Shown here piece after piece: positions 1 to 64,000 of a DNA stretch of 64,000 nucleotides. Under the pieces are notes generated by a model. The model searched no databases. It saw only the letters and a program-made list of their open reading frames with translations, and had not been told where the DNA came from. The position numbers and the translations under genes are program-made. The stretch comes from Tubulanus polymorphus (Eukaryota > Animalia > Nemertea). The stretch lies in contig NC_134028.1 in the NCBI RefSeq assembly GCF_964204645.1, positions 10,354,001-10,418,000 of the forward strand, read 5' to 3'. Position 1 is the stretch's first letter; each line of letters begins with the position of its first letter.

Positions 1-3000
1 CAAAAATCGCGTCATGAAAAATCTACAAATCATATAAAAAATGTAATAGATTTTATAACCCCCGAAAATTCCAATGAACGAAAAGAACGAATAGAAAATA
101 TGAATGTGGATAAAATAAAATGTGAAGTTTGTAATGAATTTATAGTAAAAAGGAATTATAATAGACATCTCGAATCACAAAAACACTATCAAAATTTAAA
201 TAAAAATGTTTTAGGATCAGAATATTTTGATGATAAACCTCAACAAGTAAAAAAATCAACTTCAAAAACTAAATCCATTTCAAATAAACCTTACATGGAA
301 AATGTTAGAAATTATATCGATTCACTAGAAATAAAAGATACAATTGAAATTTCAGAAACATTATATAGTAAAATTGGTCCTGCAGCTATTATATTTAGAT
401 TTTTTAAAGGTACAACAATAGAAGATTATAATAAATTTATTGAATTCATGGAAAAAATACTAGATTTGGTAACAGATGTTGAATATCCAAAAATTAGTAT
501 TTCTAAAAAGTAAGTTTTTTAAAGTCAGAAGATAAAATGGATTATGATATTCAAACACTCTCTGAAGAAATAATTTCAAAAACGCAAATAAAAGAGAAGT
601 TAGAAAAAATATTTAATGAATTTAAACGACATATTGAAAAAAGATATTTTGAGGGTTCTGGTTTAACATTGAATGAAATTATATTTTTAGATTTAAATGT
701 TTATAATACAAAAATGATTAAAACATCAAAAAGTAAAACAATGTTTAAAAATGATTCAAACTTTATAACAGAAAAGGATATTAAAGCATCAAGTTATATC
801 AAATTACCATTTACAACAAAAGCAGTACTAAATATTCAAAATGAAGATAATAAATGTTTTCTATGGTCAATTATTAGTCGCTTACACCCAACTCAGGAAA
901 ATGTTTATAGAACAACAAATTACCAGAAATATGAAAAAAAACATAAAATTGATCAATATCCAGTAACTATAAAAATGATTCCTAAAATAGAAAAAGATAA
1001 TGATTTAAAAATAAATGTATTCGAATTAATACAATTACCAAAGACAAAAGGTGAAAATATTAAAGATTATACATTAGAAGCTTTATATTTAACAGAATGT
1101 TATGATGATGAAAATGTTATAGATTTGTTATATTACAAAAAAGATGAAAATGAACATTATATGTGGTTAAAACAAATTGATTTATTCTTTAGAACAGAAA
1201 GTGATTTCAACAGTCATCATAAGATTTATCTATGTAGAAAATGTTTATCTAAATTTAGAACTGAGAATACATTATTAAAACATAAAGAATTATGTGATAA
1301 TAAAGATTTTTGCAAATTAATAATGCCAACAGAAAAAGATTATAAATTGAAATTTACTAATCATAAATTTAAAAATATTGTTCCATTTGTAATTTATGGG
1401 GATTTTGAATCGTTAAATAACGAATTAACTAATCAAGATAGAAAAGAAATATATAATAAAAAGCAAATTTTAAAATCAATGGATAAAGGAAATGAATTAA
1501 ATGAAGATATAATTCAAGATCCACCAATTATAAACACAATTAAAAAAGTTCATCAAAGAGCTGCTGCTTATGGAATTTACATAAAATCAAATTATCCTGA
1601 ATTATATCAAAGTCAATATATTCCTTTTAGAGGTGAAGATGTAGTTAATAAACAAAATAATTGAATTAGAAAGTGATTTTGCAAAATTATTAAACAAAAA
1701 TAAAAGAATAGTTATGACAAAAGAAGATGAAATTGATTTTAATTACTCAACTCATTGTTGTTACTGTGAAAAACGTTTTCATTCATTTGATAAAAAAGTT
1801 AGAGATCATGATCATTTAAATTCAAAATATCGTGGAGCTGCTCATGAAGATTGTAATTTACAAACTAAGAAAGTTAATTTCGTACCAATATTATTTCATA
1901 ATTTATCGGGTTATGATACCCATCTATTTATAAAACAGTTATCAGGAAAATTGGGCACAATTAATTAAGAAATAGAAGAATATAATGCTATGAATGGCGC
2001 AAATGTAAGAAAATATGATTTTAAACTATTAGCTAAGACATCTGAAAATTACATTTCATTTCAATTTGGATGCATTAGATCTTTAGATTCTTATAGATTT
2101 CTAGCAAGTTCATTAGATAATTTAGCATAAAGTTTAGTTGATAATGATTTTATAATAACTCGACATTATTACCCAAATGAACAAGATTTTGAATTATTGA
2201 GATATAAAGGCGCAATTCCTTATTCATTTTATAAAACACATGATGATTTTAATGTAACAGAATTATTAAAAGGACAATTTTATGATCAATTAAAAAAGGA
2301 GTATGTGAAAGATTAAGTTTTTAATAGAACATTAAATATTTGGAATCACTTTAAGATAAAAAATCATGGTGAATTAGTAGATTTGTATTTAAAATCAGAT
2401 GTTATGATATTAGCTGACATATTTGAAAAATTTAGAGAAGTTAATTTGAATCATTTTAATGTTGATCCTTGTTATTGTTATTCAATTCCTGGTTTAACCT
2501 GGCAATGTGGTTTAAAATATACAAATGTAGAATTGGATTTATTAAAAGAACCAGACATGGTTCTATTATTTGAAAAATCAATTAGAGGTGGAATTAGTGG
2601 TGTTATAGGAGATAGACATTTTAAAGCAAATGATGAATATAAATTATTATATATTGACGCTAATAATTTATATGGTTGGGCAATGATGCAACCTCAACCA
2701 CACAAAATTTTTATATTAACAGAAGTTGAAAATGATGATAAAACTGATTGGGAAAGCGCAATTGCGAGTTTAAAAGATGAAGCACCAATTGGTTATTTCT
2801 TTGTAGTTGATTTAGAATATCCTGATAAAATAAAGTTTAAAACAAGAAACTTACCATATTGTCCAGAAAATTTAGCTGTAGATGATGGTTATTTAAGTGA
2901 ATACCAGAAGAAAATAAAACCGAAAGATCATGTTTTTACAGAAAAATTAATACTTACTCAAAATGATAAATATGATAATATTGTTCATTATAGAATGTTA

Positions 3001-4940
3001 AAATTTTATCTAAAACAAGGAATGAAATTAAAGAAAGTACATGGATTTATTGAATTTAATCATTCGAAGAGGTTAGAAAAATATATAGATTTTAATACCA
3101 AAAATATCAAAAACAGATTTTGAAAAAGATTTCTTCAAATTAATGAATAATAGTTTTTATGGTAAAACATGTGAAAATATTAGAAATAGAAGTGATATTG
3201 AATTAGTAAATAATTCTGAAAGATTAAGACATTTACAATCAAGTCCTAGACATTTAGGAAATAAAAGATTTGAAGATTATTTAACAGCAGTTAAATTAAA
3301 AAGAACGTCAATGAAATCTAATAAACCTATATTCATTGGTTCAACTGTTTTAGAAGTATCAAAATTATTAATGTATGATTTTTATTATAATGTTTTACAA
3401 CCACTTTTTGGGGAAAAGCATATTGAAATATTATATTTTGATTCTGTAACAGCTGACACCCCAATATTATTTAAATGTAATAGAAAAATATTGGTAAGAA
3501 GAATTTCAGAAATAATTCCAAAACAAAATGAATGTTATATTTCATATGGTGAAAAAGAATTAATACAAATAAATGAATTAATAGATGTTTGGACAAGAAA
3601 TGGATGGAAAAAATTAAAGAATATTATTAGGCATAAAACAAATAAGAAAATCTATAGAGTTAGAACTAAATTAGGGTTTGTAGATGTTACAGAAGATCAT
3701 AGTTTAATTAAACGAAATGGTGATGAAATAAAACCAACTGATATAAAAATTGGAGATGAATTATTACATAAAAGTTTTTTCCAAAGAATGAATCATATGT
3801 CATTTTATGAAATAATTGATAATATTTATAATGTAGAACCCGATACATTAGAAGAAAAAGAATATTTTATCAAAGGATTTTTTATGGGAGATGGTTCAGC
3901 AGGTGTGTATAATTATGTTAATCGCACTCAATATCGTTGGTATTTATGCAATCAAGACTTGAAATTATTAGAATGAATTAAGAAATTTTCACATAAAATA
4001 TTTAGAATCGTGGATCATATGAAATCATCAGCGGTTTATAGAATATTTGTAAATAATCCTAAAGATTTTGCTACAGAATATAATGATGAATTCTATATTC
4101 ATGCAATAGTGAAAAGTAATACTTCAACTAAAGAAAAGATAGTGCCAGATTATGTATTAAATGCAAAATATGATTTAAGAAAATGGTTCTTCATTGGATT
4201 CTATGCTGCAGATGGCACTAAAAAATTTACAAAGGATAAAAAGATAACCTTTGCACAGAAAGGAAAAGTTGCAATATCAGGGTTAAATATATAATGAAAT
4301 TCATTAGGTTTTAATATGAATATTGAATTAATTAAATCTAAACCAAATTGTTTTAATTTAAGGCAAGTAGAAAAAGAATTAACAGAAGAAGTTAATGATT
4401 TATTCGAAATATATAACCCAACAGATTATGTTTATGATTTATCAACAGATGATGGAACATTCAATTCTGGGTTCCCATTAATCCTAAAAAAATACTGACG
4501 CCTACATACTAAAAATCAAGACAAATGATATAACAAAAGACTTAAAAACATTAAAACATTATTTTGATTTTAGCAATTATCCCAAAGATCATGAACTATT
4601 TAGAAATGATAATAAAAAGATTCTTGGTAAGTTTAAAGATGAATTAGGGGGTGATGAAATGATTGAATTTGTTGGGATAAGAAGTAAAATGTACAGTTAT
4701 AGAACAAAGGATCATGAAGCTAAAAAGTTAAAAGGAATAACAAAGCACGTGGTTGATAAACATATAGAATTTCAAGATTATATAAAGTGTTTATATAACT
4801 CAATTGTAATGAAACACAAAATGAATTGTTTAAGATCAGAAGATCACGAGATGTACATTAATGAAGTTGAAAAAACTAGTTTGAATGATAAAAGGCATAT
4901 TTTAGATGATGGAATAAAAACATTACCTTATGGTTATTAA
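1..4940 (+). pseudogene. polB: Protein-primed family B DNA polymerase (pPolB) with N-terminal Zn fingers, terminal-protein/vOTU-like region, EndoVII insert and intein
   Basis: ORF pieces 100-513, 537-1664, 1714-1968, 2383-3123, 3143-3976 and 4659-4940 join via frameshifts/stops. ExoI VIYGDFES, ExoII FHNLSGYD, ExoIII YLKSDV, motif A YIDANNLYG, motif B KLMNNSFYGK, motif C YFD|TD, KMY motif, C-terminal TLPYGY. Copy 2 reads in frame across the 513/537 break and shows the start lies ~90 nt left of the window. Confidence 0.95.
3443..4493 (+). other. Intein with LAGLIDADG homing endonuclease in pPolB motif C (degraded)
   Basis: Begins SVTADTPILF right after YFD. Block B VDVTEDHSL; endonuclease motifs FIKGFFMGDG and FFIGFYAADG; block F YVYDLST; ends LILKN|TD if one extra A in the 4486-4492 run is removed. 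Excision restores YFD-TDAYILKIK...GKFKDE. About 350 codons, with stops at 3974 and 4292-4297. Confidence 0.93.
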
Positions 4941-6256
4941 AACATAAAATCAATATCATCAAACTCGAAATCACTATTGGTTTCTTCTTTTTCATTTAAT
5001 TGTTCTTGTATAATTTGTTTAGGTTCTTCCATTTCATTTTTCTCATTTAAATAAAGTTCTATCTTGTACCACATTTCATCTCGCTCTCTTTGTTTCTTTT
5101 TGTTCGTTAATTCATCAAATGGAATTATAATATCGAGGTTTTAAAAATTTACAATATTGTTACATCTTAAAAAGAATTCATAATTAATTGAATCTGTTAT
5201 TCTATTATCCATATAATATCTTAATATTTTTTTGAATGTTTCTTTTATATTTTCCATATCTTCTGTTAATTTAGGTTTTTTATAATAATCGTTGAATAAT
5301 AAATATAAATACATTTTCTTTTCTTTTGTGTTACATGTTGATGGAATAATTGTTTTTATTATATCTTTGTTATTTCACCATCTTTATTTTCTATCATTTT
5401 CATTTTTTCAAGCCATTGCTTATATTCTGGTGTATGATCTTCTATAGAAAATATCTTAAAAATTTCATCTAGATATTTTGATTTTGGTTCTATAAGAATA
5501 TCTCTAGTTTTTTCATCACCCCATAAATTCTTTTGCCATCCACATTCATTACAAAATATCACAGGACCTTCTTGTCTTAAGTACTCATAAATACATTGTG
5601 GGCATTTTTTCTATCATTTCTTGGTAATAGATCTTCATTTAGCTCTTGGTATTTACTTACGTTTTCTTTATGTTTTATTGTTCTATTATGTAGATTTAAA
5701 TTACTCTAATCAATTTACAATATTTACAATATGTTTTTCTTACTAACTCATAATATTGTTTTTCTAACTTTTCAACTGTTTCTTCATTATCTGGTAACGT
5801 TTTCTCACATTTTATTTTTTCTAATAAACTATTTTTTCTTTCATTGAATTCTGTTTCAAATTTATTAGAAATTTTATCTATATGTACTTTACGAAATTGA
5901 TGATTCTCCCAATCTTCTATATTTTCAGGGTTATATTTTATTCGACAAGGCTCACAGAAATGATCTTTTATATTATCCTTATCATAGAATAAGAAAGGTC
6001 TTTTCCAAATAATTTCAGGTTCAACTTCAACAGAATTACTATTACTTTCGTTACTATCAACATTAACCGTTGTGTCATTAACTTTACACTTCTCTGAATG
6101 TTTTTTATTTAACATAATTTCTTGAGAATAATTTATTACAATTTGGGCATTTTATTTTAGGGGGTTTATAATTTTCATCATGTTTTTTCATATGTCGAGC
6201 CATATTACTTTTTCTTAGAAGTTCACCACAAATTTCACTGTTATCTTCTCATCCAT
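4937..6256 (-). pseudogene. Viral multi-zinc-finger protein (frameshifted)
   Basis: Pieces encode EICGELLRKSNMARHMKKH, CPNC, CEPC..H..H, CKYC, CPQC and CNEC motifs with an acidic C-terminus. Start at TAAATG (6256); stop overlaps the pPolB stop in TTAA at 4937-4940. Confidence 0.65.
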
Positions 6257-6324
6257 TTATTTAGGAACAATTTTATTAAAATTAATTTTTAGTGATGAGC
6301 GGTAATTTTTTTATGTTGTAAATA

Positions 6325-7080
6325 ATGGTAGAATTAAAAGAATACAGAATATTTGTTGATTCTAGAAGACTTACTAATTATAAATCACATAATTTACTAG
6401 TACAATTAGATAGAGAATTTAAGAATTGTGTTGATTTAAAATTAGTTAATGTAAGTTTATGTAATTCTTTTCATAATATATCGAATAAAAGTCTTGATCA
6501 TTTAGCTTTTAAAATTCATGTTAGAAATTTGAATAAATGGTTTCATCTTTATCTAAAACCAGGATTATATTATTTAGAAACATTAGCGCAGGAAATTAAT
6601 AGAAGAGCTCGTTTAATAATGGGTGCAGCTGCTAGATTTGAAATTAAATTTATTAAAAGTGATAGTTCGAATAAAATAAGAATAAACTTAACTAATGAAC
6701 AACATAGATTTCTAGTAAGAAAACCTTTAGCTAAACTATTCGGAATTCTTCCAGATAGAGATTATTCAAGTATCGAAACTTATACAAATTTAATGACTTT
6801 TACACACTTTTATATTTATTGCAATTTAATTGATCCTACAAAAACATTTGAAGCAACTTAAGATACAATTTGTAATTCTAGTATATTAGATATTTTACCA
6901 TTGAAGAACGTTAAACAATTTGGAACTCAAATAAATTATAATTTAGCTGAGTGTGATTTTAAACCTTGTATTCCACATTTCAATAATTTCAAATTAGAAG
7001 TAAGAAATCACAATGGATACTTAATTGATTTGAATAACTTTCCTGTAATTTACGAATTAGTTATGAGATGTAAAGAGTAA
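6325..7080 (+). pseudogene. Minor capsid (penton) protein, single jelly-roll type
   Basis: One in-frame stop at 6859, then the same frame continues to 7080. N-terminal ..LVQLD..SLCNSFHNIS, internal FYIYCNLID and C-terminal NHNGYLIDLNNFPVIYEL match the Polinton penton pattern. Confidence 0.72.
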
Positions 7081-7096
7081 TTTCTTTGATATATAA

Positions 7097-7454
7097 ATGA
7101 ATATAACTGTTGGGCCGAGCATATGTTTTGGATTTGATTTTAAACGTGAGAAAGAAATGAAATTTAACATTACTGATACATATACATACACATATTAAAA
7201 ATATTGCATTTTCTAATGAAACAACATTTGAGTATGAAAAAACAATAGATAAAGAAACTTTAAATGTAGAAAAGATTACTAATTTAATTAGAGAATCTTT
7301 AAGATTTTATGAATTAGATGAAGATTTTATTATCGATGATATTTAAAAAAAAATAATTGAAATATATACAAATGACACTAGTAATGAAATAAATGTTGAA
7401 ATAATCATCACTAAGATAACTAAATATTTTGAAGATGGTAATTTTTTTGATTAA
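7097..7454 (+). pseudogene. Small hypothetical viral ORF (broken)
   Basis: Starts at the shared T-tract/TAAATG motif (MNITVGPSICFGFDF...); frameshifted. Confidence 0.4.
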
Positions 7455-7457
7455 TAA

Positions 7458-7695
7458 ATGAGTGATAATAAGTGGATAATAACTGGATTATATAATGGAG
7501 CCGTACTATCAGTTGGAACTGTTGGTTATTCAATGGTATTAAAAAAGTATTTAAAATGGAAAGTGTTAATGTTGATAGATTTGATATAAATGATATTTTA
7601 AAATTAACATTAGCAGTTACTTTATCTAATTTAACTATTTATCTAATTTAACTATTGATTATTTGGAAAAACAAAAATATATTCCTCCCATATAA
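7458..7695 (+). pseudogene. Small hydrophobic viral protein
   Basis: TAAATG start; MSDNKWIITGLYNGAVLSVGTVGYSMVLKK...ILKLTLAVTLSNLT..IDYLEKQKYIPP; frameshift plus a short internal duplication. Confidence 0.55.
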
Positions 7696-7722
7696 GAAGT
7701 GCATAATTTTTTCATTAAATAA

Positions 7723-8141
7723 ATGGCTTCTGCAGTTATAACTATTATAGGATCGGCAATTGTTAACGCTTTAGCATTTACTGGTGGTGGTTATTTATTT
7801 AAGCATATTGATGAAAATGGATCATTATCAGAACAAAAAAGACATAACTTAGCATTAGAGAAATATAAGCTGCAGAAGAATATAGAGAAAAGAGGCAAAA
7901 CTATATGGATTATATTAGCAAGGAATTATATGATCAGAAGATTTCACATAGAGATTTTCAATCAGTTGATGATGCAATGAGTTTATATAATGCAGTATCA
8001 AATGAAGAAAAATTACATCTATATAAACCTAAATTATCAGATTATTATACACCAAGTAAAGAACAACAGAAATATGAAATAATTTGGATTTTAGGTGGAA
8101 CAGTTATTGTTATATTTGTAGCGTATAAATTTACTAATTAG
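7723..8141 (+). pseudogene. Small membrane protein of a type seen in invertebrate Polinton-like viruses
   Basis: MASAVITIIGSAIVNALAFTGGGYLF..EQKRHNLALEK joined by frameshift to ..KPKLSDYYTPS.. and a C-terminal hydrophobic helix. Confidence 0.65.
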
Positions 8142-8161
8142 TTAATTTTTTTGTTAAATAA

Positions 8162-8600
8162 ATGGATGATAAAGTTGATAATATTGATATTATTCCTCAT
8201 GATATAAATAAAACTAAATTAAAAATATATTTAGAAAAACAGATATTAGAATTTGAAAGTGACTTAAAGATAAAAAACAAAAAAAAATATTTAAAAAGTA
8301 TAACTATATATTATTTTATTATCAGTGGTTCAGTTACGATTAGTTCTGTAATAACATTTCTAGCAATATTCAGTCCATTAACACCTTTAGCTATATCAAT
8401 TGGTGTGCTACGATTAAGTTCAAGTGTTTTAACTGGTATAAGTTAAAAATTAAATATAAAAAGTCATAAAGAAAAAATTTAAACTAATATAAAAGAAATT
8501 AATAAATTGAAGAATACACTAGATTATATAATAAGTTTAAATGGCCATATAACAGTTGAAGAACAAGGTAAATTATTAGAAGAATTAATAAATTATCAAT
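8162..8600 (+). pseudogene. Viral coiled-coil/two-TM protein (broken)
   Basis: TAAATG start; two hydrophobic segments between charged helices. Confidence 0.5.
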
Positions 8601-8614
8601 TTTTTATTATATAA

Positions 8615-9932
8615 ATGGGGTTTCCAAAAGCTTTCCAATATAAAAAATCAATTAAATATAATATTCCTGCAATAGATTTTAACAAAAATATTACATATAA
8701 AAATTTAGTTTTAAATTCATTAACTAATTTAGAAATTTATGTTACTGAATCACAGTTTTTTATTTCTAAAATGGAAAATATATTCAATACATATGAAGTT
8801 ACTTTTACTCCAGATGAATATCATATATATAAAGTAAAATCTATTGGCAGAATCAATTAAATTTTGCTGTTTATTGTGCAACAACTGGTTGTGGTATAAG
8901 TTGGAATGATCATTCAAATAACTTAGATACAAATTTGAATTATTCTGATTTAAAATTAATTCACACAATATTTAGATTTCACACATATTTTCAAATCAGA
9001 ATAATATTAAATGAATTAGAATGTCCTTTACCCGGATCTAAATATTTTAAAGAATTGGATAATAATATTAATGTATCTAAGTTTTATAAAATATGTAATG
9101 AATTTAATATAAATATTAATTCCGATTTTAGAGCGCATGGTAAATTGCAAGGTTTTGGTGGACAGTATGAAATAAAAAGAATTGATTGTATGCATAGAAT
9201 TGGGGCTTATCATAATTATAAAATTGACAATAATAATGGTTGGATTAATTTTATTTTAGAAAATAGTGAAGGTTTTACTAAAGCTGGAATACAAAGAATA
9301 AATCAATCAATTAGAACTTATTTGATATGTATTTTAGGTGCGCAAGTTGAAACAAGATCCCCAATAATTGGAAATTTAAATACATCATTTGATACACAGA
9401 AACAATTCAAAGTATCATTTGAAGATACAATTCATAATGATAAAAATAGATCGATTCCAGAAAACATAGTAAGATATCAAAATTATTTAGATAAATCACA
9501 TATAAGATTAAATTATTGTATAGGCCCTAATCTATTAATTATTTCTAATGATTTAGTATAAAGGTGGGAAATATAATTGGTTATAATAATCTAATTAAGA
9601 CTGCAACAATATATAATTCATTTGGATTGAATGATATAAATAAAAAGATTATTACTGCTCCAAAATTAATGGAAGGTGAAAAAAATAAAAAACATATTCA
9701 ATCGACAGAAACTAAAACTAAGAATATTAAATTAAATAATGATTCTAAAATAAAAGATTATAATACATCAGAAGATGGTGCCGTACGGCACAATATTCAA
9801 CATGATAATGGTGCCGTATGGCACCCACACGGTGAAATAATTAAACTAAATGATGATAATAAATCCCATGAAAATGCTAAATTAGCTATAACTTGTATAG
9901 GAATTGTAATCGGAGGAATATTATATTTTTAA
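8615..9932 (+). pseudogene. Uncharacterised Polinton-like-virus protein with C-terminal TM anchor
   Basis: ORFs 8615-8860, 8935-9561 and 9564-9932 join. Motifs QLNFAVYCATTGCGIS, FRFHTYFQIRIIL..LPG, GFTKAGIQRINQSIRTY..LGAQ. Confidence 0.65.
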
Positions 9933-9935
9933 TTT

Positions 9936-9958
9936 TTAATTTTTCTATTATATAAATG
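9936..9958 (+). promoter_or_regulatory. Representative viral promoter motif: T-tract, spacer, TAAATG
   Basis: ..AATTTTTCTATTATATAAATG. TAAATG recurs at starts 7097, 7458, 7723, 8162, 8615, 11437, 12715, 13837, 14390, 6256(-), 36482, 41278, 42667(-), 44237(-) and 45178(-), most with the T-tract; variant TAAATAATG at 6325. Confidence 0.7.
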
Positions 9959-11396
9959 GCAAAAGTAGATATTCCATTGGATCCTTTAGATGACGCTCCT
10001 GGTATAAGTGATGAACAACCACCTGATTTTGATGAAACAAGTTTTAGTAACGATAATGAAACAGCACATAATTCTAATTTAGCAAGACCTGATACTAATG
10101 AATATGTTAATAAAGCACGTTCAAGATTGGATATTGAAAATGAAAATCTAGGTTTATTAAAAAAAGAATTAGAATATGAAGAATTAACTGATAAATTTAA
10201 ACCAATATTAAAAAAATCTGGTTTCAATATAACTAATAAAGGTATGAATTATTTAGTAAAAGATTTGAAATATTTAAATGGTGATTATTATTGGCATTTG
10301 AAAGATGATTATTATTTTAAGATAACTTCTAATAAAAGTCTCGATAAAATAATAACAAAACCAACTTTAATTAAATTAGAACAATCTAGAATTAAGAAAA
10401 TCATTAATGATGTTATAACTGATGTTACAGAAGAAGAGATAACTCTAAATAGAATAGAATTTAAACGAAGAAATGATGATTTTTTGAAGATAATTAATGA
10501 ACATTTAGAACCAGAAACAATTCCTAAAGAAGTTATTAATTACAAAACTAGTAAACTTAAATCAACCGAAGTTCAAACTGAAAAACTTTTACAAAATGGG
10601 TTACTTGATGCAACAGATCAAGAATAAGAAGATTTAAATATATTTTCTGATGAAGCAATTAGAGAAATTATTAGTATAAGAAATGAAGCTGATAAAATTG
10701 CATATAATAAAAGTATAAGAGATATTAAAATTAGATTTTTAGAAAAAAAAATTGAATAATACAAATGAAGAAATAGAACAATTAAAGTCTGATTTAGATC
10801 ATCAAGTAATTGATGAAATAGAATATCGGCAAAAAGAATTACGTTTAGAAAAAGAAATTGATAATTTAAAAGATAATTTAGAAGTACAGAAAGAAGAAAT
10901 TAAATTATTATTAAAATCATATGATTATAATATTAATATAGATTAAAAATTATTTTTAAAGATTTGTTGATTAAACCAGATTCTGAAATATCATTGAAAG
11001 ATAGAATAAAATTATTATTTAAGTTAGAAGGTATAACAATTCTTTCAATTCTAACCGCTGTAACTATGGTATTTACAACAATTGGTTTAGCAATGTCAAA
11101 TTCATTAAAATCTACTCCTACTCCAAATAAACCAGATAAACCCCCGAATGATGATAATTCTATACAAGATAAAGTTAAGGATGGTTTAAAAAAAATTAGC
11201 AAAATATTTATGGGAACTATCTAAAAAATCTGCTGCAGCATTACCCGGAGTTATTGCATCAATTGTTGGTTTTATATTGAAATCTGCTGGGAATATTCTT
11301 AACTTTGCTGCTGAACATATTATTTTATTTCTAATTTCAGTTGTAAGTGCAATTATTTTTGAGTTAGTGAATATGATATCAAAAAATATCAATTAA
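9956..11396 (+). pseudogene. Large coiled-coil protein with C-terminal TM helices
   Basis: ORFs 9956-10627, 10752-10946 and 10964-11224 plus a frameshifted tail (..KKSAAALPGVIASIVGFILKSAGNILNFAAEHIILFLISV). Confidence 0.6.
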
Positions 11397-11436
11397 ACAT
11401 GATAAAAAATAAATAATTAATTTTTTTGTTAAATAA

Positions 11437-12684
11437 ATGAGTGGGAGTTATATAAGTCCTTCTAAGAATTCTAGAATATCTAATGCTATTAAAGCAGAAA
11501 GATCTCATCATATAATTACTCATAATCCTTCTAATATTAATCCCGATGAAACTTTATATGTTAGAATCCCTAGATTAACACAAAATACTTTTTATGTTCC
11601 AAATAGTATTTATTTATCAGCTGATATAAAAGTAACTGGTAATAATAATAATTATGTTGTTGATAATGTTGGAAGATATTTGATTAAAAAATTAACTATA
11701 AAGATTGGTCCAGAAACAGTTTTCTCATTAGATGATTATAATTTATTTACGCATTACAAAGATTTATGGTTAACTAAAGAAAATAGAAATAATATGATAT
11801 TTCAAGGTATCCAATCAGAAAACCAAAATAAATTCAGATCTGAAGCCAATAATGCAGTAGTAACTAATGACGTAGATAATTTGATTAAAAAGATTTATGG
11901 AAGCAGATATAAAATTCCATTAGATTTTGAATTGATAAATAATAATGCACCTTTATATAAATACGCAATTCAAGAAGATGTTATATTCGAAATAACATTT
12001 GCTCCTGTAAATGAAATTGTATTATCTAGCGTTGTTAAAGATATGGGTTATAAATTATCAAATATATGTTTAGAATATGATACAGTAACTGATGAAAATA
12101 TTGCTAACTCAATTCAAACTCAATACAATCAAGGATTTTCATCATCATATCATTATATTGATAAATTTAAAACTGTAACTATTAATGCAAATGATTAAAT
12201 AATTAATGAGAATATTAACTTCCCAAGAAGATCTATTAAAGGCGTATTAATATTTTTTACCATTGCAACATATTCTAATGGCGCAATAAATGTTGATAAT
12301 TATTATAATCCTGAAATAACAAAAGTAGAAATAACTATCGAAGGAATAGCAAATAAAATATTTTGTCAAGGAATGAGAATGATAGATCAATGGCCAGAAA
12401 TCAGAAAACATTTTATGAATGAAAAAGTAAAATCATCTGAAAATTGTAATATTAATCAAATTGATTATTATACCGGCAATAAATATGCATTATGGTTAGA
12501 TTTCAGAATAACTGAAGATAATTTATTACATGGTTCTGGGAAAAAACTACAGAACACTAAAGATGGAATACAATTATTCATGAAAAAGAAAAAAGGAAGT
12601 TTAACTTTAAAAATGCACATTTATATTATATCTGACGCGCAATTAAATATTGTAAATTCTCAATTAGATAGTATTCAATATTAG
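11437..12684 (+). pseudogene. Major capsid protein (double jelly-roll, Polinton-like-virus type)
   Basis: Single 415-codon frame with one internal stop (12196). Motifs THNPSNINPDETLYVRIP, NVGRYLIKKL, LSNICLEYD, YNPEITKVEITIEG, KYALWLDFR..LHGSG, ISDAQLNI resemble invertebrate PLV capsids; adjacent to integrase/ATPase. Confidence 0.8.
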
Positions 12685-12714
12685 AAATATAAAGTTAAAT
12701 TTAACGATATATAA

Positions 12715-13836
12715 ATGGGGGATAAAAAAACTCCTAATACTAAAGAACAATAATTAAGAAATCTAAATTACAACCCTGAGAGTTCGGTTGATTATTCTTC
12801 TGTAAAAAATTTATGGCGCCAAATAAAACAAGATAATTTAGATAAGATAATCCCACAAAATTTAGTTAAATATAAAGATATAAATGATTTTATGTTAGAA
12901 CAACCAACATATACAACACATAAGAAAATTGTTAGAAAATATAAAACTCGTAAAACTATGGTAAGTTATGTAGATCAACAGTGGCAAGGAGATTTAATTG
13001 ATATGAAAAATGTTAAGAAAGATAATGATGATTATTGGTGGATATTGAATATAATTGATATTTTTAGTCGTTATGTATGGAGCTTCCCACTTTATAGAAA
13101 AGATGCTGCACAAACATAACATGTTTTAAGAAAATTTTTTTCGGATGATAAACTAAAACCAGAAAAAATACAATTTGATGATGGAAAAGAATTTGATAAT
13201 TCACTTGTTCATGAACTCTTAGAAAATCATAATATTAGATATTTTTCAACAAAATCGGATAAAAAAGCAGCAGTTGTTGAACGATTTAATAGAACATAAA
13301 GAACAAGAATGTGGAAATATTTTACAGCAAATAATACTTTTAAATGGATTGATGTTTTTCCAAAATTGATAGAAGGATATAATAATTCTTATCATTCTTC
13401 TATTGGAATGAAACCTATTGATGCTAGAAAACCTGAAAATGCTAAAATTGTTTGGAATAATTTATATGGGGCATTTCTTGCAGATGATTTTGGTGAACCT
13501 AAATTTAAAGTTGGTCAAAATGTTAGAATTTCTAAATATAAAAAGATATTTGATAAAGGATACGATCGAAAATTTACTAGGGAAATAGATAAAATAAAAA
13601 AGGTAATAACAACAAAATCATATGTCTTTAAATTAGGAGATTTAGATGGGGAAGAAGTTGATGGGTATTTTTATGAAGAAGAATTGAGTTTAACTACTGA
13701 AAATCTAGAACAAGAATATAAAATTGTATTAAAAACAAAAACTGTTAAAAGAAAAAAATATTCTTTAGTAAAATGGGTTGGATGGCCAGATAAATTTGAT
13801 GAATGGATATTATCAAGTAAAATTAAAAATATATAA
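12715..13836 (+). pseudogene. Retroviral-like (rve, DDE) integrase with C-terminal chromodomain
   Basis: One frame with 3 stops (12751, 13117, 13297). WQGDLIDM, IDIFSRY, QFDDGKEF, VVERFNRT, YNNSYHSSIGMKP; chromodomain LVKWVGWPDKFDEWI. Confidence 0.93.
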
Positions 13837-14460
13837 ATGAATGAGGAATTATTTATATTTGAACCTCATAATATGTTAATTTCTGGCGTAACAAATTGTG
13901 GAAAAACTTATTTTATATTAAATTTATTAGAAACTATTTATAAAAACTATTTTGATAATATAGTATTATTTTGTCCAACATATGAATTTAATCAAACTTA
14001 TGATAGAAATATTACTAGAAATTATAAATTTATTATATTAGATAGTAAAAGTTTTATTAGTAAAAATTTAACATGTGATGAATTAGATACAATGAAATCA
14101 GATGAAATTATTAGATTATTTAAGATTTATGAAACCGCGAGAACAGCTAGAATTAATGATGCGATAGCAGAAAATGTAGTAAAAGGTTATAGAAAATTAT
14201 GTAATTATATGCTGCCAATTCAAAATGAAAATAGATTATATGCTGATTTAAAAAATGATTATTTAGTTATGACTGAATTAAATAAATGGATTGGATAATT
14301 ATCATTTCAATTAGGTGGATTTATGATATTATTATCAACTGGAGTTATAACATTTTCAAATATTGAAAGTAAAAATATTTCTATAATAAATGAACAAGGT
14401 GGAAGAAGTGAAGAAAAAACCGAGAACTCCGAAACAAATTGAATGGTCTCGGCAATTAGG
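13837..14460 (+). pseudogene. 5' part of A32/FtsK-type packaging ATPase fused by deletion to the 3' part of a downstream hypothetical gene
   Basis: Walker A GVTNCGKT present. After ..FIILDSK (~14050) the sequence switches to the homologue of ORF 42043-42633; Walker B is missing here but present in the copy at 43670-44237. Confidence 0.85.
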
Positions 14461-14733
14461 AATTAAATCACAAGAATATAAAAAAAGCTGTAAAAGAAAA
14501 AATAAGTAATAAAAATGGTGAAAATATTGTTATTTCTACTCCTTCTAATAATAGAATATTTGATAAATATCTATATTTTACAGCTGGATTTGTAATTGTA
14601 TTCATTTTGATTGGGTGTAATTGGTATAAGAAATCAAATAAGATTCATGATATTAATAATTCTGAAACAACTGCTATCAAAATGAAAATACTTCTGAAAT
14701 TCCAAAATTGACAATAAAAAAAAATGGATTAAT
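14390..14733 (+). pseudogene. Small basic viral protein with TM helix
   Basis: TAAATG start; MNKVEEVKKKPRTPKQIEWSRQLG..YLYFTAGFVIVFILIGCNW; frameshifted relative to the homologue at 41760-42135. Confidence 0.55.
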
Positions 14734-15007
14734 AATTTTAAAATAAATGAAATCCATGTAAATAATGCTCATTTATATGAAATTATTAAGAGCAATAGGG
14801 AATTTAGGCTTCATTTTAGAGGGAGAGAGGTTTAGTGAGCTCGACCTCCGACCTCTGATCTGAAAGCGCCATTTTCCTAATACTAACATCAACATTTTTA
14901 ACGCTGCCGCCCATACCTGGACCTGTAGTCACCCCCGTTGATTTTGATGGAGATGTTCCAGTGGGTGAAGGGCTATTAGAATTAAGCACATTAAACACAA
15001 CGATAGA

Positions 15008-17010
15008 CAATTCAATTCAATTCAAAATTTATTGCATCCGTATAACGACAAAATTACATAGGACAGACACGGGAATAAAATATTAATACAAAGAGACACT
15101 GACAAATGATAACATAACATAAAAGGAGAGAGAAAAATTTGAGCTATTTTCAAAGAATACCACTCCCCGCCGGTCACTTTTTAAACTTGAAAATACAATC
15201 TACAATGCATAGGTCAAACTGTTATTTCAAACGACGATGCCTACCTCAACCTAGACTCAGGAGGATATCGAGTGGCAGCCAAAACCGATCGGGCAAGGCC
15301 ACACGATATACACCCAAGTCACAGTGAAGCAGACATCAGAAAAGTTCTTTCCTCGACCATGGAGGCAATAAAGTTGCAAACCAGCTTACCCACTTCAGTG
15401 TCATTTTGGTTACATGACATGATGAATTTAAATTGGTCATCATATGATAAACTCTGTAATATAGTGAAGTCAGAGATTTGGGAAAAAAAGGAATGCCTTT
15501 TTGCCCAAGTTTCGAGCAAATCTAGGAGGAAATGCGGCTCATCCTCAATCGAACAATTTTTGCAGAGGAGGCATACTCTATTTTCTATCGGGATTTTTGG
15601 TCTTTTATGACGATCCGTTTCAATTCGTAATTTGTGATTACTGACTCTTAATTTTGAAAATTCTTTGCTACGACTATAACAATTTGTGACCACGTAGTTC
15701 TCCAAACAAAAATTTGAATTGAATAGTTTAAATTTGCGCAGTTTAGGGTTTGAGACAGAGTCATTTACAAAATCATACCATTGTGATGAGTACAAGTGCA
15801 TTGCTCGTTTGCTTAGAGAAAAGGCCACTTTATTGGCAGATGCGGTACTCCCTCGGTTTTCCCAAGTGTTTTCTAGGAAGAAATGGTACAAAAGAGATCG
15901 AACACAATTCCCCCAGTTGTCATCTGTGTTGGTTTGTAGACAGTCTATGTATGACTTGTGAATAAGGCTAGCACTGTCAGAATCACAAACTCTTAACCAA
16001 TATATTATAATTAGAGGGGCAATTTTTACCAGAATGGGAAAATGACCAATGTCTCCTCTGGCTGCTGCATTTGATGTTTGTTTACCAACCCCCAAAAGAT
16101 ATTTAACATAGTTTAGATTGACTTTTTCAGCTGGGGTTACTTCGCATAGAGCGTAAAAGTTGATTGGGTTTCTTTTGTTGAAATGAAAAGCTCCCCATAC
16201 TTCACAACAGCACATTAGGATTGGTTGGATTAGATGCTCGAACAGTTTCAAGGCCGATTGAACATTGTCAGGAATATTCATTGTTTTTAGTTTAAAAAGA
16301 GCTTTTCTAGCATGATCTACAAGTCTTTCACAGGCTTTTTTTAAATTACCAGAGACGTAAAATAGGATACCAAGATAACAGTATTCCTTGACAACTTCGA
16401 TTGGCACACCATTGTAGTAATATTTTTCTGAATTAAAAAGCTTCCCTCCTCTGTTAAAGACAATTACTTTTGTTTTTTCAAGATTAACGGTAAGACCCAA
16501 TTTAGCACAATATGAAGCAAGCTTGTTAAGCGCACAATTGAGACCAGCGTTAGTTCTAGATAAAATGACTAGATCGTCTGCATACATTAGCCAGCTCAGA
16601 TCTGTATCGTGTAGCCTAACTGGATCACATTCTTTAAAAATCGAGGGCAAGTCCTGGGTAATAGATTAAATAGAAGAGGACTCAGGACACCGCCCTGCTT
16701 TACACCAACGTTGGGATTAATGAGTGCACTTAAGCCGTTATTACACTTAACCATGTATGAAACTATAGAATACATGTTATCTAAAACGCGTAAAAAATTA
16801 CCTCCAATACCTAACTTAAGCAGCTTAAAGATCAGTGCCTTTCGGTTAATGGTGTCAAAAGCTGACTTGAAATCAACAAAACAACAATACAGACGACCTT
16901 TAGCCAACTTTCTTGTGAACTTATCGATAAGGCATTTAAGAGTGAGCACATGGTCAGCAGTACGGGTGTTTTTTTGATACCCTATTTGACACTTGGGTAT
17001 AAGATTGTTG
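15008..17010 (-). mobile_element. 5'-truncated non-LTR retrotransposon (CR1/L2 group, Crack/Daphne-like), RT-encoding ORF2 3' half
   Basis: FVDFKSAFD, QGGVLSPLLF, YADD; C-terminal CLLC..EDEPHFL; one frameshift near 16660; 3' end AATAAA plus (TTGAA)n tail. Confidence 0.9.
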
Positions 17011-17056
17011 GCCTGTGCCAACAATCTGATATAAAAGTCAAAACTGTAAAAGAAAC

Positions 17057-17327
17057 GAAACTCATTCATAGGAAATAATATTCTAAAAACCGGACAGTAT
17101 TTTCTTGTCAGACGTTTGGAACAAGGCGTCAAATTCATCCTGTTGTGCAAATCTTATTTCATTAGATTACACGTGAGTAGCAAATTATAATTAGGAAAAT
17201 CAAATCTGATTTAACAAGATAAATTCGCCTAAGATTAGCACAACGATGAATTTGACGCCTGTTCCAAACGGCTGACAAGAAAATACTGTCCCGCTTTTTT
17301 AAATATGGTTTCCTATGAATGAGTTTC
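17057..17327. mobile_element. MITE-like fold-back element
   Basis: ~100-bp imperfect inverted arms (17057-17156 versus 17230-17327). Confidence 0.7.
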
Positions 17328-17501
17328 ACAGGTTCCTCTTTTAGCTTTGACCATGATTTATATCAGTTTTGCGAAAATATTTGGAGATGGTGCGGTTCCT
17401 GTATTGTTTGTAAATCACAATGAGCAATAAAGTTTTGAATTGACTTGAATTGGTACACCACGCCGCAGTGGCGCTACATGTCACATAATCCCCTAAAACA
17501 T

Positions 17502-18537
17502 GGCGCGATCTAATACGTACCCGCTGGAATGACGGTCTATATTTAGTAACAAAGCACATGTATTTCCGGTGACTGAAAACACGTTGTTTCCGGATTTCTC
17601 GTAATGTCATCGGGTTCGAGTCCCAGCAGAGGGAGAATGTAAACACTTGAGTATTTAATGAATGTCTTGTCAATGTTTTATTTTGTCGATTTATTACATG
17701 AATCCTATAAATGTTATATATGGTGCAAAAATATAAGTTCAAGTTCATCAATGAAACATCTAAAGTCAGTGGGTTTATATTTAAGCTCTACGGACAGTCT
17801 ACGAGATTCACGTCAATGAACATCGTTTCCTGCAGAAAACTAACTTCTTGTAAATCATTCATAAAGAAATACGATGACGAAAATTGTAATTGAGAGCCCT
17901 TAAATAGCATGGAGTTTCACAAAAATTACTGATGATAAGCTAATGACAAAACCTTCATATTTTGAATTTTTTCGACAATGATTAAGTATTACTTCTGAAA
18001 CCTTATCAATCATGCACAAGAGGAGCTAAGGCAGAAGGTGAGCTCGGTGATATCACTCTTTAAAAAAGAAATTGAAGGAATTTTACCAAATTCACATTAA
18101 CTAACAAAACATATCGAAAAGATAGAGCAACTTCGATACCGGTATGAAATTAGTACCATTGTAGGTTTTTTGATTGGTTTTTCAAATGTAATTAAGGATT
18201 TATTGGAATTCATTGCGAACTTTTGGACATTCAGTTTGAATTTTCTTCAAATTCAAAAAAGTCGGTCTGAAACCGTTTTGTGTAAGTAGCCAATCAAAAA
18301 GGGAAGACATTTTCGTCGATGATTTCAGAAAACTTATTCATGTCTAGACGAAATAATTGTGCTGTATAATTATTGATATAAAAGTTTTATATTTTTTCAT
18401 TTCTGATATAAGAAATGATTCGATCGGGTGGGATTCGAAACCGCCTTCAATATTTTAGATGCTGGTGTTATTGTTATGATTTGTTTTGTTTACATCCGGG
18501 CTACTGTCATTCCAGCGGGTACGTATTAGATCGCACC
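17502..18537. mobile_element. Non-autonomous Mutator(MULE)-like TIR element
   Basis: 35-bp TIRs GG(C/T)GCGATCTAATACGTACCCGCTGGAATGAC(G/A)GT; 9-bp target duplication CTAAAACAT at 17493-17501 and 18538-18546. Confidence 0.82.
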
Positions 18538-18544
18538 CTAAAAC

Positions 18545-18686
18545 ATGGCTCGCAGAGTAACACAAACAGTAGACAAAAATATATTGAAACAATATATAAA
18601 ACAAGCACCACCGGGTTACAGGTATAACCCAGCTTTACCATTGCAGTTAGCGGATAAAGTATCCAGTAGAGGGGACCCTAGAAATA
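18545..18686 (+). CDS. CHCHD1: CHCHD1 / mitoribosomal protein mS37, coding exon 1
   Basis: MARRVTQ...YNPALPLQLADKVSSRGDPRN, then GTAAGT donor (phase 1). Splices in frame to exons 2 and 3 to give 124 aa. Confidence 0.85.
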
Positions 18687-18723
18687 GTAAGTAGCGCAAA
18701 AACCTAGGCCTAAATATTTATTC

Positions 18724-20221
18724 AAAGTGGCTATTCGTACGGACCCGTACGGATTATTCCGGGAGCTATTCGTACGGACCTGTTCAATTTCAATTTATTC
18801 ATGTTTATTCATCATAAATCAAGAGTACGATTGTGAATGAAGAAAAAAACATAACAAATTCTGTATTATTCGTATGGTATATGCTATTCGTATGGACCAC
18901 TCCGAAAGCTATCAGAGTTGTAATGTAGGTAATTAAACGATAATCTGTTAATCCAATGTATATGTTACAAGGGGGCTAACGACGCGCACAAACTACTCAA
19001 CGTCAGTCGCTTACTATTTCGTTATTTCTCATCCGATTTTGATAATCCAGGCATGATATGAAAGCTAATAGCTTACTGATTCTAACGAAACTAATCCTGT
19101 TAACTTCCAATGAATAGTTCATTAATTATATGTCTTTGAACGCGAAATTAGGGCCAAAATCGCCTGGACCGAAAATGCTATGACGCCGGTTTTTGCCGAT
19201 TTCGAAATTTAAAACGTTGAGTTCGACATGAAATCCTTCACCGATTTTGATGATCGAGGGCTTCAAATGCGCAAAACATTCTATATTTTCTAAATATTGC
19301 GGTTGTTTCGTTAATCCATGCGATCTTCCAGCTTTGCAAATGCGAATTTTCCGATTTTAAAATATGACTCCAGCAGGCATTTATTACCGATATAATATGA
19401 TTTCAATTGTTAAAATCGATAAGCAATAAATAGATATGTTATATTTCATTTCATCTCGGTAAAATACGTCATCTCGGTAATAAGGATGACCGTTCTGACG
19501 ATAACACATAATTCTATTCTGACGGACCTCGCTACACGTAAATAGAATGTCCGTACGGATAACACATAATTCTATTCTGACGGACCTCGCTATGTGAAGA
19601 GAATGTCCGTACGGATAACACATAATTCTATTCTGACGACCTCGCTATGTGAAGAGAATGTCCGTACGGATAACACATAATTCTATTCTGACGGACCTCG
19701 CTACGTGAAGAGAATGTCCGTACGGATAACACATAATTCTATTCTGACGGACCTCGCTCCGTAAATAGAATGTCCGTACGGATAGGCCTAACACATAAAT
19801 TCTATTCTGGCGGACCTCGCTACGTGAAGAGAATGTCCATACGGATAGGGGCCTAACACATTTTCTATTCTGACGGACCGCAATCAGATTGACTATGTCC
19901 TCCGTAGTACGGTTCCTTTTTTTAAGATAACAACATTTTTGTGTTTAAATGCAGGTTTTTTATCATAAAGTATCACAAATGAAATAAATCAACAAAGATT
20001 TCTACAATTTACAATAATTTATACAACAGCACCAAAGAAATGATTAAAACTACTTTACATGAATAACAATTATTTTTTTCAAGTTTAAAATAGAACATTT
20101 TAAGGCCTATAGCATATACATATGCGCGGTAGTCCGTTGGTTCCGTACGAATAGCCTCCGGAGTAATCCGTACGAATAGCTTCCGGAATAATCCGTACGG
20201 GTCCGTATGAATAGCCACTTC
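18724..20221. mobile_element. Non-autonomous TIR element with internal minisatellite (CHCHD1 intron 1)
   Basis: ~55-bp TIRs AAAGTGGCTATTCGTACGGACCCGTACGGATTATTCCGG.. at both ends. Confidence 0.75.
19490..19880. repeat. Tandem repeat, ~56-bp unit, ~7 copies
   Basis: Repeated GGATAACACATAATTCTATTCTGACGGACCTCGCTACGTGAAGAGAATGTCCGTAC. Confidence 0.9.
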
Positions 20222-20672
20222 GATATTTATTTATTTCATTTGACCTTTTGGTCTCTGCAGTTTGGGTCACCTCTCCACTGGCAGTGGGTGGCGCTAGTGT
20301 TATTAAAGAATAGTGTTATGGTTAATCGTTGATGGTAAGCTTTTTTTAATCAGATCGGCTTATACCAACGTTAGGGATGACAAGGGCCAAAACACCACAG
20401 GGTTCTGAAAAAAAATTTTTGACCCCAGTATCCTAGGTACTATATATAAAAAACAAAGTGGCTATATTTACGGCATCGTGAAGCAGTCGTAAATTCTATA
20501 TTTACGACGGTTTTATATTGAATATAGGATTATGGTCTAGAGTGGAGAGGATTAAAGTCAAGAGGGTGAGAAGAGGGTTAGGGTTAGGGTAAAGAGTCCT
20601 ATTTACCCCATAGGGATAAGATTAGGGTAAGGTGAGGCTATATTTAGTTGAAACATTTGACCGGTTTCCAAC

Positions 20673-20738
20673 GAGCTCGGTGGTCTAGTGGTATTATGCT
20701 GCGCTAGTAGGGCTACTGGCCCGGGTTCGAGTCTCGCT
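20673..20738 (+). repeat. tRNA-derived (SINE-head-like) segment within a small repeat element
   Basis: A-box TGGTCTAGTGG and B-box-like GGTTCGAGTCT, but no clean cloverleaf; preceded by TTAGGG-like repeats. Confidence 0.5.
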
Positions 20739-22395
20739 CTATCCGCTCTATTTTCTCTCGATTCTCCACACTTGCCTTGAATTTTCTAAGTCACGCACCC
20801 TAGTGCGCGTGCGCAACGTGAATTAGCCAATCAGAATGAATCATCGTAAATATAGCTAGTGTCGTCTGTTTACGGCGTCGTAAAAATTGTCTGAGCGTAT
20901 AAAAAAACAAGGGAGCCAACTCTCCGTCAGATCGGTTGATAGGTATGTCACTTGTCACTATATAACTCGTACTTCATAAGTCGTATTTTCATATAAGTCG
21001 TATCAATTTTAGAAGCCAAATCTTCTGATTCCATTCAAAATACACCGCGTTTACAAGTCGTAGCCCGAAATGCCGGCAGCAGATAAAAATACGCTAAAAT
21101 ATTGTCAGTGTAAGTGTTCAGACAGTTACAATGTAATTTTCTTGTGACGTTGTCTGCATGGTGCACGTGGCAGCTTTAATTGATTGATTGAGTGATATAG
21201 GATCTGTAGGATCTGCTCATGATACGATCGGGAACATGACGAACCATGCTGGAATCTGAGCGTCGTATATATCGTGTTTTCACGGGTTATTCAGGGAATT
21301 TGTATAAAACCACGACTTATAAATAACTCGTAAAAATACAACTTACACGTAACTCGTACATCACGTAAGTTGTAGTAAAATCGTCAGTCCCGAGGACTAC
21401 GACTTATGTGGGGTTGACTGTAGTCGGTAACCTGACTGTGGTTTAGTTTCACGATCGAATATTTTCACAAACCACAGTCAGGAATGGGAAGGTCATTTTT
21501 CAATGATATCTTCGTGAGTCAATTTGACTCACGAGTAATTTGCCTGGCATTTTCTGGTCTTTTGAGATATCCGTCTAATTTTTGTTGTAATCAACGCACA
21601 ACAGATTCGTAGTTTGTTTGATACCTATAACACCTCACCTGACGATCTTAATCCATGTGCAAATCGGCTGTAAAGTGAGAGTAAATTTCCGTCAATTCAA
21701 CGGCGGCCATTTTGAAAACTTGTGGAGGGTGCTGGCACCTGTGGACTGAGGCCAGGACCAATTGAAAATACTTTATTGACACTAATAACACAAACACAAA
21801 CTAACGAAACGAAACGACAAAATTGAAAAAAATTAAGAAATCAACACTTATTTACATTTTTCTTCAACCAGAATTTATTTTATTTATTATTTATTATGGA
21901 AAACACAAAGATTTGAAATATAAGTTGGAAAACTATCAAAAATAAAAATTATCGTTTCGTTTTGGAAGTTTTATATAAATCCTTGTAGGTCACCTTGTCT
22001 ATCATGCCACATGTATGCAATACACAGAAATGGTAGCTAATGGCGAAATTTGTAGAGAAATGAATTAATTTCTCAAAATAATGTTGATTAATCACTCGAA
22101 ACATACATAAAATTGGATTATTTCAAAAGGTACCTGTGTTAGTTTGTGAATTAAGCCATTAATTATGGACTGAAGTCAATAGAAAGCATATTTTTGAAGT
22201 GTTACTTTTTTCAACCGTGTTTTGGCCCTTGTCATCCCTAACGTTGGTATTAGCCCATCCGATTATAAAAAGCTTACCACCAACGATTAGGTAACTAACT
22301 AGGTTGACTGTAGCTTCAAAAGACACTTTCTTCTGTTCTTCAGTTGTTAGTGATTCTGCTGCTGATTGACCAATGTTTTCTTCATATATTTCCAG

Positions 22396-22514
22396 AGCCA
22401 ATCTGCATTCACGACCTATCAGTGTTATTATCGTGTTGGAAGTCGAACGACTATAATCAATCATTATGTTCAAAAGAACTACAGACTTTTAATAAATGCT
22501 GGGACGATGCCATT
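22396..22514 (+). CDS. CHCHD1: CHCHD1 exon 2 (twin CX9C domain)
   Basis: TTTCCAG acceptor, GTAAGT donor; PICIHDLSVLLSCWKSNDYNQSLCSKELQTFNKC matches the CHCHD1 Cx9C-WK-Cx9C pattern. Confidence 0.92.
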
Positions 22515-24114
22515 GTAAGTAATCAAACAGTTCCCTGGTCTCGCCAGCTCCCTGTCTGTGTACTTATGAAAACACGATTGTACTGTGTAAATTATAGGAA
22601 ATTGAATGAGCTTACTGCGAAAAAAAACAATGCCTGGAAACTGATATTAATAGTCTGAATGCCTCTGCTGATTCATTGGCTGATGAAAGTATAAACTCAG
22701 CTCATTTTAAAATCTGTGACCATGAAAAATTTGGCTTAAGACAAGTTACATGAGTTGGCGATGTAATTTCAGCCATCGATGCTCGAAAGGAGCAAATAAA
22801 TCAATTGTAAATAGGTCGATGAGCTGTGATTTAAATTTGTAATGTTTACTTTTGATAGTATGGCTTTTCACAGTCTGCGGAACTGGGGCGTTTGGGGCGT
22901 TATTGGCCTGACCAATATTTTACTATTTAATTTGGTTGTTCCTTTTTAATTTTATCCCTGCCCACCTCTGAGTAAGATGCGTTTAAGGCTTCAGAACCTA
23001 TAGGGTAGTGTGTCTATGCGAAGTGAAAACAAGCGGTAGTAGGACCAAATTGAATAAGCTTCCACCGCCATTGCTTTTTGATGGCGAGGTCTACCTGTAG
23101 TTCCGTTGAAAGGCCCACGGACTGCTTGTTTTAAAGTTATTAATTTCTGAGACATGTAGTAAATCTTTCCTCGAAAAAAGCTGAAAGATTCCAAATTTAT
23201 CTAGTGCTCTGCTACACAGGAATATTTCTTTATGATGATTTGCGTGTATACTTCTTTTAAATTTCTGCAATAAAGGAATTTTCATGACAATAAATTCGCC
23301 TTAATGCAGCTATCATTCTGCTGTCTGTACCTACCCCCCTGAGACGATAAATGTCAACTTTTTTGATGAATCGACGATCAGTTTTTGTAAGCATGGCGAA
23401 AGCCTGTCGATAACATGCGTAAGGATGCGTCGTTTGGATGTCTAATGTCTCGCATTATGAACTAGGGCCGAATGGCGAATGTCTGTCGATATATTGCCAT
23501 TGAAATGACGATCTGTCTGATTTTAAAATAATGTCAATAATATTTTTGAATTGAATTATGAACAGGATTCGAACCATACATACATGTGATAACTATCGAT
23601 TTGTGAAAAAATATACAGTTACGCAAATGAGTGTGAAGTTTGCCATTGTATCAAATTAGGTATTTTACCACCTGCCCTTCATCCTATAAATACAAGAAAC
23701 GTTACGTATTTTTCATCATCTCATCACTGGGAACAAAAAAAACCTCAGTCTAAGTGAAAAAGCTGATGAGCGCTACAATGTTTGAAATAACTTCATTGAG
23801 ATGGACACAATACAATGTGAGGCCAAATGGTTAAATATTTATTGGTGAAATTGACAACTTATGTTTCCTATTGTCCCTTCTGTAAGTACCACAACAAAAT
23901 GTAAACTTGTCCATGTCCATCTCTTATGAATTTTCACAATTTTCCAATTTCTTCAAATTGAATAATCTGAGGCTTGGGTTTCAAACTTTATAATAGTCTG
24001 AATGCACGGCTGCCAATGTCTGCCAATCAAGAGTTTGCTACGGTAACACCAGTAGAACGTGGTGAAAAAACTACTCTTGAGCGTTGGTCTCATTCCGGTA
24101 CTCCGCCGAAGAGT

Positions 24115-24328
24115 CAATCGAATACGCTCATAATCAATTTCACTCTGGTGTTCCGTTAGAATGCCAATCGAATACGCTCATAATCAATTTCACTCCGGTG
24201 TTCCGATGGAATGCCAATCGAATACGCTCATAATCAATTGCACTCTGGTGTTCCGTTAGCATGCCAATCGAATACGCTCATAATCAATTTCACTCTGATG
24301 TTCCCTTAGAATGCCAATCGAATACGCC
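24115..24328. repeat. Tandem repeat, 50-bp unit, ~4.3 copies
   Basis: CAATCGAATACGCTCATAATCAATTTCACTCTGGTGTTCCGTTAGAATGC at 50-bp spacing. Confidence 0.92.
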
Positions 24329-24559
24329 CAATTCAATTTTGTCATTGTTAAATCCTATCCACAGGATGGTAGTCTTTGGCGTGTGCGCATGTGGAGTTAT
24401 CAATAAGCGATCATGAAATGTGATAGTCGGGGGTTGGATTTAGTGTACACTTGTTAACGTGACTGAATTGAATGTCAAGTTGTCTGATTTTTCTGTAAAA
24501 GAATCGAATCCTGATGATGATGAAGGCGAATCGGAAGGTGAAGTAACTGGGATGAATAG

Positions 24560-27500
24560 AAAATCCAAACAAAGGACTCGTAACGAACAATAGAAGAAAA
24601 AAACCAGTGTCACTAATCAAAGATTCAAAGCAGAATATATGTCCAAGTATCCATGCATTGTTCCATCTCAAATATCAAATAGTGATGCATTGTGTATACT
24701 GTCTGTAACCTTGATTTTCTTGTTACACATGGTGGGCTGACGGATGTCAGGAAACATTGTAAAGAAAGCAAAAGTGACGAAGCTACGGCAAAATCGTCTA
24801 AAATCACTCGCTATTTCACATCAAATACTCCAACAGCAGACAAATAGGTCACCCTGAGGGCGGAGGTGATGTTTATTAATTTTTTGGTCGAACACAGCAT
24901 AGCTTTTGCTGTATCAGATCATGCTACACGACTCTTCAAAAAAGTGTTCAAAAAAGATTGTGAAAATTTTTCGGGCGGGAGAACAAAGTCTACCGCAATC
25001 ATGCGAGTCTTGGCTAAGGAGGTGAAAGCGCAAATCGTGGAGCAAATGGGACAGGGCCCATTCATTATTGGGATGGATGGATCCACATTTGACAATGATA
25101 CTTTCTACCCGATAGTGGTTAGATACATAGATGCAAATGGCAATATCCGCATGGAACTTTTAGCACAACCTACGCAAAATGAATCGCATACCGGAGTTTG
25201 TATCTTTGAAGTGATCCGAGATGAATTTTCAAGGCACGATATAGATTGGTCAAAATGTCTGGCCCTAGCTGCGGACAATACGAATACAATGGTCGGCAGA
25301 CACCGAGGAGTGATTAGATTTATGATAGAGACAAACATAAAGACTGCTTTTTAGCTGGATGTATGTGTCATCTATTGGCTTTGGCTACTAGAAAGGCAAT
25401 TACAGCCTTCCAAGGGGATATTGATTTTGACAACACCCTTAAAAGTCAATTAAACGAAAAGCAAAACTATCTACAATTCAAAGAGATAATAACATTCCCG
25501 AGCAGGCAATAATTAAACATGTACCAACTAGATGGCTTTCTATGCGACCTGCTTTGATGAGACTTCTAGGTCAGTGGCAGGCATTACAAATATTCTTCAA
25601 CGAAGAATGTGCTATGAACGAGCCAGGTGACGAGGGAACATTAAAAAAGTTTTTCAACAGGAGGACAACAAGATTATATGCTGCCTCCTTGGTGAAAGCA
25701 CTCGAGGTCAGTTGTGTTAACAGTAACAGTAAAAGAATATTTAATCAGTCAACAAAAGGCCTGGTTTTGAAATTTCAGGCTAAACAAAAATAATTCCTCG
25801 TTTTTCCGCTTGTTTTTAAACTGCAATAAACTTTTATCTTTAGAGTCTCGAGTTCACAAACGAAAGTTTGCAGACGAATCATGGCACCATACACATCGTG
25901 AATAGGAGTTTGGAGAGATTATTCCAAAAGATGCTGGACTGTTTCATAAAGCCTGCTGCACTGAAAAGTACTGCCTGTGTCTTGTCCACTGATTTCACCA
26001 GCAGATATAACCTAAAGGTTAGTAATGTATTCCTCGTTTAGCGGGGGCTTCCAGCAACCAGGAATCAATTTTGGTGACTTCATGGATTTTTTGACTTAGG
26101 CTATATATTACCATACCATTAAAAAAGGGCAATTCATAAGAAAAGGCACTATCCATGGAGACATTTCCCAGAAAATATTTGAATTTCAACCCATTTTAAT
26201 GCAATTTCCAGGCACCTGAGACACAAAAATGACATTCTGCAACAATTCTTTAAGAGATGGGAATTTATTGATATGGAAACAATGTGATAATGAACTTTAT
26301 AGAATGAAAAATTTTTTTCGCACTTTTTGCAAAAAGGGCACTCAGAATTTGCGACAGGAGCACGTGCTCCGCGTGCTCCCGTCTAGATCCGCCCCTGGGG
26401 AGTTGCTTGGTACAGAATTTTACAATCGTTCAGATCAAATCCAGTCCATCATTTTTGGCCAACTAAAGCATATAAATCAAGAAAGCATAGCCATAATTTT
26501 TTTTAATGTGGTAGGCCCCTATTAAATGTTCCTATTCTAAATCATCATCTGGGCAGAATTGTCTTTTCCGATGTTTGTATTCTCAGTTCGATGGCTGGTG
26601 AAGATGAGGCATTTTCTGCACTTCCCATGGGAGGGCGGGAGAAGGAGCAGTATTTTCAGACTGGTTCATCATTGATCTTCAACACATGACAATTTGAAAT
26701 AAAAGATAAATTGATTTATTTATTGATGTTGACTTCGTTTTTTTATTCAGTGCACAGATATAAACCAATTAGAAAGTGCTAGAATGCGAGAATGACTGTC
26801 ATTGTCTGGCTGATGATATATGACTGGATGTAAGTAAAATGGTTACAATATTTACGTACGTTTTGTCAGTATTGATTACTTCAAATAGCCTTTCTAATCT
26901 GGTACGGGTAAGTGTAGTGCACTTGAAAATTAGTGAAAAGACCTATACCGATGTGTAGTTGGTATAGCCTGTATTATTTGACCCTAAATCACAACTGCCT
27001 GGATACTGATAATCTGTCCCAACATCAGTTTCATCTAGCAAGCTGGTGCTGCCACCTTCTTGTTTTCAACCTTACCAATTCTAAACCAGCTGTGTTTAGC
27101 GTTTCTAGATTGTTTTGGCCTAGTTTGAACATTATGATTTAAATTGTAGGACAAGAAATATAATAGGAACCAAGGCAATGGAATGCCTCAAATTGGTGAA
27201 TGATGAAAAGTCATCATCATTCTACAAAGCAGTTGTCTTGTTTTACCGGGCAGGATGTTCTTGTATCAAGGAAAAGATCAACCCTGAAAAAGAACCATTG
27301 TGGTATCATACTCAGGTCAATATCTTCACTGAAATTGATAAGCCACAATGATCAAAGGATGTCTTAAGTTTGGTGCCCTACAACAAGAAAGGTTACTATC
27401 GATTGTTTAATTATGACCACAATCAGCTTTGCCTTTGATGCAAATTATTCAAATCTACGAAAGTAATATGCATACTTTATTTAGTCCCAGGTCTAAATGA

Positions 27501-27795
27501 TAAGTCATTTGCTCCATGTATTTTGAAAAGGAACATATCTTTGAAATTTCTTTCGCTTCAGGTGGCTGATATCACGAGAAGGCAGATTTCGTCATTGGCT
27601 AGTATCAAATATTTCCTCGAGAGATTTGGTTGCCTGTCAGATGTTGTTGACCAAGATGAGTTACATATGGAGTTCCTGGACTTCCGTCATTACAAGATTC
27701 AGAATTACGTCATTAGTTGTTTACCCTTCCATCATCAAAAGACATCAACAAAACACGTCCAATTGAAGATCAGTGGAACATGTTGGGGAAATTAA
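24560..27795 (+). pseudogene. hAT-superfamily transposase relic A with spliceosomal introns
   Basis: THGGLTDVRKH zinc-finger remnant, RAEVMFINFLVEH, GMDGS, ADNTNTM, CMCH, HVPTRWLS; GT-AG introns 25707-25843, 26018-27149, 27316-27561. Confidence 0.82.
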
Positions 27796-29782
27796 CAGTT
27801 TTCAACCATGTTCCACAGTATTATTTATTTTATTTTCATTAAAGTGTATTTGCACTGGTTCCTTACCCCGATAGTCAGCCATTAGTATTATGAATCAAAC
27901 CCTTCCCACTCAATGTTAAATGCCTCCTAAACCTTTACTGATTTGATTACCTACCATCGGCTCTGCAGGAAGAGTACCTGGAGTGGTATAAAGTATTATG
28001 TGTATCTAGAATTGAGTTCAATACAAGGGACATTGCCACCGCAATGTTAGTGTTAACCCTTACAATACCACTACCGTATGGCATACGGTACAAATTGTCA
28101 AGCTAGTATACCCGTACCGTCTGTGATACGGTATCACTTAACCCTTCTTCTAGAAGGGCATATCTATCAGTATCAGCCGGTGCTGCCATCTGCATAAAAT
28201 CCAAGATGGCAACAGCCAGGAAAAAACAATTTGGCTGGATGAAACGGTTCAGCAGCTCGTATATGATGAGGCCTGAAATTATACCCCAATGAAACCCCTT
28301 ACATTCAGCCTTCCGACATATCGGTGGAAAAGTTGGTAAATGAGTGGAAAAATTAATTTTTGGTTTACCTTTGTCAGCAGTATGAAGTTGGCATCGAGCC
28401 AATTCATGTAAAATCGCGGTACGTTTTTTTATGTGAGCATTTTTTTCATTGGTTCTCGGGTTAAACGAGGTATAATCGATGCGATTGAAGACATAACGAA
28501 CCTCCGTCGATGACATGGTCAACACTGTTTAAATTCGACGAAAAACTTTTTTGGCGGGAAAATTCTTAGCTCTCGAGTATAAAATTGCAATGACCTCCAT
28601 TGGGGGCGTCGTCTCTACGAGTGAATGTGGCTGTTTTTGGGATAAACGGGGAATTCCGGCGCTACTAAAATAATTATGGGGAAGCCTTTTATGGCGAACG
28701 TTTCATTGGACTAGGTGCGAATTCTAAATGCTCATTGCTGGTGGGAATATAACTATTTCGCATATCGCCATAGGTATTGTTTCATTTTAATACCCGGTGA
28801 TTGTGTTGATTGAGATTGAAGTGAAGCCAAGCGAAGCGAAGGTTCACTACACAAGGCCTCCACGTGGGCGGGACGGGAGTGCTAAACATACACACAAACA
28901 CACGCTCATACAGACTACGGAGATGCTGTAACGCTGCTTGGCGCGTGCACGTTTGGTATGATAACAGGCTGAATAATCGTCGTAGTAGAAGATGAGCGCT
29001 GTGTTTTCTGTTTGATAGAATTTGTAATAAATTTTAATTTCTTGTAACCTGAAAATACTAAGCTGCAAACTATAGGTATAGGTCGAGGTCTCAATTTTGT
29101 AGTGGTAAATTCCAGGATTTAATACTACGCCCCGGTGTTTTAGCTTCCGCGGCCATACATTGGAAGAGGTTTTGTTTCCAAGACTCAATATTCAGCCACC
29201 CGCTGATATGTGACATCATATGAATTTTATTTGAATATTTTTTCATATTGTGAAAAATATTTTTTCGAAAATATAAAATAGTTTCCAATGCCGCGCCTAC
29301 CTGTACCCTACGAAATTTTGGACGTAGACAGTCATTATTCCCGTCAGTATTGTTTTGTCTTTCAACACCTGTGTTGGCGCGCAGCCTGCGCACCGTTCAA
29401 TGCTTCTGTAATACTATAGTCTCACACACAGACACACTTCCCTGCTGTATTAGCTGTGATCAATAGAGAACATATATGGCTATTAATACATGCGCTGTAT
29501 TGCAACACTTCTGAGACGCACGCGGAGAGCTCTGGCGCGCGTCTTATAATTTAATTCAAGGATAATAAAAGCTTTAAATTACGTGTATAATAAGATTTAT
29601 GAATCATAAACTGATATAAGGGGCTATAAATTAATAAAGCAATTAGATTTAGAATGAAAACCGCTATTTATTGAAGAGTTTTGTTCAGCATCGTCAGTTG
29701 ATATTTTATTTTGGTGACAAATGTCGCAGTTCTTGTTTTGGATTTCATTTAATCCCGTGCGCCTTTACGATTCTGGATATTA

Positions 29783-32700
29783 TGGAAGTTAATGATGATA
29801 TATTGACGGAATTGCAAGCATTAGATACTGATAGTGTTAGAACGGACTCAAAATTGAAGAAGAAAGTAGGTGGGAAATCGCTAAGAAAACAAGTTTTCTT
29901 GAAAAAGTGGAATTTCCGTGCATCAAGCCGTCAGAAAGCAGTCGATACCGTGCGAAATGTACTGTTTGTGATTACGACTTTGTCATATCGCATGGTGGCA
30001 AGGATGACATTCGGCGACATGTTATATGCAAGAGTCATATAGAAAAATCTAAAGGCTGGCTTATGTCGACAAGCAACGCGACGCCTAGCGACTCCTACCG
30101 ACGCAACTGAGAGCGACCGCGATCGCAGCCCAGCTTATGTCGACTGCGCTCCGATTCGCAGCAACTGAGGTCGACTATCGGGATACGAGATCGTCCCAGT
30201 TGCTTCCTTGCTTATGTCGGTTACGATTACTGGCAACTGCAACGGCTCAGATGGTCACGTGATAAACATTTTGAGGATGAATTAGGTTTGTTTTGAATTA
30301 TTGGGAAGTATGTTTCTATTAGAAAAGCTATTTCTTTAAGATCTTTATCTGTCTGATTCTGTTTTGAATACAATGTGCTAGCGACATCATATAAAGATGG
30401 CCGCTCACACCATAATTTTACCAATTTCGCTTCTAGATCTTCGGTTCAGTCATCTGCCGTGCTGTAGGTTTGGTTTACGTTTCGAAATACTTAAATTTGA
30501 AAGTTTATGACTAATTACGAATGACGCTAACTAGCGATCATAATTTGTACTATGTATATGCGGTCTCTTATTGGCTGGAACCCTTGTGATCAGTTCCGTC
30601 GCGTCGCAGATGAGCTTATGTCGGTTGCGATCGAAAGCAACTGTCCGCCTACCGTAGGCCGGAGTAGAACATGGGCAACTAGCCGGATACGGCTTGCGAC
30701 AAGTCGGTAGGCGTCGGGTTGCCGTCGTGAGCCGGCTTATGTCGAACCGATAGAGCAGCAACTGGCGGCTTCTCGTAGGCCGCTTGTTGCTGCTAATCAG
30801 CGATAAACCCAGTTGCGTCGCTAGGCGTCGCGTTGCTTGTCGACATACACCAGCCTTAAGTCCAAGAAAATCACAAACTTTTTCACAAACGTTGAATCAA
30901 GCACAGTGGACACATCAGTGATTCGTGCGGAATTAATGTTTACGATATTTCTCGTTGAGCACAATATTTCCCTTAGTGCTTCAGACCATGCATCAAAACT
31001 GTTTAAAATTATGTTCCCAGGAAATTCAATTGCATAGAAATATGCATGTGGACGGACAAAAGCGAAAAATGTATGTCATGATACTGTAGCCTGCAAACTT
31101 AAAAATAGCTTCCGCACCTATCATGGTATGGAAGTATGACAAACAGCTGGTATGTATATCAGTGCTGAGACGAGTGTCTAGTGACATTGCTCAACCTCCG
31201 ATAGTCCTAGTAAATGATAAATTAATCAGTTAAATTAAGCTTCGTTTTTTTTTTCTTTTATTTCTATCATTGCTCACATTCAGACAGGTTTTATACCTAT
31301 CCATTTCTCTGACTCCAAGTGCTCTTAAAATCACTTAAATTGTGGCCGAAATTCAAAATTTTGGGGGGTTGGGCCCCCAAATCCCCCTTTGAAGAGGGGG
31401 GACACCCCCTCGAGCTCCCCCGTCTCAGTACCTGCGGTACCTCGGGTGTCGCCTGCGGCGCCACTTGAGTTGGACTGGCTGATTATATCGGATGTTCCAA
31501 TTTTGACAAGTACATATTCATATCTGGCTAAGACCCTGACGTCAATGATGCAAATTTGATTTGCACCCAATTATTAGCTAATCCAGTTTATAAAGAATCG
31601 CATACTGGGGAAGCGATATTTAATGTGATGAAAACAGAGTTCTCGAAACGTGACATTAATTGGCAGAATTGTCTTTCACTCGTGTGTGACAACACCAATT
31701 CAATGATAGGACGTCATAAAGGTGTTATTAAATTTGTTCGAGATGAACACAAGGACTTTCATTTGGCAGGATGTGTGTGTCACTTGCTGCACCTTGCAAC
31801 GAAAAAAGGTGTGAAGATGTTTCAAGGTGACCTGTTTGACTTCGACAATTTACTCCGTCAGGTCAATTGGTATCTTGGAAAATCAAGTAAAAGATCGCAC
31901 AAATTCAAAATGTGTCAGGAGGCAACTGGTTGTCCAGGACATAAAATTTTCAAGCATGTCCCGACAAGATGGCTATCTTTGGGGCCTGCGCTTAACCAAT
32001 TACTGGAACAATGGGCTGCGTTAGAGAAGTTCTTCGAAGAAGAGTCTCCCGATAATGACGGTGATGAAGATAGTGGGGAGATAGTTTCATCAGAGTCAAT
32101 TGTTAAGACTGCCAAGAAATTCTTCCAGCGACGCACAGCTGAATTATATTGTGCTTTCCTAGTGCATGCTCCTGCTGTAAGTACCGGTCTAGTTAATTGT
32201 GGATTTCGATCAAACTTTTTATAAGTTTCTCATTGTTATTAATTAATTTTAAAATATTTTCAGCTGCTTGAGAGTACAAATGCATCACTACAAAGCGAGA
32301 ATGCTAAAATACATGTTATACGCAGATTAATATTGAAACTCTATAAGCAGATGCTTCTCTGCTTTGTAAAACCGTCAGCCACAAACTTTGATGATGTAAT
32401 GCAAGTGGACTTTGAACAAAGGTACAATATCAAAGATAAAAAGGATATTGTAATTGGTGTGAAGGCTCGAGACTGAATCAAGAATAATGAAGGATGCAGA
32501 GTCCCAGTTTTTCAAAGCTGTTGTGGAATTCTACAAGTCTGTCTGCCAATATGTAAAGAAAAAGATCAACCCCGATGATAACGAAATGTGGAAACATGCT
32601 GAGGTAGGGTAACTTTCTCTCATGCTGTCCACTTGCAGTGAAAATGGATTAGATATCAATAAAATGATAGTACATTTAATGATTATCATGTTATTTTATC

Positions 32701-33674
32701 TCTTTATGTATTTTAGGTTGCAGATGTATCTTTACGAAAAGATAAGAGCTTCATTAATTGCACATACTTCTTGGAGAGGTTTCCTTGTATCTTGGACATC
32801 AAAAACGAGATGAATTGGAGCTCGAATTCTTGGATTTCCAGTCTCTCAGCGATGAAGAATTGCCACAGGGACTTTTCTTCCATGACAGAGAGCAAACTCC
32901 CAGAGATCTAGGCGACCAATGGAGAATGATCGGAAAAATGAAATAAAAATGCTGCGATAAGGTATGTTTCATTCTACGGAGTCTCTAAAAATAAATTTAT
33001 TTCAAAGTATCGCTCAGATCTGTAATATTAATTTTGTGTCTTTTCAGATTCAAACAACTACCTAAGTTAATGCTGTCAGTAGCATTAATACCAGTTTCGA
33101 ATTCTCCCTGTGAAAGAGTCTTCAGCACTGTAGGAAAGAATGTAACTGACTTTCGGGCATCATTAGAACCAAAAACTCTAGAATCTTTGATGATCATAAA
33201 ACATCAGTTCCTCTGTGTCATCAGTATCAACCGAGTGAAGAACTACTGAGAAAATCAAAGTCTGCAACATATAAGGCGCTTAAAGATTAAGATTAACGAT
33301 TTAAAGTATGAATAAACAATATGATGTATCTTCACAAAGTTATTGAGGGTTTAGATGGATTATTTAATTAAAAGAATAAATCACAACATGTATATATCCA
33401 CATTGCTATTGAATATCAAGATAGAATATGTAAAATGAATCATGTATATTATTTCAGTTTCGATGTAAAATATATAAATCTTAGCATTAATTATTACAAT
33501 ATCTTAATCTTGTGGTCGACTCATTTATTTTTGGCTAGAAATTCCATTTTTGGACAGGAACTGGAAGCTTTTTTCGTGTCGCGTTATTCTTGGAAAAATA
33601 CTGACAACCTCAAGAAAATACTGACAAACTCAAAAAATTGTACTGACAACATCTTTCTGAGGTTGGCAGCTCTG
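29783..33674 (+). mobile_element. hAT transposon relic B (intron-containing transposase plus right TIR)
   Basis: CTVC..SHGGKDDIRRH, CDNTNSM, GCVCHLLHL, HVPTRWLS, dimerisation domain IPVSNSPCERVFS; introns 32177-32263, 32604-32716, 32962-33048; right end GGTTGGCAGCTCTG with subterminal CTGACAA repeats. Confidence 0.88.
30053..30856 (-). mobile_element. Non-autonomous PIF/Harbinger element carrying a MADF-domain fragment, nested in hAT B
   Basis: ~40-bp TIRs AGGCTGGCTTATGTCGACAAGCAACGCGACGCCTAGCGAC, TAA target duplication; excision restores EKSKSKKITNFF; internal TEDLEAKLVKLWCERPSLYDV..Y..LKEIA is MADF-like. Confidence 0.88.
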
Positions 33675-34741
33675 ATCTACCCTAGACACATCTTCAGCCC
33701 AAAAACTGGCACTGTCAGATTCAAGATGGCTGACTGGCAGCCATTGTTGTTCGCCAAAATCAGCACTTTTTACACATTTTCGAAGTTTTTGAGAAAAATT
33801 TTGAAGACGCTTTGATCAATTACCTTGATCTTTCGTTTGTATTGGAATCTACCAAGGCCCCATCAGCATAAGAAAAATTGGGTCGATCTGACTCAAGATG
33901 GCCGTCCTATGACCTATTTCGTGCCCAAAAATGTCAATTTTGGCCAGAATTCTAGGTCCTGTAACTTCCTACTGGTTTGCCATTTCTCATTGCAATTTGT
34001 GATGGGTATTCTTTGGAAAGGGATGTTTTATACCTAAGACAGGTATTTTTTGATCAGTCAATTATGACGCAATTGGTGGCCATCTTGGTGTCATCAGTAC
34101 TCATTCGTAGGTAGGAAAAAGTTTTTCCACATTAAATTGATACCTAAGCATATTGTGTTACTATATTCAATTGGAAAGTTGTAGCCCATAACATGTTGTA
34201 TGATTTTGGTGAGTTTCAAGGTCATTGGTTTTTGTATGTGGCCACCAGGGGGCTTTGAATAATACAATAACTTAGTATTTCTATATTATATTTGTACCTA
34301 TGCATATTTTGTTACCACAATCAATTGCAAAGTTGTAGCTCATGACATCTTCCATGATTTTGGTGAGTTTTAATGACATTTATAGTTATTCTATATGGTC
34401 ACCAGGGGGCGTTGAATAGTAGAATAGCTTAGTATTTCCTTATTAGATTGGTACCTAGGCATATTTTGTTACCATGATCAATTGCAAAGTTGTATTTCAT
34501 GACATGTACTACGATTGTGGTGAATTTAAGGTCATTGGGTTTTGCATATGGTCACCAGGGGGCGTTGAATAGTAGAGTAACTTAGTATTTCCATATAAAA
34601 TTGGTAACGAGGCATATTTTGTTATCACAATCAATTACAAAATCATAGCTGCTGACATGTTCTATGATTGTGGTGGGTTTCAAGGTCATTGGTTTTTGAA
34701 TATGGTCACTAGGGAGCGTTGGTGTCCCTGGACCCCTAGTT
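33675..34741 (+). mobile_element. Helentron-type non-autonomous element (HINE), 5'-truncated
   Basis: Colinear with 53831-54940; internal ~140-bp tandem units with CACCAGGGGGCGTTGAA; ends GTCCCTGGACCCCTAGT. Confidence 0.75.
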
Positions 34742-35012
34742 TGTTTTTGTTTCTTTTTTTGGTATTGATGGACGATGAATGCATATTGATGGATTGTTTA
34801 GAATTATGTGCTTCTTGTTTAAATGTGCCCTTTTCTACTTTTGGGATTTTTAGGGACGATTAAATATTGTCCATGGCAGTAGCATGTCCCTATGATGCTA
34901 CTGTCTGTATCTGCCCCTGATATACATGTAATCGTAAGGTGAACACAAAAACTCTTGTTTCATTCTGAATTTAAAAACGGGAATTAATGATCATATTTCA
35001 TCTTATCAACAG

Positions 35013-35126
35013 GCAGCGGCTATGGCTAAAAGAAAAAATCCAACTGAACAAACTCAGAGTGATGGCAAGTTATCTAAACATCAAGTGAATAATTTACTAA
35101 AACGATTTCCCCAACCAAAATCCTAG
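35013..35126 (+). CDS. CHCHD1: CHCHD1 exon 3 (to stop)
   Basis: CAACAG acceptor, phase 0; AAAMAKRK...GKLSKHQVNNLLKRFPQPKS* matches the CHCHD1 C-terminus (N.LL.RFP). Confidence 0.9.
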   Translation, partial: AAAMAKRKNPTEQTQSDGKLSKHQVNNLLKRFPQPKS

Positions 35127-36481
35127 CATTATCAGTAAGTGTATCCTTCCGCTTCATTCTCTAATCTCTAGTTTATGCAGAATGTAAATTTTGGTCCTCT
35201 ATTTCAGGTATGGGTAATCACTATATGCTGTTGACACGACGTGAACTGTATCTGAGAGTTACAAGTTGTTTGTAAATGAAATGTAAATGAAAATTGAATT
35301 CAAAGTAAAACTAAAGTGTTTGTTATTTAATTCATGGAAGAAATAAGTATTTTATATATAATAGATTAGTTTTTAGCCCACTTGGGACTTAAGTCCCGGC
35401 GGGCTATTGCGTTCACTTTTCGTCCGTTGTCCTCGTTCGTCGACAGAATCCAGTTATTTTGGGAAGTTTTTGAAGACGCTTCAATCTAATGTCTTGATAT
35501 TTGGTTTATACATGAATCTACCCTAGACACATCTTCAGCCCAAAAACTGGCGTCTAGCTCTCACCACAGCAAGTGCCTATCTTGAAAACAATACCTGGTT
35601 CATTATGTATTCCATGAACATAGAAAACCAATTCTATATGAGAGTCATTGTTATTTGGTTACTTGACTTAAACACTTAAATGTGTATCAAATCAATTATT
35701 ATATTGTCAACAATATTTGTATAAATTAAACACAAAAAATGAAATCATTGGAGTTGGGTTAGTTCATAATGATTTGTGATTGAAATTGAATAATTGTTTA
35801 CTAAATTATTGAAAGAACTTATAACAGATTATATTCTAATAATCTATAATTTCTCAAAGATAGAATATGGCACTGTGCATAACTATTGAAGGAATGAAAA
35901 TTGGGCTTACATGTATTGGAAATTCAGATCAAAATTCATGTTAATAGCAGTTGTTTTTGTTAGGTGGCAGCACTGTATGGAAATAGTTGTTGGTGCTAGC
36001 ACAGGAATTTTGCAAGGTGGCAGCACTGTACGACATACAGTTAAGGCATCAGCCGCTGTAACTTTTGATTTCATGCCAAACTTTTCAGAATTTTTACAGA
36101 ATTTTGATAACAAAATCTGGTGTCAGTGATTGAAATTGTCAACGGCATTTTAAAGAAATTTAATAGATGGCAATGTCAACGGCTATAAATAATACATCAT
36201 CGGCAAAAGCCGTTGATTGCCATCGTGAAATTCTAAAATGTGTTTAAAACAAAGCATTTAACTACAATGCAGCAGATTTAGACCATGTCAACCAACTCGG
36301 TCAAAATTTTCAAGCATCATTTTCAAATGGTTGGTGATCCAAAAGGTGTTCGGGGGTTCCAGAACAATCGAATAAATATATGGGTATGAACTTAAGTAAT
36401 TACAAAATGACGTTTTCAGATCAGAGGACGAGACATCACTCGTCACCATTCATCACTACTCATTATTTTTTTTCTATATAA

Positions 36482-37513
36482 ATGGGAGACAGTGAGTTCC
36501 AAAAAATTGATGTTAATAAAAATTAATATTATTGTCCGTATTGTAAAAAGTACATCAATAAATCTAATAAATCTCGTCATGAAAAAATGTTATAGATTTT
36601 GAAACTCCAGAACATTATAATGAAAGTAAAGAACAATTAAATAATTTGAAAAAAAAGATTAAATAAAATGCGATTTTTGTAATTAAAACGAATTATAAAA
36701 GACATCTCGAATCACAAAAACACCAACAAAATTTAAGTAAAAATATTTTAGGAACAAAATATTTTGATGATAAATCTAAACAAATGAGAAAATCTATTAA
36801 AAAAACTACATCTATTCTAAATAAACCTTATATGGAAAATGTTAGAAATTATATCGATTCACTAGAAATAAAAGATAAAATGGAAATCTTAGAAATATTA
36901 CGTAGTAAAATTGGACCTGCAGCTATAATATTTAGATTCTTTAAAGGAGCAACAATTGAAGATTATAGTAAATTTATTGAAATAATAGAAAAATAATGGA
37001 TTCTGTAACAGATGTTGAATTTATAAAAATAAGTATTTCTGGAAAAGTAAATTTCATAAAATCAGAAGAAAAAATGGAGTATAATATTCAAACACATTCC
37101 GAAGAAATGATTTCGAAAACACAAATAAAAGAAATTAGAAAAAATATTTAATGAATTTATAAGACATATCGAGGAAAGATATTTTGAAGTTTCTGTTTTA
37201 ACATTGAATAAAATTTTATTTTTATTATATTATTTATTATTTTTAAGTTAATTATTTAAAAATAAATATATTCGAATTAATGCAATTACCAGAGACAACA
37301 GGTGAAAATATTAAAGATGATTACACATTAGAAGCTTTATATTTATCAAAACATTATGATGATGAAAATGTTATAGATTTATTATACTATAGAAAATATG
37401 AAAATGAACTATAAATGAATATATGAATATATGTGGTTAAAACAAATAGATTTATTTATCAGAACAGAAAGAGATTTAAATAGTCATGATAATTTATTTA
37501 TGTGGAAAATGTG
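36482..37513 (+). pseudogene. polB: Polinton-like virus fragment: 5' part of pPolB (second copy)
   Basis: Aligns with 1-690 and ~1005-1240 (internal deletion); includes the start MGDSEFQK..YYCPYCKKYINKSNKSRHEK after TTTTTTTCTATATAAATG. Confidence 0.88.
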
Positions 37514-38410
37514 ACCATGCGTTAATTATACAGATCCATCATCTTGACGGCTATAGAGTTCGAAGTACATCTTGATTCGAAAGAAAATGTATGGAGAAAA
37601 TCGTCAGATAGTCAACTTTACGCTACAGAAATTAGAAACAAGAGTCAACTTTTTTAGTCTAAAGTGTGGCTAATAATATCACTAAACTGAACTTCAATAT
37701 TTATCAAAACATTATGATGATGAAAATTTTATAGATTTATTATACTATAGAAAATATGAAAATGAACTATAAATGAATATATGAATATATGTGGTTAAAA
37801 CAAATAGATTTATTTATCAGAACAGAAAGAGATTTAAATAGTCATGATAATTTATTTATGTGGAAAATGTGACCATGCGTTAATTATACAGATCCATCAT
37901 CTTGACGGCTATAGAGTTCGAAGTACATCTTGATTCGAAAGAAAATGTATGGAGAAAATCGTCAGATAGTCAACTTTACGCTACAGAAATTAGAAACAAG
38001 AGTCAACTTTTTTAGTCTAAAGTGTGGCTAATAATATCACTAAACTGAACTTCAATATTTATCAAAACATTATGATGATGAAAATGTTATAGATTTATTA
38101 TACTATAGAAAATATGAAAATGAACTATAAATGAATATATGAATATATGTGGTTAAAACAAATAGATTTATTTATCAGAACAGAAAGAGATTTAAATAGT
38201 CATGATAATTTATTTATGTGGAAAATGTGACCATGCGTTAATTATACAGATCCATCATCTTGACGGCTATAGAGTTCGAAGTACATCTTGATTCGAAAGA
38301 AAATGTATGGAGAAAATCGTCAGATAGTCAACTTTACGCTAGAAATTAGAAACAAGAGTCAACTTTTTAGTCTAAAGTGTGGCCAATAATATCACTAAAC
38401 TGAACTTCAA
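37340..38410. repeat. Near-perfect tandem triplication, 358-bp unit (pPolB fragment plus flanking DNA)
   Basis: ATTTATCAAAACATTATGATG at 37341, 37699 and 38057. Confidence 0.92.
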
Positions 38411-38527
38411 CTCATTTTAACAAGTTATTTTCTGTCTGCATAAAAAAGAAATTGTCATGATGACAACATATAGGCCTAAACATGGCTCCGCTAATAAGAT
38501 ACTATCGTAATGGCTTAAAACAGGTGC

Positions 38528-38685
38528 ACTTTCCACAACCATCCTAGCACGACTAAGACGGTAGTTAAAGTTATGTTGAGATCTTGTTAATAATCCGTTA
38601 TCTGAATAGGGCTTCATAAGCCATGGAAGTAATGGATAAGCTGGGTCACCTAAGATCATTAGAGGTATATCAATGTCATTTATGC
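38528..38685 (-). pseudogene. Harbinger (HARBI1-like) DDE transposase fragment
   Basis: IPLMILGDPAYPLLPWLMKPY..FNYRLSRARMVVESA. Confidence 0.88.
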
Positions 38686-39399
38686 GTCGTTATGTATTCG
38701 GAACAAGAGTGCAACGTTGTGCGTAGTCAGACAATGTTAGTATGGGAGATGACTGTCAAAAAGATGGCTAGAAAATAGATTTTGTTCAATCGGCGAGCCA
38801 TACGGACTTTCTTGGTACCGATGGAAAAACAACATCTTGGGGCTTCGGACGCTGGGTGTTGTCACCCTGACAACAAGTGCAGTGTTGCAATAATCGGTTG
38901 TCAAGGTGACGACGGTGCTTTTCTTTTTTCGTTTAACCTTATTTCTGAGCATCAACAAAATCAGCAATAACTGGTAAACTATGATATGTAGCCTTAAAAT
39001 TTCAAAATAAAATATTATTGCGGATAACTGTCAACCATTATCTATGAAATATAAATACTTCATGTAGGTATTTACCACTGAACTAAGCGGTTCTTTCCGT
39101 AATTTGCATTTTTTCCATGGTTCGGTCAGATTGATTATTCCTACAAAATTAACTCAAAATATTTGGATAACTTTGCATGCATTAAATGATAGTCTATGAT
39201 AACAGCTTCATGTCCATTGTTGGTAAAAGATCAAAAATAGTCAATTCCATGGTTACAAAGACAACAATAGATGATATGATGCATCACTGGAAATGCAGTT
39301 TTCTACCATATCTCTGCAACCAATCGAGGTAGGACTAGGAGATATCTAATATAACCTCTCGAATACCGCTGAAAACAATTACAAACATAAAGCCACGAA

Positions 39400-40030
39400 A
39401 GTCAAAACCAGCATGTGTAATTTGTGGAAAGTGTGACAGTTTGTCACCAGAGGAAAATAATAGTTTAAAAACTCCTTCAGAAAAAACATATAATGTTTTC
39501 CTATCAGCAGCGCAAGAAAGGAGAGTTTACCACAGAATTGGCAGTCTAGACGAGAATACTATATTTTGGCACCGGAACTGCTATGGTTCCTATACCAGCA
39601 AGACAAATATTAACAGAATAGTTAAATGCAAATAAGATTTTTTCTCGGATGGAAACAATGTTCTCGAATCTGCTGTGAGACCCAAGTGCGAGAAAAATAA
39701 TTGGGACCGCTGTATTTTATGCAATCAGCAGTCATCCAAACATGACAGGACTCTCTGTACCATCGAATCTTTATCTGGCGCGTACCAGCTTGCCTTTCAG
39801 GATTTGATGAAAGAATTGGAGTCAGTCATTTTTGTACAGCGGAGTGCTTGTGACATGTCGATGGTTTTAAGTGTGTACAAATCTCTACTTATTAAGCATG
39901 GTGTCATTGATTCTGATGCTGAAAAGTACACCAACCAAAACTTGAAGAAACGACTACTTCAATATTTTGGAAGTAATATTTGTTTCACTGATCGTAAGGA
40001 CAAAACTAAAAGCCAGCTGATTGCTTATAC
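39400..40030 (+). pseudogene. Fragment of a large DNA-transposon protein (possibly Academ-like)
   Basis: CVIC, WHRNCYGSYTSKTNI, WDRCILCNQ and LKKRLLQYFG motifs; broken by stops; family assignment is tentative. Confidence 0.42.
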
Positions 40031-40712
40031 GCCAGTAGTAATTGGAAAATCAGGGCTTCAGATCAGAGGGCGACACACACTCATCACCACAAGTAATTTT
40101 TTTTGACGCCTTATAAAACGTTACCATTATGAAACCTAAACAATGCTAACCATTCAGCGTCATTTTACAAACGACAACCGTAAATCGATGTGCAAAACGT
40201 CACAGGTTTATGTGTACACATACAAGCTATTTGGCAAAATATTATTGATAAAGATGTAGAATGGCTCCCTGTGATTATATAATGACCTCTATTTGAACAC
40301 CGGAATGTTATATTGCATTGAATATCATGAGAAGACGTATTGTAATAGTAAAAGATGTTTGATTATATCAGGAGCGGCAGGCATAAATAGAAATGATAAG
40401 TAAATCGGATTATTCGGTTAAATGGCGGATGTATACACGATTTGGAAGTCCGATATAAAAGTCAGACCCTGACATGGGGATGCTAGTGGAATGACGAAGC
40501 TATCTACGATCTGAGTAGGGCCGGTGTGAATTTCATCGGCGGCTACAAGCGGTCTATATAAAAACACGTGTAAACATATAATTTCAATATTCAAATGTTT
40601 TAGAAAATATGTTCGATATTAGGGGTATGCAGGTTTCATGAGATTAGCAATTTATAATAGCATAACTGTCATATACGGCTCCGCGTCCACTGATGGCATG
40701 TGTATAAGGTGA

Positions 40713-41052
40713 CAATTCAATTCAATACTTTATTGATCCTTATTACATTGAAATTCCGGGATAAAATTCCTAAATTCAATAAAGTTACAAATTTTAAACT
40801 AAGAAAATACAAAATACAAGACACACGGGTAATTCATACAGAATAACATGAATAAGTTATTTAAATGACAATGTCTACTTCAACCCAGACTCAAGTCTAG
40901 GATATCTATCGAGTGACAGCCAAACCGGGCCCCGGGATCCCGGTCGACCGGGCCGGCTAGCTACACGATATGCTCGAAGTCATGATGAAGCAGCAGACAT
41001 CAGAAGAGCTCTTTCTTCAACCATGGAGGCAATGAAGTTGCAGACCAGCTTA
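40713..41052 (-). mobile_element. 3' fragment of the same LINE family as 15008-17010
   Basis: Shares the ORF end (GCAGACATCAGAA..CCATGGAGGCAAT..ACCAGCTTA), parts of the 3'UTR and the (TTGAA)n tail. Confidence 0.82.
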
Positions 41053-41277
41053 GAGGCAAAAGTGAATCGAAATCGGTCACAAGTTGACAATCTTTTTTTA
41101 AATTAGACCAGTCGAAGACTCAGTATCATCTACCCAATCGCCAAATCTCATAATTCCCCAAATTTCTTAAAACTTCGATTTTCAAATTTGCAATTCCACA
41201 TTAGCTTATCCCAGAAATTCTACATTTTTTCGCAGGCGTCAAATAATTTATTAAAGTTAATTTTCTTGTTTAAATAA

Positions 41278-41605
41278 ATGGGAGATAGAAATGCATTCTT
41301 AGCGGCAATAAATAACAGAATAACACCAGCAAAAAAAACGATTTGTAATAAAAAAGTTAGTCGATGTTACAAAAGAAATTGAACATAAAATATTAAGATT
41401 AGAAAAGATAAAAACTAAATACGGAGATACAATATCAGCAAATTTAAGTTACTGTAATGTTAGTACAACGCGAGAATTTAAAGTATTTTTACCTGATAAA
41501 TGGGTTTCATTGAGTACAGGGGAATTAAAAGATTTAGAAGGATTTAAAATAATTTACCACGGGAAAAATGAATACGGTCATCATGATTTAGAAGTTGTTG
41601 ATTAA
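41278..41605 (+). pseudogene. Small viral ORF (TKYG...KVFLP motif; possibly OB-fold-like), frameshifted
   Basis: Starts at the T-tract/TAAATG motif; AT-rich; convergent with viral genes at 41760-42667; not seen in copy 1. Confidence 0.5.
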
Positions 41606-41759
41606 ATAAAAGAATAAATTGATAATAAAATTAATTAAATATTAAGAATCCGAAATGACTTATCTGGACAATTTATGCTCCGCATAGATAGACAAAAGTA
41701 GTGAGATATTCAATTACTTAAAAATGATATTATTTTTTTTTGCTTTTTTTCTAAAATAT

Positions 41760-42667
41760 TAATCCATTTTTTTTATTGTGAAGTTTGGAATTTCAGAAGT
41801 ATTTTTATTTTTAATAGTAGTAGTTTCAGAATTATAAATATCATAAATTTTATTTGATTTTTTTTACCAACTACATCCAATCAAAATGAATACAATTACA
41901 AATCCAGTTGTAAAATATAGATATTTATCAAATATTCTATTATCAGAAGGACTAGAAATAACAATATTTCCACCATTTTTATTAACATCTTTATTATTTA
42001 TTTTTTCTTTTATAGCTTTTCTAAATTCTCTTGATTTAATTCCTAATTGCCGAGACCATTCAATTTGTTTCTGAGTTCTCGGGTTTTTTCTTCACAGTTA
42101 ATCCTTTCACCTCTTCCACTTCGCTTATTTATTGAAGACAAATTTTTACTTTCAATATTTGAAAATGTTATAACTCCAGTTGATAATAATGTCATAAATC
42201 CACCTAATTGAATTGATAAATATCCAATCCATTCATTTAATTCAGTCATAACTAAATAATAATTTTTTAAATCGAAATATAATTTATTTTCATCTTGAAT
42301 TGGTAGCATATATTTACATAATTTACTATAAACTTTTACTACATTTTCTGATATCGCATCATTAATTCCAGCTATTCTCGCAGTTTCATAAATCTTAAAT
42401 AATTTAATAATTTCATCTGATTTCATTGTATCTAATTCATTATAAGTTAAGTTTTTACTAATAAAACTTTTATATTTCCCAGATGCTATTAATATTTCAA
42501 ATTGGTGTTTGCAATAAAGATAATATTCATAATTATTGTTTGTAGTAATATCATTTAAAGCACCATTATCATCTGGTGTTAATTTTGTTTCTGTTACACC
42601 TAAATCATCCAGTTTTTTCAATTGGAACATCACTATTTCTAGATTTTATTTTCTTTTCACCTCCCAT
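41760..42667 (-). pseudogene. Polinton-like fragment: hypothetical gene plus small TM gene (homologues of 14046-14733)
   Basis: ORF 42043-42633 shares SFISKNLT.NELDTMKSDEII..YLVMTELN.WIG with 13837-14298. Confidence 0.85.
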
Positions 42668-43669
42668 TTATATAACAAAAAAATTAATTGTGTTGTTGCA
42701 ACTAGAATTTCACTCTAGAATTCAACTAGAATGTAACTAAAAATATACTAGATTAACAAGCTAGTTGAAATATTATAGTTTTTATTTATTTCTTGTTGAC
42801 TTTTATTTGATTTTTGTTTCAACTACCAATAACTAATTTCAACTAAAGATATAATAGATTACCAAGCTAGTTGAGTTTAAATAAATTCATATTTAAATGG
42901 GTGTTGAAATCGAAATAGTAATTTTGACCTTTTATTATCTCGAGCGAAGCCCACAAATCGTAATGGGTCCAAAAATCGAAATTTTGCTTACAAACGAGGT
43001 TATAACTTTGACACGAAGTCATGCAATCTACTATGTTTATGTGCAAAATGTAGCTTCATCAGCTGCTAAAATCTGTTGGAAATGGAATTTTGAATATCGC
43101 GTAATCGAGAAATCGACGAATTTGTGGCGATTTTTAAAGAAATTTCAAGGAGCATTTTGTTTCATAAAACGGCTAGAAGGCCGATGTACAACGTTACATT
43201 GAAGTAAAATAACTGCTCCCTGCGGTTGGCTGAGCTCCCGCTGTCAATCAATGTAAGGGCATATTCGATTGACGCAGACAAACCGGTCTTTTGATCTTCT
43301 CATCTATTAATCTATTAATCTGCTCGGTTCTAGTTTCTCTAGTTTCTCATTTCCCAGTCATGGGAGAGTCTTATATGTTTATTTTTAATTTGATAGCCGT
43401 AGTATCGATTCCGTCTCCCCATATCTATTTCATTATGCAAATAACCGAAGATTCAATCGATACGCTACTTCACGGAAGATTATGCGCGCACAATCGAATA
43501 GGCCCAAACCTCGTGTATTGCCGCGATGATTGCTGATTAGATTTCGATGATGTTGTTCACCGAAATCAGCAGATTTTACACATCCATGAAGTTTTCAAGG
43601 AAAACCTTAAAGATTCATCAATCAGATGGCGCCTATACATTACAAAGATACCCTTCTGCGCCCGAGATA

Positions 43670-44237
43670 TTAATATCCGTGGATCTCTTCTTATTTTTCA
43701 ATTTATCCGTATATTCATGATGTAAATCATGTGGAATAATATCATTTTCCTCAAGTGCATTTTTCATCGATTTTCTATCTTTATTGTAGAATAATACTAA
43801 AAATCTAAAGTTTTCTCTAAAATCTTAAACAATTGAATTATATTTTTGATTTAAACCCACCTTGTTATCCCAAAATGTCTTCCAGAGAAAGCTAAATAAC
43901 ATAATTCACTCTCTCTAATTTTAAAATCATGTAAATTTGCACAATCATCTATGATAAATAATGTATTTGCTCCATTATGAATATCAATTGCTATTTTAAT
44001 ACAATTATCTAAATTTTCTTTAACTGTTTTAGAATCTAATACAATAAATTTATTATTTCTAGTAATATTTCTCTCATAAGTTTGATTAAATTCATACGTT
44101 GGACAAAATAATACTATATTATCAAAATAGTTTTTATAAAGTTTGTAATAAATTTAATATAAATAAGTTTTTCCACAATTTGTTACACCAGAAATTAACA
44201 TATTATGAGGTTCAAATATAAATAATTCCTTATTCAT
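43670..44237 (-). pseudogene. A32-type packaging ATPase (second copy)
   Basis: ISGVTNCGKT, Walker B LFIIDDC, arginine-finger motif LAFSGRHFGI; frameshifted. Confidence 0.88.
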
Positions 44238-45305
44238 TTATATATCTTTAATTTTTTTACTTGAGAGTATCCATTCGTTAAATTTATCCGGCCATCCAAC
44301 CCATTTTACAAAAGAATTTTTTTTCTTTTTCTTTTAACAGTTTTTGCTTTTAGTATTTATTCAATTTTATATTCTTGTTCTAGATTTTCAGTAGTTGAAC
44401 TTAATTCTTCTTCATACCCATCAACTTCTTTACCATCTAAATCTTCTAATTTATAGACATGGTTTTGTTGTTATTACCTTTTTTATTTTATATATTTCTC
44501 TAGTAAAATTACGATCGTATCCTTTGTCAAATATCTTTTTATACTTAGAAATTCTAACATTTTGACCAATTTTAAATTTAGGTTCACAAAAATCATCTAC
44601 AAGAAATGTTCCATATAAATTATTCCAAAGAATTTCAATTTTGGTAAAATATCAATCCATTTATAAGTATTATTTGCTGTGAAATATTTTGATATCTATC
44701 AAATACTTTTCCATCATAAAATTGTATTTTTTCTGGCTTTAGTTTACCACCTGAAAGAAATTTTCTTAAAACTAATGATGTTTGTGCAGCATCTTTTTTA
44801 TAAAGTGGGAAGCTCCACACATAACGACTAAAAATATCAATTATATTTAATATCCACCAATAATCATTATTATCTTTTTAAAGATTTTTCATATCAATTA
44901 TATCTCACTGCCACTGTTGATCTACATAACTTACCATAGTTTTACGAGTTTTATATTTTCTAACAATTTTTTTATGTGTAGTATATGTTGGTTGTTCTAA
45001 CATGAAATCATTTATATCTTTATATTTAACTAAATTTTGTGGGATTATCTTATCTAATTTATCTTGTTTTACTTGGCACCATATACTTTTTGCAGAAGAA
45101 TAAGCAACCGAACTCTCAGGGTTATAATATAAATTTCTTGAATATTTTTCTTTATGATTAGGAGTTTTTTACCCCCATTTATATATCGTTAATTTTAACT
45201 TAATATTTTTAATATTGAATACTATCTAATTGAGAATTTATAATATTTAATTGCGCATCAGATATAATATAAATATGCATTTTATAATTTAAACCTCCTT
45301 TTTTC
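44238..45305 (-). pseudogene. Integrase (44238-45178, internally deleted) and MCP C-terminus (~45210-45305), second copy
   Basis: Reverse-complement match to 12590-13836. Confidence 0.88.
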
Positions 45306-45469
45306 TATTTAGCCAAGGCTAACATTAGGGCTTCTTCGGTCCATCAGAACTAAGAGTAAATACTACCGAAAATATAAAAGAACAAAGCGACCGTGTCATT
45401 TCGAACAATATAGGGAATACCGTAATAAGTTACATAGATTGCTTAGAGTTGCTGAAAAGCGTTATTGTG

Positions 45470-45690
45470 CGGAATCCTTATTTAATGTGACGGTTGACCA
45501 GGTCGTTGGACCCTACATTTTTGAGAATGGAGAAGCTGTTACCATAAATGGAGCACGCTATGGGAGTATGTGCTAACTAAATTCTTCATTCAAATGAAGA
45601 ATTCACACACATGAAACCCATACTGCGAAACTGACATTAGATGTTCTACGTCAGAATTTTGGAAAGAGAATTCTCTCACTCTTGTGAATG
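45470..45690 (+). pseudogene. Tc1/mariner transposase fragment
   Basis: VVGPYIFENGEAVTINGARY..M and HTAKLTLDVLRQNFGKRILS. Confidence 0.65.
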
Positions 45691-46508
45691 GCTGCCAAAA
45701 AAGGTCATACGCCGGCCATCTTCTGTCCGATCTTTGGGTTCATCAGATATGACAAACAATTAGGAAGCTATAGGTTTTATAATTCAGGGTAAGGATTACA
45801 GGATCACAGGATAGCCATCTTGCGTCTGATTGATCAAATTTTTCTTAGACTGATGTACCATGAGGTAATTCAATCAAATGTGAAAGATCATTATAATTGA
45901 TAGAAGCATCTTCAAAATTTCCTTGAAAACTTCAAAAATGTATGTTACCGGGTAAGAGCTGATTTTGACAAACAGCTGCCAGTTGGCAGTCCTAAGGCTG
46001 AAGATGTGTCTAGGGTAGATCAAGATGATTCAATGAAGCGCCTTCAAAAAAGATGGAAAAAAAGTGAACGCAATAGCCCGCTGGGACTTAAGTCCTAAGT
46101 GGGCTCCAATATATTTTGATGATACAGAAGCTATAACGTACATTATTACATTTCCATGGTTTATTAATAGACACTAGTATTTCATTACTAATTTGTTAGT
46201 TAATTTAACACATTAAACACAGCAGGCAAAATAGTTCTTATACATGTACATGTACATTAATGTAGATAAAGTACAGTAGACTTCGGTTACCTAGATATCT
46301 GGGGACCGTAAAAAATTATCTGAGGTGAATGATGTTCGATCAGATTGATGTAAAAGATTTTGTTTTTCAGGAGATATGGAAGAATGCAAAATACACTGTA
46401 CTACCTGTCGCTTGAATAATTATTGTGACTTACGGCTAAAAAGATTGATACATTGTTTTTCCACTCTGTTTAGTTTAATAGTTGACCCAGCTGGACCACC
46501 TATCTACC

Positions 46509-46917
46509 GAGAGCGTTCACAAATTACGTACCTCAAAATCTGTTTTTCTGACCCCTTGTACCACCTTTGTATCAAATTCACTGACCCCCTCTTAGGTACG
46601 TACCATGGCGCCAATGACCCCCCCCCCCATTTATACCAAGTACACATAGAGTCCGATATAAAATAAATGTCATAACAAAAGAATTAAGCAAGTATTGTTG
46701 TTCATTGATTTTATATACCCGGTACTAAAAGCCGATAAAACACCAGTATCGGCTATTTTCATTTGAGATTTGGTGCATGAAGTACGTACCAAGATTGATT
46801 AATACCCCCTCCCTCAAAGTACATACCTTTGCTGATCCTCCTCCCCCATGTACCACTTTGTACCAAATTTCAGTAACCCCTCCCCCCAATAGAGGTACGT
46901 AATTTATGAACGCTCCC
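46509..46917. mobile_element. MITE (Harbinger-like TIRs)
   Basis: GAGCGTTCACAAATTACGTACCTC ... GAGGTACGTAATTTATGAACGCTC inverted pair. Confidence 0.7.
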
Positions 46918-48217
46918 ACCCTGTACTACTTAAAAAAAAAAATTGCGATAAATTTTTTCCATAACAGACCCGGCAGCTATAGTAGTGAACTGATTACAAA
47001 TATTTTTTTATTTTAACGACCTCGCCGCTGCGGAGAAACAAGGTATCATTTTTTTTGCATAAACAATAACTTATTCGTGTCTTTGCGCTGGACATGCAGG
47101 GAGCCTGAGTTACATACAGCTGTATTAATTACCAGGAGGGGTCTACTTGCTATTAGGGGGAGGGGGTTAAGCGTTGAAATTCATTCCAACAAGCAGAGAA
47201 AAAAGATAAAACAATATGAGGCAGTGAAATACATAATTTTTTCAAAACTTTTTAAAACTTAACGCTAGGCACAGCTAATAAAAATTCCCTTTTAATTATA
47301 GTATGCTACCACAGAATTACAAAATACATCAGATCATATCCCTATTCGGAACACACAGTAATCTAGTTTTGATCAGCTGTTGGCAAGGGCCTTCGGAAGA
47401 TAAGTTCTGGGCGATAGGTCAGTACGTAAATGCATCGTGAAACTCGAGGCGCAATACTACATAATTTTACTTTAAGTGCTCATTGTGTCTGAGGCAGGCA
47501 ATCAACAGATCATTTGTTCCGGTAAAATAGCTCCTAGCTAACTGAAGTCTACCATACAAGCTAACAAGAATGGGAAATATGAAATCTTTTCGTGCATCCA
47601 GATCCAATTCCATAGTCATTGGTAGCAATAAAACTAGTAATTATGAGTGTTTTAACCCAAGAGTCAAATATACAAGTACCAAGAACCGGCACCTGATGAC
47701 TCAAAATTCTCCTTTCACACAGTACAACAATAGTTAAAAACCTGGATCATTTAACTGGCCCACAAGTTGGTAACCACAGGTTACCAAATACCAAAAAGGA
47801 TGATACAATGGTGACAATATTAACTGAGGTAGATTAAACGCACACAAACATTGAGAAGGAAAAATAAAATATTCAACCACTTTTACAACTCACATCCAGG
47901 TAAACACATGGATTTAGATTTGGACCATTTATAACATACGCTATAATCAGCCAGTACCCACTTCCCCATGTATATTCATACACAAGGTCTTATGTCTAGG
48001 GGTCTTAGGTCAAGTGACACACATATATGGTTCGATACTAAACCTAAGACTTCCAAATGTCATATCTCTGATGAATAAACCAATTTGAGATGGCTTTTTT
48101 TAACTGATATACGTATATTAGAACCATTTTAATAGTTGGAGGACGAGTGTCGCTAGTACGCCTAGCCGACGTATTTATATATAATCGATAAAATCGACAT
48201 CATTTGTTCACTCTATT

Positions 48218-48225
48218 CACACACA

Positions 48226-48278
<53 letters not shown>
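48218..48278. repeat. (CACG)n/(CA)n microsatellite
   Basis: Read directly from the sequence. Confidence 0.95.
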
Positions 48279-48281
<3 letters not shown>

Positions 48282-48745
48282 CAGGACAACTCACTAACAT
48301 GCATTAATCATGTCATAAACAACAGTAGCAACAGTATACAGTGGTATGAGTTAATTAATTCAAAGTCACTTCCAAAACGATAAAATACTGTGTAAAACTA
48401 ATGAAATGACAGGAAACCATAAGTACATGTATTTCAAAAATGCACATCTGCTTACATAAACAATAACATTGAGCATGTGCTGAAATTTAGCTTTTTAGAA
48501 ATTGTATTTCCCAGTTATTACTGACCTAAACAAACCTGTGGCATATTTGATATTTGTGAATACAGTATATGACATTTGAAAATAACTTAATAGTGGTACA
48601 CAATATTCTTTTTATATGCCCTTTAAGATAATTTTGTAATGGCATAAACATAATACCTAAAACCAAATTGTTATTGTGTACTTTGGGCAAATTCAAAGTG
48701 GTTCTAATATACATGAACCGATAACACTAAGAAGTCGAAGCTTTA

Positions 48746-49240
48746 AGGCTGGCTTATGTCGACAAGCAACGCGACGCCTACTGACGCAACTAGGTTTATC
48801 GCCGATTAGCGGCAACTAGCGGCCTACGAGAGGCCGCCAGTTGCTGCTCTATCGAGTCGACATAAGCCGGCCTGCGAATTATGGTGTGAGCGGCCATCTT
48901 TATATGATGTCGCTAGCTCATTGTATTCAAAACAGAATCAGAAAGATAAAGATCTTATAGAAATAACTTTTCTAATAGAAATGTATTTCCCAATAATTCA
49001 AAATAAATCAAATTTATTCTCAAAATGCTTATCACGTGACCATCTGAGCCGTTGCAGTTGCCAGTAATCATAACCGACATAAGCACGGAAGCAACTGGAA
49101 GATCTCGTATCCCGATAGTCGGCCTCAGTTGCTGCGAATCGGAGCGCAGTCGACATAAGCTGGGCTGCGATCGCGGTTGCTCTCAGTAACGTCGGTAGGA
49201 GTCGGTAGACGTCGCGTTGCTTGTCGACATAAGCCAGCCT
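48746..49240 (+). mobile_element. Second, internally deleted copy of the Harbinger element at 30053-30856 (opposite orientation)
   Basis: Same TIRs; TTA target duplication at 48743-48745 and 49241-49243. Confidence 0.88.
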
Positions 49241-49681
49241 TTAGTGACTAAACCTTAGAAGTCTTAGGTTTAGTGACACCCAGAAAATCAGCTTACAGTA
49301 TACATGAACTTCTGGTTTTGTCACCAGTGCCACTAATTTTCTCATAAAATTGTGCATGTGTGTACAAAACTTATTCCCTCCCCCTAAGATTATACCTATA
49401 TGTATAAGAGTATACGCATGAGCATAATTTATATAGATGGTCCAATTTGATATGGAACAAAGGTTAAGAAGGATCTCAAATCCAAGCCTTAATTGTGCAA
49501 CTGGCCACAGAGTTGAATGCTGATAACTATAGGAGTTCATGAGATTCGCGTTTTCCACTGAATTTAACTACACATACCCGGTACATATACAACATGTATT
49601 TGAATCATGGTATGATTCAATTTTGAGATTTTCAGGAGATTAGTCTATCATGTCAACTGATTATGTATTTATATCAGTAGA

Positions 49682-51252
49682 TTAAATTGTAACATCTCTG
49701 GATTCATTCATTGTGATATTGGTTTCGGTTTCCACGTCATTGACGCCAGATATGTCATGCGTTACTGACATTGTATCATTAGAATCAGTATTAGTTTTCG
49801 ATTCAATTGTTGTTGGAAATATCGACTTTGTTGAACAGTCATTATCTGCAGTGGCTTGTCGCATATCGTCGTGGAGAGAATGTGTTTTGTGATGGCGTTT
49901 GAGTTTGTCTAATCGATTGAATTGATGACCACAAATTTCACAACAATACGGTTTCAATCCTTTCTCGTAGATGCGATGGTTTTTCAATCCGGTGCTAGTC
50001 GTGAAGGTTTTTCCACACTCGGTGCACATGTACGGTTTTAAACCTTTATGCACCCGGATGTGAGTCGTTAGATGTCCTCTTTGTCGAAAGGACATTTCAC
50101 AATATTCGCACTGAAATGGTTTTTCGCCGCTATGAACCCGTAGGTGTTTATTTACGTCTCCTTTCGTGAGAAACTTTTTACCGCAAACGGTGCAGACATG
50201 ATTTCTTTCCCCACTATGTATTTTCATGTGAGATTTAAGATGATCTTTAGCCGAGTAATGTTTTCCGCACACTGCGCATGTGTGAGGTTTCTCTCCCCGA
50301 TGCCAACGCTTATGTTTATCTAAATGACGGAGTTCCTGGTAAGATTTGCCACACTCTTCGCAGACGTGAGGTCGAGAATGACACTTGTTGTGAGATTTTA
50401 ATCTTGAACGCAAAGCAAATGATTTACCGCATGTTTCACAAGTATACGGCATCACCCCGGTGTGGATGTTCATGTGATCACGTAGATCGCACTGTTCAAA
50501 AAAACCTTTTCCGCAATCCGGGCAAATCAATACGTATTGTTTAATACCGTGCTGTCTTTGATGTTTAGCTAAACCATTCGCGGTTTTAAAGTTACTGTCA
50601 CCGCAATAACTGCAAATAAACGTCACTGTTTTACCCTGATCTTCTGAGTGAAATCTTCTCAAATGTTGCCTTAAATAATTTTTTGATTTGAATAATTTCT
50701 GACAAATTTTACACTGTAATTTGTCCTCTGTTTTACACTGTAGTTTTTCCTCTATTTTTGGTTCAATTCTTCCGGATTGATGATTGTCTTTATCGATAAA
50801 CATTGAACTTTCCCCTTCACCTTGAAGAGTAGCAGCGTCAAGTTTTGTTATTTCACTGTTTTCATATTGAGATTCACATCCTAGTAACGGAAGTTCTACA
50901 GGTGTGCCATCACCCACCAATGGTATTTCCATTTCCTCGAGGTCATTACTTTTACTGGTGGTGTTAACATCACCCTTCATTTCTAAAACTTCTTGAGTTA
51001 ATTTAACTGGTTTATTTTGTTTCCTTGAAGATCCAGATGCTTTCCGGTTGCTATGGTAAACCATATCGTGTTTCACCAGTAAACCAATATTAGGGAATGA
51101 TTTTTCACAGACTAAACAGAACTGTAGTTGTGGTATATGATCATTGTTATAAAATGAGGAGGCACCATTATGGTACCTATCATTGTTTCCGGACGTGTTG
51201 CTTTGATCACTATCATTATTACCTCGTACATCTCTGCAGTGACTATTTTCAT
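49682..51252 (-). CDS. C2H2 zinc-finger transcription factor, main coding exon (11 fingers, one degenerate)
   Basis: Open frame from the TTTTAG acceptor (51254-51253) to the stop; repeated C-x2-C...H-x3/4-H with GEKP-type linkers. Confidence 0.92.
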
Positions 51253-51331
51253 CTAAAATAAAAGAAAATAACTGGCTTAATTAATGCTTTGCCAGGCAAT
51301 GAGAAAAATTTACAAAAAAATCAAAACTTAC

Positions 51332-51380
51332 TCTTTAATTTAAGTTCAGCTGGGGAATGAATCCGATTGATTGCACTCAT
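51332..51380 (-). CDS. Probable first coding exon of the C2H2 gene (MSAINRIHSPAELKLK)
   Basis: ATG at 51380 with an upstream in-frame stop, GTAAGT donor, phase 1 matching the main exon; total 539 aa. Confidence 0.7.
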
Positions 51381-53316
51381 GATTCCCAACTCATAAAATC
51401 CTACTCATCGATATCTAAAAGCAATAATTATTTACTATCAATGGAAGTCAATACTTATATTATATGGTCCAGAGGCAATGCTAATGTCATCTTTGGGAAG
51501 TAATGAAATGCTCGGCAACCTCACAATTTCAATATTCAATGCCCCTGGTGACAAAACATAGAAAAGTACATCCTTCAATCTCGCCATTATCATAGAATAC
51601 GCCATGAGCTACAAATTTGCTATTGATTATGGTTACAAAATGTGCATAGGCCTAGTATCAATAGGAATATGTATTTACCACCTGGACATAATGAAGACCA
51701 AGGTTCAGTTTTGTTGATAAACATGTACGTAGTCTCCTTAAGAATATCTTTCCTTCTAAAAACAATGACTGACAAGGTTTGGGTCACAATTGCCTTAGGT
51801 CTACATACTAGGTTCATTTCACATTTCAAGTACCTAGTTTGCTTAACAACTAACCAATTATTTTCTTTGTATCCAGCCATAGCTAGTGTATTTATGCCTA
51901 AAAAGTTAAGCTTTATTATCTTGAACCCCTGGCACTAATATAGTTCTAGTTTTTTTTATGGTGCCGCTGGTAAACAGCGTATGTTTTAGCTGCACCCATC
52001 AGCAGTGCAGGTCAAAACAAATCACACACTCTGAGCATCAGCTGGCAATGTTGGTTGGTTTTATAGTCAATTATTTATAGTTGTCAATTATTTATAGTTG
52101 TAATCTATATTTATGTTGGTTTTATAGTCCCATTATTCCCTTTAAATTTCTGTGTCTAGTTCGTACAGCAGAGTTGCATAAGTTGGATGACCTTGGACCG
52201 TTATTTTCAGTCTGACTTTCACGTATTCTGAGAAACATGAATTTGAAAAATATGCTGATTTTTGTAAATAGAAAATTTTTTCCGTAGAATTGTGAATTGA
52301 TACATAGAGCGTGACACTCGTGCGAAATTTAAATCATTCTTTCAAAGAAATGCATAGGAAAATGGGGTTTGCAAATAAACTTATTACCCTTTTCATAACC
52401 TCATTTCACATGTTGCCTACCTTTTCATAACCTCATTTCACATGTTGCCTCTCCATGGACGTATTACCTACACTAACTATGATCGTTGTGATCTCTGTGC
52501 TGGCCACAAATGCACACAGATCACACTACACTACCAACTTCAACACCCAACTACCCACAGCTTTAATACAACCATCTTATTAGGGTTTTCTGTTTCTTCA
52601 CAGAAAACCCTATTGAAATTCGCGTGATTATTTTTTTTTTTCCCTTTTCCACACAGTTTTTGTTAAAAGTGTAAAGTCTACCTTACCTTACCAGTAGATA
52701 TCCTTCAGCTCACTTCAATCTCCAGATACTGCATGGGAATTTTGATAAATCCACGTTATAAAGGCACTGTCGAGCCGTAAACATCGGAAATTTGGCTCCG
52801 TTCAATTAGTAGCCATGTTGTGTTTTCTTTCCAAAATTTCTCTCTTCTTTTCGAGGAAGAGCTATCGAATAATTCCCTCTCTTCTCCACAATCAATTTCA
52901 AAGTCAATTTTATGAATTTATTGCTCAACGGGTCCGAGTCCAAGAGTTAACGAGTCCGGCATTCGCATGTCTGACAGGTTTACGGGCATTTGTTTGTTAC
53001 CTCATTAATATTTTTGATTTCTTGTTATTCCGGTTATTTTATTTAAGTATATTGCTGATCAGTTCATGTAACCAAAAGCGTCAATAAACAGATTTTGAAT
53101 TGATCAAGTTTAACTCAAGGTCGTTGAGTCGCGGAGGGCTACTAGAATTACGTTCGTCTCAGAGAGAAAACAAACGACAGAAAAGTATCAGGTGATTATC
53201 GACAACCTACTACGGTACACACAGTTGACAAAGCTAAGAAAGCCTACCGGTATCTATTTGTCTATATATAGGCCTATTATATAGTACCCAATAGCATTTT
53301 AAGTACGTAGTACGAA

Positions 53317-53641
53317 GTTGTTACCCGTACGTGACTGTACGGTGATATCCACAGGTTAACCGTACGTGAGTTCCCTTAAAATGCTGTATGTGAGTTCCTA
53401 TAATCTGCAAACACGCGTGCGTAAAAGAATAGAGTTTGGGTTAGGTGAGGCTAGGCTATTTGTAAATCAAATTTCATCTAACCTGCAGTTACGTTCTGTG
53501 GCACAGTGGGTAAATCACTGGACTACTACTGGATTTTTTTTTTTCGTTTGGTTTCGAATCCCAATATTGCATGTCTGAGCGTCAATGTACTCACATGGCT
53601 AACCTGCAGTAATCGCCGTACAGTCACGTACAGGTAACAAC
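53317..53641. mobile_element. Small TIR element with internal tRNA-like segment
   Basis: GTTGTTACCCGTACGTGACTGTACGG / CCGTACAGTCACGTACAGGTAACAAC inverted pair; internal TGGCACAGTGG..GTTTCGAATCCC. Confidence 0.68.
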
Positions 53642-53830
53642 AGCGTTTTAAGTATTAAGTGAGTGCGACAAGCCTACCATGCCTATGTGCTACAAACACA
53701 ACTTTTTCCCCTCTCGCCGGCCCTACAGTGATGTTACTAATAACTGGTGCCATTATAACATGGATAGGATTTGGTCAGGACTAGCCTTAAGTCTAATTCA
53801 GTCTACGTACTAGTTCACTCGATAGGCCTA

Positions 53831-54940
53831 TTTTTAGCCCACTTGGGACTTTAGTCCCAGCGAGCTATTGCGTTCACTTTTCGCCCATCGTCCGTCCTTC
53901 CGTAGACGGAATCCAGTTATTTTGGGAAGTTTTGAAGACGCTTCAATGTAATGTCTTGATATTTGGGTTACACATGTATCTACCCTAGACACATCTTCAG
54001 CCCAAAAACTGGCCCTGTCAGAATCAAGATGGCCGACTGGCAGCCATTGTTGTTCGCCAAAATCAACACTTTTTACACATTTTTGAACTTTTTGAGGGAA
54101 ATTTTAAAGATGCTTTGATCAATTACCTTGATCTTTTGGATATATGTGAATCCCTCCAGGACCCATCAGCATAACAAAAATTGGGTCGATCGGACTCAAG
54201 ATGACCGTCCTATGACCTTTTTAGTGCCCAAAAATGTCAATTTTGGCCAGAATTCTGAGTGCTGTAGCTCCCTACTGGTTTGCCATTTCTCATTGCAATT
54301 TGTGATGGGTATTCTTTGAAAAGGGATGTTTTATACCTGAGACAGGTATTTTGATCAGCCAATCATGACGCAATTGGCGGCCATCTTGGTGTCATAAGCA
54401 CTCATTCGTAGGTGGGAAAAAGTTTTTCCACATTATATTGTTGATATTTAAGCATATTTTCTTACCACAATCAATTGGAAAGTTGTAGCTCATGACATGG
54501 TTTATGATTGTGGTGAGTTTGAAGGTTATTGGTTTTTGTATATGGCCACCAGGGGGCGTTGAATAATACAATATCTTAGTATTTCTATATTATATTCGTA
54601 TCAATGCATATTTTGTAACCACAATCAATGGCAAAGTTGTAGCTCCTTACATCTATGATTGTGTCAAGTTTTAAGGCCGATAGTTATTCTATATGGTCAC
54701 CAGGGGGTGTTGAATAGTAGAATAACTTAGTATTTCCTTATTATATTGGTACCTAGGCATATTTTGTTACCATGATCAATTACAAAGTTATCGTTCGTGA
54801 CATGTTCTATGATTGTGGTGAGTTTCAAGGCCAGTGGGTTTTGAATATGGTCATCAGGGGGCGTTGAATATTGAAATTGTTAGATTGTTGAGCATTCGGA
54901 ACCACTTCCCAAGTGGGCATGGTGTCCCTGGACCCCTAGT
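53831..54940 (+). mobile_element. Full-length Helentron-type non-autonomous element (HINE)
   Basis: 5' T-run plus subTIR GCCCACTTGGGA with local hairpin; 3' subTIR TCCCAAGTGGGC and CTAGT end; internal ~140-bp tandem units. Partial or diverged copies near 35370-35550, 45710-46105, 56400-56720 and 59440-60640. Confidence 0.8.
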
Positions 54941-57670
54941 TAAAACAATACAGTGAAGTATTCACATGAAGAAAGGCCAATTGATTTGAGCCATGTGATT
55001 AGATTTGGCCAGGCCTTCTCTGACCTGCTGACATTAATAGTCAAACCTAGATCCAAAACGTTCATATGGTCCCGGCTTGTATACCAGAAATCATTGTAGG
55101 CCTGTACATTTTGCTGTTCGTAGGTTCGGTATATCGATTTCTCCATTCTTGACTGATAAGTGTACGGTACAGCTGTACGCATTAGGCCTATACAATTGTT
55201 CCAATGGGATTAGGGCCTATTGATTGGGCTTATTATTTCCTGCTTTAGAATACTGAAATAAGCCTAACATTCATTCAAATATCCAACATCGGGGAAATTT
55301 TGATTACTGTATACATGTACTGCAGGTTTTTCATGTTGTATGAATATTTTGCAGTTCAAATAGGTATGATGCTGATTCCAATGTCAAACGCATGAAGTTA
55401 GATGGACAGTCAACACCAAGATATCTCTCTTCGACCGATGTTGCACCATAGAAGATCAGATTCTTTCAACTCAAGCAAAGTGATTCAACACGATCGACAT
55501 AACACTGGAATAGGTTTGCAGTAACTAAACAGCTCATTTCATTTAGTCCTATGTACTTTTTTTAGCCAATTTGAATTTGATTGTAATTGAAACTCTGGAA
55601 CTGCTAACAAAAGACAAGTTCAAAAAACACAAGTTATGCCTGATTCTCATGTTCAAATTTAATATTTTATTACATCATATTTCCAAAGCATATCATTGGT
55701 TCATACAGTAATAAAAATTAGGAAAGAACAAATATTATTACAGAATTTTCAAAAAGGCAATGAATTTCTATAACTAAATGAACATTATTTTTCTAATAAC
55801 TCAGATCAAGAGTGACTCTCCCGGAAACACACGCAACTAGTGGAATAGGTTTGATTTACACACATGTTGCAGGTATCAATTGTTTATCACTATAGAATTT
55901 GTAATCCATAAAAGCCAAAATCAACATCAGCCGGAAATCCAGACCAAATCAATTCATAATTTATTGATTGAAGCTACACTACAATATATGTATTTATTCA
56001 AATATTTCAATAAAAACATTAACTTCTTAAATCTATTCTAAATCATAATACGTTTTTATCTATAAATTCACTCAATCTATCGACTCAGCAGGCGCTTAAG
56101 ATGAGTTCTTAATAGGACAGATCCATTTTTAAGCATGTTGATAATACAGTATCATGATGTTTGAATGCCAAAATAAATGCCTGGTCAAATAAATTAATAT
56201 TTGTTGATTGTACGTCCGCGTATGTTCAGTTTCAAAGCTAAATCATATTTGACGTTAACACAGTGTTTGCATATTAGGTTCGAATCTGTCAATGCATTTT
56301 ATTTTATGTATCGGTATTTCAATTTACTACAATTCCAATCATTCTGAATGGCTTTGCAGAAAAACCGTCATCGCTGCTTAGCAGCTATATTTATCTAGTG
56401 TGTTTCTCCCTGGGTACCAATAAAATATGCAAATATTAAGCTATTTGGCTATTCAACTCCCCCTGGTGACCATATACAAACAACCAATGACCTTGAAACT
56501 CAACACAATCATACAACATGTCATAAGCAACAACTGCATTGATTGCAGTTAAGAAATGTACAAACATAAATAGGCAAATTGTAGATAACTCAATTTTCGA
56601 CTTCCCTTAGGGACGGGCACAAAAATACTTTGTAACCCCAATTCCACGCGAGGAGATGGAACCTTTTTCTATCTACAAATGAGAACTGATGAAACTAATG
56701 CAGCAAAATGTTGGTGATCTTGGCTGCAATCACACTTTAGTAGTCGTCCATGGTTTGAGAGATAACTAAACCAGCTATTATACGGATTGTGCACTTAAAT
56801 CATAGTTTATATGGGTAATAGTTAATTTGTATCAATTACGAATTATCTGTTATCCGTATTTCACTAAATCGGTTCTAAAAAGCTCTATCCCTTAGTGATA
56901 GGGATGAACCGAGGTTGACTGTATTTGGATATGTTTCACACAGCGAGTGGATAAACTAGAGGACCAAAGGTCCTGTACTCTCGAGGTATCTTTTTTTGTA
57001 ATATCAATGAAAACATATTACATCGTTCATTCTACATTTTACTACTCTTTAAATTATGCAGATCTGTTTGCTTTTGCTCTGGGCACTACAGTGAGACTTG
57101 ACGCCTCGGACAGTGGTAGGCAGAAACAAATACCTCAGATCGATTTGTTTTGCTTTAAACTTTAGTGTGAAATATGGCCGGTTATAGGACCAATGTCTAT
57201 CAATTTCAAAGACTTTTTAATAATAATTGGACTGATAACAACGTTAAAATTGTTAAGTTTATTTCATTCATAATAATAATTGCCCATGGGCCAAGGGGTT
57301 TACCACAGCCTCATGAAGCGCAGAGATGAGATGATTTGTCGAAATTCAAAATACCAGTAAACGACAGAGAGATGCAATTTGTAATATACGAGTGGATTCG
57401 TTCGCGGTTAGAAGAATGAACCGTAGCAGACACATCGGCATGTTGCGGATCCAAGGACAGAGCTACAATACCGCGCCAGATTCTTCACCGATAAATTTGC
57501 AGATCTAAGTTTGAATTTAAAGACTCCCATTGCACTTTCCTTGGAATTTGAGACCGCTACGGTACCGACCCTTGATGCAAGGTGCTCTTTCAGGTGATGT
57601 AGTCATCCTCGGATTAATTCACCTTGCAAAATAAATTTATCCGAACGAATTATTGGTAAAATATTATTCA

Positions 57671-58380
57671 ACTAGAATGAGGCAAAGCCTCGAATGCCCC
57701 TGGCCTGAAATTCACCGCCAGGTGAAGTTACAGGGTTTGTGGTTACAATTATTTCTATAAGAATGATATCAGAGAACATGTGTACTAAGTGTAAATAATT
57801 TATCAACAGTTGCAGCGTCCAGGCTGTTTTCCCCTGATGGCCATAATTTGAAAACAATCGTTCAACAATTGTGGCCTCTAGGCTGTTAACGTCATTCTTC
57901 ATGTCGGCCCCCTGGTGGCAATAATTTGAATTGACTCCAATCTTAAATAGGGTTCTGGCCGAAGTGATATCCTACTTGTGTACCAAGTCTGAAATGAATC
58001 GGTCACCAATTGCAGCCTCTAGGCTGTTAACATCGTTTTTCACGGCCCCCGGTGGCCATAATTTGATTCGAATCAACCCAATTTTAAGTATGGTTCTGGC
58101 CCAAGTGATATCCAACTTGTATACCAAGTTTGAAATGAATCCGTTAACAATTGCGGCTTCCAGGCTGTTAACGTCGTTTTTCATGTCGGCCTCATGGTGG
58201 CCAAAATTTGAATCGAATCGACCCAATTTTAGATAAGATTCTGGCGCAAGTGATATCCTACTTGTGTACCAAGTTTGAAATGAATCGGTCCACAATTGCG
58301 GCCTCTAGGCTGTTAACGTCGTTTTACATGTCGGCCCCCTGGTAGCCATAATTTGAATCCATTTGACCCAATTTTAAATA
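57671..58380 (-). mobile_element. Second HINE-like family with ~150-bp internal tandem repeats
   Basis: ACTAG end plus hairpin GAGGCAAAGCCTC; repeated GGCCCCCTGGTGGCCATAATTTGA..GGCCTCTAGGCTGTTAAC units. Confidence 0.6.
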
Positions 58381-61300
58381 TCATATCATATCATGACTAT
58401 TCGTTTTTTGATTTCAATTATATAAGATTATATGATATTATATTATATGCGCATTAAGTTTTTAATTTCCAATGATCTAAAAATATGTTGTATCAATTCT
58501 CAATATCATCTTGTGCAAATAGGAATATTATTATATTCTAATAGGCCTATATATTATCAAAAATACATAAAGAGGATATTATACACTATATTTTTATATA
58601 ATAATATATATGTTTCCTTATATTTTCCTCTGGCATTTTTATCTCTGGAAGATTTACTTCTGGCATTTTTACCTCTGGCCCTATTACCTGGATTCTACAT
58701 CAGGCCTATGCAGGAAATTGAAGGGTTCAAGACTAAGAATGTTCAATCTCAGAATTCCCTGATAATTCCCTGATTTCCATGAGCAAATGCCCAGATTCCC
58801 TGATTTCCCTGAAGGGAATTTGAATTTCTAAATTTCCTGATATTCCCTGATCTGCAGGAACCCTGTCACTGGCAATGGGGACAAGAAAAAATAGAGAATC
58901 TCTTCACCATTGCCAGTGACGAGTTATCTCTTCATTGTTTTTTTTAACTAAAATAGATCAGTGTACCGTATTGGTTTACCATATTGGTTAATCAATGTAC
59001 AAATAGTGCTGGCAGCATATAAATTGTATAATGTCAAAAATTAGCGTTGGCAATGGCGACCCGATCTTAACCGCTAGGTGGCAGCGAATGTGTTAAGGGA
59101 TTACCTTTTTTGATCTTGCATAGACTAGCCTATTCATTTCAAATTTTTCTCTGTGAATATTTGCAGTGTATTATCATGCGTTCACTCCACTTCTCATCTA
59201 CCACATATAACTACTAAAATACGATAAAATTACTTTTTAGACCATTAAATTAAAAATCTGGTGACACTATGTTTTAGGGAATTTGCGTTACATTCGAGAC
59301 ATTGTTGGGTGTGTCGTATGTTTGACATCAACTGTATTTCATTTTGAATTTACATGTATAATGAAAATGAGAAGTGCTGGAGCTACTTTTTACACCTTTC
59401 AAGGATTGGTATGATGTCATCGACATCTACCAATTTTAACACAATGACCTTGAAACTCACCACAATCATAGAAATTGTCATGAACCATAATTTTGCGAGT
59501 GATTGTGGTAACGTGCCTAGGTACCAATACAATACCAGTACAAATACTAAGATATTCTGCTATTCAATGCCTCCTGGTGACAACATACAAAAACCAATGA
59601 CCCTAAAACTCACCACAATCATAGAACATGTCATTTGAACAAAAACTTTGCAATTGATTGTGGTTAAAAATATGCATAGGTACATAAATAGACAAATTGT
59701 AGACCTATTTGATTCAATATTTAACTCCTCTGGTGGCAAGAACAAAACATTGAATGATCCCAAATTTCACGTGAGGTGATATATCAAGACTAAATAAAAA
59801 CCTGATGATATTTTTCTCAAAAACCTTTTTCCACGTATGATGATCACTGATGACACTAAGATGGGCCCCCAAATGGCACGATAATTGAGTGATCGCAAAC
59901 CCCACTGATATGCTAAGAGATATCTTCTCAAAGAATACTTAACCATCATCAATTTCAATAGAAAATGGCAAACCACTAGGAAGCTACAGGTTTCGGAATT
60001 CAGACCATAATCGACCTTTCTGGGCCAAAAAAGATCACAGAATGGCTATCTTGAGTGTGATCGACCTAATTTTCCTTTTGCTGATGGGCCTTTGGGGATA
60101 CAAATAGGCCTATATAAAAAAGATATAAATCAAAATGATTGAGTGAAGCATCTTAAATGAAAAATGTTCTCATGAAAATGTCCAAAATATGTACAAGTGC
60201 TGATTTTGGCAAACAACAATTATGGATGCCAGTCAGCCATCTTGATCGTGAAATCCACACTTTTTACACATTTTTCAAGTTTTCAAGCGAAATTTTGAAG
60301 ACGCTTTGATCAATCAGCTTGATCTTTTGTATTCATTTGTATCCCCAGGGGCCCATCACCATGACATAAAGTGGGGCGATCGGACTTCGTCTGTCATTTG
60401 TAAAGGAACCAGCTTTCCTTTCAGGGACAGTGACATATTATGGGACCCTCCTTTTTTCACTGAAAACACTGAAGATGGCCATCCCGTGATCTTTTTGGTG
60501 CCCAAAAACTTTGGCCTGAATTCTGAGTCCAGCAGCTTCCTACTGGTTTGCCATTTTCTTTGAAATTTGAAAAAATGGGTATTCTATGGAAAGGAATCTT
60601 CAATACATCAGACAGTTTACTTTTTGATCAGCCAATTATCATGCTAGATAATAGAGAATTTTGTTATCTCCAGCGCCATTTTTCTTGGGGTCGCCAATGA
60701 CCACTAGATTAACAATCATTAGTAAAAGACAGTTAAATCTTCATCCATGAATTAAAGATTATTTGAGGTATGTATCGAGCATCTGATAACAAATCAGCTG
60801 TGTGTTATCATCATTCTTTACGGGTGCAATAGACTTACCTCAGTCATCGCATCCTGAGGAAAGGTCTGAGAAATATCATATTGTTTCGTACAATGTGCGT
60901 ATATTTCGAGCGGCTGCCAACCCATTAAGTTCAAAGTTTATATGCAGTGGCGCTCCTAGGAAGGTGACTATGGGAAGCCGTATAGGCCAAAATATATCCA
61001 ATTCTATTTAACTTATAGTGTTTTTTCAAAGACCCTAACTTGAATTTCAAATAAATAACAGAAATAATAATGATACATTAGGTTAAGGAGCTGTGGCTCA
61101 ATAGATAACAAAAGATCTATGCACAGGTCTAATTGATCAAAGCGTGTTCAAACTTTCCCTCGAAAACTTGACTCACTGGATTCTGTCTTAGGACGGACAA
61201 ACAGTGAAGGCAATAGCACGCTGGGAATTAAGTCGGCTGAAAAAATGTTGATTAATTGCTCAAAGCATTCATGAAATTGGGCTATTTCAAAATGGTTTGT

Positions 61301-61450
61301 GAATTAAGCTATTAATTGTGGACTGAAGTATATTTTTGAAGTGTTACCATTTTTAACCATGTTTTGGCCCTTGTCACCCCTGACTTTGGTATGAGCCCAT
61401 CCAATTGTAAAAGCTTACAACCAACGATTAGGTGACTACTATTTGTCACA

Positions 61451-61619
61451 CAGGGCTACCAACCTCCGAGTACTTTCAGTAATAAATTGAATTTTTTTAG
61501 TAACATTTCATTGAAATATGAATGTTCAAAATAACCAGTAATCAATAGTAAAAACCTCAGTAACCTGTATGCATTGAACAAATAGGTCTACTGAAAATCA
61601 GGAAGAGTTTGCAGCTCTG
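61451..61619. mobile_element. Short hAT-type MITE
   Basis: CAGGGCTACCAACC / GTTTGCAGCTCTG ends like the hAT B TIR; flanked by the 6-bp direct repeat GTCACA. Confidence 0.6.
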
Positions 61620-61784
61620 GTCACACATGCTGTGCAACGTTTTGATCCGCAATTTTGTTAATAATTGGTTATCTAAATGCATCAATTTGTTCAGTAGGGA
61701 ATTTGCATTCAGAAATAATCAATGACTTTTCCTTAAGGTCTTTTTTGTTTTCATTTAGGCCTATCAGCGACAGTTAACCGTTTA

Positions 61785-63744
61785 ACTAGGGGTCCAGGGA
61801 CACCATGCCCACTTGGAAAGTGGTTTCAAATGCTCAACAATCAAACCATTTCAATACATAACGCTCCCTAGTGACCATATACAAAAACCAATGACCTTGA
61901 AACCCACCAAAATTATAGAACATGTCAGCAGCTATGATTTTGTAATTGATTGTGATAACAAAATATGCCTCGTTACCAATTATAAAATGGAAATACTAAG
62001 TTATTCTACTATTCAACGCCCCCTGGTGACCATATGCAAAACCCAATGACCTTAAAACTCACCACAATCGTAGTACATGTAATGAAATACAACTTTGCAA
62101 TTGATCATGGTAACAAAATATGCCTAGGTACCAATCTAATAAGGAAATACTAAGCTATTCTACTATTCAACGCCCCCTGGTGACTATATGGAATAACTAA
62201 TGTCCTTAAAAATCTACCACAATCATAGACGATGTCATGAACTACAACTTTGCAATTAATTATGGTAACAAAATATGCCTAGGTACCAATCTAATAAGGA
62301 AATACTAAGTTATTCTACTATTCAACGCCCCCTGGTGACCATATAGAATAACTAATGTACTTAAAACTCACAAAAATCATGAAAGATGTCATGAGCTACA
62401 ACTTTGCAATTGATTGTGGTAACAAAATATGCATAGGTACTAATATAATATAGAACTACTAAGTTATTGTATTATTCAACGCCCCCTGGTGGCCACATAC
62501 AACTAGGGGTCCAGGGACACCATCCCCACTTGGGAAGTGGTTTCAAATGCTCAACAATCTAACAATTTCAATATTCAACGCCTTCTGGTGACCATATACA
62601 AAAACCAATGACCTTGAAACTCAATACAATCATAAAACATGTCAGCAGCTACCATTTTTTAATTGATTGTGATAACAAAAAATGCCTCGTTACCAATTTA
62701 ATATGGAAATACTAAGTTATTCTACTATTCAACGCCCTCTGGTGACCATATTCAAAACCCAATAACCTTGTAACTCACCATATTCATAGAACATGTCATG
62801 AACTACAATTTTGCAATTGATCATGGTAACAAAATATGCCTAGGTACCAATATAATAAGGAAATACCAGGTTATTCTACTATTCAACGCCCCCTGGTGAC
62901 CATATAGAATAACTAATTTCCTTAAAACTCACCACAATCATAGATGATGTCATGAGCTACAACTTTGCAATTGATTGCGGTAACAAAATATGTATTGATA
63001 CAAATATAATATAGAAATACTAAATTATTGTATTATTCAACGCCCCCAGGTGGCCATATAAAAAAAAAACTTGAAACTCACCCCAATCATAGAACACGTT
63101 ACAAGCTACAACTTTCTAATTCATTGTTGTTACAAAATATGCTTAGGTATCAATATAATGTCGAAAAACTTTTTCCCACCTACGAATGAGTACTAATGAC
63201 ACCAAGATGGCCGCCAATTGCGTCATAATTGGCGGATCAAAAATACCTGTCTCAGGTATAAAACATCCCTTTACAAAGATTACCCATCACAAATTGCAAC
63301 GAGAAATGGCAAACCAATAGGAAGCTACAGGACCTAGAATTCTGGCCAAAATTGACATTTTTGGGCACTAAAATGGTCATAAGACGGCCAATAATTTTTC
63401 TTATGCTGATGGGCCCTTGGTAGCTTCAAATATAATCGAAAGATCAAGGTAATTGATCAAAGCGTCTTCAAAATTTCCCTCGTAAACTTCGAAAATGTGT
63501 AAAAAGTGCTGACTTTGGCGAACAACAATGGCTGCCAGTCGGCCATCTTGATTCTGACAGGACCAATTTTTGGGCTGAAGATGTGTCTAGGGTAGATACA
63601 TGTATAAACCAAATATCAAGACATTACCTTGAAGCGTCTTCAAAACTTTCCAAAATAACTGGATTCTGTCTACGATGGACAAACGGACGGACGAAAAGTG
63701 AACGCAATAGCCCGCTGGGATTAAAGTCCCAAGTTGGCTAAAAA
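61785..63744 (-). mobile_element. Composite HINE: full copy (62502-63744) plus an extra 3' module (61785-62501)
   Basis: Two ACTAGGGGTCCAGGGACACC termini (61785, 62502), multiple ~140-bp units and a single 5' end at 63744. Confidence 0.8.
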
Positions 63745-64000
63745 GTTGCTCCCTGGACAATCAGGAATATTGCTATGACGTCATTACCTATTCATTAGCA
63801 TAACAAAACAATGTAGGTGGAACCACGTTACGGGCCATGAAAATCGTTTTTTGCATTACACCTACAACATTGGTCTAGTATCTAGCCGTTGTTCCAAGCA
63901 ACATCTAGACCCAAACTGTCATACCTATAGAAGTTAATTTTACTCCCAAATTTTTGGGACGAAGCGTTTAGCGTCTTATTTCAGCACGTAAATCACCATC

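Follow-up and report, generated by a model that had tools for sequence, protein, structure and literature searches.

Introduction

Inteins at the pol-c position (site III) of DNA polymerase B (PolB) are known from Mimivirus, other Nucleocytoviricota and archaea, where they join a Ser1, a terminal Asn and a Thr+1 to a TxxH block and LAGLIDADG motifs in about 350 aa at motif C (351 aa in the Mimivirus PolB; parts of PMC549080), and the intein described here, found in a 64,000-nucleotide stretch of DNA that was analysed whole (hereafter the window), resembles them in all of these respects. It differs from these Mimivirus-type inteins in its host, which is a protein-primed PolB (pPolB; PF03175) of a small integrating Polinton, and in that the inteins of Polinton pPolBs form a clade of their own with variable residues at positions -2 and -3 and not the YGD of the Mimivirus type.

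Within the same class of elements, Polinton/Maverick (adintovirus) pPolBs have been reported with HNH or VSR endonuclease insertions (sections of PMC10748475), and a paper drawing on that source has speculated that nuclease insertions in polinton pPolBs stem from intein invasions (sections of PMC11071308). The pPolB in the window likewise carries an Endonuclease_7/HNH-like domain; whereas the HNH and VSR insertions come, in those sections, without a reported splicing domain, the window holds a complete Hint plus LAGLIDADG intein within the catalytic motif. The terms 'intein', 'Hint' and 'LAGLIDADG' have 0 occurrences in the main text of PMC10748475, inteins go unmentioned in PMC8502044, and the accessible portions of PMC12220804, PMC13768754, PMC4104785 and PMC3671162 hold nothing further on inteins in pPolBs. 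Full-text searches of the literature, covering main texts of papers, yielded no account of a protein-primed PolB with a splicing intein.

As in the window, viruses have acted as vectors that bring inteins into nuclear genomes elsewhere: nuclear scaffolds from Klebsormidium, Tetrabaena and a labyrinthulomycete encode viral-like DNA polymerases with inteins, and Anaeramoeba has nuclear inteins (PMC10710043, in part). Those hosts are algae and protists and the polymerases are of giant-virus type, whereas the window represents an animal-type genome with a high-copy Polinton in intein-plus and empty alleles. Chilo iridescent virus provides an intein in an animal-infecting virus, as here, but it is of the Gln type and its carrier is a free NCLDV and no integrated Polinton (cited in PMC549080), and inteins have been stated to be absent from metazoan genomes (PMC8529194, in part). 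At this locus an element of a familiar type occupies a host of a new type, which challenges a standing generalisation, and the inteins of Polinton polymerases apparently constitute an undescribed clade of full-length inteins.

Starting from the anatomy, insertion site, plus/empty polymorphism, multi-copy state and site-local divergence observed here, we propose, with a probability of about 0.82, that the insert is a decayed class-1, double-LAGLIDADG intein in motif C of the pPolB of a Polinton, that this is a multi-copy element likely integrated in the germline of a likely animal host, and that its intact relatives are predicted to be self-splicing and likely homing.

An intein within motif C of a Polinton polymerase

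The 1051-nt insert sits between both Asp of motif C (YFD|TD), as the sequence-only reading had placed it: TAT TTT GAT (YFD, 3434-3442) abuts Ser1, and ACT GAC GCC (TDA, 4494-4502) follows. We translated the intein with an X for each stop, and then read it for motifs and searched it against profiles. Ser1 is in frame in the N-terminus SVTADTP, the block F Asp is in frame at 4436-4438, and both LAGLIDADG-type motifs have acidic residues (Table 1). The Mimivirus PolB intein begins SVTxDTP. Two profiles exceeded their cut-offs, TIGR01445 intein_Nterm with 29 bits (cut-off 24.5) and LAGLIDADG_3 with 24.6 bits (cut-off 22.5), while Intein_splicing matched at E 2e-5, under its cut-off, and the PI-PkoII intein endonuclease at E 3e-5; these domain matches are not due to chance, and the earlier call of an intein with two LAGLIDADG motifs held.

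The copy is decayed, as had been claimed: its reading frame meets three stops (3974-3976, 4292-4294 and 4295-4297) and changes in the A-run at 4486-4492, and by its sequence the copy must be regarded as inactive, able neither to splice nor to home. Because of that frame change, the terminal Asn codon (4491-4493) is readable only in the frame of the C-extein, and the Asn|Thr junction is supported by a natural close relative, P0400 (71% identity over 160 aa), whose intein ends LIVKN|TDA. The window intein shares 59% identity with the intact intein of P0002 and 37-40% with inteins of uncultured giant-virus PolBs. A Hedgehog-type or bacterial intein-like Hint domain was ruled out, since the insert has an endonuclease embedded in it, its junction is Asn|Thr and exact empty alleles exist.

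Table 1. Features of the window, with coordinates counted from its first letter.
Feature	Position	Strand	Evidence
N-extein, Polinton protein-primed PolB, start at or before window edge	1..3442	+	PF03175 E 4.7e-12
Decayed intein (Hint splicing domain enclosing a double LAGLIDADG homing endonuclease)	3443..4493	+	
Block B TxxH = TEDH	3689..3700	+	
First LAGLIDADG-type motif YFIKGFFMGDGS	3863..3898	+	PI-PkoII match
Second LAGLIDADG-type motif WFFIGFYAADGT	4184..4219	+	LAGLIDADG_3 and PI-PkoII matches
Blocks F and G (YVYDL...FNSGFPLI)	4427..4493	+	
C-extein, polymerase C-terminus with the motif C residues Thr(+1)-Asp	4494..4940	+	P0144/P0147 similarity
Possible minor capsid gene, one stop	6322..7080	+	Position and size; without family match
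Double-jelly-roll (DJR) major capsid protein gene, one stop	11437..12684	+	Capsid_N E 0.0025, weak
Retroviral-type integrase with chromodomain, broken	12754..13836	+	rve E 7e-4, Chromo E 0.0045
A32-type packaging ATPase, broken or with an internal deletion	13837..14298	+	Pox_A32 E 1e-5, over cut-off
LINE-type retrotransposon adjoining the element's right end	14807..17153	-	RVT_1 E 9e-13 and 3e-9
Second decayed fragment of the element's family (pPolB 5' part)	36582..38228	+	78-83% identity to 36-1244
Third decayed fragment of the element's family (integrase to ATPase)	41712..45310	-	87-93% identity to 12583-14784
Tandem C2H2 zinc-finger ORF, host-type	49682..51280	-	zf-C2H2 E 2e-39

The PF03175 match, which exceeded its cut-off, agrees with the proposal of a protein-primed polymerase as host gene. 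Its N-extein lies in four pieces (1-513, 507-1664, 1645-3123 and 3089-3442) with stops and frame changes, includes the zinc domain of Endonuclease_7/HNH-like type, and near the site is 75% identical to the empty pPolBs P0144/P0147, to which the C-extein is 75-77% identical. The capsid gene had an Atlas score of 0.97 with Preplasmiviricota/DJR clusters, one of them mostly Mollusca, but its recognition value was under threshold and we treat it only as a lead, and the rve and Chromo matches on the broken gene at 12754-13836 were both under their cut-offs. Judged by these matches, the pPolB and, downstream of it, the capsid gene, the A32 ATPase and a putative, broken rve-chromo integrase represent the Polinton/Maverick gene set, in keeping with the Polinton context first read from the letters. 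No adenovirus-type cysteine protease was matched in the 34 scanned ORFs and no terminal inverted repeat was seen at the element's right end (~14807), its left part and left end lying beyond the window.

The element forms an AT-rich block that opens the window (14.8 kb at GC 0.21-0.27 vs 0.35-0.40 further on), with a GC step from 0.24 to 0.38 at its right end. Further along lies the zinc-finger ORF, whose best match among solved structures was mammalian ZNF568 (E 7e-81); tandem C2H2 zinc-finger arrays point to an animal genome. The remainder of the window is rich in repeats. Three near-identical 358-bp tandem units at 37339-38354 each include part of the Polinton polymerase's 5' region, and a short mobile element of very high copy occupies ~21420-22300, where many reads connect ~21476 with 22242-22268 and most copies accordingly lack a nested insertion of ~770 bp. 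Decayed transposase fragments at 24848-25793 and 31532-32224, which by their motifs we take to be hAT-like, had no Pfam match at 0.01, and repeat families of ~154 bp, dispersed and tandem on both strands, lie within 33675-35551 and 53900-63700.

Copy number and intein-free alleles in reads

The sequence stretch was found in four of the ten runs listed, all from one study with the same species label, and we evaluated raw DNA reads of a run from a second study with that label (run X5, 12% of the run used). At 85% likeness, depth in X5 was ~120-255 over the intein and ~215-560 over the exteins, and the lowest host bin (18015-18415) had a depth of 3.4 at 92% likeness. As the intein depth is tens of times that of the host flank, the intein-bearing form is present in tens of copies, a rough number, since its baseline is a single bin of 400 bases measured at another stringency than the intein. 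Depth fell from ~200 to ~55 at 14807, and no junction-spanning read or contig at 14.8 kb was among the records listed; flanks and read depth suggest germline integration in a likely animal host. Exact intein-free alleles exist in the same species as the window copy: 24 X5 reads with 16 different starts skip exactly the insert and join 3442 to 4503 via nine letters that encode Thr-Asp-Ser in three codon spellings.

Intein-plus and empty alleles within polymerase clusters

Intein-plus and intein-minus alleles, which the sequence-only reading had suggested seeking, were found beyond these reads in three clusters of pPolBs that mix the two with N-exteins 95-100% identical. For cluster P0005, which has 121 members, the 15 listed include 3 that carry the intein and 1 that is empty, and P0125 and P0128 are identical over 120 residues on either side of the site. 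All 10 members of cluster P0140 were listed, with 3 plus and 2 empty, including the exact pair P0140 and P0368. For cluster P0137, with 136 members, the 15 listed comprise 7 plus, 6 empty and 2 that lack coverage of the site, the plus copies lying on contigs of 95-1018 kb.

Comparison of plus with empty alleles at the protein level revealed a patch of divergence at the insertion site. In cluster P0137, 9-11 of 30 residues differed near the site vs 1-6% elsewhere; plus-plus pairs differed at only 1-2 of 30, and empty alleles also differed mutually near the site. Cluster P0140 showed 3/30 differences near the site vs 0/577 elsewhere, and the P0125/P0128 pair of cluster P0005 showed no site-local protein divergence (0/30). 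As controls we used 42 non-overlapping close pairs of empty pPolBs, mostly of one large family, which differed at 82/1260 residues near the site (6.5%) vs 2018/24531 far from it (8.2%), with none of the 42 showing a site-local excess at p<0.01. Because the patch occurs in two of three mixed clusters and in 0/42 control pairs, homing and escape are suggested, and the divergence may be a homing footprint left either by empty survivors with a diverged target or by donor flanks brought along with the intein.

Two empty alleles of cluster P0137 (P0357 and P0359) have D-C-D-S for D-T-D-S, such that the codon of the +1 nucleophile differs. One pPolB lineage with plus and empty members (P0136, P0138, P0259 and P0151-P0176) has lost the motif C aromatic (ASD|TDS, SSD|TDS) or carries it shifted (GFDTDS), which may represent an old escape from homing.

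Related inteins in protein-primed and other polymerases

The best match of the N-half of the window intein was P0002 (63%), a pPolB of 1693 aa that is intact and bears the same insert, and the other matches were mostly RNA-primed PolBs. In nine further 90%-identity clusters (P0002, P0004, P0005, P0136-P0140 and P0259), which cover both PolB classes, a pPolB is interrupted at motif C by a full-length intein, with partial inteins in P0150 and P0400; P0004 belongs to a much more divergent class (pPolB2) and sits on a long branch, and the record of P0259 assigns it to a MAG of a bacterial clam symbiont. Most pPolBs are empty, with motif C uninterrupted in 102 of the 108 examined. None of the nine intact pPolB inteins has lost Ser1, TxxH, either acidic LAGLIDADG motif, the block F Asp, Asn or Thr+1. 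Their residues at -2 and -3 vary (YFD, YSD, ASD, FTD), and a YGD|TDS site is found in 151 of 190 extracted intein relatives. The window intein fits the pol-c allele by its xxD|TD insertion and by homology to other pol-c inteins. Its penultimate Lys, initially taken as unusual, was ruled out as a special feature, since Lys is the commonest residue there among TD-flanked inteins (95/174; His 50/174).

The structure of the intact P0002 intein was predicted at pLDDT 91.6 from a 59-sequence alignment, a single-sequence prediction having given pLDDT 40. The best PDB matches of the model were PI-PkoII, TliVMA, PhoVMA and PI-PfuI (E 4e-16 to 2e-12), and its best viral matches (BFVD) were NCLDV PolBs of a phycodnavirus, Pandoravirus, Marseillevirus and Megavirus. 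Searches for the DNA context of pPolB-intein relatives found none in viral contigs (queries P0002, P0138, P0140) or in genome contigs (queries P0400, A3), the loci obtained with queries A1 and A3 were giant-viral or unlabelled and read YGD|TDS in all 16 that were inspected at the site, and a phage collection yielded two weak matches only.

The same pol-c intein family also occurs outside these hosts. Polymerases of the gp43 type from T4-like phages carry it in P0014, P0284, P0416 and P0469, and the inteins of P0014 and P0284 cluster with those of giant viruses (96/89 to 99), a placement that suggests intein exchange between phages and eukaryotic viruses. In a set comprising P0003, P0048, P0060, P0067 and P0328, related inteins were seen at xxD|TD sites of type II topoisomerases (as many as 3 in P0003) and of a protein assigned to the ADP-ribosylglycohydrolase entry of Pfam, which, as far as sequences tell, is non-allelic spread to D-T-D-like sites.

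Phylogeny and origin of the intein

Inteins of at least 300 aa were placed in a quick 65-row tree and a careful 36-row subset, for which the analyst chose rows and outgroup; neither tree includes a Mimivirus sequence. Eight pPolB inteins including that of the window formed one clade (100/100), within which the window intein grouped with P0002 (100/96). Their sister was a set of inteins from PolBs of giant-virus MAGs, from related PolBs and from T4-like gp43 (80/91, not starred), most of which share with the window intein the block G form FN[STC]GxPLI; P0139/P0140 branch apart with another block G form. With moderate tree support, the closest outside inteins are those of giant-virus and T4-like PolBs, and the predicted kinship with Nucleocytoviricota pol-c inteins gains from this sister group as well as from the NCLDV PolB fold matches.

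A single origin of the pPolB inteins was not rejected (AU p 0.357), leaving two independent invasions, as the different block G of P0139/P0140 might have indicated, unsupported; a position of P0004 outside the other seven was likewise not rejected (AU p 0.139), leaving its nesting among pPolB1 inteins unsupported. On a 47-row extein tree built by a quick method, from which three pPolBs with an unparsed site were left out, intein presence required 9 changes vs 9.3 with shuffled labels. Among pPolB1 carriers, intein and extein branching largely agree, with many empty relatives. The capture of the intein appears old and not particular to the window copy, and the simplest reading would be an old capture from the viral pol-c pool followed by descent, repeated loss and re-invasion within lineages, with the intein having likely moved at least one time between the two pPolB classes. 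Because diversity is much greater in RNA-primed PolBs, and given the chosen outgroup, we infer a direction from giant virus to Polinton, presumably by way of co-infection.

Alternative explanations

It is possible, though on the unlikely side, that the intein is genuine but homes only in free-replicating Polinton-like viruses at co-infection, with integrated copies as passive fossils and the mix of alleles reflecting repeated endogenisation of strains. The decay of the window copy and of two further fragments would fit this, and donor-strain flanks carried with the intein could give the site-local divergence; against it, full-length plus and empty genes of cluster P0137 are 98-99% identical beyond the site and lie on long contigs, a likeness that fits recent exchange in one repeat family and does not indicate where the exchange took place. 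Distinctly less probable is an intein ancestral in Polintons that has passed by vertical descent with precise loss and no longer homes. Although the largely agreeing intein and extein trees within pPolB1 and the single origin not rejected by AU are what such a history would leave, both endonuclease motifs are kept in 9/9 intact inteins at ~40-60% identity, which pure vertical descent is not expected to preserve, the divergent pPolB2 of P0004 has an intein of the same 100/100 clade, and it is chiefly around the site that alleles diverge.

We judge it very improbable that the element comes from a contaminant or symbiont, such as a protist or free virus, and was wrongly assembled into animal DNA, which would leave no intein in an animal genome: the sharp GC step at 14.8 kb and the lack of a junction-spanning read among the records listed speak for it, but sequencing runs from two studies that share a species label contain both the element and its low-copy flanks, the decay of the element resembles that of a genomic fossil, and elsewhere in the window two further fragments are found amid host repeats. 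We retain the proposed reading of a decayed Polinton intein with intact relatives, an intein that likely still spreads by homing, as intact and intein-free versions coexist in related elements.

Proposed mechanism and significance

Class-1 intein chemistry is established and is the basis of the splicing scheme proposed for intact copies. The precursor would be translated, and Ser1 would undergo an N-O shift helped by the block B Thr/His and the block F Asp, after which Thr+1 of the polymerase would accept the N-extein and the terminal Asn would cyclise, restoring YxD-TD. Since the motif is restored by splicing, the virus would replicate only with working splicing, and since the polymerase would be dead without it, the intein would be shielded from loss except by exact removal. 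The freed endonuclease is predicted to cut the empty motif-C alleles that other copies present in that nucleus carry, and their repair on an intein-plus template would spread the intein, with targets supplied by the high-copy integrated family or by co-infecting virus genomes in one nucleus. The source long ago was likely the pol-c allele of a giant-virus (or related) PolB, and the intein would afterwards have been inherited and repeatedly lost along Polinton lineages, with a likely move from class to class.

If this reading holds, two generalisations are broken, at least for virus-derived DNA, namely that there are no metazoan inteins (stated in part of PMC8529194) and none in protein-primed PolB, and the giant-virus mobilome is linked to the Polintons of animal-type genomes. 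Plus, empty and site-diverged alleles in single repeat families offer a natural, countable system for homing in a eukaryotic nucleus, and the intact natural members are candidate protein-splicing tools and candidate homing endonucleases adapted to animal cells. In its furthest form, to which we give even odds, the proposal is that animals harbour functional self-splicing inteins, a pol-c clade in germline Polintons that homes intragenomically, crosses polymerase classes and drives escape mutations at the catalytic motif; if true, this would amount to an intragenomic gene-drive arms race within an endogenous virus.
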